Shown here: positions 1 to 64,000 of the stretch, piece by piece
How the letters are laid out: every line of letters begins with the position of its first letter
Numbering within the stretch: the first letter of the stretch is position 1
NCBI GenBank assembly: GCA_963715985.1
Contig: CAVQSP010000004.1
Location: 69,843-133,842 of the forward strand
Length of the DNA: 64,000 nt
Origin: an uncultured Thermoleophilia bacterium
GTDB lineage: Bacteria > Actinomycetota > Thermoleophilia > UBA2241
Direction: 5' to 3'
Notes under the pieces: generated by a model
What the model saw: the letters and a program-made list of their open reading frames with translations, nothing else
The model's database searches: none
What the model was told of the DNA's origin: nothing
Program-made: the position numbers and the translations under genes

Positions 1-1
1 G

Positions 2-1594
2 CGCGTCACGCGGCGCGACGTGCTCAAGGGCGCGGCGGCCGTCGGCGCCGTCGCGGCGTTCGGCTCGGTGGCCTCGGCGTGCGGCAGCGGCGGCGGCTCG
101 GAGAGCTCTGCCTCCCCGTCGGCCTCGGCTGCGGGCGGCGAGCCCAAGAAGGGCGGCGCCCTCAGGGTGGGCATCGGCGGCGGCTCGGCCAAGGACACGC
201 TCGACGCACAGATCTCCACCACCGAGACTCAGATCGACTATCAGTTTCTGATCTACGACTCGCTCATGGGCTGGGACCCGGAGCACAAGATCGTGATGCT
301 GCTCGCGGAGGAGTACTCGCCGAACGCCGACGGCTCTGTGCACACCGTCAAGCTCAAGTCGGGCCTCACCTTCCACGACGGCTCGCCGGTCAACGCCGAC
401 GCCGTGGTGTACAGCTTCAATCGCATCCTCGACCCCAAGACGGCGGCCGCGGGCAAGGATCAACTGAAGGGTCTCACGGCCAGCGGCATCAAGAAGATCG
501 ACGACCTCACCGTCGAATTCGCGCTGGACAAGCCCAACGTGATCTTCTACGAGGCGCTGGCGTACTACAACAACGCCGTCGTCCCGATCGACTACGCGCC
601 CAAGGGTGCCGACGGCGCCATCGGCAGCGGCCCCTGGGTGGTCACGAGCTTCTCGCCGGGTCAGCAGCTCGAGCTCAAGGCCAATCCCGACTACTTCGGC
701 GACGTTCCGTACTTGGACACCCTGACGTTGATCAGCTTTGCCGACCCGACGGCCAAGCTCAACGCGCTGCTCGGCGGCACCGTCGACTACATGACTCTCC
801 TCGACAGTGCCCAGGTCGGCACCATGCAGGCGACGCCGGGCTTCAAGGTCCTCGAGGCCAAGACCGGCGGCTGGAACCCGTTCACCATGCGTGTCGACAC
901 GAAGCCCTTCGACGACGAGAAGGTGCGCCAGGCGTTCCGCCTCATCGTCGACCGTCAGCAGATGATCGACCAGGCCAAGGGTGGCTACTCCTGGATCGGT
1001 AACGACATGTACTCTCCCTTCGACCCCGGCTACGCCAAGGATCTGCCGCAGCGGGTGCAGGACCTCGAGCAGGCCAAGTCGCTGCTCAAGTCCGCAGGCT
1101 ACGACAACGACCTCACCGTGGAGCTCATCTGCTCCACCGCCACCGGCGCCGGCGACGTGCAGGCCGCCCAGGTCTTCGCGCAGCAGGCCAAGGGCGCCGG
1201 CGTCAAGGTCAACGTCAAGCAGGTCGACCCGAGCGTGTTCTACGGCGACGACTACCTCAAATGGGTCTTCGCCATGGACTTCTGGGGCTACCGCAACTAC
1301 CTGCCTCAGGCCGCCATCGGCAGCTACCCCGGTGGCGTGTGGAACGAGACGCACTGGGACGACCCCGAATGGATCAAGCTCTTTGACGAGGCCATGAAGA
1401 CCGTGGACGACACCAAGCGCAACGAGCTCATCACACAGGCGAGCACGATCGAGTACGAGAAGGGTGGCTACATCATCTATCAGTTCAACAAGCTGCTCGA
1501 CGCCTACACTGACAAGCTCGGCGGCGCCATCCCCGACAACTGGGGCGCGGAGGCCGCCAACAAGCTTCGCTTCAACCTGATGTACTTCGTCTGA
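2..1594 (+). CDS. ABC transporter substrate-binding protein, family 5 (Dpp/Opp), Tat-exported lipoprotein; 5' end lies outside the window
   Basis: In-frame RVTRRDVLK twin-arginine motif from base 2, lipobox-like ASAC, family-5 motifs LKSGLTFHDG and GSGPW; followed by permeases and ATPase. Confidence 0.9.
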   Translation, partial: RVTRRDVLKGAAAVGAVAAFGSVASACGSGGGSESSASPSASAAGGEPKKGGALRVGIGGGSAKDTLDAQISTTETQIDYQFLIYDSLMGWDPEHKIVMLLAEEYSPNADGSVHTVKLKSGLTFHDGSPVNADAVVYSFNRILDPKTAAAGKDQLKGLTASGIKKIDDLTVEFALDKPNVIFYEALAYYNNAVVPIDYAPKGADGAIGSGPWVVTSFSPGQQLELKANPDYFGDVPYLDTLTLISFADPTAKLNALLGGTVDYMTLLDSAQVGTMQATPGFKVLEAKTGGWNPFTMRVDTKPFDDEKVRQAFRLIVDRQQMIDQAKGGYSWIGNDMYSPFDPGYAKDLPQRVQDLEQAKSLLKSAGYDNDLTVELICSTATGAGDVQAAQVFAQQAKGAGVKVNVKQVDPSVFYGDDYLKWVFAMDFWGYRNYLPQAAIGSYPGGVWNETHWDDPEWIKLFDEAMKTVDDTKRNELITQASTIEYEKGGYIIYQFNKLLDAYTDKLGGAIPDNWGAEAANKLRFNLMYFV

Positions 1595-1616
1595 GCCTCG
1601 GCTCTGCGAACTGACC

Positions 1617-1656
1617 TGACTGGGGCCGGGGCCCGCAGCGGCGCCGGCCCCAGTCA
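1617..1656 (+). terminator. Intercistronic stem-loop after the SBP gene (mRNA stabiliser/attenuator)
   Basis: 13-bp inverted repeat TGACTGGGGCCGG (1617-1629) / CCGGCCCCAGTCA (1644-1656); no U-tract. Confidence 0.55.
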
Positions 1657-1680
1657 CACCTCGAAGGAGGTCGGCGGGCT

Positions 1681-2643
1681 TTGCCACCCCTGCTGAAGAT
1701 CATCCTGCGCCGACTCGGACTCGGGATCCTGACGCTCTTCCTCGTCTCGGTCCTCGTGTTCGCGGCCACGCAAGCGCTGCCCGGTGACACGGCGCGCGCC
1801 ATCCTCGGCCGGGACGCCTCACCGGAGCGTCTCAAGGAAGTGCGCGCGCGGCTCGGGCTCGACCAGCCGGCCACGACGCAGTACGTGAAGTGGCTCGGCC
1901 ACATCGTGCGCGGCGATCTCGGCGACTCGCTCGTGGCGTCGCAGCCCGTCACCTCCCTTCTCAAGGGGCGGGTCATGAACTCGGCGGCCCTCGTTCTGGT
2001 CGCCGCCCTCGTCAGCATCCCCATCTCCATCCTCCTCGGCAGTCTGAGCGGGCTACTCCGCGACAAATGGTTCGACTCCGCCACCTCGCTGGGCAGCCTG
2101 GCGCTCGCCGCCCTGCCCGAGTTCGTCATCGGCATCCTGCTCATCATGCTGCTCGCCACGCAGGTCTTCCACGTGTTTCCCGCGGTCTCCCGCGTGAACC
2201 CGAGCGAGTCCATCTGGAGCCAGATGGACATGCTCATCCTGCCGGCGCTCACACTGATCCTCGCCGTGGCGCCGTACATCATCCGCATCCTGCGCGCCTC
2301 GATGATCGAGGTGCTCGAGAGCGAGTACGTGCAGATGGCGCGCCTCAAGGGCATGCCCGAGAGCATCGTCCTGCGGCGTCACGCCCTGCCCAATGCCGTG
2401 ATCCCCGCGATCCAGGTCATCGCCCTCAACATGGCCTGGCTGGCCGGCGGCGTCGTGGTCGTCGAGTACCTCTTCAACTACCCGGGCATCGGCTCCGGGC
2501 TCGTGGACGCGGTCGCCAACCGCGACGTGCCCATGATCCAGGCCATCGTGCTCCTCATCGCCAGCCTCTACGTCGGCTTCAACCTCATCGCCGACATCCT
2601 CACCATCCTCGTCAGCCCCCGACTCAGGACGGGACTGCAATGA
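1681..2643 (+). CDS. ABC transporter permease (DppB/OppB type)
   Basis: LPGD...LGLDQP, GDLGDS, EAA-loop YVQMARLKGM, HALPNA; RBS AAGGAGG upstream. Confidence 0.92.
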   Translation: MPPLLKIILRRLGLGILTLFLVSVLVFAATQALPGDTARAILGRDASPERLKEVRARLGLDQPATTQYVKWLGHIVRGDLGDSLVASQPVTSLLKGRVMNSAALVLVAALVSIPISILLGSLSGLLRDKWFDSATSLGSLALAALPEFVIGILLIMLLATQVFHVFPAVSRVNPSESIWSQMDMLILPALTLILAVAPYIIRILRASMIEVLESEYVQMARLKGMPESIVLRRHALPNAVIPAIQVIALNMAWLAGGVVVVEYLFNYPGIGSGLVDAVANRDVPMIQAIVLLIASLYVGFNLIADILTILVSPRLRTGLQ

Positions 2644-3626
2644 GCGCCGAAGCGCACGTCCTCAGAATGGGCGTCTCCAGCGACCTCAACCTGGGCCCCG
2701 GCGAGGGCCTCAACGAGCCGCTCGAGCCGCAGCTGGGCCACGACATGGAGATGGCGCCGGTCCGCGGCAAGCGGCGCCGCAAGGAGTGGGTGCAGCTGCT
2801 GTATGACGCCCTGCACTACCGGCGCACGCAGATCGGCCTGGCCCTCTGCCTCTTCATCCTGGTCGTCGCTATCGTGGGGCCGTACCTGGCGCCCTACTCG
2901 CCGTTCGAGTTCATCGTGAAGCCGTTCGCCAAGCCGTCGTCCACCGCCGTCCTCGGCGGCGACGTCCTCGGCCGCGACGTGCTCAGCCGCGTCCTGTACG
3001 GCGGCCGCTCGGTGCTCATCCTCTCGGTCATCGCGACCGTGGTCGGTATGGTCATCGGCGTGTCGCTGGGCCTGTTCGCCGGGTACGCGCGGGCCGCCGT
3101 GGACGAGGTCATCATGCGCATCCTCGACGTCTTCCTCGCCTTCCCGCAGATCGTGCTCGTCCTGCTGCTCGTGTCGGTGCTCGGGCCGCGGCTCTGGCTG
3201 ATCGTCCTCACCGTCGGGCTCTCGCACGCACCGCGCATCGCGCGTGTGGCGCGCGGGTCCACTCTGGAGGTCAAGGAGCGCGACTTCGTCAAGGCGGCGG
3301 AGTCTCTGGGGGTCTCGCGCATCAAGATCGCCTTCGGCGAGATCCTGCCCACCATCACGAGCCCGTTGTTCGTGGAGTTCGGCCTGCGTCTCACCTACTC
3401 CATCGGCCTCATCGCCGCCCTGAGCTTCCTCGGGTTCGGCATGCAGCCGCCGGCCTGTGACTGGGGCCTCATGATCAACGAGAACCGCATCGGCCTGGTC
3501 ATCCAGCCGTACTCGATCTTCGTGCCGGTGGCCCTCATCGCCATCCTCACCATCGGCGTGAACCTGGCCACCGACGGCATGGCCCGCGCCATGATCGGCA
3601 TCGAGCGCGACACGGGGGCAGCATGA
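2640..3626 (+). CDS. ABC transporter permease (DppC/OppC type)
   Basis: ATGA overlap with previous stop; GGDVLGRDVLSRVLYGGR, FVKAAESLG, LSFLGFG...DWG. Confidence 0.92.
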   Translation: MSAEAHVLRMGVSSDLNLGPGEGLNEPLEPQLGHDMEMAPVRGKRRRKEWVQLLYDALHYRRTQIGLALCLFILVVAIVGPYLAPYSPFEFIVKPFAKPSSTAVLGGDVLGRDVLSRVLYGGRSVLILSVIATVVGMVIGVSLGLFAGYARAAVDEVIMRILDVFLAFPQIVLVLLLVSVLGPRLWLIVLTVGLSHAPRIARVARGSTLEVKERDFVKAAESLGVSRIKIAFGEILPTITSPLFVEFGLRLTYSIGLIAALSFLGFGMQPPACDWGLMINENRIGLVIQPYSIFVPVALIAILTIGVNLATDGMARAMIGIERDTGAA

Positions 3627-5420
3627 GCCGCATCATCCTCACGGTGAAGGACCTCGAGATCGCCCTCGACCCCTCGGGCGTGGAGATCGATCACGAGGTC
3701 AACTTCGAGCTCGTCGAGGGCGAGGTCCTCGGCCTCGTCGGCGAGTCCGCGTCCGGCAAGACCACGGCCGCCACGTCGCTGCTCAACTTCCAGCGCCGTG
3801 GCGCCAAGATCTCCGGCGGCAACATCACCATCGACGACAAGGACGTGCTGTCCCTGGGCGCCTCGCAGCTGCGCCAGCTGCGCGGCGGGGTCATCAGCTA
3901 CGTGCCGCAGGACCCGGGCTCGGCGCTCAACCCGGCCCTGCGCATCGGCCTGCAGCTGCGCGAGATCCTCGAGGTGCACGGCTTCGGCACGTCGGACGAC
4001 GAGCGGCGTGCGCGCATCGAGGAGATGATGGCGGAGGTGCTGCTGCCGAGCACGAAGGAGTTCCTGCGCAGGTACCCGCACCAGCTCTCCGGCGGCCAGC
4101 AGCAGCGCGTGGCCCTGGCCATGGCCTTCGCCTGCCGGCCCAAGATCATCGTGCTGGACGAGCCCACCACCGGCCTCGACGTGACCACGCAGGCGCACGT
4201 CCTCGACACCATCCGCGACCTCACCAATGCCCATCACGCGGCGGCCGTGTACGTGACGCACGACCTCGCCGTGGTGAGCGAGCTGGCCGACCGCATCGCC
4301 GTGATGTACGCGGGCAGGCTCGTGGAGATCGGCCCCGCCAGGGAGCTCTTCGCCGGGGCCAGCCACCCGTACACGCGCCGCTTGCTGCACGCCATCCCGC
4401 TGCTCTCGGGGCGGCGCACGCTGGAGGGCATCCCCGGCTTCGCGCCGCGCCCCGGCCGCCGTCCCACGGGCTGCGCCTTCGAGCCGCGCTGTGCCTACGC
4501 CATAGAGAAATGCGCCGCCGAGTTCCCTCCTGAGGAGGTCGTCGGGGAGTTCCACCGCGTGCGCTGCTGGCGCAACGAGGAGGTCCGCAACCAGGCGCCC
4601 GTGCTCCTCGAAGAGGACACCTCGGTGCTGGAGAGCGGCGGCGAGGAAGGCCTCGTCACCGTGCGCGGCGTCACCGCCTGGTACGGCAACAAGGAGATCC
4701 TCCACGACATCGACATCACGCTGCGCGCCCACGAGTGCCTCGCCCTCGTCGGTGAGTCGGGCAGCGGCAAGACCACGCTGGCGCGCTGCATCGCCGGGCT
4801 GCACCCGTTCAAGGTCGAGGGCGAGATCAGCTTCCAGGGCAAGCAGCTGCCGCGCCTGGCGCGCAGCCGCTCGCGCTCGCTGCGGCACTCCATCCAGTAC
4901 GTGTTCCAGAACCCCTACAGCTCGCTGAACCCGCGCAAGACCATCGCCCAGATCCTCTCGCAGCCGCTGTCGATCTTCTTCGACTACACGCGGGACCAGC
5001 AGGAGGCGCGGCTCGCCGAGGTGCTCGACCTGGTCTCGCTCGACGACACGCTGCTCTCCCGCTACCCGGACCAGCTCTCGGGCGGCGAGCGCCAGCGCGT
5101 GGCCATCGCGCGCGCCCTCGCCGCCGAGCCCACAGTGCTCGTGTGCGACGAGGTCACGTCCTGGCTCGACGTCTCGGTGCAGGCGTCCATCGTGGAGCTG
5201 CTGGTGCGGCTGCAGAAGGAGATCGGCCTCTGCATGCTGTTCGTGACGCACAACCTGGCTCTCATCCGCAGCATCGCCTACGACGTGGCGGTGATGAGCG
5301 AAGGGCGCATCGTGGAGTACGGTCCCACCGACGACGTGCTCGGCCGACCCCCAGGACGAGTACACGCGCAAGCTGCTGGCCGACACGCCGACCATCGAGC
5401 CGATAGCGGTCGAGACCTGA
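3623..5420 (+). CDS. ABC transporter ATP-binding protein with two fused ATPase domains (DppD/F); frameshift near 5345
   Basis: Two Walker A (GESASGKT, GESGSGKT) and two LSGG signatures; the expected C-terminus PQDEYTRKLL continues in another frame to TGA at 5418-5420. Confidence 0.88.
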
Positions 5421-5515
5421 TCTCGCCGGCGCGCGCGGATGCGGGCGCCGCACGCGTGCCGAGCTTCACGCGCGTGCCGTAGCCCTTGCGGCACGCGCGC
5501 TGCGCAGACGGAAGG

Positions 5516-7015
5516 ATGCCCATGCGCGCACACACCACGTGGCTCAGCGGCGCCGAGAAGACGCTCGTCGTCGACGAGGCGCTGACGCTGCTCGAACGCG
5601 TCGGCATGCGCATGAAGGGCGCGCGTGCCCTCGAGGCGCTCGCGGCGGCGGGCGCCGATGTGGACGCGGCCACGGGCATGGTGCGCTTTCCCCCCGCCCT
5701 CGTGAGGGCAGCCGTCGCCCAGTGCCCTCGCGACGTGCTCATGGGCGGCGCGACTCCGGCGGACGACGTGCTGTTCGCCGACGGCGAGCCTTCCCACTTC
5801 TGCTCCTCGGGGTGCGGGGCCTTCGTGCTCGACGACGAGACCGGCGAGCGCCGGCTCTCGACGCTCGACGACCTGTGCAAGGCCACGGCGCTGCTCGATG
5901 CCGCTTCCGAGGTCGACGTGATCTGGACGACGGTCACCGCCAACGACGTGCCGCTGGAGGTCCGCGAGCTTGTCGGCTACCACGCGGTACTCACGCAATC
6001 GGACAAGCACGTCACCTTCGTGGACTGCCCGTCCCAGGTAGAGCCGTTGCTGCGCATCGCCGAGATCGTCGCCGGCCATGCCGACGCCTTCCGCGAGCGG
6101 CCGCGCTTCAGCACGCTGATCACCGCCGCCTCGCCTCTGACGGTCGACGGGGCGAAGCTCGACTTCCACACCGCGGTCGCCGCCGCCGGCGTGCCGGTAC
6201 AGGTCTACACGGTGCCGATGGCCGGGGCCACGGCGCCCGTCACCGTGGCCGGCGGCATCACCCTCTCCGTGGCCGAGTTCCTCGGCGTCGCCACGGCCAT
6301 CCAGTCCCTGGCGCCGGGTGCGAGGCTCATCTTCGGCGCCTCCGGCTCCATCATGGACATGCGCTCGGCCGGCATCTCCTACGCGTCGCCCGAGTCCAGC
6401 CTCATGGCCACCGCCTGCGTCGAGGTGGGCCACCTGCTCGGCGTGCCGGTGGCGGTCGCGGGCATGGCCACCGAGGCCAAGCACCCCGGCATCCAGGCCG
6501 GCTACGAGAAGGCGCTGCGAGGTCTCTCGGCCTGCGCCGCCGGGGCCGACGTGCTCAGCGGCGGCGTCGGCATGCTGGACAGCGTCAACACGCTGTACCT
6601 GCCGCAGATCGTCATCGACAACGAGATCGCCGGCTTGATCCGCCGGCTCCTCGGGGAGGTGACGATCTCGCACGAGGAGATCCTCGGCGAGATGGTCGAG
6701 AAGGTGGGCGTCGGCGGGCACTTCCTGGCCGAGAAGGAGACGCGGCGGCGCATCCGCGCCGGCGAGCACTTCGCGCCGGCGATCTCCACACGCGCCTCGT
6801 ACGACGCCTGGGCGGCCGAGGGCCGCGATGAGCTGACGGTCGCGCGCGAGCTCACGGCCGAGATGCTCGCGGCCCGCGCCGACTGGCGCCCGGCGCTGAG
6901 CGACGAGCAGCTCGCCGCCCTCGCCGCCGTCTGCGGCATCGCACCCGCCCGATCTTCCGCCGGCGGCCGATCGCAGTCGCCTCCGAGCCTGAGGGGGCTG
7001 GCCCAAGCCTCCTGA
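5516..7015 (+). CDS. Trimethylamine methyltransferase (MttB) superfamily protein, non-pyrrolysine (quaternary amine:corrinoid methyltransferase)
   Basis: MAGATAPVTVAG, DMRSAG...PES, AKHPGIQAGYEK, GMLDS, IVIDNEI, VGVGGHFL motifs; no in-frame amber codon. Confidence 0.88.
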   Translation: MPMRAHTTWLSGAEKTLVVDEALTLLERVGMRMKGARALEALAAAGADVDAATGMVRFPPALVRAAVAQCPRDVLMGGATPADDVLFADGEPSHFCSSGCGAFVLDDETGERRLSTLDDLCKATALLDAASEVDVIWTTVTANDVPLEVRELVGYHAVLTQSDKHVTFVDCPSQVEPLLRIAEIVAGHADAFRERPRFSTLITAASPLTVDGAKLDFHTAVAAAGVPVQVYTVPMAGATAPVTVAGGITLSVAEFLGVATAIQSLAPGARLIFGASGSIMDMRSAGISYASPESSLMATACVEVGHLLGVPVAVAGMATEAKHPGIQAGYEKALRGLSACAAGADVLSGGVGMLDSVNTLYLPQIVIDNEIAGLIRRLLGEVTISHEEILGEMVEKVGVGGHFLAEKETRRRIRAGEHFAPAISTRASYDAWAAEGRDELTVARELTAEMLAARADWRPALSDEQLAALAAVCGIAPARSSAGGRSQSPPSLRGLAQAS

Positions 7016-7231
7016 CAGGGAGCTTCCGGACGCCACCATCCCCGCAGCTACCCCGAGGCGTCTCGCGACGATCACACGATTCGCGCCTACAGTGAGGGCT
7101 CAGGCGTCGCGGTCGTGACACGTCGAGCGCTCTGGTCGAGGTGGGATCCTGGCCGGGCGACGCGGGGCTGCACGACGCTACCATCAGTGGCCTCCACGGG
7201 CGCTGACCCCGCTTCGCGGCGGCCAGATCAC

Positions 7232-7297
7232 CACCCGAACGGGTGAGAAGAGGGACGCAGTTCGGGTGTGGTGACCCGATGCTGCTGACCATATCGT
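7232..7297 (+). promoter_or_regulatory. Island promoter module copy 1 (upstream of lipase)
   Basis: CACCCGAACGGGTGA at 7232, GGGTGTGG at +32, TATCGT at +60. Confidence 0.7.
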
Positions 7298-7656
7298 TCG
7301 GGCGGACGTCGACCGGCCGAAGCCACGCGCACCGACACGGCCCTGGATGACACGCCGGGTCGATGGGGCGGGCAGCTTCCCCGCCCGGCAATCGGATGGT
7401 CGAGCCGTCGACGAGTACGGATGCCGGCAACTCGGTGCAGTCACGGACGGCGAGCACCACTGACCATGCGCTCTTCATCGCCTATCGAAGCCGAAGGGGG
7501 TGACATTCCGTCTTCACGACGATCTCACGAGCCCTGACGAAGACACCGGGGAAACGGGCTGGCCGCCTGGCCGTCGCTCGCGGGCCGCGCCCACATCGCG
7601 TGGATGCGCAGGAAGGGCCCGGGTCCAGCCGACTGCGAACGAGAGGTAGGGAAGCG

Positions 7657-8885
7657 ATGCGCAAGCGTTTGATCGTCACCACAGGCTTGCTCCTTGCGTT
7701 GTTTGGACTGCTCGCGATGAATGCCGTCGCCACTCTGGCGGCCAGTGCGGACGTGGTCGAGCCGCTCGGTTTCTACGCGAGCGCACCCGACGGGTGGCAA
7801 TCGAAAGGCGTCGGCACACTCCTCAAGTGGGAGCGCGAGCGCGATACCTGTGACGCGCTGAAGGGCCTCAAGGGGTACCGCGTGATGTACGTCAGCCGTG
7901 GAGCCCTGGGTGAGAAGACGTTCGAGACCGGCATGGTGTTCTTCCCCACACGCGGGAGCGCGCCCAAGGCGGGACGTTCTGTGATGGCCTGGGATCACGG
8001 GACGGCTGGTGTCGGCGAGAGCGCCGCACCGTCGCGCTATCCGTGGTTGTACCCCACCGATGAGGCCTACCCTTGGGATTGGAGCGCCCGCTGGGTAGGG
8101 CATCTGGGGCGGATGGGCTACGTTGTGGCGTGTCCGGACTACGAAGGGCTCGGCACGCCTGACCCGCATACGTACATGAACGCGGAGTCCCAGGCGCGAT
8201 CGACCATCGACGCCGTCCGCGCCGCCCGCCAGCTGGCCGGCAAGATGGGCGTCCGGGTCTCCCGAGAATGGGGTGTCGCCGGTCACTCGCAGGGTGGCAT
8301 GTCGGCCCTTGCGGCGGCAGAGTGGGCGCCAAGCTACGCCAAGGAACTCTCTCTGCTCGCGACGGTCGCGGTCTCGCCGGCCACCGAGATGCCGACCCTC
8401 CTCTCGCTCTGCGGGACGAGCGATGCCTGGCCGTATCTCGGGTACTGCGCGGCGGGGATCCAGGCTGTCGACCCCGACTTCGATGTCGCGGAGCTCTGCG
8501 GACCTGGCTCCTGCCGTACATCGATTCGGCGCCGGACTACTTCTATGACGAGTGGTTCGGGTACCTTCTGAACAGCGGGCCGAACGCCGGCCAGACTCCG
8601 GTCATAGGCGACGCCTTGGCCAGCAGCTGGGAGAGCAGCTCTGCCGTCCAGCAGTTCATCGCGGCGTCGGACGTTGAGAGCAAGAAGCCCGCCGGCCCCG
8701 TGTACGTCATGATGGGCGACAGGGATTTCATGATCTCCACGTTCCTGCCCCTCTGGTACAAGCTGTACGGCCTCGGCACCGATTTGGAGGGTGTGCTCCT
8801 GGCGGGCCAGGACCACACTCAGGCCCTGTGGGCAGGATGGCCGTATGCCAAGGCCTTCCTCGAGGAGAACCTGCCGCCGCGCTGA
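7657..8885 (+). CDS. Secreted lipase/esterase (LIP, alpha/beta hydrolase); frameshift near 8500
   Basis: Signal peptide MRKRLIVTTGLLL, WDHGTAG, PDYEGLG, nucleophile GHSQGG; C-terminal GDRD and DH in the second frame (8268..8885). Confidence 0.8.
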
Positions 8886-9005
8886 CGAAAGGTGCTTCGT
8901 GGGTGCCGTGGACGTGGGCACCGCGGCAGTTGTCGCGCTGACGCGGGCGGGGAGACGGGTCAAGGCCGCCCCGCCCGCCCTGCTCATCCGGCACAGCGCG
9001 GAAAC

Positions 9006-9071
9006 CACCCGAATGGGTGACGGCACGCGCGCAGTCCGGGTGTTGTGGCTGCGTCCCGCCGTCTCCATCAT
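9006..9071 (+). promoter_or_regulatory. Island promoter module copy 2 (upstream of second ABC operon)
   Basis: CACCCGAATGGGTGA at 9006, GGGTGTTG at +32, CATCAT at +60. Confidence 0.75.
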
Positions 9072-9159
9072 GCACACAGAGTCCCCCGGGCTCGGGCCGG
9101 GGACATCCACGCAAGGATCGGGCACACGAACGTGTCGCTTCCGACCGCAAGGAGGACTG

Positions 9160-10768
9160 ATGAAGAGGGGGGCATCGATTCGCAAGCAGATCGCCGCCTG
9201 GTGCGCGTGTAGCCTGGTGGCGGTCGCGGCGCTGCTCGGCGCCGCGGCCTGTGGAGACGACAGCGGCACCGCGAGCTCGCCGAGCGCGACGGCTGATGTC
9301 CTTCGCGTCGTGGGCGCGCAGAGCCCGACGACGTGGGACCCCAGCGCGGCCTACTCCGACGAGGTCGCCTACGTGGCCAACTGCTACGAGACTCTCGTCT
9401 ACGCGAACCCGCCCGGCAGCGCCGAGCCGTTCGCTCCGAAGCTGGCCACGTCGTGGCAGGTCTCCGACGACGGGCTCACCTGGACCTTCGACCTGCGCGA
9501 AGGCGTCACCTTCCACGATGGGACGCCCTTCAACGCGCAGGCCGTCAAGTACTCCTTCGACCGCACCAAGAAGATGAACCTTGGTGGCGCCTACCTGTTG
9601 TGGGCCGTCGACAAGGTCAAAGTCGTCAGCGACTACCAGGTGCAGTTCATCCTGTCGACACCGGTGGCGCTGGACCGCGTCGTCGCGGCCGAGTCCGCCG
9701 GGTACATCTTCAGTCCGGCGACCACAGACAAGAACGCGGACTGGTGGGAAGCGCCGAACGAGGCCGGCACCGGGCCGTGGGTGCTCGACTCCTACACGCC
9801 CAACGAGGAAGTCGTCTTCTCTCGCTACGCCGACTACTGGGGCGGCTGGCAGGACAACCAGTTCCGCAAGGTCGTCGTCAAGATCGTGGGCGACTCCACC
9901 ACCTCGCGGCAGATGCTCGAGGCCGGCGACGTGGACGTGCAGTGGGGGACGGCGCCCGATGACATCCCCGCCCTCCAGTCAAATCCCTCGCTCGAGGTCT
10001 ATGCCGAGCCGAGCTTCTACAGTTTTGTCATGTTCTTCAACACCCAGCGCAAGCCGCTCGATGACGTCAAGGTGCGGCAGGCCCTGTCCTACGCCGTCCC
10101 CTACGCGGACATCATCGCCATCGGCGCCAACGGCATGGGCAGCCAGGCATGTGGCCCGGTCCCGGCGGGGCTGTGGCCGTACCGACAAGGACCTGCCCCA
10201 GTACACCACCGACGTCGAGAAGGCCAAGAGCCTGCTGGCCGAGGCCGGGTACCCGGACGGCGGCTTCAAGCTCACGCTGACCTACTCGAGCGAGAACTTC
10301 CAGGAAGCGAAGTGGGCTCCCCTCATCAAAGAGGCGTTCGCCCAGGTCGGCGTGGACGTCACCGTCCAGAGCATGCTGTGGAATCAGCAGTGGGCCAAGG
10401 CCAAAGGTGCGGCCGGCAAGCGGCAGGACATGACCTGTCTGGAGTGGTGGCCCAGCTACCCGAACGGGCTCGACGAGCTGTACGGGATGTTCCACACCGA
10501 GGAGCAGCCTTACTTCAATCTGGCCTACTGGTCCAGCCCTGAGTACGACAAGCTTCTGTACGAGGCGAACGGGCTGGAGGCGACGGACGCCGCGAAGTCC
10601 TTCGAGCTCTACTCCCAAGCCCAGAACATCCTGGTCGACGAGGCACCGGCCGCGTATCTCTACGATGCCTACGGATTGGCCGCGTGGCTGAAGACGGTCA
10701 AGGTCGACAGCGCCGCGGTGAACCCGAACTACCCCAGCGTCCTGTCCTACAGCGGGGTGACCCTCTAG
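9160..10768 (+). CDS. ABC transporter substrate-binding lipoprotein, family 5; frameshift near 10183
   Basis: RBS AAGGAGG, lipobox AAAC, LREGVTFHDGTPFNA, GTGPW; C-terminal half AKSLLAEAGYPDG in frame 9581..10768. Confidence 0.88.
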
Positions 10769-10887
10769 CTCCCTGAGGCCCTCGCCGCCCGCCAGGTGGC
10801 CGGCCCGGTGACGTTCCCTGCGACACCGGGCCGGCCGCCGGCACGAACCGCCAGTCCGATCTCCGAGAGCGCTGGAGGTGACAGACC

Positions 10888-11910
10888 GTGAGTATCTCGG
10901 CCTATGTGGCCCGCAGGCTCATCCTGCTCGTGGTGGTGCTGCTCGGCGTGAGCGTGCTTACCTTCGTCATGGTCCGGGTCGTCCCCTCGGACCCCGCCGC
11001 GCTCTACGTCGGCGCCAACGCAAGACCGGGGCAGGTCGCCGAGGCGCGCCAGATCCTGGGCCTGGACAGGCCTGCCTACGTGCAGTTCGGCCTGTACATG
11101 AAGGGCCTGGTCACCGGTCAGTGGGGCGACTCTCTGCGCACGCACAGGCCCGTCCTTCGTGACATCGGCGACTTCCTGCCCGCCACGCTCGAGCTCATCA
11201 TCTGCGCGCTCTTCGTCTCGTCGATCGCGGGCGTCCTGCTGGGGGTGGTCGCCGCCAAAGCGAAGGGCGCCTGGATCGACCAGGTGCTCCGCTTCTTCTC
11301 CATCAGCGGCGTGTCGCTGCCGGTGTTCTGGCTCGCGCTCGTCCTCCAGGTCGTCTTCTTCCGGTACCTTCACCTGCTGCCCGTGGCCGGCCAGAACGAC
11401 ATCCTGGTCGTCCAGCAGCACCCCATAACCCCGATCACGCACATGGCGCTCGTGGACGCCCTCATCACCGGCAACTGGAGCGCCTTCACCGACGGTCTTC
11501 GCCACCTCATCCTGCCGGTGCTCGCACTCTCTGCCTACTCGGCCGGCGTGGTCATGCGCATGACGCGTTCGGCCATGCTCGAGACCCTCGGTCAGGACTA
11601 CATCCGCATGGACAGGGCGATGGGCCTGCCCCCTCGCCTCATCTTCTACAAGGCCGCCCTCAAGAACGCTCTCGGGCCGGTGCTCACGGTCATCGGCCTG
11701 AACTTCGCCTATTCGCTGACCGGAGCCTTCTTCATCGAGTTGATCTTCGCCTGGCCGGGGCTCGGCATGTACGCCACGACCTCCGTGCTCAGTCTCGACT
11801 ACCCCGCCATCGTGGGGGTCACCGTGATCGTCGCCCTCGTCTACGTGATCGTCAACATGTTGGTCGATCTGCTCCAGGCGTGGCTGGATCCGCGGATCGT
11901 CCTCGACTAG
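10888..11910 (+). CDS. ABC transporter permease (DppB type)
   Basis: VPSDPA, LGLDRP, GQWGDS, PATLEL, IFAWPGLG. Confidence 0.92.
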   Translation: MSISAYVARRLILLVVVLLGVSVLTFVMVRVVPSDPAALYVGANARPGQVAEARQILGLDRPAYVQFGLYMKGLVTGQWGDSLRTHRPVLRDIGDFLPATLELIICALFVSSIAGVLLGVVAAKAKGAWIDQVLRFFSISGVSLPVFWLALVLQVVFFRYLHLLPVAGQNDILVVQQHPITPITHMALVDALITGNWSAFTDGLRHLILPVLALSAYSAGVVMRMTRSAMLETLGQDYIRMDRAMGLPPRLIFYKAALKNALGPVLTVIGLNFAYSLTGAFFIELIFAWPGLGMYATTSVLSLDYPAIVGVTVIVALVYVIVNMLVDLLQAWLDPRIVLD

Positions 11911-11918
11911 GAGTGGCA

Positions 11919-12824
11919 ATGGAGACCTCAACGGCCGGTCGGCTGGCCGAGTGGCGGATCCGCCATCAAGCGTCCATCCAGGAGACACGCCACGGGGTCC
12001 GGATCTTCCTGAAGGACCGGCTTGCGGTCGCCGGCCTGGTCGTCATCGTGCTGGCCATCCTTGCCGCGGTGCTCGCGCCGCAGCTCGCGCCCTACCCCGA
12101 ACAGGGTCGCGGGCAGACGAACCTCCCGACGCGCTTCGCCGCTCCATCGGCAGACCATCCGATGGGCGCCGACAGTCAGGGGCGCGACGTTCTCAGCCGC
12201 GTCCTGTTCGGTGCGCGCCTGCCCCTCACGATCGCGTTCGTCGCCACGGCGGCGATCATCCTCATCGGCGTCCCGCTCGGGGGTATCGCCGGGTACTACG
12301 GGGGAAGGGTCGACGACATCGTGATGCGCGTCACGGACATCTTTCTGGCGTTTCCCTCATTGGTGCTTGCCATCGCCTTCGTGGCGTTTCTTGGCCCCAG
12401 CATCCGCAACGTCGTGATCGCGATCGTGATCTCCTGGTGGCCGTGGTACACGCGGCTCGTGCGCGGCATGGCGGTCAGCCTCCGGCACCGGCCGTACGTG
12501 GAGGCCGCCCGGACGATGGGCGTCAGGAACCCCACGATCATCCGGCGACACATCCTCCCCAATGCCCTGGGTCCGGTCATCGTCCAGGCCACGATCGACA
12601 TCGGAACCGTCATCCTCGCCGCGGCGGCGCTGAGCTTCCTCGGTCTGGGCGCCTCCGCGCCGACTCCCGAATGGGGCCTGATGGTGTCCGAGGGCCGCCA
12701 GTACATCCTCCAGCAGTGGTGGATCGGCACCTTCCCCGGGCTGGCGATCTTCGCGCTCGTGCTCGCCTTCAACGTCGTCGGCGACGGGCTGCGCGACGTA
12801 CTCGACCCCCGCTCCAAGAGGTAG
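11919..12824 (+). CDS. ABC transporter permease (DppC type)
   Basis: HPMGADSQGRDVLSRVLFGAR, YVEAARTMG, LSFLGLG...PEWG. Confidence 0.92.
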   Translation: METSTAGRLAEWRIRHQASIQETRHGVRIFLKDRLAVAGLVVIVLAILAAVLAPQLAPYPEQGRGQTNLPTRFAAPSADHPMGADSQGRDVLSRVLFGARLPLTIAFVATAAIILIGVPLGGIAGYYGGRVDDIVMRVTDIFLAFPSLVLAIAFVAFLGPSIRNVVIAIVISWWPWYTRLVRGMAVSLRHRPYVEAARTMGVRNPTIIRRHILPNALGPVIVQATIDIGTVILAAAALSFLGLGASAPTPEWGLMVSEGRQYILQQWWIGTFPGLAIFALVLAFNVVGDGLRDVLDPRSKR

Positions 12825-12829
12825 GGAGC

Positions 12830-13824
<995 letters not shown>

Positions 13825-13828
<4 letters not shown>

Positions 13829-14841
13829 GCCTCCTGTCCGTCGACGACCTCACCGTCCACTTCCGCATCCGCCGCGGCTGGAGACGCCGGCGCGACGACA
13901 TCGTCCACGCCGTCGACGGTGTCTCCCTGCGCATCGCCGAAGGGGAGACCCTGGCTCTGGTCGGTGAGTCGGGATGCGGCAAGACGACGGTGGCGCGCGC
14001 GATCCTGCAGCTCGAGAAGGCCACCGCCGGTCGCGTGACGTTCATGGGCACCGACCTCGCAACGCTCAAGCCTGCACAGCGCCGGGCGACCATGCTCAGT
14101 GCGCAGGTGGTGTTCCAGGATCCGTACTCGTCGCTCAACCCGCGCATGACCGTGCACGATCTCGTCGCCGAGCCGCTGGTGGCAAGCTCGGATCTCGGCG
14201 GCAGTGCGCTGGAGGCACGCATAACCTCCCTCCTGGAGATGGTAGGCCTCGGGACCCAGCACCTCTGGCGCCGCCCGCACGAGTTCAGCGGAGGGCAGTG
14301 CCAGCGGATCGCGATCGCGCGAGCTCTCGCGCTGGATCCCCGGCTGGTGGTCCTCGACGAACCGACGTCCGCGCTCGACGTCTCGGTGCAGTCGCGCATC
14401 CTGCTGCTGCTCCACGACCTGCAGGAGCGCCTGGGCCTGGCCTATCTCCTGATCGCTCACGACCTGGCCGCAGTCCAGTCGATGTCCGACTCGGTGGCCG
14501 TCATGTACCTCGGCCAGCTCGTCGAGCATGGTCCGGCCGACGAGGTGTTCGGCGATCCCCGGCATCCGTACACTCTTGCCCTGCTGGCGAGCGTGCCGTC
14601 ACCGGATCCTGAGGTGCGCGGAGAGATGAAGACCCTCGAGGGCGACGTCCCAAGCGCCGTCAACCCTCCCTCGGGCTGTCGTTTTCACCCTCGCTGCAAG
14701 TACCGCATGCCTGTCTGCAGCGAGGAGCGTCCAGAGCCACATGCTGTCGGCGGTCGGCTCGTCGCGTGTCATCTGCCCGACGATTCTGACCTCTCAGCGG
14801 AGGGCTCGATTGCGCGGAGTCTGGCCCAAGCCGGAGCCTGA
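13825..14841 (+). CDS. ABC transporter ATP-binding protein (DppF type)
   Basis: TTGA overlap; HAVDGVSL, GESGCGKT, FSGGQCQR, PSGCRFHPRC. Confidence 0.9.
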
Positions 14842-14888
14842 AGAGAAGCCGCCTGAGTGCGGCACCATGACTGTCGAAGGAGAACGGA

Positions 14889-15707
14889 ATGGCGACGGAG
14901 TGCAAGCGAGGCCTGCGGATAGGTCTCGCGCAGATCGACGTGAAGGACCTCGACAAGGAGGCCAACCTGGCCGCCGCCAGCCAGGCGGTCGCGACCGCGG
15001 CGGCCGACGGGGCGGACCTCGTCGTCCTTCCCGAGATGGTGGCGAGTGGCTTCGGGATGCGCGAAGAACTGCTTCCGCTTGCCGAGACCAGGGACAGCAT
15101 CTATCCCGGGCCGTGGGGCAGCCTGGCTCGGGAGCACAACGTCGGTATCATCGCCAGCTTTCCCGAGCTGACCGATGGCGACGTCATCTACAACACGAGC
15201 GTCGCCATCGGCCGCATCGGCGAACCGCTCGCCTTCCATCGCAAGACGCGCCTGTACAACTACGAGCGCTACGCGGTGACGGCGGGTCCACGCGTCGAGG
15301 GGCACTTCACCTTCGAGGGCGTCCGGTTCGGCTTGTTGTGCTGCTACGAGGTCGAGTTCCCAGAGCTCGCGCGCACCCTCATGCTCGGCGGCGCGCAATG
15401 CATCATCATCCCGACCGGGAACATGCTGCCCTGGGACCGCCACCACCGCGTGTACATCCAGGCGCGGGCGATGGAGAACCAGGTCTTCGTGGCCTACTGC
15501 AACCGCTACGGCGTGAGTGCGACGCTCGACTTGGACTTCGTGGGCGAGAGTGCCCTCGTCGACCCGAGCGGCAGGCTCGTTGTGGACTGCGGGGCCGGCG
15601 AGAAGGTGGTCTGCGCCGATCTCGACCTGGGCCTCATCGAGGAGTCCCGGGCGATCATCGACTACCTGCACGACCTGCGGCCCGGGACGTTCGGCTATGG
15701 TTGCTGA
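14889..15707 (+). CDS. Carbon-nitrogen hydrolase (nitrilase superfamily amidase)
   Basis: Catalytic triad motifs VLPE, HRK, CYEVEFPE; ARAMENQ. Confidence 0.88.
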   Translation: MATECKRGLRIGLAQIDVKDLDKEANLAAASQAVATAAADGADLVVLPEMVASGFGMREELLPLAETRDSIYPGPWGSLAREHNVGIIASFPELTDGDVIYNTSVAIGRIGEPLAFHRKTRLYNYERYAVTAGPRVEGHFTFEGVRFGLLCCYEVEFPELARTLMLGGAQCIIIPTGNMLPWDRHHRVYIQARAMENQVFVAYCNRYGVSATLDLDFVGESALVDPSGRLVVDCGAGEKVVCADLDLGLIEESRAIIDYLHDLRPGTFGYGC

Positions 15708-15766
15708 TGGCCCACGTCGCTGCGGCCGTCCGGTCGGCGGCATGATTGCGCAGGGAGGAGAGCGGC

Positions 15767-16045
15767 ATGACCGATCGGGAACGACGCTTGCTCATCCAGA
15801 CGCGGGCGCTGGAGAACCAGGTCTTCCTGGTCGACTGCAACCTCAACGGCGCGAGCCCGAAGCTGGGCATGGACTTCCCCCGCGAGAGCGCCATCGTCGA
15901 CCCCTTTGGGAGGACCGTCGTGGACTGCGCGGCTGGCGGGAAGGTGGTCTGTGGCAACCTCGACCTCGGCTTCATCGAGGAGTCCCGGGTCGACTTCGAC
16001 TACCTGAACGAGCGCCGGCCGCAGACCTACGCGCTTGGCCGGTGA
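15767..16045 (+). pseudogene. Fragment: diverged duplicate of the C-terminal third of the preceding C-N hydrolase
   Basis: IQTRALENQVFLVDCN...ESAIVDPFGR...LDLGFIEESR aligns to IQARAMENQVFVAYCN...ESALVDPSGR...LDLGLIEESR; lacks the E-K-C triad. Confidence 0.75.
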
Positions 16046-16073
16046 GGCCGAGCGCTCTGGTATCGCGGCAGCT

Positions 16074-18264
16074 ATGACGAACCTGTCAGCACAACGACCA
16101 GGTGCGGAGTCGACGGTGTCGCCAGAGCGGCTCGACCCACTCTTCGACCCCCGCAGCATCGCCGTCGTCGGCGCCTCCGCGGACGCCTCCAAATGGGGCG
16201 GCGACATGGCTGCCCGACTGATTGCGCGCGAACACACTCGGGCTGTCTATCTCGTCAACTCCAACGGCGGCGAGATGCACGGCCGGGTTGCCTATCCTTC
16301 ACTCCTCGAGGTGCCCGGCACGCCCGACCTTGTCGTGCTCGCCATGCCTGCCACCGGCCTCGAGGCCGCGCTGGACGACGCCCTTGCAGCGGGCGCGCGT
16401 GGCATCATCGCCGTCTTCGCGGGTCTCGGGGAGACGGGCCCGGACGGCAAGGAACGCGAGCGCGCGGCTGTCGCGCGGGTGCGCGCTGCCGGCGCGGCTA
16501 TGGTAGGTCCCAACTGCATGGGACTCGCCGACACCTCCACGGGGCTGCAAGCGGCGGCCTACCTCGATATTCCCGCGGGCGGCATCGGTCTGGTCTCGCA
16601 GAGCGGCGGCATCGGCGAGGAGTTGGTGACACGGGCCCGCGAGAGCGGGGTCGGCTTCTCGCGCTACGTCACGGTGGGGAACCAGGCGGACGTGGGCGTC
16701 GCCGAGATCCTGCGCGGTCTTGTCGGCCACGAGCCGACGAAGGTCGTGGGCGTCTACGTGGAGGATCTTCGGGACGGTCGCGAGTTCGCACGGGCGGCGA
16801 GGGATGTGGTCGCCTCCGGCAGACCGGTCGTGGTGCTCGCGCCCGGACGCAGCGAGGCCAGCACTCGCTCGGCGATGACGCATACGGGCTCGCTGGCTCC
16901 CGACGCCGCAGTCTCCGATGCGCTCTGCGGTGCAGCCGGGGTTGTGAGGGTGGCGACTCCCGGCCAGCTCTTCGAGGCCCTCTTCTGCCTCCTCTCGGGC
17001 CGGCGCACTCGCGGCCGAGGGATAGCCGTGGTCTCCGACGGCGGCGGCCACGGCGGCCTCGCCGCCGACGCGGTCGTTGCGGCCGGGCTCGGCGTGAACC
17101 CGCTCTCCGAGGCGACGCTCGCCCGCGTGCGCGAGGTGCTGCCGGTGAGTGTGGGCGATAACCCCATCGACTTCGCCCTGGGGACCATCAACCCGGACGC
17201 CTACGGAAGCGTCGTCGAGGCGCTGACCGGCGCGGACGACGTCGACGCGGTCCTCGCGGCCGGCCAATTCGGCTACTGGCAAGCGCGCTTCTCCCGCTTC
17301 GAGGACAAGATCGCGGAGGAGATGTGGAGCGCGTCCGCGATGGCCGCGGCGGCCGAAAGGACGGGTACGCCCGTCATCGTCTGCAGCTCGTACCCCGGCT
17401 CTCGAGCTGCAGGCGCGCTGCGCGAGCGCGGGGTGCCGGTCTACCGCGAGATCGACGCGGCGGTCGGCAGCCTCTCGCGTATCGTCGAAGCCACGGAGAA
17501 CGAAGCTCGCGTGGGTGCGCGGACCGCCCGGGGCGTCGAGTCCATCAGCGCCATCCCGCCGGCCGCGTCGCGCGGCCTGAGCGTCGCCGCCGACGACTAC
17601 TGGGGCGCCCGTCAGGCGCTTGTCGACTACGGACTACCGTTCGTGCCGGCGGGACTGGCTCGGGACGAGGCGGAGGCTCGCGGTGTGGCCGGCAGCGTCG
17701 GCTATCCGGTCGTGCTCAAAGCGCTCGGCCTGCTGCACAAGTCCGACCGGGGTGGTGTCGTCGTTGGCCTTGCGAACCAGGCCGAGCTGACCGCCGCGTT
17801 CGAGGACATGGCGCGACGCCTTGCCCCCCCGGGCTACTGCGTCGAGCAGATGGCCCGGACGGACGACGGCGTCGAGCTCATCGTCGGCTGCCGCTGGGAT
17901 GTGCACGCCGGCCCGGTCGTGGTCGTCGGGCTCGGCGGCATCTACACGGAGCTGCTCGGTGATGTGCGCATCGCGCTCGCTCCAACCGACGAGTCGACGG
18001 TCGAGAGGACTCCTGCGCTCCTTGCGCGGCGCATCCCTTCTGTACGGCGTCCGCGGCCGGCCGCCGGTCGATGTTCCGGCGGCCTGCCGGGCCGCCGTCG
18101 CCATCGCCGGGCTAGCCGCCGCGCACCCCGAGGTGGCGAGTCTGGAAGTGAATCCGCTGTTGGTGACGCCGGACGGAGTTCTTTGTCTCGACGCTCGCAT
18201 CGTCACGGCGGCTTCGGCGACCGTTGCGGAGCGCGGCGAGCATCCCGGCGGCGGAGTGCGCTGA
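16074..18264 (+). CDS. Acetate--CoA ligase (ADP-forming) family acyl-CoA synthetase, fused alpha/beta; frameshift near 18005
   Basis: PRSIAVVGAS, GPNCMG, SQSG, phospho-His THTGSL, NPID, ATP-grasp GYPVVLK...HKSDRGGV; LEVNPL...LDARI in frame 17821..18264. Confidence 0.87.
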
Positions 18265-18340
18265 GATTCTCTCGACGCCGTGAACCCACCCCGCACGCCC
18301 GTCCAGCCGGTGCACGCACTCCGGCCCCCGGCGGGGACGC

Positions 18341-18406
18341 CACCCGAATGGGTGACGGCACCCGCGAAGTCCGGGTGTTGTGACCGTGTCCGGCCGGCTC
18401 CATCCT
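18341..18406 (+). promoter_or_regulatory. Island promoter module copy 3 (upstream of SDR)
   Basis: CACCCGAATGGGTGA at 18341, GGGTGTTG at +32, CATCCT at +60; about 43 bp nearly identical to copy 2. Confidence 0.75.
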
Positions 18407-18757
18407 TCACTCAGGGTGGCCCGGCTGGGTCGACGGCAACGTCGACTCATGAAGGTGCCATGCCAGCCGGCGTCTTCTGATCGCCAAGTGGAGTACTTAG
18501 GAGCCCGTCCGCGCAGTGCTGGTGGCTTGGATCGGTGCACGGTTCGAAAGGAGTGGCCATGGCCCAGACTGGTCGCTACCCCGTAGCTGGCGATCTGACC
18601 GCGCTGTCCTTGGAGCTCCCGCAGCGCGGAAGTCCGCCGCGTACGCGAGCCGGATGTCCGATGTCGGCCTGGTCCTCAGCGCTCCGGGTCCGAAGGACCG
18701 GCCGGCTCGCGGCAGATCGCAGATCGCGTCGGCCTCTGACTCGAAGGAAGGTGCGCA

Positions 18758-19534
18758 ATGCAGTTGACTGGTCTTGACGGCGCTCGCGTAGTCGTGACCG
18801 CCGGCGCCAGCGGCATCGGCAACGTGATCGCCAAGAGCTTCGCGGACGCCGGCGCGTCCGTGTTCACGTGTGACGTCGATCCCGGTCTCGTCGCGTCGCT
18901 GAGAGCGTCAGAGCCCATGATCGGAGCGACCGTGGCGGACGTCGCCAGCGAGGAGGACGTCGACCGACTGTTCGACGAGGCACGGGCCCGCCTGGGGGGT
19001 CTGGATGTCCTCGTCAACAACGCCGGGATTGGGGGGCCGGTCGACTACGTCGAGAACGTGGCGCCCAAGGACTGGCAGCGCACCCTCGACGTGAATCTCA
19101 CCGGCGCGATGCTCTGCACGCGCCGGGCGGTGCCACTGCTCAAAGAACAGCGGTCCGGCTGTATCGTCACCATGTCGTCTCACTACGGGTTCCTTGGAGG
19201 GCCGCGACGCGCTCCGTACGTCGCCAGCAAGTGGGCGCTCGTCGGCCTCACCAAGACGCTGGCGATGGAGCTCGGACCCTTCGGCATCCGCGCCAACGCG
19301 ATCTGCCCCGGCAGCGTGGAGGGTGAGCGACTCGACCGGATCATGGGCTTGGAATGCCAGGCGCAAGGCGTCACCTTGGAGCAGCTGCGCGAGGACTGGA
19401 CGCGCGGCTGCTCGATGCGGACCTTCGTCACTCCGGAGGACGTAGCCGCGATGATCCTCTTCCTGTGCTCCGAGCAGGGCGCCAGGATCTCCGGACAGGC
19501 GATCGCGGTGGACGGCCACACCGAGTTCATCTGA
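18758..19534 (+). CDS. Short-chain dehydrogenase/reductase
   Basis: TAGASGIG, NNAG, YVASK, NAICPG. Confidence 0.92.
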   Translation: MQLTGLDGARVVVTAGASGIGNVIAKSFADAGASVFTCDVDPGLVASLRASEPMIGATVADVASEEDVDRLFDEARARLGGLDVLVNNAGIGGPVDYVENVAPKDWQRTLDVNLTGAMLCTRRAVPLLKEQRSGCIVTMSSHYGFLGGPRRAPYVASKWALVGLTKTLAMELGPFGIRANAICPGSVEGERLDRIMGLECQAQGVTLEQLREDWTRGCSMRTFVTPEDVAAMILFLCSEQGARISGQAIAVDGHTEFI

Positions 19535-19540
19535 GCAGTT

Positions 19541-19607
19541 CACCCGAAGTGGTGACCGGCACCGCGCGGATCGGGTGTTGTGGCGGATGACCAGACGGCG
19601 CCATGAT
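19541..19607 (+). promoter_or_regulatory. Island promoter module copy 4 (upstream of BKACE)
   Basis: CACCCGAAGTGGTGA at 19541, GGGTGTTG at +32, CATGAT at +61. Confidence 0.7.
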
Positions 19608-19759
19608 CGGCGGGACGGCCTCCGAACCGTCTCCGGCGGGGCCGGACTCCCCCAATCCGGCCTCGTCGCTGCGTCCAGAGGGGCTTCGGTGGAGGTGGTT
19701 CGTGCCCCGCGCGAACGATGCGCCTGACCCGTCGTCGATGAGCCGACAGAAGGCGATGC

Positions 19760-20632
19760 ATGATGAACCGTGAAGTGATCGTCTCGTGTGCGGTAACGGG
19801 TGGGGCTGAGCCCGCGCGACACCGGCCCAAAACACCAGTCGAGATAGCGGAGTCGGCGATCGAGGCCGCCCAGGCCGGGGCCGCCATCGTCCACCTCCAT
19901 GTGAGGGACCCTGAGACCGGCGCCGCGTCCCGAGAGATCGACTACTACCGCCAGGTCTTCGAGCTCGTGCGCAGGAGCAGCGTCGACGTCATCATCAATC
20001 TCACGACGGGGATGGGCGGAGACATCGTCTTCGACGACGATGACCTGTCACGCTACGGCGGGGGTTCCGACTTCGTGCCCGCACTCGAGCGGATCGCTCA
20101 TGTCGAGTTGCTGCGCCCCGAGATCTGTTCTCTTGACTGCGGTCCCGTGGCATTCTCGGAGCGGCTCGTCCAGATCTTCACGCTGGAGATGGTCCGGAAG
20201 ATGGCGCAGCGGATCCATGAGCTCGGGGTCAAGCCTGAGATAGAGGTCTTCGACTTCGCCGGAATCACCATCGCCAACCAGATTATCGCCGAGGGCCTCA
20301 TCGACGATCCAGCGTGGTTCCAGATCTGTCTGGGGATCCCGTGGGCGACGCCCGCCAACAGCCACACGATGAAAGCCCTGTCGGATGCGCTTCCCTCAGG
20401 TTCTCTGTGGTCGGGGTTCGGCGTGTCGCGGATGGAGATGCCCATGGTCGCCCAGGCGATCCTCCTCGGCGGGAACGTCCGAGTCGGCCTCGAGGACAAC
20501 TTGTGGCTGAGCAAGGACGTCCCCGCCACCAATGCCGATCTCGTCGAGCGTGCCGTCGCCATCATCGAGGCCATGGGCTGCCGGGCGGTGTCGTCGGACG
20601 AGGCGCGCGAAAGGCTGGGTCTGCCTCGATGA
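19760..20632 (+). CDS. Beta-keto acid cleavage enzyme (BKACE/DUF849), resembling the dehydrocarnitine-cleavage subgroup
   Basis: CAVTG, AGAAIVHLHVRDP, INLTTGMGGD, PEICSLDCG, KPEIE, GGNVRVGLEDN. Confidence 0.88.
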   Translation: MMNREVIVSCAVTGGAEPARHRPKTPVEIAESAIEAAQAGAAIVHLHVRDPETGAASREIDYYRQVFELVRRSSVDVIINLTTGMGGDIVFDDDDLSRYGGGSDFVPALERIAHVELLRPEICSLDCGPVAFSERLVQIFTLEMVRKMAQRIHELGVKPEIEVFDFAGITIANQIIAEGLIDDPAWFQICLGIPWATPANSHTMKALSDALPSGSLWSGFGVSRMEMPMVAQAILLGGNVRVGLEDNLWLSKDVPATNADLVERAVAIIEAMGCRAVSSDEARERLGLPR

Positions 20633-20649
20633 CGTCGCTCCGCACACTC

Positions 20650-20717
20650 CACCCGAACGGGTGACGGTCTTCGCGCGACTTGGGTGTGGTCCGGATCTCA
20701 GGGTTGCCGCCGATGAT
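20650..20717 (+). promoter_or_regulatory. Island promoter module copy 5 (upstream of 3-hydroxyacyl-CoA dehydrogenase)
   Basis: CACCCGAACGGGTGA at 20650, GGGTGTGG at +32, GATGAT at +62. Confidence 0.7.
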
Positions 20718-20816
20718 TGACACGGTAGCTCCGCGGCATGCCTTGCCTGAGGCTGGGGCGACACGCGTGCGGGATTCGGCCCGGTCGAGCGTGACTTCGC
20801 GAAGGAGAGGACGAGG

Positions 20817-21738
20817 GTGATGGTGGAGAAGAGCGCTCTCGATGCCGTCACGGTGTGTGGCGCGGGTGTCCAGGGCTCGATGATCGCGTTCCGGTGTGCA
20901 GTGCATGGAAAGCGCGTCGCTCTGTATGACCTCGATGCGGCCGCTTTGGAGAGCGCTCTGGAGAAGTCGGAGACCTGGCTCGCTCGCTACGCCGAGTCTG
21001 GCAGACTCACGACGGTGTCAGCGAGGGCCGCTCGACGACGCATCGTGCCGCAGACCGACCTGGCCGCGGCCGTCCGGGGCGTCGGTCTGGTCATCGAGAG
21101 CGTCCCGGAGCGGCTTGAGCTCAAGCAGGCGGTCTGGGCAGACGTCGACGCACTGGCGGCAGAGGCAACGCTGCTGACGACCAACAGCTCATCGCTCCGG
21201 AGTTCCGAGATAGGCGCAGCCGTCGGGACGCAAGGACAGGACCTTCAATCTCAACTTCATGACGCCCACAGAGGACGACCAAGTAGAGGTGATGTGGAAT
21301 CCATCCACCTCGGAGAGCACGAAGCGGGCGGCACTCGCGTTCCTGCGGTCGATACGGTGCGTACCGATCGTGACGCGAAAGGAGATCCAGGGCTTCTCTC
21401 TCAACAGGGTCTGGCGCGCTATCAAGAAGGAGTCCCTTCGGCTCTGGGCGGAGGACTACATCAGTCCCGAAGACCTGGACCGGGCGTTCATGCTCGAGTG
21501 GGGCACGGCGTGTGGCCCCTTCGGCCTCATGGACAAGGTGGGCCTGGATGTGGTCCGCGACATCGAGCTGAGCTACCACCGTGAGACGGGGGACGCGAGC
21601 GACCTGCCCCCGCGCGCCCTGGAGCACATGATCGCCGCCGGCAGTCTCGGGGAGAAATCCGGTCGCGGCTTCTATCTCTACCCGGATCCAGTCTATCTTC
21701 GGCCTGAGTGGCTTCGCGGGGATGGCGGAGGGGAGTGA
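20817..21738 (+). CDS. 3-hydroxyacyl-CoA dehydrogenase family protein (family includes carnitine dehydrogenase); frameshift near 21225
   Basis: GAGVQG, IESVPERLELKQ, TNSSS; second frame KEIQGFSLNR, GPFGLMDKVGLD, LGEKSGRGFY. Confidence 0.85.
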
Positions 21739-21889
21739 CCATGTGTGGGTCGATCGGTAGCCGTGCGTCTCGTCATCGGACCAGGTTGCGGATGGAACGA
21801 ATGGCGGCGCCTGCGAGTGCGGTCGTCTGATTCCCTATCGAGAGAGCAGTGACTACTCGGCATCGCAAGGGGCCGAAGGAGGTAGCACG

Positions 21890-23263
21890 ATGACAGACCA
21901 GGAACAAGCTGCGGCAGGCGGGGTCAAGGAGGAGTTCCTCGAGCAGCACCTCTGGCCGCCGTTCACGCAGATGCAGGGCATCAAGCCCGTGATCATGGAG
22001 CGCGCCGAGGGCTGCCTCGTCTACGACAGCGACGGCAACCAGTACATCGACGCCTTCGCCAGCCTCTGGACGGTCAACGTCGGCCACGGCCGCACCGAGA
22101 TCTACGACGCCATCAAGGCGCAGATGGAGAAGCTGGCGATCTACCACATCTTCCAGATCGCCAACGAACCGGCCATCAAGCTGGCCGCCAAGGTCGCCGA
22201 GCTGGCCCCCGGCGACCTCGACCACGTGTTCCTCACGCTGGGCGGCGGCGAGTCGGTGGAGACCGCCGTCAAGATGGCGCGGCAGTACTGGCGCAACAAG
22301 GGCAAGGGCACCAAGTACATGGTGCTGTTCCGCGACCGCTCCTATCACGGCACCACCATGACCAGCACCAGCGCCCAGGGTCTCACCGTGAACCGCGCCA
22401 AGTTCGAGCCCCTGCTGCCGGGCTTCATCAAGCTCGGCGCCCCCTACTGCTACCGCTGCTTCTGGAACAAGACCTACGGCGAAGACTGCAAGATGGAGTG
22501 CGCGAAGCAGGTCGAGCAGGAGATCACCTTCTACGGCCCCGAGAACGTCGGCACCATGCTCGGCGAGACGATGATCGGCACCGGCGGCGTGATCCCGCCG
22601 CCGCCGGAGTATTGGCCGATGGTGGGCGAGATCTGCAAGGCCAACGACGTGCTCGTCATCAACGACGAGGTCATCACGGGCTTCGGGCGCAGCGGCACCT
22701 GGTTCGGCTTTGAGCAGTTCGGCTCGGACCCGGACCTCGTCACCCTCGCCAAGGGCCTCTCCAGCGGCTACCTGCCGCTCGGCGCCGTGCTGGCGCGCGA
22801 CCACGTCTACGAAGCCTTCCTCGGCGGTCCCGGCGAGGCGTTCATGAGCGGCGCCACCTACATGGGTCACCCGCTGTGCTGCGCCGCCGGCCTCGCCAAC
22901 CTCGAGATCGTGGTGCGCGAGAAGCTGGTGGAGCGCTGCGCCGAGGTCGGGCCCTACCTTCAGGAGGGCCTGCGCACGCTGCTCAGCCATCCCATCGTCG
23001 GCGACGTGCGCGGCGTCGGCCTGGTGGCCGGCATCGAGTACGTGCAGGACAAGGCCACGCGCGAGTGGTTCGCGCCGGCCCAGGGCGTCGCCGCCAAGAT
23101 CCGCGACGAGGCCTTCAAGCGCGGCGTCTTCGTGCGCCTGCTGGGCGGCGGCCACGTGCACGCGGTCGCGCCGCCCTTCATCATCAGCACGGAACAGATC
23201 GACACCGTGGTGCGCGTCCTCGACGAGTCCATCGGCGTCGTGGAGAAGGAGCTGGGTTACTGA
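21890..23263 (+). CDS. Class III PLP-dependent aminotransferase (omega-amine transaminase type), copy 1
   Basis: LWTVNVGHGR, GGESVETA, SYHGTT, DEVITGFGRSG, PLP lysine AKGLSSGY, TYMGHP. Confidence 0.93.
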   Translation: MTDQEQAAAGGVKEEFLEQHLWPPFTQMQGIKPVIMERAEGCLVYDSDGNQYIDAFASLWTVNVGHGRTEIYDAIKAQMEKLAIYHIFQIANEPAIKLAAKVAELAPGDLDHVFLTLGGGESVETAVKMARQYWRNKGKGTKYMVLFRDRSYHGTTMTSTSAQGLTVNRAKFEPLLPGFIKLGAPYCYRCFWNKTYGEDCKMECAKQVEQEITFYGPENVGTMLGETMIGTGGVIPPPPEYWPMVGEICKANDVLVINDEVITGFGRSGTWFGFEQFGSDPDLVTLAKGLSSGYLPLGAVLARDHVYEAFLGGPGEAFMSGATYMGHPLCCAAGLANLEIVVREKLVERCAEVGPYLQEGLRTLLSHPIVGDVRGVGLVAGIEYVQDKATREWFAPAQGVAAKIRDEAFKRGVFVRLLGGGHVHAVAPPFIISTEQIDTVVRVLDESIGVVEKELGY

Positions 23264-23300
23264 CCGCCGCCTGCGGCTGAGACTTCGAGGACCCAGGAAC

Positions 23301-23406
23301 ATGAGCAAGCCAAGAGTGGGAGTGGTGGGCTACGCCCGTGACCTCGGCCACAAGCGCGCCGACATACCGCCTCGAGGCCGTCGGGCTGACCAACCAGTAC
23401 CTTGGC
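23301..23406 (+). pseudogene. Deletion scar of archaeal-type GAPDH (three joined pieces)
   Basis: MSKPRVGVVGY|ARDLGHKRAD|..RLEAVGLTNQYLG match the start, an internal segment and the end of the intact gene at 41683-42702. Confidence 0.85.
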
Positions 23407-23458
23407 CCGGGTCAGCCTGTCGCAGCGGCCGCCTGACGGACATGAAGTACTGACTCGC

Positions 23459-23698
23459 ATGTCCCCGAAGATTCGCGTGGTCACGCACGGCGGTCTCCCA
23501 GGTCCCGGGCGAACAGACTCGACCGACGACACGATCGTCGTTGACCCCGGCGCGACACTGGCAGATGTCCTGCGGGCCATCGGGATCGACCGGGGCATCG
23601 TCGGAGTCGCGACTATGGACGGCAGGTTCGTCCAACTGGATGCCGTTCTGAAGAGCGACGGCGCCATACACGTCTATCCGATCGTCGGCGGAGGTTGA
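23459..23698 (+). CDS. MoaD/ThiS-family sulfur carrier, copy 1
   Basis: About 80 aa ubiquitin-like fold, ends YPIVGGG; directly upstream of AOR. Confidence 0.82.
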   Translation: MSPKIRVVTHGGLPGPGRTDSTDDTIVVDPGATLADVLRAIGIDRGIVGVATMDGRFVQLDAVLKSDGAIHVYPIVGGG

Positions 23699-23736
23699 GT
23701 CAGCCGCCGGTTCTGTGTCAAGGAGAGGAGGTCGTG

Positions 23737-25677
23737 TTGTCTGCTCACGAAGCACCTGGGGTGTTCGGCAAGACCGTGTGGGTCGACCTCACTTCGGGTT
23801 CGGTGCACGCTGTCGAAGAGACGCCGGAGTATCATCGACGCTTCCTTGGCGGAGCGGGGGCTGCGGTCTACCAGCTACTGCGACGTTTGCAGCCCGGCAC
23901 AGACGCTCTCTCACCGGGGAATGTCCTCGTCTTCGCGCCGGGTCTTCTCACGGGGACGCAGAGTACGGCAACGCCGAGATACGTGGTCTGTGCACGCTCA
24001 CCGCTGACCGGGGCGCTGGGCAAGTCCGAGTCCAGCGGCTACTGGGGTCCGGAGATGAAGCAGGCTGGCGTGGGCGTCCTGGTTGTGACCGGTCGGGCGG
24101 TTGAGCCGTCCTACCTTCTGGTCACAGCCGATGGGGTCGAGATTCGCGAAGCGTCGCGAATCTGGGGCCTTACCACGGGCGAGGCCGAAGACATCATCAA
24201 GGATGAAGTGGGTGACCCGCGAGTGCGGGTCGCACTCATCGGTCCGGGCGGAGAACACTGCGTGCTCTATGCCGGCATTGCCAGCGATCTCACCCACTTC
24301 AACGGTCGAAACGGCCTCGGAGCGGTGATGGGTTCGAAGAACCTGAAAGCCATAGCCGTCCGCGGGGGCACGAGACTCGAAGTGCACGACCGTGACCGCA
24401 TCAAGGAGATCGCGCGGTCGACGGCTCGATTGTGTCGAGAGCATCCGCTCAGTCGCATGCTCCACGAGAAGGGTACGCCGGCCGGCCTTGAGGCCACCAA
24501 CGCGGGAGGTTCCCTTGCGACCTGCAACTGGCAGCATGCGACGTTCGACGCAGCCGACAAGATCGGCGGCGATATCCTCAACGGACGCTATCTCGTCGAG
24601 CGCGATGGGTGTTTCGCGTGTCCGGTCAAGTGCAAACGGGTGGTCTCAGTCGACAGCGAGACCATCAAGGTCGACGAGCGCTATGGCGGGCCCGAGTACG
24701 AAAGCCTTGTCGCCTTCGGGTCCAACTGCGGCGTAGATGACTTCGAAGTTGTCGCCAAGGCCAACGAGCTCTGCAACATGTTCACCCTGGACACCATCTC
24801 CACCGGGATGAGCATCTCTTTTGCGATGGCCTGCTTCGAGGACGGCATCATTGGGCGAGGAGACACAGGCGGCCTCGATGTTCGCTTCGGGGACGGCGAC
24901 GTGATGCTGACTCTGATCGAGAAGATCGCTCATCGGCGGGGCTTCGGCGACATTCTTGCCGAAGGCACCGTGCGAGCGGCCGCGAGCATCGGCCGTGGCG
25001 CAGACGCGCATGTGCTAGCAGTCAAGGGGCAGGAGCTGCCCTTCCAGGACCCGAGGGTGAAGACCGGCTTGGGGCTCCAATTCGCCCTAGCTCCGAACGG
25101 CGCGGACCACTGGTTTGCGCAGCACGACCCGCTGTACGGCACTGACACCAGCCCCGGAGTCGCGGCGCTGGCCCCCCTTGGGATGCTCGGTCCGGTGTCG
25201 CCTCTTGACATTGGCCCGGCGAAAGTACGAGTCATCAGAGAGACCAGCGTCCTCAATAGTCTGTACGACTGCCTGGGGGTCTGCATGTTCGGGGCAGTTG
25301 CCCGCAGCATGACGAGCATCAACACCTACGTTGACCTCGTCTCGGCCGCAACGGGGTGGGAGACGAGTCTGTGGGAACTGATGCAAGCGGGCGAACGCGC
25401 CCTGGCCATGTCTCGGGTCTTCAATGTGCGCGAAGGATTCGGTCCGGCCGACGACACTCTGCCCGCCTTGTTCTTCAAGCCATTCGCCGACGGCCCGTTG
25501 GCCGGCCAGAACGCTCTTGATCCAGACGAGTTCGCGGAGGCCATTCTCCTCTACTACGGGATGTCTGGATGGGATCCGGAGTCAGGGTTGCCCACGGCCG
25601 GCAAGATGGCTGAGCTCGGCTTGGACGAAGAGACGGCTGGAGGCTCGAATGTGAATCGTGCTTCGCTCTCGCAATGA
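23737..25677 (+). CDS. aor: Aldehyde:ferredoxin oxidoreductase family (W/Mo-pterin), copy 1
   Basis: RSPLTG, GRNGLGAVMGSKNLKA, CFACPVKC, GPEYE, LDTISTG, DCLGVC, YYGMSGWD; start codon approximate. Confidence 0.9.
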   Translation: MSAHEAPGVFGKTVWVDLTSGSVHAVEETPEYHRRFLGGAGAAVYQLLRRLQPGTDALSPGNVLVFAPGLLTGTQSTATPRYVVCARSPLTGALGKSESSGYWGPEMKQAGVGVLVVTGRAVEPSYLLVTADGVEIREASRIWGLTTGEAEDIIKDEVGDPRVRVALIGPGGEHCVLYAGIASDLTHFNGRNGLGAVMGSKNLKAIAVRGGTRLEVHDRDRIKEIARSTARLCREHPLSRMLHEKGTPAGLEATNAGGSLATCNWQHATFDAADKIGGDILNGRYLVERDGCFACPVKCKRVVSVDSETIKVDERYGGPEYESLVAFGSNCGVDDFEVVAKANELCNMFTLDTISTGMSISFAMACFEDGIIGRGDTGGLDVRFGDGDVMLTLIEKIAHRRGFGDILAEGTVRAAASIGRGADAHVLAVKGQELPFQDPRVKTGLGLQFALAPNGADHWFAQHDPLYGTDTSPGVAALAPLGMLGPVSPLDIGPAKVRVIRETSVLNSLYDCLGVCMFGAVARSMTSINTYVDLVSAATGWETSLWELMQAGERALAMSRVFNVREGFGPADDTLPALFFKPFADGPLAGQNALDPDEFAEAILLYYGMSGWDPESGLPTAGKMAELGLDEETAGGSNVNRASLSQ

Positions 25678-25690
25678 CGGCGCCACGTTA

Positions 25691-25900
25691 GACATCACCC
25701 CCGCCGACGAGACCATGGTCACGCATAGCAGAGGGGCGGCCGCGAGGCGCGGCATCAACACGCTCGACGACTTCGAGGGCGGCGGCAAGGTCGTCCTGTG
25801 CCGGCTAGACATCAACGCGTCGACCGAGCCCCACGCCGCGCTGATGAGCGAGCTCACTGGCTGCGACGTGGGGTCCATGGACGACGTCTGCGAGCCGGCG
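25691..25900 (+). pseudogene. Deletion scar of phosphoglycerate kinase, preceded by a small GAPDH-derived relic
   Basis: GINTLDDFEGGGKVVLCRLDINA|STEPHAALMSELTG..DDVCEPA matches PGK at 45127 with a 144-bp internal deletion; start GTG mutated to GCG at 25742. Confidence 0.82.
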
Positions 25901-25995
25901 CACGCGACTCTCTTGCTCAGCGAGACTAGCGGCGCCCGACCGCGCCGTCATGACCTGAATCGGAGCCAATGACGCACCCGAATGGAGGAACGAGC

Positions 25996-27276
25996 ATGGA
26001 CTTCTTGAAACGGCGTTCTCCTGAGCCGGTCCAGAGCGCGGCTAGCGTTCGCGAAGTGGTTGCCCGGATCATCGAGGACGTCCGAACGCGTGGACTCGAG
26101 GCAGTCAGGGAGTACTCGCGCAGCTTTGACGGCTGGGATCCCCCCTCCTTTGTCGTCGCGGAGGAGGAAATCGAGCGCGCTAGACTTGCCACGTCGCCGG
26201 ATGTCGCCTCGTCGCTGCAATTCGCACACGAGCAGATTCAGCGATTCGCAGGATTGCAGCGATCCAGCATGAGCGACATCGAGGTGGAGACCATTCCTGG
26301 CGTGGTCCTAGGACAGAAGCACATTCCCGTGGGGAGCGCAGGCGCCTACGTCCCGGGCGGCAAGTACCCCATGTTGATGTCTGCTCAGATGAGCATCCTC
26401 ACTGCGAAGGCAGCTGGAGTCCAGCGCGTCGTGGGTTGTGCGCCCCCCTATCGAGGCAACGGGATTGCGCCGGAGATGCTGTGGTCGATGTCGCTAGCTG
26501 GTGCGGACGAGATTTGGTGCATCGGTGGAGTGCAGGCGATGGCCTTGATGGCAATCGGAGCCGAAGGGTACGAGCCGGTCGATTTCCTCGCCGGTCCCGG
26601 CAACATGTACGTGGCCGAGGCGAAACGCCAACTCTATGGAGAAGTTGGCATCGATCTGCTGGCCGGTCCGACTGAGATCCTCATCATCGCGGACGAGAAC
26701 GCGGACCCGCGGTTGGTGGCGGCCGATCTTCTGGGGCAGGCGGAGCATGGCCCAACTTCCCCGGCTATTCTGGTGAGCCTGTCGCGAGATTTGGCGGGAC
26801 AGGTCCTGGAGGAGATCGAGCAGCAACTACCTGAGCTGCCGACCCGCGACGTCGCGCAGGTGTCGTGGGCAGACTGTGGAGAGATCATTGTGGTTGAGAG
26901 CCGCGACGAGGCCGTGCGGGTCTCGGACGAGTACGCTCCGGAGCATGTGGAGGTACAGACTGACCGTCCAGAGTGGTTCCTAGAACGACTTCGGAACTAC
27001 GGAACACTCTGCGCCGGCGAGGAAGCGACCATCACGTTCTCGGACAAGGCCATCGGCACCAACCACACTCTGCCCACCAGCGGCGCGGCTCGGTATACGG
27101 GCGGGCTGTGGGTCGGGAAGTTCCTGAAGACGGTGACGTATCAGAGATGCACGCGAGAGGGAGCGCTCGCGGTTGCGCCACATGCAGCGCGGCTTGCCGA
27201 TGCGGAGCACATGTTCGGCCATGCCCTGACCGCAAGACGCCGCGTCGAGAAGTACATGGAGACCGAACGCGCGTGA
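25996..27276 (+). CDS. Histidinol dehydrogenase-family NAD-dependent dehydrogenase (HisD paralog, HpsN-like clade)
   Basis: GAYVPGGKYP, GPGNMYVAEAK, AGPTE, QAEH, APEH, DKAIGTNHTLPT; no other his genes nearby. Confidence 0.85.
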   Translation: MDFLKRRSPEPVQSAASVREVVARIIEDVRTRGLEAVREYSRSFDGWDPPSFVVAEEEIERARLATSPDVASSLQFAHEQIQRFAGLQRSSMSDIEVETIPGVVLGQKHIPVGSAGAYVPGGKYPMLMSAQMSILTAKAAGVQRVVGCAPPYRGNGIAPEMLWSMSLAGADEIWCIGGVQAMALMAIGAEGYEPVDFLAGPGNMYVAEAKRQLYGEVGIDLLAGPTEILIIADENADPRLVAADLLGQAEHGPTSPAILVSLSRDLAGQVLEEIEQQLPELPTRDVAQVSWADCGEIIVVESRDEAVRVSDEYAPEHVEVQTDRPEWFLERLRNYGTLCAGEEATITFSDKAIGTNHTLPTSGAARYTGGLWVGKFLKTVTYQRCTREGALAVAPHAARLADAEHMFGHALTARRRVEKYMETERA

Positions 27277-27521
27277 CCTGATCCGGGGAGTGCGCCCGCC
27301 CGTTGTCGCTCGAGAATGCAGGGAACTGACTCGGCCGTCGAACGAGTCGCCCGGGCAACGCATGGAAGGTCAAGGCAGGGGCTCCGGCGCACGGCCGGGA
27401 GCAGTTGGAGCAACTTGCGCTCAGTCAGTCTCGGCGCAAGTTTCGGGTCAGGCGGAACCAGACAATGGATGCCGCAAGGGGCGAAAAGAGAGGCACGCAG
27501 TGAGGCAATCGCTGGGTGTAG

Positions 27522-28427
27522 TTGACTCAGTCGAGGAGCTCAAAGGCCTACCAGCCCATGGAGGACGCCGCGGTCCTCCACCCCTTCTACCGCGGCAAGA
27601 TCGAGACCACGCCCAAGTGCTGCATCCGTGACTTCCAGGACCTCGGCATCTGGTACACCCCCGGCGTGAGCAAGCCGTGCCTCGACATCCAGGAAGACCC
27701 CGAGAAGGTCTACGAGTTCACCAACAAGTGGAACACGGTGGCGGTCGTCAGTGACGGCACGCGCGTACTCGGCATGGGCGACATCGGGCCCAAGGCCGGC
27801 ATGCCGGTGATGGAGGGCAAGAGCCTCCTCTACAAACACCTCGGCGGAGTGGACGGCTTCCCACTCATGGTCGACACCAAGGACCCGGACAAGCTGATCG
27901 AGTTCGTCAAGCTCGTGCAGCCGGGGCTGGGCGGCGTGAATCTCGAAGACATCGCCCAGCCCAAGTGCTTCCGCATCCTCGACATCCCCTCGACGGTGGA
28001 GCTCGGCGGCACCGTCCGGGCGCTCGACTCAGAAGTGCGCAGCGACGTCCTGCGGCGACTCGAGCAGATCGCCTCTGGGGTGGCGGCGGCGCACGGCGCC
28101 GCCGCCCAAGTGGCGATCCAGGAGGGCTACCCGGTGCTCGTGAACGACGCGCACGCGACCGAGGTGGTGCAGGCGGCGCTCGCCACCGGCCTGCCCGAGG
28201 TCAGCCTCGTCGAGCAGCCGCCCGAGATGGGCGTCGAGGACTTCGCGGTGCTCGCAAGCCAGGTGCCCGGCTGCTACTTCTGCGTCGGCGCCGGCGACCG
28301 GGCGTGGGAGCACGCCTTCCCACACCATCATCCGAGCTTCCGCATCGACGAGCAGGCACTGCCGATCGGCGTCGCGGCCCTCAGCCACGCCGCCTTGGCG
28401 TTGCTCCGCGACGGGGCCGGCCGATGA
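27522..28427 (+). pseudogene. Chimeric ORF: malic enzyme N-terminal fragment fused to M20 amidohydrolase C-terminal fragment
   Basis: [35 protein letters not shown], then abruptly IPSTVELGGTVR, GYPVLVN, MGVEDF, PHHHPSFRIDE; junction about 27983. Confidence 0.75.
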
Positions 28428-30249
28428 GGCCCGCCGCGAACAGGTCGGGTCCGGTCCCCGAGGCGCTGCGCCGTTCTCTGGAGACCGTGGACACCGACGT
28501 CCTCGTGGTCGGCAGCGGCGGGGCCGGCTTCCGCGCCGCCATCGGCGCCCGGGAGAAGGGCGCGCGGGCACTGCTGGTGAGCAAGGGTCCGCTGGCGCGC
28601 TCCGGCGCCAGCCCCATGGCCGGCGCCGACCTCACCTGCCATGGACAGGGCATGCGGGCGGCGGGCTACCCCGGCGACCCGAACGACACCCCCGAGAAGT
28701 CCTTCTCCGACGTCGTCCACCACGGCTGCTGCCTGAACGACCAGCGCCTCACGGGACTGTTCATCGAGGGCGGACCGCAGCGCATGCTTGAGATGGTGCA
28801 GTGGGGCATGCGCGCCGACTCCACGGACCAGCGCGCCGTGTTCACCAAGGGCACGCACATCATGGACGTGCTGCTCAAGCAGGCACGGCGGGTAGGGGTG
28901 GACTTCCTCGAGGACGTCGCGGTCCTGGAGCTCGTGCGCGACGGCGACGGTCTCGTGGTGGGCGCCCTCGCCCTCGACATCCCCCGCGGGCGGCTGCTGC
29001 TCGTGCGCTGCAAGGCGGTCGTCCTCGCCTCGGGCGGCTGGCACAAGGCTTACACGCCGGTCACCGGCTCGCGCGAGCTGACCGGCGACGGCGTCGCCAA
29101 GGCGGTGCGCGTTGGGGCCGAGTGCACGGACATGGAGTTCGTCACCTTCGCCTGCCACACCCCCTACTGGCCGCTCGACCTCCGTGGCTCGATCGCCGGC
29201 TACTACCTGGCCTTCGTCGGCGGCATCCTCGTCAACGGCGAGGGCGAGCCGGTCTTCGCCAAGTACGACCCCTGGATGATCGACCACGCAGGGCACACGG
29301 AGTGGAACAAGTGCTTCTACTCGCACGTCTCCGCCGTGGACATCCGGGCCGGCAAGACGAGCCCGCACGGCGGGGTCTTCTACCAGGTCGGCGAGGAGCC
29401 CTTCGAGGTCTACGAGGCGCGCGTCCTGGAGTGGCTGCCCGGGTGGAAGTACAAGGGCAACGACGTCTCGGTGATCCGCGACAAGCTGGTGTCGGGGGAA
29501 GGCCTGGAAGTCGGTCCAGGGGCTGAGTGCTTCGAGGGCGGCCTGTGCGTCGACGAACGCTACGCGACGAACGTCCCGGGGCTGTTCGCCGCCAGGGAGT
29601 GCGCGGCCAGCGTCTTCGGCGCCAACCGCGTCGCCGCCGCAACCATGGAGATGCTGACCACCGGCGCGATCGCGGGCTGATCGTCCGGCGAGCACGCCGC
29701 TCAGGAATCACTTCGCGCGGTGCCGGACGAGGGGCTCGGGCAGAGTCGTCGACCGGGTGCTGCGGCCGCTGGCCCGCGGCGGCTCCGCGGCGGCGAGCGC
29801 GCTCCGCGCCCGCCTGCAGGAGGCAGCCCAGGAGCTGCTCGGCCCGGTGCGCACCGCCGCCGAGCTCGAGCGCCTCTTGGCTCTGCTTGCCGAGGTCGAG
29901 CGCGACGAGCTGCCGCAGCTCGGCGCCGCGTCGCCGGAGCCGGTCTACAACAAGAGCTGGCTGGAGGCGCTCGAGGTCGAGAATACGGTCACAGTGCTGA
30001 CTCTCAGCGCGCGGGCTGCCCTGGAGCGCAGCGAGAGCCGCGGCGTGCACTACCGCGAGGACGCCCCCGTCACCGACAACGACCGCTGGCTGCGCCAGGT
30101 CATGCTGCGCAGGGAGGGCGGCGAGGTGGCGGTCCGCACGCGGCCGCTCACGATCGACCAGCATCACGCCCCAGGCCGGCTCGATGCCCTATCTGGATCA
30201 TCTCAAGCTGATGATGCAGTCGCACTCCGACACGGGGGGTGCGCATTGA
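28424..30249 (+). CDS. SdhA/FrdA/NadB-superfamily FAD-binding oxidoreductase; internal stop at 29680 and frameshifts
   Basis: DVLVVGSGGAG, VVLASGG, TGDG, TNVPGLFAA, GANR; C-terminal ESRGVHYRED in frame 29757. Confidence 0.75.
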
Positions 30250-30264
30250 GCCCCTCGGACAGGG

Positions 30265-30660
30265 GTGCGCCTGAGCGCGTGCAGCTGCGTGACGGTGAAC
30301 GTCACCGTCGCGCGCTGCGACCCGTCGCGGAGCCCCGACGTGGTCGAGCAGACGTTCCGCGTGCCGCTCGCCGAGGGCATGACCGTGCTGCACGCGCTCG
30401 ACTACATCTACGAGCATCTCGACGCCACCCTGGCCTACGGCGACCACGGCATCTGCGCTCAGGGCGTGTGCAGGCGCTGCCAGCTGCTGGTGGACGGGGT
30501 GGTAGTGCTTGCCTGCCGGCAGCGCGTGAGCGGCGACGTGCGCGTGGCGCCGCCGCCCCGGTTCAGGGTACTGAGGGATCTGGTGTACGAGCGGCGCCGT
30601 TCTGGTGGCGATGCCACGACCGGCGCGAACCGCGTCCCCGATCGGGAGGAGCGATCATGA
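30265..30660 (+). CDS. 2Fe-2S iron-sulfur protein (SdhB/FrdB N-terminal-like)
   Basis: TVLHALDYI, CAQGVCRRC, LAC, VLRDLV; start uncertain. Confidence 0.75.
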   Translation: MRLSACSCVTVNVTVARCDPSRSPDVVEQTFRVPLAEGMTVLHALDYIYEHLDATLAYGDHGICAQGVCRRCQLLVDGVVVLACRQRVSGDVRVAPPPRFRVLRDLVYERRRSGGDATTGANRVPDREERS

Positions 30661-30751
30661 CTGCGTGCGCGTCGGCGGTGACATGCCGCGGCTTCATACG
30701 CCGGTCGACGGATCTGCAGCGCTTCGCGCCTGGACCACCTCGGATCGACCC

Positions 30752-30817
30752 CACCCATACGGGCTACTCACGTCACTCCGGTCGGGTGTGGCCGGTGGTG
30801 TAGCGCAGCTCCATGAT
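30752..30817 (+). promoter_or_regulatory. Island promoter module copy 6 (now separated from the peptidase gene by an IS)
   Basis: CACCCATACGGGCTA at 30752, GGGTGTGG at +32, CATGAT at +60. Confidence 0.6.
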
Positions 30818-30919
30818 TCGTGGGATAGCCTCCGAGCTGCCTCCCCCCGGCGGGGCCGGGATCCCCCTGACCGGCCCCGCCGCCCTTGTCTTGGCTACCG
30901 CCGCGGGTGGCGCGGCTAG

Positions 30920-32273
30920 CAGGCTGCTGAAGAAGCGGGCTTGAGGGAGCACCGGTCCCGAGCGGAGCCGCAGTCGGCCGTCGGCGGGTCGACCTGAGGT
31001 CCTGTCGGGCTGTCAGCGAAGGCCCGTTCGCGCCGTTCCTGGCCCCTTTGCCTTACGCCGGGGCCGGCTCCGCCAGCAGCTTTCGCAAGCGCACCAGGTT
31101 GTAGGCGGCGCAGCTGAAGGCGAAGATGGCGGACGCCTTGCCCTTGCCGCGGTGGCGCAGCTTGGCGAGGCCGCCGACCGTCTTCATCCAGCCGAAGGGC
31201 TCCTCGACCAGCTTGCGCCGGCGCTGGCTCGTGGCGTAGCCGTCGTGCCTTGTCGTGCGCCTGTCGATCGCGCTGAAGCGGTCCTTGGCGGCGACGTGCG
31301 GCGTGATCTTCAGGGCGCGCACGTCGGCGACGAAGTCCTTCGTGTCGTAGCCGCGGTCGGCACCGACGCTCATGCGCCTGCGTCCGCGAGCGGCGGCGCT
31401 GGCGCGCCAGGAGCCGCAGGCCGGCCTCGCGCTCGGCGCTGCCGGTGGCCTCGGTCAGCTCGCAGTCGACGATGAGGCCGTGGCGGTTCTCGGTCAGGCT
31501 GTGGCCGGCGTAGCAGAGCTTGGCCGCCTGGCTGTTCCCCTTGCGCGCGAGGCGCGCCTCGGGGTCGGTCGTGGAGCGGTGGGTCGCGTTCGAGCGCTTC
31601 TGCCCGCGCCAGTCGACCTCGGGGTTGCGGCCGCCGGGCCGGGGCGGCGCCTCGTCATCCCCGCCCTCTTCGATCGGGCGCAGGCTCTTCAGCGCGGCGG
31701 CCGCCTCGATGAGCGTGCCGTCGAGGCTGAAGTGCTCGCGGGACGAGCAGCTTGTGCGCCTCGGCCTGGGCGCGGATCGCGCAGAAGAAGGCCTCGGCGA
31801 CGGCGGCGGTGAGCAGGCGGTCGCGGTTCTTCGTGAAGGTGGTCGGATGCCAGACCGGCTCGTCCATCGGCAGGCCGACGAACCAGCGCAGGAGCAGGTT
31901 GTAGCTGCAACTGCTCGACCAGGCGGCGCTCGGAGGGGATGGCGTAGAGGATCTGCACGAGCTGGGCGCGGAGCAGGTACTCGGGGGCGACCGAGGGGCG
32001 GCCGCCGGAGGCGTAGAGGGCCTCGAGCTCGGGGCTCATCTCCTCGAGCGCGGCGTCGACCATCGCGCGGATGGAACGCAAGGGGTGGTCCTCCGGCACG
32101 ACGTCCTCGAGCGTGGTCATGACGATGAACCCGGCCTGCCGCTCCTCGCCTCCGCGCATCGCTGCCCTCCTCCGGCTCGCCTGCCTGGCACAGTAGCAGG
32201 TTCACTGGGCCGTGCGGGGCCTCCTGCGGAAGGTTCCCGGTGAGCTTGAGACGGGGCGTATTTCAGCAGCCTG
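30920..32273 (-). mobile_element. IS5-family insertion sequence (1354 bp)
   Basis: Terminal inverted repeats CAGGCTGCTGAA / TTCAGCAGCCTG; CTAG target duplication at 30916-30919 and 32274-32277; transposase inside. Confidence 0.9.
31053..32159 (-). CDS. IS5-family DDE transposase (split by several frameshifts)
   Basis: VPEDHPLR, GRPSVAPE, FTKNRDRL, HFSLDGTLIEA, STTDPEARL, GADRGYD, VEEPFGWMK across frames. Confidence 0.85.
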
Positions 32274-32332
32274 CTAGAGGCCGATGAGCGAGCGCGTCGC
32301 TCTGATAGACCGACGCGCCGGGAAGGAGAGCG

Positions 32333-33261
32333 ATGCAGGATCGGGACGGAACCGTCACGGTGGACGGCTACGATGTCTGGTATCGGCGAGTCGGTGGCGG
32401 GGGCACTCCGCTCCTTGTCCTCCACGGTGGACCCGGCTCGGGGCACGACTACCTGGAACCGCTTCAGGCCCTGGCGACGGATCGCGAAGTGATCTTCCAC
32501 GATCAGCTCGGCTGCGGCAGGTCCGACAAGCCCGATGACTCGTCGCTGTGGCGCATGGAGCGCTTCGTCAGCGAGCTCGACACTGTGCGCCGCGGCCTCG
32601 GTCTGGAGAAGGTGCATCTCCTGGGGCAGTCGTGGGGTGGCTGGCTGGCCATCGAGTACATGCTCTCGCGGCCCTCCGGCGTCATGAGCCTGGTGCTGGC
32701 CAGCACATCGGCCAGCATCCCCCAGTTCGTCGCCGAGGCATCCCGCCTGAAGGAGGCGCTGCCGCCGGAGGTCTATCAGGTCATGCGGCGCCACGAGGCG
32801 GCCGGGGAGCTGCAACATCCTGAGTACGTAGCCGCCGTCCTGGAGTTCTACGAACGGCACCTCTGCCGGCTCGACCCTGTGCCTGAACCGCTCCAGCGAA
32901 CCTTTCGCGTCATCGAAGGCAATGCGGTCTACGCGACCATGAACGGCCCGAACGAATTCACCGTGACGGGCAATCTGAAGGACTGGGACCGCACCGACCG
33001 GTTGGCCGAGATCCTCGTCCCGACCTTTATCACGGTGGTCGCTACGACGAGATCACTCCCGCCTGTGCGGAGACGATGCATCGAGGGATACGACGCTCCC
33101 GTATGGTCGTGTTCGAGCAGAGCGCCCACATGGCTCACCTTGAGGAGCCTGAGAAGTACCTCCAGGTGGTCGGTGACTTCCTGGCCGGGGTCGAGGCTTC
33201 GCAGCAGGCTGACCGGGACCCGGCCCGCGCCTCTCACCCGTCAGGCTCTGCCTCGCGGTAG
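32333..33261 (+). CDS. Proline iminopeptidase-family alpha/beta hydrolase; frameshift near 33040
   Basis: LHGGPG, HDQLGCGRS, GQSWGG, MNGPNEF; FEQSAHMAHLEEP in frame 33076..33261. Confidence 0.87.
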
Positions 33262-34841
33262 TAGATCTCGGCATCGCCGCCTTCGTGCCGGTGGCGATAG
33301 CGACGCAACACGACGTACAGGGCAGCCGCGGCGCCATAGACCGCGGCGATGAAGACCAGGGTGTCGGCGAGGCGCAGCCCGCGGGAGGGGCCGCCGGTTG
33401 TCAGGTAGAGCCAGCCGAGGTACCCGGCGAAGCAGACGAACAGGAGGCCCGCGAGGCTGATGACAGGCACGCGAAGGAGCTCGAAGGGTGCCGCTGTCGA
33501 CTCGCGGTACTGCTCGCGATGCAGGAAGGGGAACAGGACCGCCGCGAGACAGGTGACAGCGAAGGTGATGAGGTTGACCAAGGTGGCCTGCACGGCGAGC
33601 TGCCATACGCTGACTCCCATGTAGAGCAGGACCGCAGCGGCCGAGACCGCGCTGAACGCCAGGATCGCCCTGACGGGTGTCCCGTTGCGCGGGTGCAGGA
33701 CGCTCATCCAGCGGGGCAGCAGGTGGTCCCAGGACATCGAGAGCATGACACGCGACGCCGCCAGAGTGTGGTTGGGCACCCATGCCCAGAACCAGGCGTT
33801 GATCGCGATGGCCAGGCTGCCCAGGACGACGACGCTCAGCCAGGGTGCCCCGGGGAGCCCGAACAGGCGCGGCATCAACTGCCAGAACGAGTCCGGGTCG
33901 TTCAGCGCCAGATAGACGCTGGCGCCGAACAGCTGTTCCCCCGCATGGTGGATGGGTAGCGGGAGGACGACGAGAGCGAGCAGGATGGCCACCGTCTTTG
34001 CGCCGACGATCGTCGTCAGCTGCACCCGCAGCTCCCCGGCACGGCGGACCTCCGCCGACTGGAAGGCCACCCACCCGGGGTAGATGAGACCGAACGCCAC
34101 GAGGGGCAGGAGCGCCCGCGTGGCTTCCCACCCGATCGAGTGACCCTGGCGACTGAAGCCCACCTCGACGGCCCGGTAGATGATCGACCGATAGGTGGAC
34201 ACGTTGAGGCTGAGTCGTGTGAGGACGAAGTAGGCGATCGGTATCACCCCCGCGGCCAGACCAGCGATGACCAGCACGCGCTGTACGCGTGCGAACACGC
34301 GCATGCTCCAGGACGTCAGCAGCGCCGACCAGCCGATCGCCAAGAGGCCCATGGCGACAAGGCCGGCCGTGGACATGACCCACTTGCCGATGTCCACGAG
34401 GGGCTCGGCGCGCAACGCCTGGCCGAGAAGTATGGCGAAGGGGCCGACGACCACGCGCGAGGCCACCCAGCCTGCGATGACCATCCACAAGGCGCCCCCG
34501 ACGACGATGCCGGCCAGGGCGAAGACGGCTCCCAGAGGGCGGGGAAGAAGTCGCGACTGGAAGGTGTAGTCGCCGCCGTTGCGCGGCATGCTGGATACGA
34601 GCCAGGCGTAGACGAGGGCCTCGAGCAGGCAGAACGAGCCCGTGATCACGATCGCTGCGGTGAGACTCGTCAGAGGGTAGTAGAAGGTCGCGCCCGCGAC
34701 GTACCAGACGCCGAAGAATACCGCCACGTTAGTGCTCATGAGGTTGTAGAAGAAGGCGTCGAGCGGCGACCACACGGTGGGCGGCACTTGCGCCCGGCGA
34801 AACCGCAGCACCGGCCTGCCTCCGCCCTCGGCGACGCTCAT
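33234..34841 (-). CDS. APC-family amino acid/amine permease
   Basis: About 12 hydrophobic segments, SSMPRNGGDYTF, SRVMLSMSWD..LP...HPRNGTP; ATGA overlap with the regulator stop. Confidence 0.8.
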   Translation of the reverse strand: MSVAEGGGRPVLRFRRAQVPPTVWSPLDAFFYNLMSTNVAVFFGVWYVAGATFYYPLTSLTAAIVITGSFCLLEALVYAWLVSSMPRNGGDYTFQSRLLPRPLGAVFALAGIVVGGALWMVIAGWVASRVVVGPFAILLGQALRAEPLVDIGKWVMSTAGLVAMGLLAIGWSALLTSWSMRVFARVQRVLVIAGLAAGVIPIAYFVLTRLSLNVSTYRSIIYRAVEVGFSRQGHSIGWEATRALLPLVAFGLIYPGWVAFQSAEVRRAGELRVQLTTIVGAKTVAILLALVVLPLPIHHAGEQLFGASVYLALNDPDSFWQLMPRLFGLPGAPWLSVVVLGSLAIAINAWFWAWVPNHTLAASRVMLSMSWDHLLPRWMSVLHPRNGTPVRAILAFSAVSAAAVLLYMGVSVWQLAVQATLVNLITFAVTCLAAVLFPFLHREQYRESTAAPFELLRVPVISLAGLLFVCFAGYLGWLYLTTGGPSRGLRLADTLVFIAAVYGAAAALYVVLRRYRHRHEGGDAEIYYREAEPDG

Positions 34842-35473
34842 TCGAGCAGCTTGTCCCGCAGGGCGACCACGACGGCCTGGGTGCGGCTGTCCACACCGAG
34901 CTTGCGGTAGATGCTGCCCAGATGCGACTTGATGGTGTCGCCGCTGAGATACAGTCTGGCGCCGATCTCGCGATTGGAGAGGCCGTCGGCAAGCAGCCGC
35001 AACACGTCGGTCTCCCGGCTGGTGAGGGTCACTCCCTTCTCCGAACGTCGCTGCCCCTGCACGAGGGCGCCCACGACCTCGGGTCCGAAGTGATGGCCGC
35101 CGCTCGCGACCTGGCGGATCGCCGCTGCAAGGTCCTCGTGAGATGTGTGCTTGAGGACGTAGCCGCGGGCGCCGTTGCGAGCGGCCCCGAGGACGAGATC
35201 GTCGTCGTCGTGCACCGTGAGCACGAGGACGGCCGGTGCCGGTGAGAGCGCCTGGAGCTCGGGCAGGATCTCGAGCCCCGGACGGTCAGGGAGTTGCATG
35301 TCCAGGAGCACAACGTGCGGCTGAGCGGTCTGGACGGCGCGGAGGGCCTCGGCCGCCGTCCCCGCCTCTCCCACGATGACGATGTCGCGATAGTGCGCGA
35401 GCATCTTCTTCAGGCCCTCGCGCACCATCTCGTGGTCGTCCACCAGGAAGAGCCGGATCTCGCCGCCGCTCAC
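34838..35473 (-). CDS. NarL/FixJ-family response regulator (REC + LuxR HTH)
   Basis: LVDDHEMVREG, LLDMQLPD, GYVLK, LTSRETDVL...GLSNREIG...TIKSH..IYRKL. Confidence 0.93.
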   Translation of the reverse strand: MSGGEIRLFLVDDHEMVREGLKKMLAHYRDIVIVGEAGTAAEALRAVQTAQPHVVLLDMQLPDRPGLEILPELQALSPAPAVLVLTVHDDDDLVLGAARNGARGYVLKHTSHEDLAAAIRQVASGGHHFGPEVVGALVQGQRRSEKGVTLTSRETDVLRLLADGLSNREIGARLYLSGDTIKSHLGSIYRKLGVDSRTQAVVVALRDKLLE

Positions 35474-35483
35474 GGAAGTCCCT

Positions 35484-37253
35484 TCACTCCACGTCGCGCA
35501 GAGGCACGGAGACTTCCACGACCGTGCCGCTGCCGGGAGACGTTCGCAACTGAAGCGCACCGCCGACCAGCGCGGCCTGCTCGTCCATCATCGTCAGCCC
35601 GAAGTGATCGGCTACCGAGAGCCCCTCGAGGTCAAACCCGCAGCCATCGTCGCTGATGACCAGCCGTGCACTGGGAGCATCCCCCGGGACCGACTCTCGC
35701 CGAAGTGCGACGTGGCAGTGGCGAGCCCGGGCGTGCTTGCGCGCGTTCTGCAGCGCCTCGCGCGTGACGACGTAGAGTGCTGTGGCCATGTCGGGACTGA
35801 CTTCGGGCATCCCCTCCAGCTCGGTCTGGATCTCGATGCCGCTGTCACTGGCAAGTCGCTGCGCGAGAGCTTGCAGGGCTCCCGTCAGGCCGAGCCCATC
35901 GAGCACCGGCGGTCGGAGGTCCCAGATCACGGCGCGGGCGTCGGCGATCGACTTCTTGAGCATCGCGGCGACCACATCGAGGTCCTCCTGCTTGTCGACA
36001 TCGGTGGCGGCGCGCAGTCCCTCAACGTGGAACAGAGCGGCCACGATGGACTGCACGATGTCGTCGTGCAGCACGTTCGCGAACGTCAGTCGCTGGCGTT
36101 CGCGCAACAGAGTGATGCGATGAAGCAGATCGGTGGCTCTCGACTCGCTGCGCTCGAGGTCGAGAAAGAGGCGAGCGTTGCAGATCGCGCTGGCGGCCTG
36201 CTCGGCGACCGTCTCGGCGCGCGCGATGTCGCTGTCCGAGTACCGATCGCGGCGCGATGTCGTGTAGAGGAGAAGAGAGCCGATGAGCCCGCCTTCAGCG
36301 TGTATGGGCACGAACAGCGCGGTGCGGATGCTGAGGCGCTCCCGGTACGCGCGGTCGGCCCCGGCTCCCCACACCACGTCCTCGACGACGATGCTCCTCC
36401 GCTGGGCGAGCGCATCACGATTGCCGGGCGCGTCCTCGAAGAGCACACGCAGGCCGATGAGTACGTCGTCGGCGGGGTCGGAACAGGCGACGGCGACCAG
36501 ATCGCCGGAGTCGCTGTCGATCTCGAGCAGAAGGCAGTTGCACTCGCCCATGACACGCGCGCCGCTGTGGGCGATCTGGCGGAACGTCTGGGCCAGGTCC
36601 AGGCTCCCGGAGATAGCGCGAGCCACAGCACAGGCGGTCTCGAGCACGACCTCGCTCATGCTGGACTCGCGTGAGAGCGACGCCGTCCCGAGCGCCAGCC
36701 CCACGGCGTCGGTTATCCCGGTCAGCATCGCCACCTGCTCTGCCGAGGGCGACTCCCGGCGGTGCCGGCTGAGGACGACGAAGCCGCCCAAAGCGTGCCC
36801 CATGTACGAGGACGCGACGACGGCAGTGCCGAACCGTGGATGGCAGAGCGACTTGAGCGCCGCTTGTGCCTGGCCACGGCGCGACCCGTCCAACATCACG
36901 GTCGACGATCTCTGGGTGAGCGGGCCAAGCAGCGGATCATGGAGGTCCAGAGGCTGATAGGGGTACCCGCGCTTGCGCGTCGGACCCCACGCCGCGAGCA
37001 CCTGCGCGTCGCGGTCGCCCGTCACGCGCAGTATCGCCCCGGTGTCCATGTCCAGCGCCTCGGTGATCAAAGGCAGGACCGCACGCGACCATTCCTCCGG
37101 CCGCGCCTCACGGTTGAGTTGCGACAGCATCTCGCAGAGCAGCGCCTCGTGCCGGAACGCGCGCGGAGCGGCGTCCCCAGCCCACACGGTGGCGGCGGGC
37201 CTCAGATCTAACCCTGCCTCGGCCGAAGCCGACGTGCGCCGCAATCCAGGCAT
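35484..37253 (-). CDS. Soluble GAF-domain sensor histidine kinase (HisKA_3 type)
   Basis: LHDDIVQ H-box, LRPPVLD..GL, EALQNARKHA, DDGCGF, HFGL, PGSGT; two GAF-like N-terminal segments, no obvious TM helix. Confidence 0.88.
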   Translation of the reverse strand: MPGLRRTSASAEAGLDLRPAATVWAGDAAPRAFRHEALLCEMLSQLNREARPEEWSRAVLPLITEALDMDTGAILRVTGDRDAQVLAAWGPTRKRGYPYQPLDLHDPLLGPLTQRSSTVMLDGSRRGQAQAALKSLCHPRFGTAVVASSYMGHALGGFVVLSRHRRESPSAEQVAMLTGITDAVGLALGTASLSRESSMSEVVLETACAVARAISGSLDLAQTFRQIAHSGARVMGECNCLLLEIDSDSGDLVAVACSDPADDVLIGLRVLFEDAPGNRDALAQRRSIVVEDVVWGAGADRAYRERLSIRTALFVPIHAEGGLIGSLLLYTTSRRDRYSDSDIARAETVAEQAASAICNARLFLDLERSESRATDLLHRITLLRERQRLTFANVLHDDIVQSIVAALFHVEGLRAATDVDKQEDLDVVAAMLKKSIADARAVIWDLRPPVLDGLGLTGALQALAQRLASDSGIEIQTELEGMPEVSPDMATALYVVTREALQNARKHARARHCHVALRRESVPGDAPSARLVISDDGCGFDLEGLSVADHFGLTMMDEQAALVGGALQLRTSPGSGTVVEVSVPLRDVE

Positions 37254-37317
37254 CGTCCCTGCCGATCGGTGCGAAGTCGAGAGCAGCCAGGCCGCCCGTC
37301 CGCAACTGTAGGGCACA

Positions 37318-37323
37318 AGTATA
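37318..37323 (-). promoter_or_regulatory. Candidate -10 element (TATACT) for the kinase-regulator-permease operon
   Basis: AT-rich TATACT on the minus strand about 65 bp upstream of the kinase ATG, in GC-rich context. Confidence 0.35.
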
Positions 37324-37448
37324 CCTAGCGGCGGCGCGCGCGGTCTCGTGCCCCGGGGCGGGGGCTCGTCCAGGCAGTGCGACCTGCCCTTGGGCGTCCT
37401 TCACCAATCGCGCATCCGCGTGAGATGCTGTCCCTGCGCTGCCGCGTG

Positions 37449-37514
37449 CACCCGAACGGGTGAGTGGTCCGGTACGAGAGGGTGATGTGCCGGTTGTGGG
37501 ACTCGCCCTATCGT
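37449..37514 (+). promoter_or_regulatory. Island promoter module copy 7 (upstream of MoaD-AOR copy 2, divergent from the two-component operon)
   Basis: CACCCGAACGGGTGA at 37449, GGGTG at +31, TATCGT at +60. Confidence 0.72.
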
Positions 37515-37801
37515 CACGATACCATCTGCACTGGGGCACTTTGCACGACCATGCTCGAGGAGAAGGGAACCGAGTGGCACTACGGGGCATGGCGCCGGGT
37601 AGGGCGGGTGGATCCGGCCACATCGACTCCGATGGCGTGGCCTGTTCGCGGGCCGCTGAGGGCGGGTCGACTGGTCAGGAGCGTGTCGCGGCGTTTCGGA
37701 AGGCATGCACCACCGGCTTCACTCCTGGGTCTTCTGCGCGTCGTTCGGCGGGTAACTCGGTTCGCCGAGGGCACGACTTCCATGCGCTGTGGTTGGCTGA
37801 C

Positions 37802-38056
37802 ATGACAGATGCCAAGGCCGGCTCCACCGTCCGCGTGCTCGCGCATGGCGGACTCCTCTCACCCGACGCGGGCCACTCGCGCCATGGAACACTGAGCGCG
37901 GACCGCGGCACGACGCTCGCAGAAGCGCTGCAGTCGCTGGGCATCGACCCGGGCATCGTGGGCGTTGCGACTCAGCACGGCAAGCTCGTTCAGCTGAACG
38001 ATGTGCTGCGCGATGAGGGCGTCATCCACGTCTATCCGCTCTTCGGCGGCGGTTGA
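37802..38056 (+). CDS. MoaD/ThiS-family sulfur carrier, copy 2
   Basis: Similar to 23459 and 42821 proteins; ends YPLFGGG. Confidence 0.82.
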   Translation: MTDAKAGSTVRVLAHGGLLSPDAGHSRHGTLSADRGTTLAEALQSLGIDPGIVGVATQHGKLVQLNDVLRDEGVIHVYPLFGGG

Positions 38057-38098
38057 CATCCCTTTGCCCGTGCCACGGTCAGGGGGGGAGTAGACACA

Positions 38099-40003
38099 GT
38101 GTCCGCACAGCCGGCACCCGGAGTCTTCGGCAAGACCGTCTTCGTCGATCTCACAGCAGGCACGGTGCGCTGCACGCAAGCATCGCCGGAGTTCCATCGG
38201 CGCTTCCTCGGGGGCGCCGGGATCGCCGTCTACCAGCTTCTCCGAGACACGCGTGGCCGGGTACGGACGCGTTCGCGCCCGAGAACGTGCTGGTGTTCGC
38301 ACCGGGTCTGCTCGCGGGGACCGACAGCCCGGCCGCGCCAAGGTACGTGGTCTGCGCCGGTCACCGCTCACCGGGGCGCTGGGCAAGTCGGAGGCGGGCG
38401 GCTACTGGGGCGCAGCCCTCAAGCAAGCCGGTGTGGGAGCGCTCGTCTTCACCGGACGCGCGCCCGAACCCTTCTTACGCGCTTGTGACCCCACAGGGGG
38501 TCGAGCTCCGCAGTGCGCGGCAGGCGTGGGGACTCGCGACGGGTGAGGCCCAGGGATGGATACGGCATGACATCGGGGACGCCAAGGCGCATGTCGCCTT
38601 GATCGGCCCCGGCGGCGAGAACGGCGTCCGCTACGCCGGCATCGCCAGCGACCTCACGCACTTCAACGGCCGCAACGGTCTCGGCGCGGTGATGGGCGCG
38701 AAGAACCTGAAGGTGGTCGCTGTGAGCGGCGGCGCGCGACTGGATGTCCACGATGCTGCTCGTATCAAGGGAATCGCCCGCGAGACCGCCCGACTGTGCC
38801 GCACACACCGCCTCAGCGCAATGCTCCACGATCAGGGACACCCGCCGGGGTGGAGGCGACCAACGCCGCCGGCGCCCTGGCGACTCACAACTGGGAGTCG
38901 GCGTCGTTTGCGGCGACGGACCGGATCGGCGGGGCCATCCTCAACGGGAAGTACCTGGTCAAGCGCGGCGGGTGCTACGCGTGCCCGGTCCGCTGCAAGC
39001 GCGTGGTCGCCGTCGACGGCGACGAGATCAAGGTCGATCCACGCTACGGCGGACCGGAGTACGAGACCATCGTCGCCTTTGGCTCCAACTGTGGCCTCGA
39101 CGACTTCGAGGTCATCGCCAAGGCGAACGAGCTCTGCAACATGTACACCCTGGACACCATCTCCACGGGTATGACCGTGTCCTTCGCCATGGCCTGCTAC
39201 GAGCAAGGCCTCATCGGCTGCGAGGAGACCGGCGGACTGGACGTGCGTTTCGGCAACGGCGACGCGGTCCTCGAGCTCATCGAGCAGATCGCCCACCGGC
39301 AGGGGTTCGGCGATCTCCCGCCGAGGGCTCGGTCCGCGCGGCGGCCGCGATCGGCGGCGGTGCTGAGGCCAACGTCCTGGCCGTCAAGGGGCAGGAGATC
39401 CCGCTTCATGACCCTCGGGTGAAGACTGGCCTCGGCCTGCAATTCGCCCTGGCGCCGAACGGCGCCGATCACTGGTTCGCCCAGCACGACCCCTTGTTCG
39501 CCTCCGAGGCCAGCCCCGGCGTCGCGGCACTGGCGCCTCTCGGCCTGCGGGGGCCGGTCTCTCCTCTGGACCTGGGCCTCGAGAAGGTGCGTCTCGTGTG
39601 GCTGACCAGCGTCCTCAACAGCCTCTACGACTGCCTCGGCGTCTGCATGTTCGGCGCCGTGGCGCGCAGCATGACTCCCATCCACAGTTACGTCGAGCTC
39701 GTCGCTGCCGCCACCGGCTGGGAGACCAGCCTCCCGGAGCTGCTGCAGGCCGGCGAGCGCGCGCTGGCCATGGCGCGCATGTTCAACGTCCGCGAGGGGT
39801 TCGGTCCCGACGCCGATGCCCTGCCCTCGCGGTTCTTCGCGCCTATGGCGGACGGCCCGCTCGAGGGGAAGAACGCCATCGATCCCTCTCTCTTCGCCAC
39901 GGCAGTCGACCTGTACTACGGCATGTCGGGCTGGGATGCGGACAGCGGTGCGCCGTCTGCCGCCAAGATGGCCGAGCTCGGATTGGACGAGGTGCTCGCG
40001 TGA
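38099..40003 (+). CDS. aor: Aldehyde:ferredoxin oxidoreductase family, copy 2 (about 5 frameshifts)
   Basis: All AOR motifs present across frames: GVFGKT, SPLTGALGKSE, GAVMGAKNLK, CYACPVRC, GPEYE, DCLGVC, YYGMSGWD. Confidence 0.82.
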
Positions 40004-40090
40004 GCCGTGCGCGCGGCGCGCGCATCGTCGCCATCTGCCAGGTGCGGCTGGGCGAGGGGCCACGTCCGGGAACCGGTCCGTGGCCACGAG

Positions 40091-40118
40091 TTGACAGGAG
40101 ACGTCTCTCCACTAGGCT
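40091..40118 (+). promoter_or_regulatory. Sigma70-type promoter with a palindrome in the spacer, upstream of aminotransferase copy 2
   Basis: TTGACA (40091) - 16 bp - TAGGCT (40113); perfect palindrome GAGACGTCTC at 40098-40107. Confidence 0.55.
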
Positions 40119-40269
40119 TATCCACCTGGGCGGATAGCGGTCAGACGGAGGAGAGGGATGCTTACCCGGGTGTGAGCTGTTCGGCCGTGGCGGACGACGC
40201 CAGGGCGTGACGCATCGATGGGCGTTCAGGGAGACAGCGGTCGCCTGGCGGCGCCGCAAGGGAGGAGCC

Positions 40270-41643
40270 ATGGCAGACGACGTGCAGGCAAACGCAGGGG
40301 GCGCGCTCCAGGAGGACTTTCTCGGCCACCTCTGGCCGCCGTTCACGCAGATGCAGGGCATCAAGCCCGTGATCATGGAGCGCGCCGAGGGCTGCCTCGT
40401 CTACGACAGCGAGGGCAACGAGTACATCGACGCCTTCGCCAGCCTCTGGACGGTCAACGTCGGCCACGGCCGCACCGAGATCTACGACGCCATCAAGGCG
40501 CAGATGGAGAAGCTGGCGATCTACCACATCTTCCAGCTCGCCAACGAACCGGCCATCAAGCTGGCCGCCAAGGTGGCCGAGCTGGCCCCCGGCGACCTCG
40601 ACCACGTCTTCCTCACGCTGGGCGGCGGCGAGTCGGTGGAGACCGCCGTCAAGATGGCGCGGCAGTACTGGCGCAACAAGGGCAAGGGCACCAAGTACAT
40701 GGTGCTGTTCCGCGACCGCTCCTATCACGGCACCACCATGACCAGCACCAGCGCCCAGGGTCTCACCGTGAACCGCGCCAAGTTCGAGCCCCTGCTGCCG
40801 GGCTTCATCAAGCTCGGCGCCCCCTACTGCTACCGCTGCTTCTGGAACAAGACCTACGGCGAAGACTGCAAGATGGAGTGCGCGAAGCAGGTCGAGCAGG
40901 AGATCACCTTCTACGGCCCCGAGAACGTCGGCACCATGCTCGGCGAGACGATGATCGGCACCGGCGGCGTGATCCCGCCGCCGCCGGAGTATTGGCCGAT
41001 GGTCAACGAGATCTGCAAGGCCAACGACGTGCTCGTCATCAACGACGAGGTCATCACGGGCTTCGGGCGCAGCGGCACCTGGTTCGGCTTCGAGCAGTTC
41101 GGCTCGGACCCGGACCTCGTCACCCTCGCCAAGGGCCTCTCCAGCGGCTACCTGCCGCTCGGCGCCGTGCTGGCGCGCGACCACGTGTACGAAGCCTTCC
41201 TCGGCGGTCCCGGCGAAGCGTTCATGAGCGGCGCCACCTACATGGGTCACCCGCTGTGCTGCGCCGCCGGCCTCGCCAACCTCGAGATCGTGGTGCGCGA
41301 GAAGCTGGTGGAGCGCTGCGCCGAGGTCGGGCCCTACCTGCAGGAGGGCCTGCGCACGCTGCTCAGCCATCCCATCGTCGGCGACGTGCGCGGCGTCGGC
41401 CTGGTGGCCGGCATCGAGTACGTGCAGGACAAGGCCACGCGCGAGTGGTTCGCGCCGGCCCAGGGCGTCGCCGCCAAGATCCGCGACGAGGCCTTCAAGC
41501 GCGGCGTCTTCGTGCGCCTGCTGGGCGGCGGCCACGTGCACGCGGTCGCGCCGCCCTTCATCATCAGCAAGGAACAGATCGACACCGTGGTGCGCGTCCT
41601 CGACGAGTCCATCGGCGTCGTGGAGAAGGAGCTCGGCTACTGA
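40270..41643 (+). CDS. Class III PLP-dependent aminotransferase, copy 2
   Basis: RBS GGAGG; from HLWPPF onward only a handful of residue differences from copy 1. Confidence 0.93.
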   Translation: MADDVQANAGGALQEDFLGHLWPPFTQMQGIKPVIMERAEGCLVYDSEGNEYIDAFASLWTVNVGHGRTEIYDAIKAQMEKLAIYHIFQLANEPAIKLAAKVAELAPGDLDHVFLTLGGGESVETAVKMARQYWRNKGKGTKYMVLFRDRSYHGTTMTSTSAQGLTVNRAKFEPLLPGFIKLGAPYCYRCFWNKTYGEDCKMECAKQVEQEITFYGPENVGTMLGETMIGTGGVIPPPPEYWPMVNEICKANDVLVINDEVITGFGRSGTWFGFEQFGSDPDLVTLAKGLSSGYLPLGAVLARDHVYEAFLGGPGEAFMSGATYMGHPLCCAAGLANLEIVVREKLVERCAEVGPYLQEGLRTLLSHPIVGDVRGVGLVAGIEYVQDKATREWFAPAQGVAAKIRDEAFKRGVFVRLLGGGHVHAVAPPFIISKEQIDTVVRVLDESIGVVEKELGY

Positions 41644-41682
41644 GAGGGGCCGCGGCCCGGGACCTACAAGGAGCGAAGGATC

Positions 41683-42702
41683 ATGGCGAAGCCCAAGGTT
41701 GGTGTGGTGGGGTACGGCGTCATCGGCCAGCGTCTGGCCGACGGTGTGGCGCTGCAGGAGGACATGGAGCTGGTCGGCGTCGTGGACGTCGCTCCCACGC
41801 TCTCCACACGCGCCCTCTGCGAGTCGGGCATGCCCTACGACCTGTACGTGGTGGAGGCCGGGCAGAAGGCCGCCTTCGACGCGTGCGGCATCCCGGTGAC
41901 CGGCACCATGGACGACCTGCTCGGCACGGTCGACATCGTGCTCGACTCCTCGCCCGGCGGCGTGGGCCGCAAGAACAAGGAGCTCTACCAGGCCAGGGGC
42001 GTGAAGGCGATCTTCCAGGGCGGCGAGAAGAACGACATCGTGGACGTCTTCTTCCACGGCTACGCGAACTACGAGAAGGGCGTCGGCAAGGACTACCTCA
42101 AGCTGACGAGCTGCAACACCACCGGCCTCATCCGCGCCGTGGACTGCCTCGACCGCGAGGTCGGCGTGGAGCGCGTCATCGTCACCATCGTGCGTCGCGT
42201 CGCCGACCCCGGCGACACGCACCGCGGGCTCGTGGACGTGGCCCAGGTCGAGCCCGTGCCGAACCACCAGGCCGTCGACCTCATGACCATCATGCCGCAC
42301 ATCGAGGCCACCGGCCTGCTCGTGCACGTGCCCACCACGCACGGTCACATCATCAACGTGATCGCCACGACCAAGGCGGACATCAGCAAGGAGCGGGCGC
42401 TCGAGCTGTTCGAGGCCCACCCGCGCATCCGCAACGTCAAGATCGCCGACGGCTTCAACAGCAACGCGGCGCTCTTCCGCTACGCCCGCGACCTCGGCCA
42501 CAAGCGCGCCGACATGTACGACATCGCCGTGTTCGACGAGACCATCGCCAAGAGCGGCCGCGAGTTCATGTTCGCGATCAACATCCCGCAGGAGTCGGTC
42601 GTGATCCCCGAGACGGTGGACGGCATCCGCGCGGCGCTCAGTATGCAGACCGACCGTCTCGAGGCCGTCGGCCTGACGAACACGTACCTCGGCCTGGCCT
42701 GA
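41683..42702 (+). CDS. gap: Archaeal-type (class II) phosphorylating glyceraldehyde-3-phosphate dehydrogenase homolog
   Basis: GYGVIGQRLADGVALQEDM, IFQGGEK, catalytic SCNTTGL, RRVADP, QESVVIPETVDGIRA are class II signatures. Confidence 0.88.
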   Translation: MAKPKVGVVGYGVIGQRLADGVALQEDMELVGVVDVAPTLSTRALCESGMPYDLYVVEAGQKAAFDACGIPVTGTMDDLLGTVDIVLDSSPGGVGRKNKELYQARGVKAIFQGGEKNDIVDVFFHGYANYEKGVGKDYLKLTSCNTTGLIRAVDCLDREVGVERVIVTIVRRVADPGDTHRGLVDVAQVEPVPNHQAVDLMTIMPHIEATGLLVHVPTTHGHIINVIATTKADISKERALELFEAHPRIRNVKIADGFNSNAALFRYARDLGHKRADMYDIAVFDETIAKSGREFMFAINIPQESVVIPETVDGIRAALSMQTDRLEAVGLTNTYLGLA

Positions 42703-42820
42703 CGGGCGGGATGCTGTGAGGTGACGGCGTGTAGAGGCTCGGCGTGCGTCGCCGAACGAGGCGCTGCTCCCTCGGCCTTCGATCGAAAGCGGCTACGGCC
42801 CGCGTAAGAGAGTGACTGTC

Positions 42821-43060
42821 ATGAGCCCAGAGATACGAGTGATCACCCATGGCGGTCTCCCGCGTCCTGGGCGGATGGACTCGTCGGAGGGCACGATAGT
42901 CGTGGGCCTCGGCGCGACGCTGGCGGATGTCCTGAGATCGCTCGGGATCGACACGGGCCTGGTGGGAGTAGCCGCCATGGACGGCAGGATCGTCGAGCTG
43001 GATGCCGTTCTGAAGAGTGATGGTGTCATCCACGTCTATCCGATCTTCGGTGGAGGGTGA
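42821..43060 (+). CDS. MoaD/ThiS-family sulfur carrier, copy 3
   Basis: Ends YPIFGGG; close paralog of 23459..23698. Confidence 0.82.
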   Translation: MSPEIRVITHGGLPRPGRMDSSEGTIVVGLGATLADVLRSLGIDTGLVGVAAMDGRIVELDAVLKSDGVIHVYPIFGGG

Positions 43061-43097
43061 GAGCCCACCACCAGTCGAGTGTCATGGAGAGGTGTTC

Positions 43098-45005
43098 TTG
43101 CTGTCTGCTCGAGAACCAGTAGGGGTGTTCGGCAAGACCGTCTGGGTCGACCTCACTTCGGGCTTGGTCCGCGATGTCGAGGAGACACCGGAGCACCATC
43201 GGCGCTTCCTTGGCGGTGCGGGGGCCGCGGTCCACAAGCTCTTGCGACATCTGCGGCCGGGCACGGATGCGCTTGCCCCGGGGAACGTCCTCGTTTTCGC
43301 GCCGGGTCTACTCGCGGGGACGCTGAGTCCGGCAACGCCGCGATATGTGGCCTGTGCACGCTCGCCTCTTACCGGGGCGCTGGGCAAGTCCGAGTCCAGC
43401 GGCTACTGGGGACCAGAGCTGAAGCACGCCGGCGTTGGCGTGCTCGTCGTGACCGGCCGGGCGGCTGAGCCGTCCTACCTCCTCGTTACGGTCGATGGGG
43501 TCGAGATACGCGATGCTTCGCGAGCTTGGGGCCTTCCCACGGGAGAGGCAGAGGACATCATCCGGGAGGAAGTCGGGGATCCGCGAGTGCGCGTCGCGAT
43601 CATCGGACCGGGAGGCGAGAACTGCGTCCGCTACGCCGGCATCGCCAGCGATCTCACCCACTTCAACGGCCGGAACGGCCTCGGTGCGGTGATGGGTTCG
43701 AAGAACCTGAAGGCCGTTGCCGTTCGTGGGGGCTCGCGACTCGAGGTCCACGACCGAGAGCGCATCAAGGGAATAGCTCGGTCGACGGCACGCCTGTGTC
43801 GGGAGCATCCGCTCAGTAGCATGCTCCACAAGAACGGCACGCCCGCGGGCGTGGAGATCACCAACGCCGGAGGCTCTCTCGCGACCCGCAACTGGCAGAA
43901 TGCGACGTTCGAGGCGGCTGACAAGACCGGCGGCGACGTCCTCAATGGACAGTACCTCGTCAAGCGTGATGGGTGTTTCGCGTGTCCGGTCCAGTGCAAA
44001 CGGGTGGTCGCCGTCGACAGCGAGAACGTCCACGTCGACGAGCGTTACGGCGGGCCCGAGTACGAGACGCTGGTGGCCTTCGGGTCCAACTGCGGCGTAG
44101 CTGACTTCGAGCTTGTCGCCAAGGCCAACGAGCTCTGCAACATGTTCACTCTGGACACCATCTCGACCGGGATGAGCATCTCGTTCGCGATGGCCTGCTT
44201 TGAAGCGGGCATCATTGGGCGCGAAGACACGGGCGGCCTTGACGTGCGCTTCGGGGACGGCGACGTGATGCTCTCCCTGATCGACCAGATCGCCCATCGG
44301 CAGGGCTTCGGGGACCTCCTGGCCGAGGGCACCGTGCGCGCGGCCGAAACCATCGGCCGCGGCGCCGACGCGCACGTCTTGGCCGTCAAGGGGCAGGAGC
44401 TGCCCTTCCAGGATCCCCGGGTGAAGACCGGCTTGGGCTTGCAGTTCGCCTTGGCTCCGAACGGCGCAGACCACTGGTTTGCGCAGCATGATCCCCTGTA
44501 CGGCACGGAAGAGAGTCCCGGAGTGGCTGCGCTTGCCCCCATCGGGATACTGAGTCCGGTGTCGCCCCTCGACCTCGGTCCGGCGAAAGTGCGTGCCATC
44601 AGGCAGACCAGCGTCTTGAACAGCCTGTACGACTGTCTCGGTGTCTGCGTCTTCGGAGCGGTCGCGCGGAGCATGACGAGCATCAACAGTTACGTTGATC
44701 TCGTCTCGGCGGCGACGGGGTGGGAGACGAGTCTGTGGGAGCTGATGCAAGCGGGCGAACGCGCCTTGGCCATGTCCCGGATCTTCACTGTGCGCGAAGG
44801 ATTCGGTCCGAGTGCCGACACTCTGCCCCCCCTGTTCTTCACGCCGTTCGCCGATGGTCCCCTGGCCGGCCAGAACGCTCTTGATCCAGACGAGTTCGCG
44901 GAGGCCGTTCGCCTCTACTACGGGATGTCTGGATGGGATCCGGATTCGGGCCTGCCTACAGCCGGCAAGATGGCCGAGCTCGGCTTGGACGGGGTGTTTG
45001 CGTGA
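43098..45005 (+). CDS. aor: Aldehyde:ferredoxin oxidoreductase family, copy 3
   Basis: Same motifs as copy 1 (CFACPVQC, GPEYE, LDTISTG, DCLGVC); start approximate. Confidence 0.9.
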   Translation: MLSAREPVGVFGKTVWVDLTSGLVRDVEETPEHHRRFLGGAGAAVHKLLRHLRPGTDALAPGNVLVFAPGLLAGTLSPATPRYVACARSPLTGALGKSESSGYWGPELKHAGVGVLVVTGRAAEPSYLLVTVDGVEIRDASRAWGLPTGEAEDIIREEVGDPRVRVAIIGPGGENCVRYAGIASDLTHFNGRNGLGAVMGSKNLKAVAVRGGSRLEVHDRERIKGIARSTARLCREHPLSSMLHKNGTPAGVEITNAGGSLATRNWQNATFEAADKTGGDVLNGQYLVKRDGCFACPVQCKRVVAVDSENVHVDERYGGPEYETLVAFGSNCGVADFELVAKANELCNMFTLDTISTGMSISFAMACFEAGIIGREDTGGLDVRFGDGDVMLSLIDQIAHRQGFGDLLAEGTVRAAETIGRGADAHVLAVKGQELPFQDPRVKTGLGLQFALAPNGADHWFAQHDPLYGTEESPGVAALAPIGILSPVSPLDLGPAKVRAIRQTSVLNSLYDCLGVCVFGAVARSMTSINSYVDLVSAATGWETSLWELMQAGERALAMSRIFTVREGFGPSADTLPPLFFTPFADGPLAGQNALDPDEFAEAVRLYYGMSGWDPDSGLPTAGKMAELGLDGVFA

Positions 45006-45042
45006 CACGTGAGTCGAGGCATGCTCCTGCAACGGCTGCCGG

Positions 45043-45100
45043 CTCGGCCGCGAGCCCAGCGATGTGTACGACATCGCCGTCTTCGACGAGACCATCACCA
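45043..45100 (+). repeat. Relic copy of a GAPDH internal segment immediately upstream of pgk
   Basis: 45061 GATGTGTACGACATCGCCGTCTTCGACGAGACCATCACCA vs 42511 GACATGTACGACATCGCCGTGTTCGACGAGACCATCGCCA. Confidence 0.75.
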
Positions 45101-45126
45101 CAGAGCACTGACCGGAGGGGGCGGCC

Positions 45127-46398
45127 GTGAAGTACGGCATCAACACGCTCGATGACTTCGCCTGGGGCGGCAGGACCGTGCTGTGCCGCGTGGACATCAA
45201 CGCGCCGCTCGACCCGGCCACGGGCGGGCTGCGCGACATCACGCGGCTCGAAGGCTGCGCGCCCACGGTCCGCGAGCTCGCGGAGGCGGGCGCCCGGGTC
45301 GTGCTGCTCGCCCACCAGGGCGGCGACCTGGAGTACCACAACTACGCCTCCACCGAGCCGCACGCGGCGGTGATGAGCGAGCTCATCGGGCGCCCCGTGC
45401 GGTTCGTCGACGACGTCTGCGGGCCGGCCGCGCGCGACGCGGTCGGCCGGCTCGCCGACGGCGAGGTGCTGCTCCTCGACAACGTGCGCTTCTGCGGCGA
45501 GGAGCTCACGCTCTTCGAGACGAAGCTCAACCTCTCGCCGGAGGACCAGGCGAAGACGCTGGTGGTGCGCAAGCTGGCGCCGCTCGCCGACCTCTACGTC
45601 TGCGACGCCTTCGCCGCCGCGCACCGCTCGCAGCCTACGCTGGTCGGCTTCGAGCAGCTGCTGCCGTCCGCCATGGGCCGGCTCTTCGAGAAGGAGTACG
45701 CCAACCTGGCGCACCTGCGCGAGGACCCGGCCCGGCCCTGCGTCTTCCTGCTCGGCGGCACCAAGATCCAGGAGGCGTTCCCCATGATGGCCGCCGCCCT
45801 GCGCGACGGCGTGGTGGACACGGTGCTCACCGCCGGCCTCGTGGCGAACGTCATGCTGGCCGCGAGCGGCGTGGACATCGGGGCGCCGTCGATGGACTTC
45901 ATCCGCGCCAGCCAGCTCGAGAAGTTCGTGGACGAGTCGAAGGCCATCCTGGCCGAGCACGGGGACAAGGTCGTGCTGCCCGCCGACCTCGCCTTCGTGA
46001 AGGATGGCGCGCGGGTGGAGGTCCCGGTCGTCGACCTGCCGGTGGACGAGCAGCTCGTGGACCTCGGGCGCGCGGCGGTGGCGGAGTACGAGCAGGCCAT
46101 CGCCGCGGCCGGCACGGTCTTCGTCAACGGGCCCGCCGGCGTGTTCGAACAGCCGCAGACCGAGTACGGCACGAAGGCCCTGTGGGAGGCCATGGCCGGC
46201 GCGCCTGCATTCAGCGCCCTCGGCGGTGGCGACAGCGTCGCGGCCATGAACCGCTTCGGGCTGGCCGGACGCTTCGACTACGTGTGCACGGCAGGGGGCG
46301 CCATGGTGCAGTTTCTGAGCGGCAAGCCCATGCCCGTCATCGAGGCGCTCAAGGCGTCGGCCGCGCGGGCGGCTGCCGCGGATGCGGTGAGCTCCTGA
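45127..46398 (+). CDS. pgk: Phosphoglycerate kinase homolog (archaeal-like)
   Basis: CRVDINAP, DITR, AHQG, LLDNVRF, DAFAAAHRS, LGGTK, NGPAGVFE, GGGDS, TAGGA. Confidence 0.88.
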   Translation: MKYGINTLDDFAWGGRTVLCRVDINAPLDPATGGLRDITRLEGCAPTVRELAEAGARVVLLAHQGGDLEYHNYASTEPHAAVMSELIGRPVRFVDDVCGPAARDAVGRLADGEVLLLDNVRFCGEELTLFETKLNLSPEDQAKTLVVRKLAPLADLYVCDAFAAAHRSQPTLVGFEQLLPSAMGRLFEKEYANLAHLREDPARPCVFLLGGTKIQEAFPMMAAALRDGVVDTVLTAGLVANVMLAASGVDIGAPSMDFIRASQLEKFVDESKAILAEHGDKVVLPADLAFVKDGARVEVPVVDLPVDEQLVDLGRAAVAEYEQAIAAAGTVFVNGPAGVFEQPQTEYGTKALWEAMAGAPAFSALGGGDSVAAMNRFGLAGRFDYVCTAGGAMVQFLSGKPMPVIEALKASAARAAAADAVSS

Positions 46399-47030
46399 CG
46401 GGTACCCAGGTCATTCCGGCTCTCCTGCCGCACCGCACGGCGTTCCTCGCCGTGGACCTGCAGAGCTGCTTCGTCGCGGACTCGCCGGTGGCCGCGCCGG
46501 AGGGCCTGGTCGTGCTCGCGCAGGTCAACCGGCTCGCGGCGGCCTGCCGCGAGGCCGGCGTGCTCGTCGTGCACACGCAGTTCGTGCTCGCGCCCGGCGG
46601 CGCGGACCTCGGCGTGCTCGCCTGGACGTCGCCGCCGGCGCGGGACGGTCTCCTCGACCGGGGCGGCCCCGCGGCCGCACTGCACCCGGACCTCGTCGTC
46701 GACCCCGAACGTGACGTGCTCATCGAGAAGCCCCGCTTCGGCGCCTTCTACCGCACGGGGCTGCACGGGCTGTTGCTCGAGCGCGGCATCGACACCGTGG
46801 TCATCGGCGGCCTGCTCACCAACATCTGCTGCGAGACGACGGCGCGAGAGGCCGCGGTGAGGGACTTCGCCGTGTACTTCCTCAGCGACGGCACCGCCAC
46901 CACGGCCATGGGCGGCGCGACCGCCGCCGAGCTGCAGAAAGCCACGCTGGCGACGCTCGGCTTCCTCTTCGCGCGCGTGCTCACGGTGGACGAGACACTC
47001 ACGGCGATCCGCGCCGCGAGGCCGCTGTGA
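46395..47030 (+). CDS. Isochorismatase-family cysteine hydrolase
   Basis: D-K-C triad: VDLQ, EKPRFGAF, TNICCETTAR; start uncertain. Confidence 0.82.
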   Translation: MTGTQVIPALLPHRTAFLAVDLQSCFVADSPVAAPEGLVVLAQVNRLAAACREAGVLVVHTQFVLAPGGADLGVLAWTSPPARDGLLDRGGPAAALHPDLVVDPERDVLIEKPRFGAFYRTGLHGLLLERGIDTVVIGGLLTNICCETTAREAAVRDFAVYFLSDGTATTAMGGATAAELQKATLATLGFLFARVLTVDETLTAIRAARPL

Positions 47031-48340
47031 GCGGCCGCGACGAGGCGGCCGTCTGCGGCCTCGCCTACGGCCACGAGGAGCTGGAGCTCCACGTGCCGCG
47101 CCGCAACCTCGTGGACATCGTGCGGCCGCGGCAGTCTGCACCTGCGCCCGCCTCGGTGGACGAGGAGCTCGCGTTCGTGCGTGCCGCGCTGGCCGCGCCC
47201 GTCGGCACGCCGTCGCTGCGCGAGCTGGCCGCCGGAGCCGGCTCGGCCGCGATCGTGGTCAGCGACGTCACGCGCCCGTGCCCCACGTACAGGTTCCTGC
47301 ACCTCGTGCTCGCCGAGCTGGAGGCCATCGACCCGGCGCGCGTGACCATCCTGTTCGCGCTGGGCAGCCACCGCCTGCACACCGACGAGGAGCGCCGCCG
47401 GCTCGTCGGCGACGCCGTCTTCGAGCGCTACCCGTGCCTCGACCTCGACGAGGATGACTGCGTGCTCGTCGGCCACACCTCCCGCGGCACGCCGCTCGAG
47501 GTCTTCCGGCCCTACGTGGAGGCCGACCTCAGGGTCTGCACCGGCAACCTCGAGTATCACTACTTCGCCGGCTACAGCGGCGGCGCCAAGGCGGTGATGC
47601 CGGGCATCTGCCGGCGCAGCGCCATCCAGCCCAACCACAGCATGATGCTGGAGCCGGCGGCCAGGGCCGGCATCCTGCGCGGCAACCCCGTGCGCGACGA
47701 CATCGACGAGGCCGGCGGCCTGGTGGGCGTGGACTTCATCGTCAACGTGCTGCTCAACGAGAAGAAGCAGATCGTGGACTGCGTGACGGGGCACTACCTG
47801 GAGGCGCACGCCGAGGGCGTGCGCCGCTACGACGAGCTCTTCGACATGCGCATCGACGAGGCCGTGGACGTGGTGGTGGCCTCGCCGGGAGGCAGCCCCA
47901 AGGACATCAACCTGTACCAGGCGCAGAAGACGCTCGACAACGTGGCCGGCGCCGTGCGCGAGGGCGGCACCATCATCCTCGTGGCGCAGTGCGCGGAGGG
48001 CTTCGGCGAGGAGACGTTCGCGGAGTGGATGGGCGACATGGAGAACCCGCGCGCGGTGGTCGCCCGTATCCGCCGCGAGTTCGTGCTCGGCGGCCACAAG
48101 GCGGCGGCCATCGCCGGCCTGCTCACCGCCGCCGACGTGTGCCTCGTCTCCGAGTTCCCCGACGACGTGGTGCGCAGGATGGGCTTCCGGCCGTTCGCCA
48201 CCGTGGACGAGGCCGTGGCCGCGGCGCTCGCGCGGTACGGCGACGGCGCGCGCGTGCTCGTGGTGCCGCACGGCAGCCGGGTGACGGCGCCGCGGGCGGT
48301 GCCGCCGCCTGACGGCCCCGCGGGCGGAGCCGATGCCTGA
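47027..48340 (+). CDS. larA: LarA-family nickel-pincer 2-hydroxy acid racemase/epimerase
   Basis: SDVTRPCP, ALGSHR, HYFAGYSGGAKAVMPG, PKDINLYQAQK, C-terminal VVPHG; GTGA overlap. Confidence 0.87.
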   Translation: MSGRDEAAVCGLAYGHEELELHVPRRNLVDIVRPRQSAPAPASVDEELAFVRAALAAPVGTPSLRELAAGAGSAAIVVSDVTRPCPTYRFLHLVLAELEAIDPARVTILFALGSHRLHTDEERRRLVGDAVFERYPCLDLDEDDCVLVGHTSRGTPLEVFRPYVEADLRVCTGNLEYHYFAGYSGGAKAVMPGICRRSAIQPNHSMMLEPAARAGILRGNPVRDDIDEAGGLVGVDFIVNVLLNEKKQIVDCVTGHYLEAHAEGVRRYDELFDMRIDEAVDVVVASPGGSPKDINLYQAQKTLDNVAGAVREGGTIILVAQCAEGFGEETFAEWMGDMENPRAVVARIRREFVLGGHKAAAIAGLLTAADVCLVSEFPDDVVRRMGFRPFATVDEAVAAALARYGDGARVLVVPHGSRVTAPRAVPPPDGPAGGADA

Positions 48341-48465
48341 CGGCGCCGAACTGCCGGCCTGAGCGCAGGCGCGGTGCCGGCGCCCGAAGCCCACGGGCGC
48401 CGCTCACCGGCCTCGATCGCTGTTGGGGCTGGTCCCGACCCGGCGGATGCGCTACGTTGACCGGC

Positions 48466-48861
48466 ATGAGCATCTTCACGCGCCTCTTCAACCGGTACAG
48501 CGGGTACGACGAGCTGGCGGCTCGCTTCCCCGGCGGACCCGAGCCGCAGGGGGCGCGCTGGGACCGGCAGCACGTGGCCTTCCCCCACTCGATGCGCTAC
48601 CGCTGGTGCGTGACCATCGTCGTGACGCCGGAGGGCCTCTGGCTGCAGGCGCGACCGCCGGCGCAGGGCGTACAGGCCGCCATCATGGTGCCGTGGGCGG
48701 CCATGGTGCGGGTCGAACCGACGCGGCTGTACTGGATGCAGGCGGCGCGGATCACCTGCGGGGAGCCCGCGGTCGGGCGCGTCACGGTGTTGCGGCCCGT
48801 GTGGGAGGCCGCGGCGGTGTACTGGCGGGCGGCGCAGCCGCAGGCAGCCGGGCCGTCCTGA
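48466..48861 (+). CDS. Hypothetical protein
   Basis: Open frame with GC3-biased codons between larA and the YgbA-like gene. Confidence 0.55.
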   Translation: MSIFTRLFNRYSGYDELAARFPGGPEPQGARWDRQHVAFPHSMRYRWCVTIVVTPEGLWLQARPPAQGVQAAIMVPWAAMVRVEPTRLYWMQAARITCGEPAVGRVTVLRPVWEAAAVYWRAAQPQAAGPS

Positions 48862-48905
48862 CTTCAGTCAAGGCGGCGCCCGCGCACCACTGGTATGTGT
48901 AGGTC

Positions 48906-49247
48906 ATGGCCGACCGACGCCCTCCCAGACGGCTCGCGCGCGAACAGCACACCATCGAGGCGATGATCGCCATGTACTGCCACGACCACCACGCCGTGGC
49001 CCGCGGCGACGTGTGCCCTGCGTGTGCCGCGCTGATGGACTACGCGCGCGTGCGGCTCGACACGTGCCGCTACGGCACCGAGAAGCCCACCTGCGCCACC
49101 TGCCCCACGCACTGCTACAAGCCGGTCATGCGCGAGCGCGTGCGCGAGGTGATGCGCTACAGCGGGCCGCGCATGCTCAAGCGTCACCCGGTGCTGGCCG
49201 TCGCGCATCTCGTGGACGGCCGGCGCCCCGCGCCGGACGAAGGCTGA
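48906..49247 (+). CDS. YgbA / nitrous oxide-stimulated promoter family protein
   Basis: REQHTIEAMIAMYC, CPAC, KPTCATCPTHCYKP, VMRYSGPRML..HP. Confidence 0.85.
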   Translation: MADRRPPRRLAREQHTIEAMIAMYCHDHHAVARGDVCPACAALMDYARVRLDTCRYGTEKPTCATCPTHCYKPVMRERVREVMRYSGPRMLKRHPVLAVAHLVDGRRPAPDEG

Positions 49248-49338
49248 GGCGGCGCGGGGGCTCTTCGGGGCGGCCGCGGGATGAGGACGGCGCGGGGTCC
49301 GGCAGGCCGCCGGCCGGCGGCCGCGTGCCCGGCGCCGC

Positions 49339-50463
49339 TCAGACGTCCGCGTCCATCTCGCAGGCGGCGCGCACGACGCCCGCCTGCGCCTCGAGCTCCA
49401 CGGCGCTGAGCTCGTCCTTGCGGACGCGGCCGTACCGCCGCACGTGCAGGAAGTAGGCCACGGCGCCGGTGGGCATGGGGAGCCAGTACGAGGCGAGGCG
49501 GTAGATGAGCGTGGCCAGCAGCGCCTGGTCGGTGCCGATGCCGGCCAGGCCGAGCGTGCCCACCAGCCCGGCCTCCACGAAGCCGAGGCCGCCCGGGCGT
49601 GATGGGGATCATGCCGAGGAAGGCCGCCACGACGTAGGCCAGGAGCACGACCGAGGCGCGCGGCTGCGCGCCCACGGCGGCGAGCGCGATGATCAGCGCC
49701 GTGAGGTCGAGGAGCCAGTTGCCGGCGCTGTACAGCAGCGCCTTCCACCAGCCCGCCCCGAGCACGCGGCGCACCAGGTCGCGCTCGTCCACGAGGTGGG
49801 CCGGGAAGCCGCTCATGGGCGCGCGCTTCTTGAGCAGGCGGTTGTGGACGCGCTGAATGGCCGCGCCCAGCCACTCCAGGGGGCGGTCGGCGAACAGCAG
49901 CACCGCCCCCCCCGCGAGCGCCACGCAACACGCCAGGACGGCGATAGAGCCCACGCGGAACAGGTTGCGCTCCACCGGGGCGCCGGTGACGAGGATGACG
50001 ACGATGCTGATCACAGGGCAGGCCGAGCAGGGTGGAGGTGGAGATGAGCGAGACGGCGGTGACGCTGGTGGCCGCCCGCGTGGTGGCGATGCCTGCCTGC
50101 CTGAGCATGTCGAACTGCATGGCGCCGCCGGCGGCGGCGCCGCCCGGCACGATGCGGCTCACGGCGTTGCCTGCCAGCTGCGCGGTGGCCACGGGGAACC
50201 ACGGCTTGGCGCCCAGAGCCAGGCGCAGCAGCCCCCAGATGCACATGAAGCTGAGCAGCTCCGCCGCGACGATGGGGATGCCCCAGAGCGGGTTGACCGT
50301 GGCCAGCAGCGGCCCGGCCGAGAAGACCTTGGCCAGGCTGGGCCAGACCACGTAGAGGCCGAGCGCCGTCACCCCGAGGAGCACGATGCGCTTGATGATC
50401 GTGTAGCGCCCGCGCGAGCGGACGGCGCGGACCTGGACCCTGAGGCGGCTGATCTGGAGGCAC
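49339..50463 (-). CDS. Lysylphosphatidylglycerol synthase TM / flippase-like membrane protein (frameshifted)
   Basis: GNAVSRIVPGGAAAG, MIPITPG, EAGLVGTL, IYRLASYWLP across frames; directly downstream of cls. Confidence 0.75.
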
Positions 50464-50477
50464 GGCCTCGCCCGGCC

Positions 50478-51938
50478 CTACAGCACGTTCGAGAACAGCC
50501 GGGCGGCCTGGTTGCGGAACTTCTTCAGGCCGCCGAGCGCGAGCACGTCTTCGAGCGTGACCTCGTGGCACTTCTCCATGTCGGCCAGGAAGACGTCGGT
50601 CATCTGCTGCGCGAACGGCTTGTCGAACACCCACATCATGAGCTCCTTGTGGAGCTTGAGGCTGCGCTGGTCCATGTTCATCGTGCCCACGGCGCCCACC
50701 TGGTTGTCCACGACGATCGTCTTGGAGTGGAAGAACCCGGCTTCGTAGAGGTAGACCTTGGCGCCGGCATCGATGAGCTTGGGGAAGTACGTGTGCGCCG
50801 CCCACAGGGCGATCGGCTTGTCGGGGACGCCGGTCATCATGAAGCGCACGTCGATGCCGCTGAGGGCGGCGTTGATCATCACGTCGTAGATGCTGTAGTC
50901 GGGGACGAAGTACGGCGACTGGATCCACACCGACTCCTCGGCCTGGCCGATGGCCACCATGTTGGCGCGGCGGGCCGCGCTCCAGGGGTCTTCGACCCCC
51001 TGCGCGGCGACCTCCACCAGCGTGCTGGTCTCGATGGAGGCCGGGTCGGGCGCCGGCATGTACTCCGCGCCGAAGAGGTTCTCGTGATCGCGCTTGCGCT
51101 CGAACCAGCGGGCCGCGTAGAGCTTCTCCAGGGCGGCCACCGCCTGCCCCGTGAGACGCAGGTGGGTGTCGCGCCACGTGGCGAAGCGCTTGCCGCCGTC
51201 GATGTACTCCTGGCCGACGTTCATGCCGCCCGTATAGCCGATCTCACCGTCGATGACGACGATCTTGCGGTGGTTGCGGTAGTTGATGCGGAAGATGTCG
51301 GTGACGTCGGCGTGCACCTTGGCGCCGGCTTTGGCGAGCCGCTTGAGCTCCCGCTTCTTGAACGAGATGCTGCCCAGCCAGTCGTACATGATGCGCACCT
51401 CGACGCCGGCCTGCATGCGCTCCAGAAGGACGGCGGTGATCTTGGCGGTGAGCTCGTCCTGCTCCCAGATGAAGTACTGCAGGTGGATGAAGCGCTGGGC
51501 GGCGGCCAGATCCTCCAGGAGCTGTGCGAACTTCGCGGCGCCGCTGGTGTAGAGCTTCAGCGAGGTCGCGGGCAGGATGCTGGCCACGTTCTCCGACTGG
51601 ATCGAGCGGGAGATGGGGACGGCCATGGCGTTGTCCCACTCGCGCAGGAACCGGGCTTTCGCCGCCGCGTTGCGCTCGTAGATGGGGGCCATCTGCTCTT
51701 CCTCGATGCGGCGCAACGTCTGGTACCAGCCCTTGCGTCGCGCCACGACCTTCCAGTCGCGTCCGAAGAAGATGTAGAAGAACAAGCCGATCACCGGCAG
51801 GAAGACGAGGATGAAGAGCCAGGCGAGCGTGATGGCCGGTTCGCGGTCGTCCATGATCAGCAGGATCACGACCACGACCCAGTAGATCATGATCACCAGG
51901 TCGAGGGATGCCGGCAGGAGGTCGAGAAGATTGGTCAT
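50478..51938 (-). CDS. cls: Cardiolipin synthase
   Basis: Two HKD motifs (NHRKIVVIDG, FHSKTIVVD), N-terminal TM pair with AWL, WRDTH, SPYFVP. Confidence 0.92.
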   Translation of the reverse strand: MTNLLDLLPASLDLVIMIYWVVVVILLIMDDREPAITLAWLFILVFLPVIGLFFYIFFGRDWKVVARRKGWYQTLRRIEEEQMAPIYERNAAAKARFLREWDNAMAVPISRSIQSENVASILPATSLKLYTSGAAKFAQLLEDLAAAQRFIHLQYFIWEQDELTAKITAVLLERMQAGVEVRIMYDWLGSISFKKRELKRLAKAGAKVHADVTDIFRINYRNHRKIVVIDGEIGYTGGMNVGQEYIDGGKRFATWRDTHLRLTGQAVAALEKLYAARWFERKRDHENLFGAEYMPAPDPASIETSTLVEVAAQGVEDPWSAARRANMVAIGQAEESVWIQSPYFVPDYSIYDVMINAALSGIDVRFMMTGVPDKPIALWAAHTYFPKLIDAGAKVYLYEAGFFHSKTIVVDNQVGAVGTMNMDQRSLKLHKELMMWVFDKPFAQQMTDVFLADMEKCHEVTLEDVLALGGLKKFRNQAARLFSNVL

Positions 51939-52302
51939 GGGCGCACGCTATCCGATGCGGCGGGGTCTGTCATCTGGCCCCCGCCGCCGCCCGGCGGAGT
52001 CAGAGGCCACTGCGCGCGCGCTTGGGCGCGAAGCCGGCGGCCGGCACGTCGGCGCCGAGCACACCCGTGTCGCCGCCGAGCTTGACGAGCTCCCAGCTCC
52101 GCCTGAAACGCCCCATCTCCGGCTCCTTCCCGCGGTACCGTCCGGCGTGGGCGGCCTCCGCCGCTACTATCGGCCTCGCGGGTGCGTGCCTGAAGCACCC
52201 CGCGCGGCTCCCGGCTTTGACGCCGTGCCGCGCAACGGGTAGAACCCGGGCAGGAGCCTTGAGGACGCGCCGGGGCCGGCGCGACGACGAAGGAGCGAGA
52301 GC

Positions 52303-52806
52303 ATGGCGAACCAGCAGGTCCATCTGTGTCTGGGGCTGTACGGCGACGTGGAGTCCGCCGAGCGCGACTACGAGGCCCTCAAGATGCTGCATTCGTCCGG
52401 GCGCGTCGCGGCCTACGATGCGGCCGTCGTCTTCAAGGACCACGACGGCAAGGTCGCGATCCAGGACCGCAAGAAGGACCAGGCCGTGGCCACCTGGACC
52501 GGCGTGGGCGTGGGCGCCTTCGTCGGCCTGCTCTTCCCTCCGGCGTTCCTGGCCACGACCCTGGTGGGCGGGGTGACGGGCGCTCTCGTCGGGCACGCCC
52601 GCTCCGCTCTGACCAAGGCCGAGGTGGAGGAGATAGGCGCGGCACTGCTCGACAACGAGGCCGCGCTCGTTGTGGTGGGCGACGCCGAGCTGCCGGACCG
52701 CTTCGAGCAGGTGCTGCCCAGCGCCAGGCACCGCCTCGCCAAGGAGCTGAACCTCGACCTGGAGGACTTCGCCACGGCTCTGCACGACGAGGCCGAGCAG
52801 GCCTGA
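52303..52806 (+). CDS. DUF1269-like membrane protein
   Basis: DAAVVFKD..GKV, glycine-zipper GVGVGAFVGLL...GGVTGALVG. Confidence 0.7.
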   Translation: MANQQVHLCLGLYGDVESAERDYEALKMLHSSGRVAAYDAAVVFKDHDGKVAIQDRKKDQAVATWTGVGVGAFVGLLFPPAFLATTLVGGVTGALVGHARSALTKAEVEEIGAALLDNEAALVVVGDAELPDRFEQVLPSARHRLAKELNLDLEDFATALHDEAEQA

Positions 52807-52845
52807 CCACCCCGATCCAGTCGACTCCCGTAGGAGGTCATCGCA

Positions 52846-54234
52846 ATGGCGCTCCAGCATCCGCGCAACCCTGCGGCCCCTCGCCCTCTGCCCGCGCTCG
52901 ACGCGGTCTTCACCGGCGAGATGGGGCGTGCCCCCAGTCACGAACTTCCCGCCGAGGAGATGAACCCGGCGGTCGCGTACCAGATGGTGCACGACGAGCT
53001 GATGCTGGACGGCAACGCGCGCCTCAACCTCGCCACGTTCGTGAGCACGTACATGGACCCGTTCGCCGACAGACTCATGTCCGAGACCTTCGACAAGAAC
53101 ATGATCGACAAGGACGAGTACCCGCAGACGGCGGCCATGGAGATGCGCTGCGTCAACATGCTCAGCGCGCTCTATCACGCGCCGCACCCGCACCGGGCGG
53201 TGGGCTGCTCGACCACCGGCTCGAGTGAGGCGGCCATGCTTGGCGGACTCGCCCTCAAGCGCCGCTGGCAGAAGCGGCGCAAGGCCGAGGGCAAGCCGGC
53301 CGACAAGCCCAACCTGGTCACCGGCATCAACGTCCAGGTGTGCTGGGACAAGTTCGCCAACTACTGGGACGTGGAGATGCGCCTCGTGCCGATGGAGGGC
53401 GAGCGCTATCACCTCTCCCCGGAAGAGGCGGTCAAGCTCTGCGACGAGAACACCATCGGCGTCGTGGTGGTGATGGGGTCGACCTTCGACGGCAGCTATG
53501 AGGACGTGAAGAAGACGGCGGAGCTGCTCGACGACCTCCAGCAGCGCACGGGCCTGGACATCCCCGTCCACGTGGACGCCGCCTCCGGCGGCTTCATCGC
53601 ACCGTTCCTCGATCCCGACCTGGAGTGGGACTTCCGCCTGCCGCGGGTGCAGTCCATCAACACGTCGGGCCACAAGTACGGGCTCGTCTACCCGGGCGTC
53701 GGCTGGGCCATCTGGCGTGACGCCGACGCCCTGCCCGAGGACCTCATCTTCTGGGTCAACTACCTGGGCGACGAGATGCCCACGTTCGCGCTCAACTTCT
53801 CCCGTCCCGGCTCGCAGGTGGTGGCGCAGTACTACAACTTCCTGCACCTGGGCGTTGCCGGCTACAAGCGCATACAAGGGTACGCGCGTGAGGTGGCCAC
53901 GTACCTCTCTTCGGCCATCGAGCAGATACCGCACTTCGAGCTGATCACGCGCGGTGACGAGTTGCCGGTCTTCGCCTTCAAGCTGAGGGACGACATCAGG
54001 AACTTCACCGTGTTCGACGTCTCGGCGGCGCTGCGCGAGCGCGGCTGGCAGGTGCCGGCGTACACGTTCCCCAAGGACCGCGAGGATCTCGCGGCGTTGC
54101 GCATCGTGGTGCGCCGCGGCATCACCCACGACATGGCGGACATGCTGCTTGGTGACCTGATGAAGAAGGTCGCGCAGCTGGAGAAGCTGGCGGCGCCCAT
54201 CTACGGCACGGACCGCGGCAGCTTCCACCACTGA
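52846..54234 (+). CDS. gadB: Glutamate decarboxylase
   Basis: LDGNARLNLATF, KNMIDKDEYPQT, GSSEA, HVDAASGGF, SINTSGHKYG, LNFSRPG. Confidence 0.95.
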   Translation: MALQHPRNPAAPRPLPALDAVFTGEMGRAPSHELPAEEMNPAVAYQMVHDELMLDGNARLNLATFVSTYMDPFADRLMSETFDKNMIDKDEYPQTAAMEMRCVNMLSALYHAPHPHRAVGCSTTGSSEAAMLGGLALKRRWQKRRKAEGKPADKPNLVTGINVQVCWDKFANYWDVEMRLVPMEGERYHLSPEEAVKLCDENTIGVVVVMGSTFDGSYEDVKKTAELLDDLQQRTGLDIPVHVDAASGGFIAPFLDPDLEWDFRLPRVQSINTSGHKYGLVYPGVGWAIWRDADALPEDLIFWVNYLGDEMPTFALNFSRPGSQVVAQYYNFLHLGVAGYKRIQGYAREVATYLSSAIEQIPHFELITRGDELPVFAFKLRDDIRNFTVFDVSAALRERGWQVPAYTFPKDREDLAALRIVVRRGITHDMADMLLGDLMKKVAQLEKLAAPIYGTDRGSFHH

Positions 54235-54281
54235 TATCATGCCCGCTGCGCCCGGAACGTTCTGAGAGGAGTACCCCGCCC

Positions 54282-54644
54282 ATGTGGAGCATCATGGCCT
54301 ACATCGTCCTCGGCATGCTCGCCGGCTGGCTGGCCAGCCTGATCGTGCGGCGTGAGATGCATCCGTCCGACTGGGGCACGTTGTTCCTCGTCGGCGTGGC
54401 GGGCTCGCTCGTCGGGGGCATCGTCGTGAACCTGCTCATCGGGCAGGGCCTCAAGCTGCACCCCGGCGGGCTCATCTCGTCGGTGGTGTTCGCGAGCCTC
54501 TTCCTGTGGATCCTGACCGCCGTGCGGAAGCGCCGGTCGGCGCCGCAGCCGGCGCATGCCGGCGCCGCAACTCCGGCGCCCATCGTCAGCCCAAAGGCGG
54601 CGCGAAGCATCACAAACGGTAGGCCGGCACGGGCTCGGCGCTGA
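54282..54644 (+). CDS. GlsB/YeaQ/YmgE (transglycosylase-associated) stress membrane protein
   Basis: IVLGMLAGWLASLI, GVAGSLVGG pattern. Confidence 0.75.
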   Translation: MWSIMAYIVLGMLAGWLASLIVRREMHPSDWGTLFLVGVAGSLVGGIVVNLLIGQGLKLHPGGLISSVVFASLFLWILTAVRKRRSAPQPAHAGAATPAPIVSPKAARSITNGRPARARR

Positions 54645-54655
54645 CTGGGAGGCGC

Positions 54656-55051
54656 GTGGTGAGCTTCAAAGAGATCATGGACCTCGTCTCGCGCTGCTTC
54701 GAGGTGGCCGGCATCGCCGTGCTCGGTGTGGGCTTCATCAGCGGCTTCATCGTGGCTGCGCGGAACCTGCTGCGCGGTGAGCGCGGCGTCTACAACATGA
54801 TCCGCTCCTACTTCGGGCGCAGCATCCTCCTCGGCCTCGAGATCCTCGTGGCTGCAGACCTCATCCGCACGGTGGCCGTGGACACGACCCTGGAGAACGT
54901 GCTCGTGCTCGGCCTCATCGTGCTCATCCGCACGTTCCTCAGCTTCTCGCTGGAGATCGAGATCGAAGGGATCAGCCCGTGGCGCCGCTGGCAGCTGTTG
55001 CTGCCCGGCGGCTCGTTGATGAACACGAAGAACGACGCCGGCCCTGCCTGA
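54656..55051 (+). CDS. DUF1622 membrane protein
   Basis: GRSILLGLEILVAADLIRTV, LGLIVLIRTFLSFSLEIEI. Confidence 0.85.
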   Translation: MVSFKEIMDLVSRCFEVAGIAVLGVGFISGFIVAARNLLRGERGVYNMIRSYFGRSILLGLEILVAADLIRTVAVDTTLENVLVLGLIVLIRTFLSFSLEIEIEGISPWRRWQLLLPGGSLMNTKNDAGPA

Positions 55052-55070
55052 GGGCCGTCTGGAGGTGTCC

Positions 55071-55673
55071 ATGAAGCTGACAACGCGTGGAGCTCGCCGC
55101 CGAGGCGCGGCCGCTCTGACCCTGGCGGCGCTGGCGGCCGTCGTCCTGCTGGCCGCGGCCGCGGGATGTGGCACAGGGAGTCCGGCGGAGTCGCCGACCC
55201 CGTCCCCCAGCGTGACACCCGTCGTCGTGCCGTCGGTGTCCACGGCCGACATCGTCGAGGCCGCCAAGGCCGGCGACCTGAACGGCTTCGTCACCGCCGT
55301 CGCCGCCGCGGGTCTGGATTCCGCCCTCAAGCAGAACATCCCGTACACGCTGCTGGCGCCCAACGACGCGGCATTCGAGAAGGTCGGCCTTGACGACCTG
55401 CTCAAGAACATCACGAACCTCAAGGCCGTCGTCGACTACCACGTGATCCCCACGGAGAAGATCACGCTCAAGGACCTCGACAAGGGGCACTATCAGGCGA
55501 TGACCAACTCGGGGTTCCGCGTCATCTTCACCGAGAAGGATGGGGCGGTGATGGTCAACGACGCCAACGTCGTGAAGATCATCGAAGGGCCGACCTGGGC
55601 CATCTGGGTGATCGACAAGGTCCTCGCGCCGCCAGAGATGGCGACACCGGGGGCCAACCCCAGTAACCTCTAG
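55071..55673 (+). CDS. Fasciclin (FAS1) domain lipoprotein
   Basis: Lipobox AAGC, TLLAPNDAAF, YHVI, VIDKVL. Confidence 0.85.
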   Translation: MKLTTRGARRRGAAALTLAALAAVVLLAAAAGCGTGSPAESPTPSPSVTPVVVPSVSTADIVEAAKAGDLNGFVTAVAAAGLDSALKQNIPYTLLAPNDAAFEKVGLDDLLKNITNLKAVVDYHVIPTEKITLKDLDKGHYQAMTNSGFRVIFTEKDGAVMVNDANVVKIIEGPTWAIWVIDKVLAPPEMATPGANPSNL

Positions 55674-55715
55674 CGAGGGCGGCACCGCGGGGAGACACCC
55701 GGCGCGGCCCGCGCC

Positions 55716-55970
55716 TCAGGCGGCCCGCCCGGCGGACTTCTCCGCCGCTTCGTCCTCGGCTACGTACCTCGCCTCGATCTCCCGCTCGCGCTCGCGCCTG
55801 GGGAAGGCGACGAAGACCAGCACGAGGCCTGCGACGACCACGCCGACGGCCACGGCGATGGCCAGGTGCGAGCCCTGCGCCTCCATCTTCTGCTGGGGTA
55901 CCCGCGTGAAGGCCTTGGCGAACGAGGCTGAGTAGCGCGTGGTGTGCAGGGCGCCGAGCAGGCTCTGCAT
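55716..55970 (-). CDS. Small hypothetical membrane protein
   Basis: MQSLLGALH... with one hydrophobic helix and a charged tail. Confidence 0.45.
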   Translation of the reverse strand: MQSLLGALHTTRYSASFAKAFTRVPQQKMEAQGSHLAIAVAVGVVVAGLVLVFVAFPRREREREIEARYVAEDEAAEKSAGRAA

Positions 55971-56096
55971 GATGGCGCCCCCCTGGTCGCGCCGCAAGTC
56001 GGTGGTCGCGGAGCCCATGCCGGCCCGCCGCACCGGCGTGGAGCTCATGATGCCGGCCGGCGAAGGGGACGGAGCGACGGCCAAGCGGAGCACTCG

Positions 56097-56867
56097 ATGA
56101 CGGAAGAAGACAGCCCGGGCGTGGAGCGGCGCTTCGCCGACGCCGACGCGCGGGCGCGCGCGGACTGGGCCGCCGCGGACGCGACGGCCTGCGCCGCGCG
56201 CGCCGGCTGCCAGCTCGCGCCGGCCGGCGTGCTGGTGCCCCTTCTGGGGGCGTCGCACCTGGTGACGCACCCGGAGGGCGATGTGACGGCGTCAGGGCGG
56301 CCGGCGCATGTGGCCGCTGCCATCCTGCTGCGGCACTACCTGCTCACGGCCGGCGGCGCTCCGCCGGCCGGCCGCTGGGCCGCCTACCGTGAGCTCCCGG
56401 GCGGCCTGTTCTACGCGGCGTCGTTCGCGGCCCGGGCGGAGGCTCCGCTGGCCCGGGCCTTCGCCTCACGGCCGCCCGGCTCCGCGCCGCCCGGCTCCGC
56501 GGCGCCCGTCTCCGCAGCGCCCGGCCCCGCGGCGGATGCACCCGTCTCCGTGCCGGAGGCGCCGGCCGCGCCGGACTCCGCCACGCCCGTGCCCGCTCCC
56601 GCCCCCGGCCTCGAGGCCTTCCGCCTCGCCGCCGCGAGCCTCGGCGGAGAGGCCCTGGACCTGGCCGACGCGGCGTTCTCGTTCCGGGCGCTGCCGCGGG
56701 TGCCGGTCGCCGTCCTCATCTGGCTCGGCGACGAGGAGATGCCCGGCGAGGCGCACGTGCTCTTCGACGCGGGAGCGCACGGGTACCTGCCGTCTGAGGA
56801 TCTCGCCGGACTCGGCGGGCTGCTGGCCGGCCGCCTCGTGGCGGCGGCCTCGGGGCCGCGTCCGTGA
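56097..56867 (+). CDS. DUF3786 domain protein with a Pro/Ala-rich insertion
   Basis: ILLRHYL, W..YRELPGGLFY, ALPRVP..LIW.GDEE.P....LFD, LPSED. Confidence 0.75.
   Translation: MTEEDSPGVERRFADADARARADWAAADATACAARAGCQLAPAGVLVPLLGASHLVTHPEGDVTASGRPAHVAAAILLRHYLLTAGGAPPAGRWAAYRELPGGLFYAASFAARAEAPLARAFASRPPGSAPPGSAAPVSAAPGPAADAPVSVPEAPAAPDSATPVPAPAPGLEAFRLAAASLGGEALDLADAAFSFRALPRVPVAVLIWLGDEEMPGEAHVLFDAGAHGYLPSEDLAGLGGLLAGRLVAAASGPRP
56472..56531 (+). repeat. Four 15-bp tandem units inside the DUF3786 gene
   Basis: CCGCCCGGCTCCGCG x2, GCGCCCGTCTCCGCA, GCGCCCGGCCCCGCG. Confidence 0.6.
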
Positions 56868-56960
56868 CGCCCCGCCCTGCGCCCTGAACGGTCAGCCCTG
56901 CGGCCGGGTGGGAACATCCCCCACGAGACGATGATGACCTGACTGGGTCTGGAGGACGAC

Positions 56961-57303
56961 ATGTACGTGCGGATCTCCCGCTTCGAGGGCGGGGACATGG
57001 ATGAGATCGAGGCCGAGGCGGCCTTGATGCGCGACGGGCTCGCGGCGTACCGCCGCGGTGAGACGTCGCGCGAGTTGCCGGCGCGGCTGGCCGAAGTCAC
57101 GCGCCGGGTGGAGTTGCTGGTCGACCGCCAGAAAAGCGAGGTCGTCGTGAGCGTGTACTGCGCCTCACGCGAGTGACGTGCACGAGGCCGACGCGATCCT
57201 CTCCGGGATGTCGCCGAGGAACAAGGGCTGGGGACGGCGCGTTGCCGTCGACATCTACGAGGTGGCGCTGGACGAGTCCACCGGGGACGGAGGCTCGGCC
57301 TAG
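56961..57303 (+). CDS. Hypothetical protein (frameshift near 57172)
   Basis: RBS GGAGG, MYVRISRFEG...; continues EADAILSGMSP...VDIYEVALD in another frame. Confidence 0.5.
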
Positions 57304-58223
57304 CGCGGGCGCGCCGCCGCGGCGAGTCGCCGCCCCGCCACCAGCCCGCGCACGGTGACGAGCGCCAGCGCCCCGACGATGAGGACCATGCCGGCGGCCT
57401 CTCCTGCGGTGGGCCGCTCCCCGAGCTGCAGCCACGCCGCCGCGACGCCGATGACCGGCGTGGCCAGCGTGCCCAGCCCGGCCGCGCCGGCGGAGAGGCT
57501 GCGCAGCCCGAACAGCCACAGCAGCCAGGCGACGGCGTTGCCGAGCACCACGTTATAGGCCAGCGTGAGCACGAGGACGCCGGTCCAGTCGGGGCCGCCG
57601 TTCCACGTCAGCAGTGCGATGGCCACCAGCGGCAGCGAGCCGAAGAACATCTGCCACGTGGTGAGGGAGAGCAGGTCCACGTCGCGGCGCCGCTGCAGCT
57701 GCTTGACGACGATGGCGCTGGCCGCCCAGCAGATGGCGCCGCACATCGCCAGCACGCTGCTCAGCGTGCCCTGCAGCTGCCACGGGCTCAGCACCAGGAT
57801 GAGACCGGCGAGCGCCATGGCCACGGCCAGCCACTGCAGGCCGCGCACGCGCTCGCCGAGGAAGAGGCGCGCCAGCAGCAGCAGCCAGAACGGCATGGTG
57901 TAGGTGATCACCGAGGTCTTGCCGGCCCCGCCGGTCTGCAGGGCCAGCGTCAGCAGGCCGACGAACCCGGTGGTCTGCAGCAAACCGATGCAGATGGTCC
58001 AGCCCAGGGCCACGGGGCGCAGCGGCCGCCGCAGCAGCGCGAGCAGTACGAGCAGGCCCAGAGCTGCGAGGAAGGTGCGGATGGCGGCGAAGGTGAGGGG
58101 CTGCGCGTATTCCAGCCCGATCTTCATCACGACCCAGTTGTAGCCCCAGATCAGGGCGAGCAGGATGAGCGCGGCGAAGCCGAGGTCGCGGCCGCGGGAG
58201 GAGGGGCGGGAGTCGCCCTTCAA
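57300..58223 (-). CDS. EamA/DMT-family transporter
   Basis: LIWGYNWVVMK, GLLQTTGF, TYTMPFW, LGER; TTG start overlapping upstream stop. Confidence 0.88.
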   Translation of the reverse strand: MKGDSRPSSRGRDLGFAALILLALIWGYNWVVMKIGLEYAQPLTFAAIRTFLAALGLLVLLALLRRPLRPVALGWTICIGLLQTTGFVGLLTLALQTGGAGKTSVITYTMPFWLLLLARLFLGERVRGLQWLAVAMALAGLILVLSPWQLQGTLSSVLAMCGAICWAASAIVVKQLQRRRDVDLLSLTTWQMFFGSLPLVAIALLTWNGGPDWTGVLVLTLAYNVVLGNAVAWLLWLFGLRSLSAGAAGLGTLATPVIGVAAAWLQLGERPTAGEAAGMVLIVGALALVTVRGLVAGRRLAAAARPR

Positions 58224-59215
58224 TCCGTGACCGGCCGCATGGCCGGCTCCTCGAGGGGCGGGCCGCCCTGCCGGCGCCCCGTCACCAGCCCGTAGCCGGC
58301 GAGCACGGCGAGGGCTCCCACGATGAGCAGCATGCCGATGCCCTCCGTCGGCGTGGGTCGCTCGCCGAGCTGGATCCAGGAGGCGATCACGCCCACCACG
58401 GGGATCGAGAGCGTGCCCAGCCCGGCCGCGCCGGCCGGCAGCGAGTGCAGCGCGTACAGCCACAGGAACCAGGCCACCGCGTTGGCGAGCACCACCGTGT
58501 ACACGAGGCCGAAGACGAACCCCGCGGTCCACTGGATCGGGCCGGCGCCGAGGATGAGCGCGAGGATCACCAGCGGCACGCTGCCGAAGACCATCTGCCA
58601 GGTGGTGAGGGAGAGCACGTCCACCGTGTGCTTGCGCTGCAGGAGCTTGACCACGAGGGCGGAGGCCGCCCAGGAGAAGCCGCCCACGACCGTGAGCACG
58701 CCGGCGAGCGCATCGGTGAAGTGCCAGGGGCTCACGACCAGCACGAGCCCAGCGAACGCCAGGCCCACGGCGAGCCACTGCAGCCCGCGCAGCCGCTCGC
58801 CGAGAAAGAGCCACGCCAGCAGCAGCAGCCAGAACGGCATGGTGTACGTCAGCACCGAGACCTTGCCGGCGCCGGCGCTGTGCAGCGCCGTGATCACGAG
58901 GCCGACGAAGAACGTGGTCTGCAGGAGGCCGATGACGATGGTGTACCCGAGCGGCGGCGGGCGCAGGGAGCGCCGCAGCACGATCATCACGAGGAAGAGG
59001 CAGGCGGCGCTGAGCGGCACGCGCAGCGCCGCGAACGTGATGGCCTCCGAGTAACCCAGGGCGATCTTCGTCGCCACCCAGCCATAGCCCCACACCGGTC
59101 CGAGGATGACGAGGGCGAGGATGCCGAGGTCGCGCGTGCGGCGCGCCTCCTGCGCCGGCGCGGCCGCCTGCGCCGGGTCCGGCGTCTGTGAGGGTGGGTG
59201 CGTGGAGTCGGTCAT
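58220..59215 (-). CDS. EamA/DMT-family transporter (tandem paralog)
   Basis: VWGYGWVATK, GLLQTTFF, TYTMPFW, LGER. Confidence 0.88.
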   Translation of the reverse strand: MTDSTHPPSQTPDPAQAAAPAQEARRTRDLGILALVILGPVWGYGWVATKIALGYSEAITFAALRVPLSAACLFLVMIVLRRSLRPPPLGYTIVIGLLQTTFFVGLVITALHSAGAGKVSVLTYTMPFWLLLLAWLFLGERLRGLQWLAVGLAFAGLVLVVSPWHFTDALAGVLTVVGGFSWAASALVVKLLQRKHTVDVLSLTTWQMVFGSVPLVILALILGAGPIQWTAGFVFGLVYTVVLANAVAWFLWLYALHSLPAGAAGLGTLSIPVVGVIASWIQLGERPTPTEGIGMLLIVGALAVLAGYGLVTGRRQGGPPLEEPAMRPVTD

Positions 59216-59282
59216 GCCGGTCCCATACTAGCGAACGGACCCGTGCGGCTCGTGCCGCGTGCGATGCAGAGGGCGGCCGCGT

Positions 59283-59642
59283 TCAGCGCCCGAGTCCGTC
59301 GGCACGCCGCAGCTCAGCCGCGACTTCGCGGGCGAACGGCGGGAGTTCGTTGCGGGCGATGTCCCATACCGTGGCCGGGGACATGGCGTCGTACTCGTGC
59401 GCGATGACGTTGCGGAAGTCGATGGCACCGCGTGACGCGGTCAGCCGCGCCTCGAGCTCAGGCTCGAGCCGAAGGGCGCGAGCCAGCGCTTCGCCGAAGA
59501 TCTCGAACTGGCGCTCGACCGCCGAGCGAAGCATGAGGTCGGCCCGGTAGTCGGCAAGGGTGCGGCCGCTCGTGAACTCGCCGATGGCCGTTGACGCCGC
59601 CAGCATGTCCTGCAGGTAGACGCGGACGTCACGCGGCCGCAA
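59283..59642 (-). CDS. HepT-like HEPN ribonuclease (DUF86) toxin
   Basis: AVERQFEIFGEA, RX4H motif FRNVIAHEY, VWD. Confidence 0.85.
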   Translation of the reverse strand: MRPRDVRVYLQDMLAASTAIGEFTSGRTLADYRADLMLRSAVERQFEIFGEALARALRLEPELEARLTASRGAIDFRNVIAHEYDAMSPATVWDIARNELPPFAREVAAELRRADGLGR

Positions 59643-60264
59643 CGAGGATCACTCCAGTGCGCTCTATCTCGTCGCGGAGGTAGGGATTGTCGATGGCCTC
59701 CTCCTCGACGAGGTCGACCGGCAGCCCGGTCACGCACTCCAGCTCGCGCCGTAGAGCGAAGAAGCGAGAGGCGCGCCCTTCGGCGGGGCCGACGAGGCGC
59801 ACCACGAGGTCGAGGTCGCGCGGAGGCTCGTCTGCGTCCGGCTGGGTCGCCGATCCGAAGAGAACGGCGCGCTCGACGTGGCCGTTGCCGAGCGTCGCGA
59901 GCAGCGCGCCCATGCAGGGGCGCAGCGAAGGGTGAACGGCGCTCTCGATGTCCGCGTGATCCGCCGCGACTGCGGCGGAGACGCCGGCCGCCGATTCCAG
60001 CTCAACGAGAGCCCGCAGCGGCGCGAGCAGCTCGTGCGCGTCCACGACCTGGAGCAGTCGACGACCTGAGGGCGTGCGCTGCGACGTCAGGAGCCCGAGC
60101 CGTTCGAGCCGCTGCACCTCGCGTTGCACGCCCGATGCACCGCCGCCCGCCATGCGGATGACCTCGCGAAGGTGGTGTGCCTGCCGCGGCTGTGCGAGAA
60201 AGATGGTGAGTACCCTGGCGCGAGTCTCGGAGCCGAGGAGTGTCGCGAGCATTGTGAACCTCAT
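59629..60264 (-). CDS. Winged-HTH plus minimal nucleotidyltransferase (MNT) antitoxin
   Basis: N-terminal LLGSETRARVL...HLREVIR...VQREVQRLERLGLL; C-terminal LFGSA...DLDL, VDLV, NPYL; overlaps the HEPN gene. Confidence 0.8.
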   Translation of the reverse strand: MRFTMLATLLGSETRARVLTIFLAQPRQAHHLREVIRMAGGGASGVQREVQRLERLGLLTSQRTPSGRRLLQVVDAHELLAPLRALVELESAAGVSAAVAADHADIESAVHPSLRPCMGALLATLGNGHVERAVLFGSATQPDADEPPRDLDLVVRLVGPAEGRASRFFALRRELECVTGLPVDLVEEEAIDNPYLRDEIERTGVILVAAA

Positions 60265-60269
60265 ATGAG

Positions 60270-60303
60270 TACAGCCGTACCGTATTCAGGTACATATACT
60301 GTA
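60270..60303 (-). promoter_or_regulatory. Candidate TA promoter/operator
   Basis: AT-rich patch with inverted repeats GTACC-N7-GGTAC (60277-60293) and TACAG/CTGTA immediately upstream of the ATG. Confidence 0.45.
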
Positions 60304-60486
60304 GCCCCGGGCGGCTGCATGCGCAAGGCTGCGCAGTCTGCTTTCTCCGCGCCGCGCGTCTCTTGCTCACAGGTCTTCTCCCGCCGCTTCGCAGCGGCAT
60401 CGAAACCGAGCGCCGTGGGTATCATGCGCGCAACGCCGCGCCTTCCGCGGCGGTTCTGTGTCGGGTCGCGCGTACGAGGGGGATCC

Positions 60487-62516
60487 GTGAAGTCTGGAGT
60501 GGTCCGACTCACCCTGGTCTTGCTGACGCTCGCTTGCGTGCTCGTGGCGCCCCTCGGTGGCGCCGCCGAGGGCCCTTCCGCATGGCGACCCAGATCGAGG
60601 ACAAGGCGGGGGTGTTGGGCGACCGCACCGCCGAGGTGCAGGCGGCTCTCACGGACCTGCAGGATTCCGAGCAGGTCCAGCTCTGGGTCACCTACGTGGA
60701 CACGTTCTCGGGGCTGGGCGCTCAGGAGTGGGCCGATCAGACCGCGACCGTGAGCGACTTCGGTCTGCGGGACGTGCTCCTTGCCGTCGCGGTGGACGAC
60801 CGCGCCTACGCCTACTCCGTGGACCAGGACTTCCCTCTGACGCAGGCCCAGCTGGATGAAGTGATGGCCGTGGCCGTGGAGCCCGCCTTGACTGAGAACG
60901 ACTGGGCGGGCGCGGCGATCGGCGCGGCAACAGGGCTCGGTGAAGCTTTGCGCGGCGAGGCCGTCACGGAGCCTACGGTACAGCCGGGCGCGTCTTCCGG
61001 GTCGTCGAGCGGGAGGGAGTTCGCTCACCGTCGTACTGGTCGTGGTCGTGCTCATCGTGGTGGTGGCGCTGGTCGTCTGGCTGCTGGTGCGGGCCTCGCG
61101 CAGGGCGCGTGGCAAGGCGGCGGGAGCGGATGCCGCGAGCCCCGAGGACCTGCCGCTGGACGAGCTCCGACGCCGCGCCAACGCGGCGCTCATCGCGACC
61201 GACGACGCCGTCAAGACCAGCACTGAGGAGCTCGGCTTCGCGGTCGCCGGCTTCGGCGAGGAGCAGGCGGCTCCGTTCAAGAAGGCCCTGGACCAGGCTC
61301 AGCTCGAGCTGAGCCAGGCCTTCGAGCTGCGCAAGCAGTTCGATGAGGCCAAGGATGAGGCGACCAAGCGCCGGCTTCTGACCGGGATCCTCGAGCGCAC
61401 GCAGACGGCGAACGCGGCGCTGGACGCCGAGGCGGAGCGTTTCGACAAGCTGCGCGACCTGGAGCGCAACGCGCCCGAGGTGCTCGCCGGTCTCGAGCGG
61501 CAGCTCGGCGAGCTTGAAGCGCGTCGGCCCGAGGTCGGAGAAGCTGCTCGCGCAGCTGGCCGCGCAGTATGCGCCCTCCGCTCTGGCGCCGGTCTCCGGC
61601 GCGCCTGCCGAGGCCGGCTCGCGCGTCGACTTCGCGCGCGAGCACGTCAAGGCGGGGCGCGAGGACCTCGACGCCGGACGCGGCGGTGAGGCGGCCATCG
61701 AGGCCACAGCCGCCGAGTCGGCCGTGGGCCAGGCGCGACAGCTGCTCGACTCGGTCGAGCGCCTGCGCCAGGACCTCGCGAGCGCGCAGGCCAGCATCGA
61801 CGAGGCGGTCGCCGAGACGCAGCGCGACATCGCCGAGGCGCGGGCCGGCGCCGGCGCCCAGCTCGCGTCCCTCGTCGCCACCGCGGAGGCCGCGATGGCG
61901 GGCGCCGCCGAGGCGGCCGGACCCCAGGGCGGACGCGGTCCTCTGGCGGCGCTGCGCCGCATCAAGGACGCAGACGACGCGCTGGAACAGGCACTGCAGC
62001 AGGTGCGCGACGAACAGGCTCGCCGCGCGAAGGCGGCAGAGTCACTGGAGCGCACGCTGGTCGCCGCGCGCTCCGAGGTCGCCTCCGCCTCGGACTACAT
62101 CGCCACGCATCGCGGTGCCGTGAGGAGCGGACCGCGGGCGCGGCTCGCTGAAGCTCAGCGCGACCTGGACAAGGCCGTCGCGCTCGGCGCCACCGACCCC
62201 GAGGCCGCGGCGCGGCTCGCCGCCCAGGCCCAGGACCTGGCCGGCCGCGCCTTTGCCGAGGCGCGTGAACAGACCGAGACCGCCCTCGGCGGGTCTCAGA
62301 TGTCGGGCATGGGCGGCTCGGGCCCGCGGTGCTCGGCGGCAACCTCGCGGGCGCCATGATGGGCGGCGGCATGCCCGGCGGGGAGGATTCGGCGGCGGTG
62401 GACCGGGCGGCGGGATGCCCGGCGGTGGCCGCCGCGGTGGAGGCGGCGGCTTCGCCCCTCCGGGCTTTGGAGGCGGAGGTACGCGCATGCGCCGCGGAGG
62501 CGGCGGGCGCTTCTAG
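60487..62516 (+). CDS. TPM domain membrane protein with long coiled coil and Gly-rich tail (multiple frameshifts)
   Basis: DKAGVL, QLWVTYVDTF, LLAVAVDDR, DWAGA; TM helix; ALIATDDAVKTS.EELGFA; ends PPGFGGGGTRMRRGGGGRF. Confidence 0.78.
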
Positions 62517-62550
62517 TCAGACACGATCACGCTCACAGGGAGGCTCACCC

Positions 62551-63272
62551 ATGGCTCAGCAGTCCATCCTCGGCCGCATCACCCAGCTTGCGCGCGCCAA
62601 CATCAACGCCCTCATCGATTCCGCCGAGGACCCGCAGAAGATGCTCGACCAGATGGTCCGTGATTACACCGGCAGCATCTCGGAGGCCGAGGAGGCCGTG
62701 GCGCAGAGCATCGGCAACCTGCGCATGATGGAGGCCGACGCGCAGGAGGCGGAGGAGGCTGCCGGCGACTGGGGCAACAAGGCGGCGGCCGCTGCAGCCA
62801 AGGCCGACCAGTTGCGCGCGGCAGGGAGCACCGCCGAGGCCGACAGGTTCGACAACCTGGCCCGCGTGGCGCTCAAGCGGCAGATCGACTTCGAGGGCCA
62901 GGCCAAGGACCTCAGCGCGTCGATCGCGCAGCAGGCGGCCGTGGTCGAGAAGCTGAAGACGGGCCTCAACTCGATGGCGGGGAAGCTCGAGGAGCTGAAG
63001 AACAAGCGCGACGAGCTCGTGGCTCGGGCGAAGATGGCCGAGGCCCAGAACCAGGTGCACGACGCTCTGAAGAGCATCGACGTGGCGACCCGACCAGCGA
63101 GATCGCCGCTTCGAGGAGAAGGTCCGGCGCGAGGAGGCCAAGGTCGCGGGGCAGGCCGGCTGGCGGCGTCATCGCTGGACGCGCAGTTCGAGGCCTCGAC
63201 GGACTGGCCGAGGACGCCGAGGTCGAGGCGCGCCTGGCGGCGCTCAAGAAGCCGGCGGGCGGGCCCGCCTGA
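62551..63272 (+). CDS. pspA: PspA/IM30 family protein (3' frameshifts)
   Basis: SILGRITQLARANINALIDSAEDPQKMLDQMVRD, SLDAQF, EVEARLAALK. Confidence 0.85.
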
Positions 63273-63377
63273 GACGGGCGGGCGAACGCGGGCGTGGCGG
63301 GCTTGCCTTCGGCGGCCCGCCGCACCGTCCCTTCGCAGGGCGAATGACCCGCTCACCCGGCAGCTGAGAGACCGGCA

Positions 63378-64000
63378 GTGGACGTCCTCTCCGGGATCAC
63401 GCTGGCCGCCCCCGCCGGCGTCAACGCCTACATCCCGCTGCTGGCGGTGGCCGTTGCCGAGCGCTTGGGCTGGCTCCACCTGGAACGCGCCCTACGACGT
63501 GCTGGGCTCGTGGTGGGTCATCGCCATCATCGCCGTGCTGCTCGGGCGGTGGAGGTCGTGGCCGACAAGGTACCGGCGGTCGACCACATCAACGACGTGA
63601 TCCAGACCGTGGTTCGGCCGGCCGCCGGCGGGCTGCTGGCCGTGTCGGCGTCCGGAGAGGGCACGCTCAGCCCGGTGGTGCTGGTGGTGGCCGGCGTGCT
63701 CATCGCCGGCGGCGTGCACGCCGTAGAAAGCCTCTGCTCGCCCTGTTGTAAACGTCTCCACGGCAGGTACCGGCGCGCCGGTGGTCTCCACCCTGGAGGA
63801 CATCGGCGCGGCGATGATGACCGTGCTCGCCCTGCTCGTGCCGGTCCTCGCCGCCGTTCTCATCATCGCCATTGTCGTGCTAGCCATCGTCCTCATCCGG
63901 CGCTGGAAGCAGCGCTGCGCCCGCGCCCGGATGTGGGGCCAGCGGCGGCGCGGCGCACCAGCCTGTGGCCGTCTCGTCGGCCTGAGCGCGGGCCCCGTAC
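63378..64000 (+). CDS. DUF4126 domain membrane protein (frameshifted; end uncertain)
   Basis: LAAPAGVNAYIPLL, EVVADKVPAVDHIND, RPAAG, APVVSTLED across frames. Confidence 0.72.
   Translation, partial: MDVLSGITLAAPAGVNAYIPLLAVAVAERLGWLHLERALRRAGLVVGHRHHRRAARAVEVVADKVPAVDHINDVIQTVVRPAAGGLLAVSASGEGTLSPVVLVVAGVLIAGGVHAVESLCSPCCKRLHGRYRRAGGLHPGGHRRGDDDRARPARAGPRRRSHHRHCRASHRPHPALEAALRPRPDVGPAAARRTSLWPSRRPERGPR

Follow-up and report, generated by a model that had tools for sequence, protein, structure and literature searches.

A paralogous GAPDH-PGK pair as a candidate malate-forming, ATP-conserving module in an uncultured Thermoleophilia bacterium

Introduction

The closest described relatives of the two central enzymes of this locus are the archaeal type II glyceraldehyde-3-phosphate dehydrogenase (GAPDH; PDB 2CZC, 1CF2) and the archaeal phosphoglycerate kinase (PGK; PDB 2CUN). 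Folds and families are the same, and the SCNTT motif and the positions conserved to at least 85% are kept. Unlike the archaeal pair, the one described here is a bacterial second copy beside a class I gap-pgk-tpi set and is linked to malate enzymes.

Two pathways come near to the chemistry proposed below. [quoted passage not shown] As far as described there, aldehyde, enantiomer and the Iso_dh enzyme family match our proposal, Iso_dh adjoining the type II GAPDH paralogue (GAP2) in 11 of 80 related loci. The A. baumannii aldehyde, however, stems from an O2-dependent Rieske oxygenase and is oxidised by a non-phosphorylating aldehyde dehydrogenase without ATP gain, whereas the module would combine a transaminase or transketolase source, phosphorylating oxidation with substrate-level ATP formation, a Ni-pincer racemase and malic enzyme. 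The synthetic malyl-phosphate pathway of Walther et al. (2017, PMC5481828) shares, in what is accessible of that paper, the triad of malate, malyl phosphate and malate semialdehyde as well as the pairing of a kinase with a phosphorylating semialdehyde dehydrogenase; according to its authors, neither activities nor intermediates of this kind had been reported before. That pathway is engineered, runs reductively, acts on the 4-carboxyl (malyl-4-phosphate, 2-hydroxy-4-oxobutanoate) and employs AK and ASD folds. The module, in contrast, would activate the 1-carboxyl beside the hydroxyl, with GAPDH and PGK folds and in the oxidative direction.

The malate racemase Mar2/LarAH6 (PDB 6D6Z; PMC7583248, PMC11770544) is the top family and solved match of the LarA homologue at this locus. 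Its Q-K and (G)HK motifs are conserved, but the homologue scores 9.4 bits below the NCBIfam cut-off and, in the loop behind the catalytic His, shows HYF instead of the HYK of Mar2. The terms GAPDH, PGK, transketolase and inositol do not occur in the main texts of these two papers. The locus also encodes an aldehyde:ferredoxin oxidoreductase (AOR) with the two domains of the P. furiosus enzyme (1AOR, 377.9 bits). Unlike in known tungsten AOR/MoaD systems, it is inserted inside the GAPDH-PGK pair, and AOR occurs three times in the window. Bacterial AOR genes presumably have a small MoaD-like gene beside them, as in the Aromatoleum aor operon (AOR 8C0Z).

Results

The window, that is the whole stretch of 64,000 nucleotides that was analysed, stems from a soil or wetland actinobacterium. 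Profile searches confirmed the co-directional row of seven genes described by the first-pass annotation, all of them on the plus strand. It begins with a class III aminotransferase of the omega-amine:pyruvate type (40207-41643; Pfam PF00202, 313.9 bits), the proposed aldehyde maker, which stayed under all NCBIfam equivalog cut-offs and whose closest solved structures are transaminases: class III ones and those for putrescine, polyamine:pyruvate and 4-aminobutyrate. GAP2, the putative phosphorylating malate-semialdehyde dehydrogenase (41683-42702), scored above the cut-offs of its families (NF003251, 391 bits against 185; TIGR01546, 304.7 against 232.9). The following ThiS/MoaD-like small protein (42812-43060) matched PF02597 at 22.5 bits, exactly the Pfam cut-off, and ends in GGG, as does an intact paralogue at 23459-23698. 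It forms an inserted cassette with the tungsten/molybdenum AOR (43017-45005; AFOR_N 213.9, AFOR_C 397.6 bits; closest solved structure 1AOR), a possible parallel route from aldehyde to acid; this gene probably starts downstream of the called start codon, since the domain first matches at residue 39. Between AOR and PGK, a short plus-strand remnant (45061-45111) resembles an internal piece of GAP2 when its translation is read by eye, without a statistic (DVYDIAVFDETI... against DMYDIAVFDETI in GAP2). The archaeal-type PGK paralogue (45127-46398; PF00162, 344.2 bits; closest solved structure 2CUN) is a candidate acyl-phosphate (malyl phosphate):ADP phosphotransferase. An isochorismatase-family (cysteine) hydrolase with only weak NCBIfam matches (46395-47030; PF00857, 120.7 bits; BiuH, 65.6 against a cut-off of 370) and a LarA homologue of the malate-racemase (LarAH6/Mar2) type (47027-48340; Lar_N 198 bits, NF052593 490.6 bits) complete the row. 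PGK and hydrolase, as well as hydrolase and LarA, overlap by the 4 nt GTGA, as had been noticed before.

The earlier observation that the row lacks a triosephosphate isomerase was correct, the only TIM match of the genome lying on another contig. A separate class I gap-pgk-tpi set, whose presence the first-pass annotation had proposed to check, was found on contig C20 by a profile search of the genome; the GAPDH and PGK of the row are therefore an extra pair and not the only ones of the host. The canonical PGK of the host reached 492.2 bits against PF00162, compared with 344.2 for the PGK of the row. All ten other module-bearing genomes tested contained a canonical PGK as well (495-567 bits, against 339-379 for the module PGK). 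Very probably, GAP2-PGK is accessory and non-glycolytic.

The gene order is no assembly artefact. This reading was dropped because short-read contigs from other metagenomes span the junctions GAP2-MoaD (X1 record 4, X19 record 9), AOR-PGK (X2 record 21, of which only 31 letters reach into PGK), PGK-hydrolase-LarA (X1 record 7), PGK-hydrolase (X19 record 14) and hydrolase-LarA (X19 record 15, X21 record 30). Contigs in X21 and X1 join GAP2 straight to PGK (about 42700 to 45125), which shows that an insert-free form exists in the same habitats.

Two features had been missed in the first pass. One is a decayed second row on the plus strand (copy A, 21890-25908), which kept the aminotransferase (21890-23263; 96.7% nucleotide identity to 40300-41716; Pfam 310.9 bits), an intact MoaD-like gene (23459-23698) identified by translation and an intact AOR of 660 residues (23695-25677; AFOR_N 221.1, AFOR_C 390.5 bits), and lost GAP2 and PGK. 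GAP2 is reduced to 34 nt of its 5' end, one internal and one 3' piece (23301-23410; blastn self-comparison of the window and comparison with L007), and PGK to remnants at 25740-25908 (self-blastn). The 82.5%-identical block that contains the MoaD-like gene (23451-25835) extends into the first ~95 nt of PGK, and 25809-25908 matched 45338-45438 at 80% (blastn). The other feature is a third AOR directly upstream of the row (37901-39990, plus strand; 72.5% nucleotide identity to the AOR of copy A), with Pfam matches in three reading frames, either a pseudogene or the product of assembly indels. The window thus contains three AORs: an intact one with the module, a second intact one in copy A and a third that is frame-shifted. 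Several genes near the row are frame-shifted, reflecting either an error-prone assembly or a decaying region.

Further plus-strand features have counterparts in relatives. A malic enzyme fragment (27540-27983) shares 88% identity (tblastn) with residues 15-162 of the 519-residue malic enzyme that sits after LarA in L010, and a full copy with 81% identity lies on the same contig (G000:C4:14668-16218, tblastn). A peptide/opine-type ABC transporter and a non-Pyl MttB-family methyltransferase (20-7015, Pfam) are found in relatives directly upstream of the aminotransferase, with synteny to L007, L016 and L020 at 68-74% nucleotide identity.

We compared 80 related loci from many phyla. The GAP2-PGK core is widespread in bacteria, with at least 554 relatives, and not peculiar to this window. 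The first-pass annotation had presented the gene combination as undescribed, which holds in that we found no description of a GAP2-PGK module in the literature, but not in the sense of a core specific to the window. PGK was present in 74 of the 80 loci and started at most 350 nt from GAP2 in 66 of the 69 with at least 1400 nt downstream. Partners were LarA (39 loci), malic enzyme (14) and Iso_dh (D-malate/tartrate dehydrogenase, 11), the latter scoring as tartrate dehydrogenase, in one case above the cut-off (516 against 470). Among the 42 loci with at least 5 kb downstream and at least 3 kb upstream, 34 carried at least one of these three partners and 33 a transketolase or class III transaminase. 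Six of the eight partnerless neighbourhoods were read (all except L078 and L028); in L071, L080 and L081, which stem from gut Clostridia, the pair had no catabolic context, and none of the loci read had tpi beside the module.

Genes that could supply the aldehyde were either a split transketolase with iolBDEG, without IolC, or, in Thermoleophilia, the aminotransferase. The transaminase linkage noted earlier is conserved: the gene immediately precedes GAP2 in 17 of 20 close relatives, which are kin by descent and not independent. MoaD, AOR and hydrolase, previously taken as pathway members, were found at this position in none of the 80 loci; AOR occurred nearby in three, and this lineage is the only one that has it between GAP2 and PGK. 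They are lineage-specific inserts. Identity was 63-96% within the GAP2 clade and at most 42% to the nearest full-length representative outside it. In a FastTree phylogeny of 76 clade rows and 24 of the 72 outgroup rows, the aminotransferase-linked clade nested among transketolase-linked sequences.

GAP2 keeps all 28 positions conserved to at least 85% in the outgroup, including the SCNTT cysteine, and the RR of the vRRvADP stretch. The SHH motif has become NHQ: its second His, present in 60 of 72 outgroup rows, is Gln in 100% of the clade. In the PGK clade, HQG(K/R)P or SHLGRP is changed to HQG(G/D)D, with Gly or Asp in place of the Arg/Lys. We take the changed His of GAP2 and Arg/Lys of PGK to be residues that contact the substrate phosphate. 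Of four basic PGK residues that presumably bind the phosphate of 3-phosphoglycerate, three are kept in the module PGK. Together with the retention of all strongly conserved GAPDH-II residues, this would be compatible with activity on glyceraldehyde 3-phosphate (G3P) and 1,3-bisphosphoglycerate. LarAH6 was the top match of the window LarA (490.6 bits against a cut-off of 500) and of 13 out of 13 module LarAs, 8 of which passed the cut-off. Among solved structures, Mar2 was closest to the window LarA (360.4 bits; lactate racemases reached about 200). The HYF, QK and GGHK in its three substrate-recognition regions are common to module LarAs, and its Q-K and H-K agree with Mar2.

For anaerobic inositol catabolism, one study reportedly describes an aldolase route. 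The accessible part of another (PMC13311982) describes the same. Canonical myo-inositol catabolism (IolG, E, D, B, C, J, A) and rows with GAP2-PGK in Clostridium magnum and Lachnospiraceae have IolG, IolE, IolD and IolB in common. Unlike the canonical route, the module rows lack IolC and aldolase and have a split transketolase, GAP2, PGK, LarA and malic enzyme. In C. magnum the row reads sugar ABC, malic enzyme, GAP2, PGK, TK-N, TK-C, IolB, IolD, IolE, IolG, LarA; IolD, IolE and IolG exceed their equivalog cut-offs, and IolB is represented by a gene of its family. The 18 kb read there contained no kinase, aldolase or other aldehyde dehydrogenase, and IolC above cut-off was absent from all five genomes with this type of row. 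A non-phosphorylated C4 aldehyde would thus need oxidising, and GAP2 is the sole candidate in the row.

Discussion

From the gene identities, the paralogy, the conserved linkage and the motif changes we infer that GAP2-PGK acts as an accessory two-enzyme module oxidising a 2-hydroxy-aldehyde with a distal carboxylate. The likeliest substrate would be D-malate semialdehyde (3-hydroxy-4-oxobutanoate), the carboxylate analogue of D-glyceraldehyde 3-phosphate. GAP2 would convert it to malyl phosphate, a mixed anhydride, with reduction of NAD(P)+, and the PGK paralogue would transfer the phosphate to ADP, giving D-malate and ATP. The Mar2-type LarA would turn D-malate into L-malate, and malic enzyme would form pyruvate from it. 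We assign a probability of roughly 0.55 to the explanation as a whole, and oxidation of malate semialdehyde to malate is, by the same slight preference, the reaction we favour for the module.

In the Thermoleophilia lineage, the class III transaminase may produce the aldehyde from 4-amino-3-hydroxybutyrate with pyruvate as acceptor, which malic enzyme would regenerate; this amine is our tentative choice for the window. It might stem from carnitine-type methylated amines, imported and demethylated via the neighbouring ABC and MttB-family genes, although this origin is doubtful. The host genome contains 89 MTTB matches. The MttB link is weak, as this number makes one near any locus unremarkable. 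Pyl-type genes by the module in L010 and L021 scored as ordinary methyltransferases (TMA 714-721 against 525, DMA 467-510 against 369), a result more in keeping with free TMA/DMA than with a bound amine that is demethylated step by step. In other phyla, the split transketolase would release the aldehyde from 5-dehydro-2-deoxy-gluconate, formed by IolG, E, D and B. Considering cleavage of the D-threo ketose 5-dehydro-2-deoxy-D-gluconate, its product and the aldehyde derived from (R)-carnitine would both be D-2-hydroxy-aldehydes like D-G3P, which would explain why a racemase or a D-specific dehydrogenase is needed. The MoaD-AOR cassette may oxidise this aldehyde in parallel, in a reaction linked to ferredoxin; the alternative AOR branch suggested in the first pass fits copy A, which keeps aminotransferase, MoaD and AOR without GAP2 and PGK.

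The first-pass annotation is partly supported. Its scheme of amine, aldehyde, acyl phosphate and acid plus ATP, with LarA serving the enantiomers, agrees with the comparative data. Its C3 version, in which 1-amino-2-propanol, an aminopropanediol (phosphate) or a sulfonate amine yields lactaldehyde, G3P or sulfolactaldehyde and then lactate, glycerate phosphate or sulfolactate, is very unlikely, even though the chemistry would be equally feasible for the pair, sulfolactaldehyde is also a G3P analogue and LarA relatives racemise lactate and glycerate (PMC11770544). It leaves the conserved partners unexplained: a LarA that resembles Mar2 rather than lactate racemases, malic enzyme and D-malate/tartrate dehydrogenase together speak for malate, a C4 acid. 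The neighbour scan of 25 loci turned up no genes for sulfoquinovose, sulfonates or propanediol, and lactaldehyde lacks an anionic tail to match the retained basic residues. Also unlikely is another C4 or C5 substrate handled by the same mechanism, for instance tartrate semialdehyde or a different 2-hydroxy-aldehydo-acid that transketolase sets free from keto-uronates, with malate as one product of several. Tagaturonate/fructuronate epimerase (UxaE) in three of the 80 loci, L-tartrate dehydratase subunits in one (L073), the tartrate dehydrogenase scores of the Iso_dh partners and the epimerisation of tartrate by malate racemases as a side activity (PMC11770544) would suit it and may hint at another C4 acid or wider specificity. 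The iolBDEG and transaminase contexts, however, both lead naturally to the deoxy C4 aldehyde, malic enzyme accompanies the pair more often, and for the window a 2,3-dihydroxy amine suggests itself less readily as precursor.

That GAP2 and PGK are ordinary isoenzymes acting on G3P and 1,3-bisphosphoglycerate, adding lower-glycolytic or gluconeogenic capacity to catabolic operons, for instance for the G3P of transketolase, appears distinctly unlikely to us. The retained conserved residues, scores that pass or approach the models for true GAPDH-II and PGK, and the gut Clostridia pairs without catabolic partner would be compatible with it. It is, however, at odds with a canonical PGK already present in all 11 genomes tested (the host and ten others), the sharp separation of the clade and its fixed changes at the anion-site motifs. 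It also fails to explain why malate racemase, malic enzyme and D-malate dehydrogenase constantly accompany the pair, why a transaminase is linked to it and why the iol-transketolase rows have no other aldehyde oxidiser. By analogy with aspartate kinase and ASD, the module could run in reverse, from malate via malyl phosphate and malate semialdehyde to 4-amino-3-hydroxybutyrate and carnitine-like compounds. All steps are reversible in principle, and archaeal type II GAPDH and PGK operate in gluconeogenesis. We nevertheless regard this biosynthetic direction as highly improbable, given the catabolic contexts (uptake systems, LacI/AraC/TetR regulators, iol genes, demethylases, malic enzyme) and a neighbouring or replacing AOR, which is normally oxidative.

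A transketolase-GAP2 route of inositol catabolism, of which we found no description in the literature, would, if true, spare the ATP spent by IolC and gain one ATP.

The gene row in the window

Seven consecutive genes lie on the + strand at 40207-48340. They encode a class III aminotransferase (40207-41643, +; PF00202, 313.9 bits), a type II GAPDH paralogue (GAP2; 41683-42702, +), an 82-aa ThiS/MoaD-like protein (42812-43060, +; 22.5 bits, which equals the Pfam cut-off), an AOR (43017-45005, +; AFOR_N 213.9 and AFOR_C 397.6 bits), a PGK paralogue (45127-46398, +), an isochorismatase-family hydrolase (46395-47030, +; PF00857, 120.7 bits) and LarA (47027-48340, +). GTGA overlaps join PGK to the hydrolase and the hydrolase to LarA. 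The co-directional row described in the first-pass annotation is thus present, and its junctions GAP2-MoaD, AOR-PGK, PGK-hydrolase and hydrolase-LarA are spanned by short-read contigs from other, independent wetland and soil metagenomes. Other contigs from those same metagenome runs join GAP2 directly to PGK. Both the insert-bearing and the insert-free forms are therefore natural, and the insert-bearing order is no assembly artefact.

The window has a G+C content of about 68% and occupies positions 69843-133842 of contig C4 in a bin of 4.35 Mb in 22 contigs (88.8% complete, 7.3% contaminated). The region is rearranged, carries a DUF772 transposase fragment (31689-32159) and contains several frame-shifted genes. 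Domains fall in two frames for 3HCDH (20817-21738), a malic/FAD-binding/succinate-dehydrogenase-flavoprotein stretch (27522-30803), an LPG-synthase-like gene (48864-50384) and an EamA transporter (57300-59215), reflecting either assembly indel errors or gene decay. No Rfam family matched at permissive thresholds in 20000-49000, so no Moco or other riboswitch precedes MoaD-AOR, and a promoter and terminator scan of 37000-49500 gave nothing exceeding shuffled expectation.

GAP2 of the window is not the glycolytic or gluconeogenic GAPDH of this cell, since a class I set lies on another contig of the genome, C20. There, a class I GAPDH (Gp_dh_C, 222.6 bits) occurs together with pgk and tpi; the canonical PGK scores 492 bits versus 344 for the window PGK, and the sole TIM match of the genome is found on this contig. 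The search for such a separate set, suggested with the first description of the row, thus had a positive outcome that favours a non-glycolytic role. Ten other genomes bearing the module, i.e. GAP2 with its adjacent PGK, each have one canonical PGK (495-567 bits) in addition to that of the module (339-379 bits). On C20, one 689-aa open frame (G000:C20:151040-152977) holds both the canonical PGK match and the TIM match, with comparable frames of 652-696 aa in the genomes G004, G005 and G010; this may be a fused pgk-tpi like that of Thermotoga or merely a long frame in G+C-rich DNA.

Distribution and conserved partners

A scan with one genome per species gave at least 554 GAPDH relatives. The best 80 of these loci, at 67-96% identity, come from Actinomycetota, Chloroflexota, Bacillota, Atribacterota, Aminicenantes, Planctomycetota, Synergistota and other phyla. 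When 1.84 billion representatives, clustered at 50% identity, were compared, only two full-length ones reached 67-69% identity and the next full-length one 41-42%. In a FastTree phylogeny of 76 clade rows and 24 of 72 outgroup rows (rows shorter than 300 aa and two-thirds of the outgroup rows left out), the clade sat on a long stem with SH-like support of 100 and one long-branched outgroup row at its base. Thirteen of the 14 aminotransferase-linked GAP2s nested among transketolase-linked ones.

Partners were counted by tblastn with representative proteins in these best 80 of at least 554 loci, many of which are incomplete and the close ones of which are mutually related and not independent counts. 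PGK was present in 74/80, LarA in 39/80, malic enzyme in 14/80, the tartrate/D-malate dehydrogenase family (Iso_dh) in 11/80, the N and C halves of transketolase in 23/80 and 29/80, the class III transaminase in 22/80 and the MttB family in 13/80. In 66 of the 69 loci having at least 1400 nt downstream, the start of PGK lies no more than 350 nt from GAP2. The transaminase occurs in 17 of 20 loci with a GAP2 identity of at least 80%, in each case immediately before GAP2 and on its strand. When only the 42 loci with at least 5 kb downstream and at least 3 kb upstream are considered, 34 carry at least one of LarA, malic enzyme and Iso_dh, and 33 carry a transketolase or a transaminase. MoaD and the isochorismatase hydrolase, which had been taken as core parts of the pathway, were found in 0/80 loci each and AOR in 3/80, and counting these three among the core parts is not supported. 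Neither MoaD-AOR between GAP2 and PGK nor a hydrolase between PGK and LarA recurs in any of the 80 related loci.

Neighbouring genes were scanned with Pfam and NCBIfam in 25 loci (125 ORFs from 12 loci, 61 from 6 and 53 from 7). In Clostridium magnum the row of locus L043 comprises a sugar ABC transporter, malic enzyme, GAP2, PGK, both transketolase halves, IolB, IolD, IolE, IolG and LarA; its IolD, IolE and IolG exceed their equivalog cut-offs, and no kinase, aldolase or ALDH is found in it. L039 and L053 have parts as in L043, and IolC was above cut-off in none of the five genomes with an iol-transketolase row. In L036, L037 and L022, Iso_dh lies immediately 5' of GAP2, that of L022 exceeding the tartrate dehydrogenase cut-off. 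C. magnum DSM 2767, a cultured acetogen, carries two malic enzyme-GAP2-PGK-LarA copies (L043 and L047), one of them inside the iolBDEG-transketolase row.

Family tests and active sites

GAP2 exceeds the curated cut-offs of its family (NF003251, 391 versus 185 bits; TIGR01546, 304.7 versus 232.9) and its clade is identical to 72 outgroup type II GAPDH rows at all 28 positions that are at least 85% conserved there, S143, C144 and N145 among them. The clade also has fixed changes, H196Q (SHH to NHQ), S/T123F, T/S211G, A213L, T261N and H302P. We take His196 of the SHH motif to line the anion site. The module PGK is full-length (PF00162, 344.2 bits, profile positions 1-379, both domains) and matches 2CUN with 281.5 bits. 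It retains the arginines of RVD, DxTR, NVRF and AHR, and the R/K of HLGRP/HQGKP is changed to G in the window and to D/G in 73 module PGKs. These residues presumably form the basic patch binding the 3-phosphate of 3-PG, so that the changed motifs of both enzymes would, on our assumption, line the site for the distal phosphate of the substrate. The changes hint at a bearing on this distal-anion site. Since a homologue search for PGK returned close relatives only (at least 81% identity, every named one a phosphoglycerate kinase), the archaeal comparison rests on 2CUN and the canonical PGK of the genome.

Malate racemase LarAH6 is the best family for the window LarA and for all 13 module LarAs tested from other loci. 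The window LarA scores 490.6 bits, below the NCBIfam equivalog cut-off of 500, which 8 of those 13 pass. Its top solved match is the malate racemase Mar2 (6D6Z) with 360 bits, versus about 200 for lactate racemases. The features named for substrate recognition are the loop after the catalytic His, the Q before the catalytic K and the K of GHK (PMC7583248). Q-K and GGHK are conserved in the window LarA, and the loop reads HYF versus HYK in Mar2. HYF was found in 38 of 41 LarA rows of other loci, above-cut-off LarAs included, the remainder being one HYM, one HYFV and one spurious ORF. For cofactor synthesis, the genome has the LarC family (PF01969) on contig C13, as two separate pieces scoring 173.8 and 131.2 bits.

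The substrate of the aminotransferase is not assignable from its sequence, all NCBIfam equivalog and subfamily matches being under cut-off (top PRK07480, 455.3 versus 510). AOR has both of its domains at full length and matches 1AOR over residues 36-657 with 377.9 bits and the GAPOR model with 25.6 bits (cut-off 1300). The hydrolase gave no family match at E<=1e-20; its top NCBIfam match was BiuH at 65.6 bits versus a cut-off of 370. Both copies of the MoaD-like protein, in the row and in its duplicate (see below), end in GGG, which together with the Pfam score at the cut-off weakly suggests a MoaD/ThiS sulfur-carrier fold.

A putative malate-semialdehyde module

From these family assignments and gene contexts, an accessory, ATP-conserving malate-semialdehyde module appears to be the best explanation, with a probability of roughly 55%. 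In our reading, D-malate semialdehyde is the sole aldehyde common to the contexts of the module. It would be formed by transketolase from 5-dehydro-2-deoxy-D-gluconate, supplied by IolG, E, D and B, or by the omega-transaminase from 4-amino-3-hydroxybutyrate. From textbook stereochemistry we infer that 5-dehydro-2-deoxy-D-gluconate, taken from its keto end, is D-threo like the normal transketolase donors. D-malate semialdehyde differs from G3P in carrying a carboxylate where G3P has its phosphate ester, and the two share the D-configuration at C2. The GAPDH/PGK couple would thus convert it via malyl phosphate to D-malate and ATP. D-malate could then be processed either by a racemase and malic enzyme or by a D-specific decarboxylating dehydrogenase, and these two possible routes match exactly the two alternative sets of partners. 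If the transaminase depends on pyruvate, malic enzyme would regenerate the amino acceptor, and glutamate dehydrogenase, whose genes lie downstream in L007, L016 and L019, could free the nitrogen. In Acinetobacter baumannii, experiments identified malate semialdehyde as an intermediate of carnitine breakdown; it is oxidised there to D-malate, which a beta-decarboxylating D-malate dehydrogenase converts to pyruvate (PMC11353897).

The main rival explanations are that GAP2 and PGK are ordinary isoenzymes acting on G3P, that the substrates are C3 compounds, or that a broader range of C4 substrates is used. The complete set of conserved type II positions in GAP2 and the retained arginines of PGK would suit G3P isoenzymes; on the other side stand the canonical set kept alongside the module and the changes presumed to line the distal phosphate site. 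C3 substrates had been favoured by the first-pass annotation, which proposed the route from amine to aldehyde, acyl phosphate and acid plus ATP with compounds such as 1-amino-2-propanol and lactate as examples. Comparative genomics upheld this general scheme, and its substrates were not borne out: the module LarAs group with malate racemase, and malic enzyme and the tartrate/D-malate dehydrogenase family are the recurring partners. For broader C4 substrates one may consider UxaE with dehydrogenases in L046 and L051 and an L-tartrate dehydratase in L073; on the other side stand the inositol and transaminase contexts, both of which lead to malate semialdehyde, and malic enzyme as the more frequent partner.

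Taken as a whole, a more extended picture falls slightly short of even odds. It comprises a natural malyl-phosphate ATP module in many phyla, recruited from archaeal-type GAPDH and PGK. This module would supply the very widespread nickel-pincer malate racemases with D-malate, whose physiological origin has been missing, and would form the basis of two undescribed O2-independent pathways. One would be a transketolase variant of myo-inositol degradation, bypassing IolC, IolJ and IolA. The other would degrade 4-amino-3-hydroxybutyrate, and possibly also carnitine after corrinoid-dependent demethylation, in Pyl-using Thermoleophilia, with pyruvate cycling between transaminase and malic enzyme.

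Methylated-amine setting

In relatives, an ABC transporter and MttB-family block lies immediately 5' of the transaminase. The same block is found in the window at 20-7015, 33 kb from the transaminase, and a full malic enzyme with a TetR-MttB(TAG)-MtbB(TAG) set follows further upstream on the same contig, C4. The MttB family has 89 matches in the genome, and several of these genes contain one in-frame TAG. Genes of Dimeth_Pyl type and the C-terminal domain of PylS (316.5 bits versus a cut-off of 178) are also present; the places noted for this set of genes are 5486-7015 of the window, G000:C4:32092-34940 and G000:C13:559328-560053. This Thermoleophilia-like actinobacterium thus probably reads TAG as pyrrolysine, and the MTTB matches together with the PylS domain suggest that it is a methylated-amine specialist. 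4-Amino-3-hydroxybutyrate is fully demethylated carnitine, which makes carnitine an attractive source of it in such an organism. This origin is speculative and the weakest layer of our reading, and with 89 MTTB matches in the genome the adjacency of MttB to the module is weak evidence, the more so as the close loci are not mutually independent.

Reading through one TAG each, L010:4444-7236 and L021:6823-9916 score as full-length TMA (714-721 bits) and DMA (467-510 bits) methyltransferases adjoining the aminotransferase-GAP2-PGK-LarA row, and L010 has two corrinoid proteins in addition. The idea that these MttB, MtbB and corrinoid genes represent three successive carnitine demethylases is reduced to a speculation, as they score as ordinary TMA/DMA methyltransferases. 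On the downstream side of the module in L007 (14994-16934) and L016 (15803-19028), genes of the acetyl-CoA hydrolase/transferase and HpaB families lie on the opposite strand. 4-Hydroxybutyrate CoA-transferase and 4-hydroxybutyryl-CoA dehydratase belong to these families, a hint that GABA-type metabolism is encoded beside the module.

A decayed second copy and neighbouring genes

The row occurs a second time, in decayed form, at 21890-25908. The aminotransferase of this copy is 96.7% identical to that of the row, its MoaD-like gene and AOR are both intact (82.5% nucleotide identity), and GAP2 is present as small remnants and PGK as remnants. The order aminotransferase, GAP2, MoaD, AOR, PGK is therefore older than the duplication. 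Loss of the phosphorylating branch with transaminase and AOR intact is as expected if AOR oxidises the same aldehyde. The association of AOR with the module recurs independently but rarely: two AOR genes are immediately 5' of GAP2-PGK in L064 (Atribacterota; 5866-9853), and AOR is also near the module in L041 and L035. A third AOR of the window (37901-39990), immediately upstream of the row, is split over three frames and its contig cover is patchy. In the AOR-PGK gap, 45061-45111 translates to DVYDIAVFDETI, a near copy of the GAP2-internal peptide DMYDIAVFDETI, and was probably left behind when MoaD-AOR was brought in.

Past the second copy come a hisD-like gene and part of a malic enzyme gene, the one located after LarA in L010. 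This histidinol-dehydrogenase-family gene (25969-27276; hisD model, 441 bits) lies apart from any his genes seen, and a different amino alcohol or a diol may be the substrate that its product oxidises. Immediately upstream of the second aminotransferase, the row at 16035-21738 encodes an ADP-forming acyl-CoA synthetase, an SDR, a BKACE (best match Kce, 216.8 bits, under cut-off) and, in two frames, a protein of 3-hydroxyacyl-CoA-dehydrogenase type; it may be a further amino-acid or betaine catabolic unit. A PLP-dependent decarboxylase (52846-54234, 264.7 bits) and a HepT-like/nucleotidyltransferase pair of toxin-antitoxin type (59283-60264) were also found.

Significance

The enzyme families are known; the novelty lies in the substrate proposed for them, in their roles in the pathway and in how constantly the genes are associated. 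Full-text literature searches of incomplete coverage found no paper that connects type II GAPDH/PGK to LarA, to transketolase, to inositol or to malate semialdehyde, and GAPDH, PGK, transketolase and inositol are absent from the main texts of two LarA superfamily papers (PMC7583248, PMC11770544); an earlier description may nevertheless exist. A recent study of anaerobic inositol use reports a kinase/aldolase route (PMC13311982), unlike the L043 row of C. magnum. Enzymes for malate, malyl phosphate and malate semialdehyde had to be engineered for a synthetic pathway (PMC5481828), whereas those of the module would be natural and of direct interest for metabolic engineering.

Relatives of GAP2 and its PGK number hundreds to thousands, and all that bear a name are called type II GAPDH or phosphoglycerate kinase. 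If our reading is correct, thousands of bacterial genes so named would be mis-assigned, and malyl-1-phosphate would join the short list of acyl phosphates for substrate-level ATP synthesis. Anaerobes would have an ATP-positive inositol route, and 4-amino-3-hydroxybutyrate or carnitine could be broken down independently of O2 without trimethylamine release through an oxygenase. The wide spread of malate racemases would then be explained.
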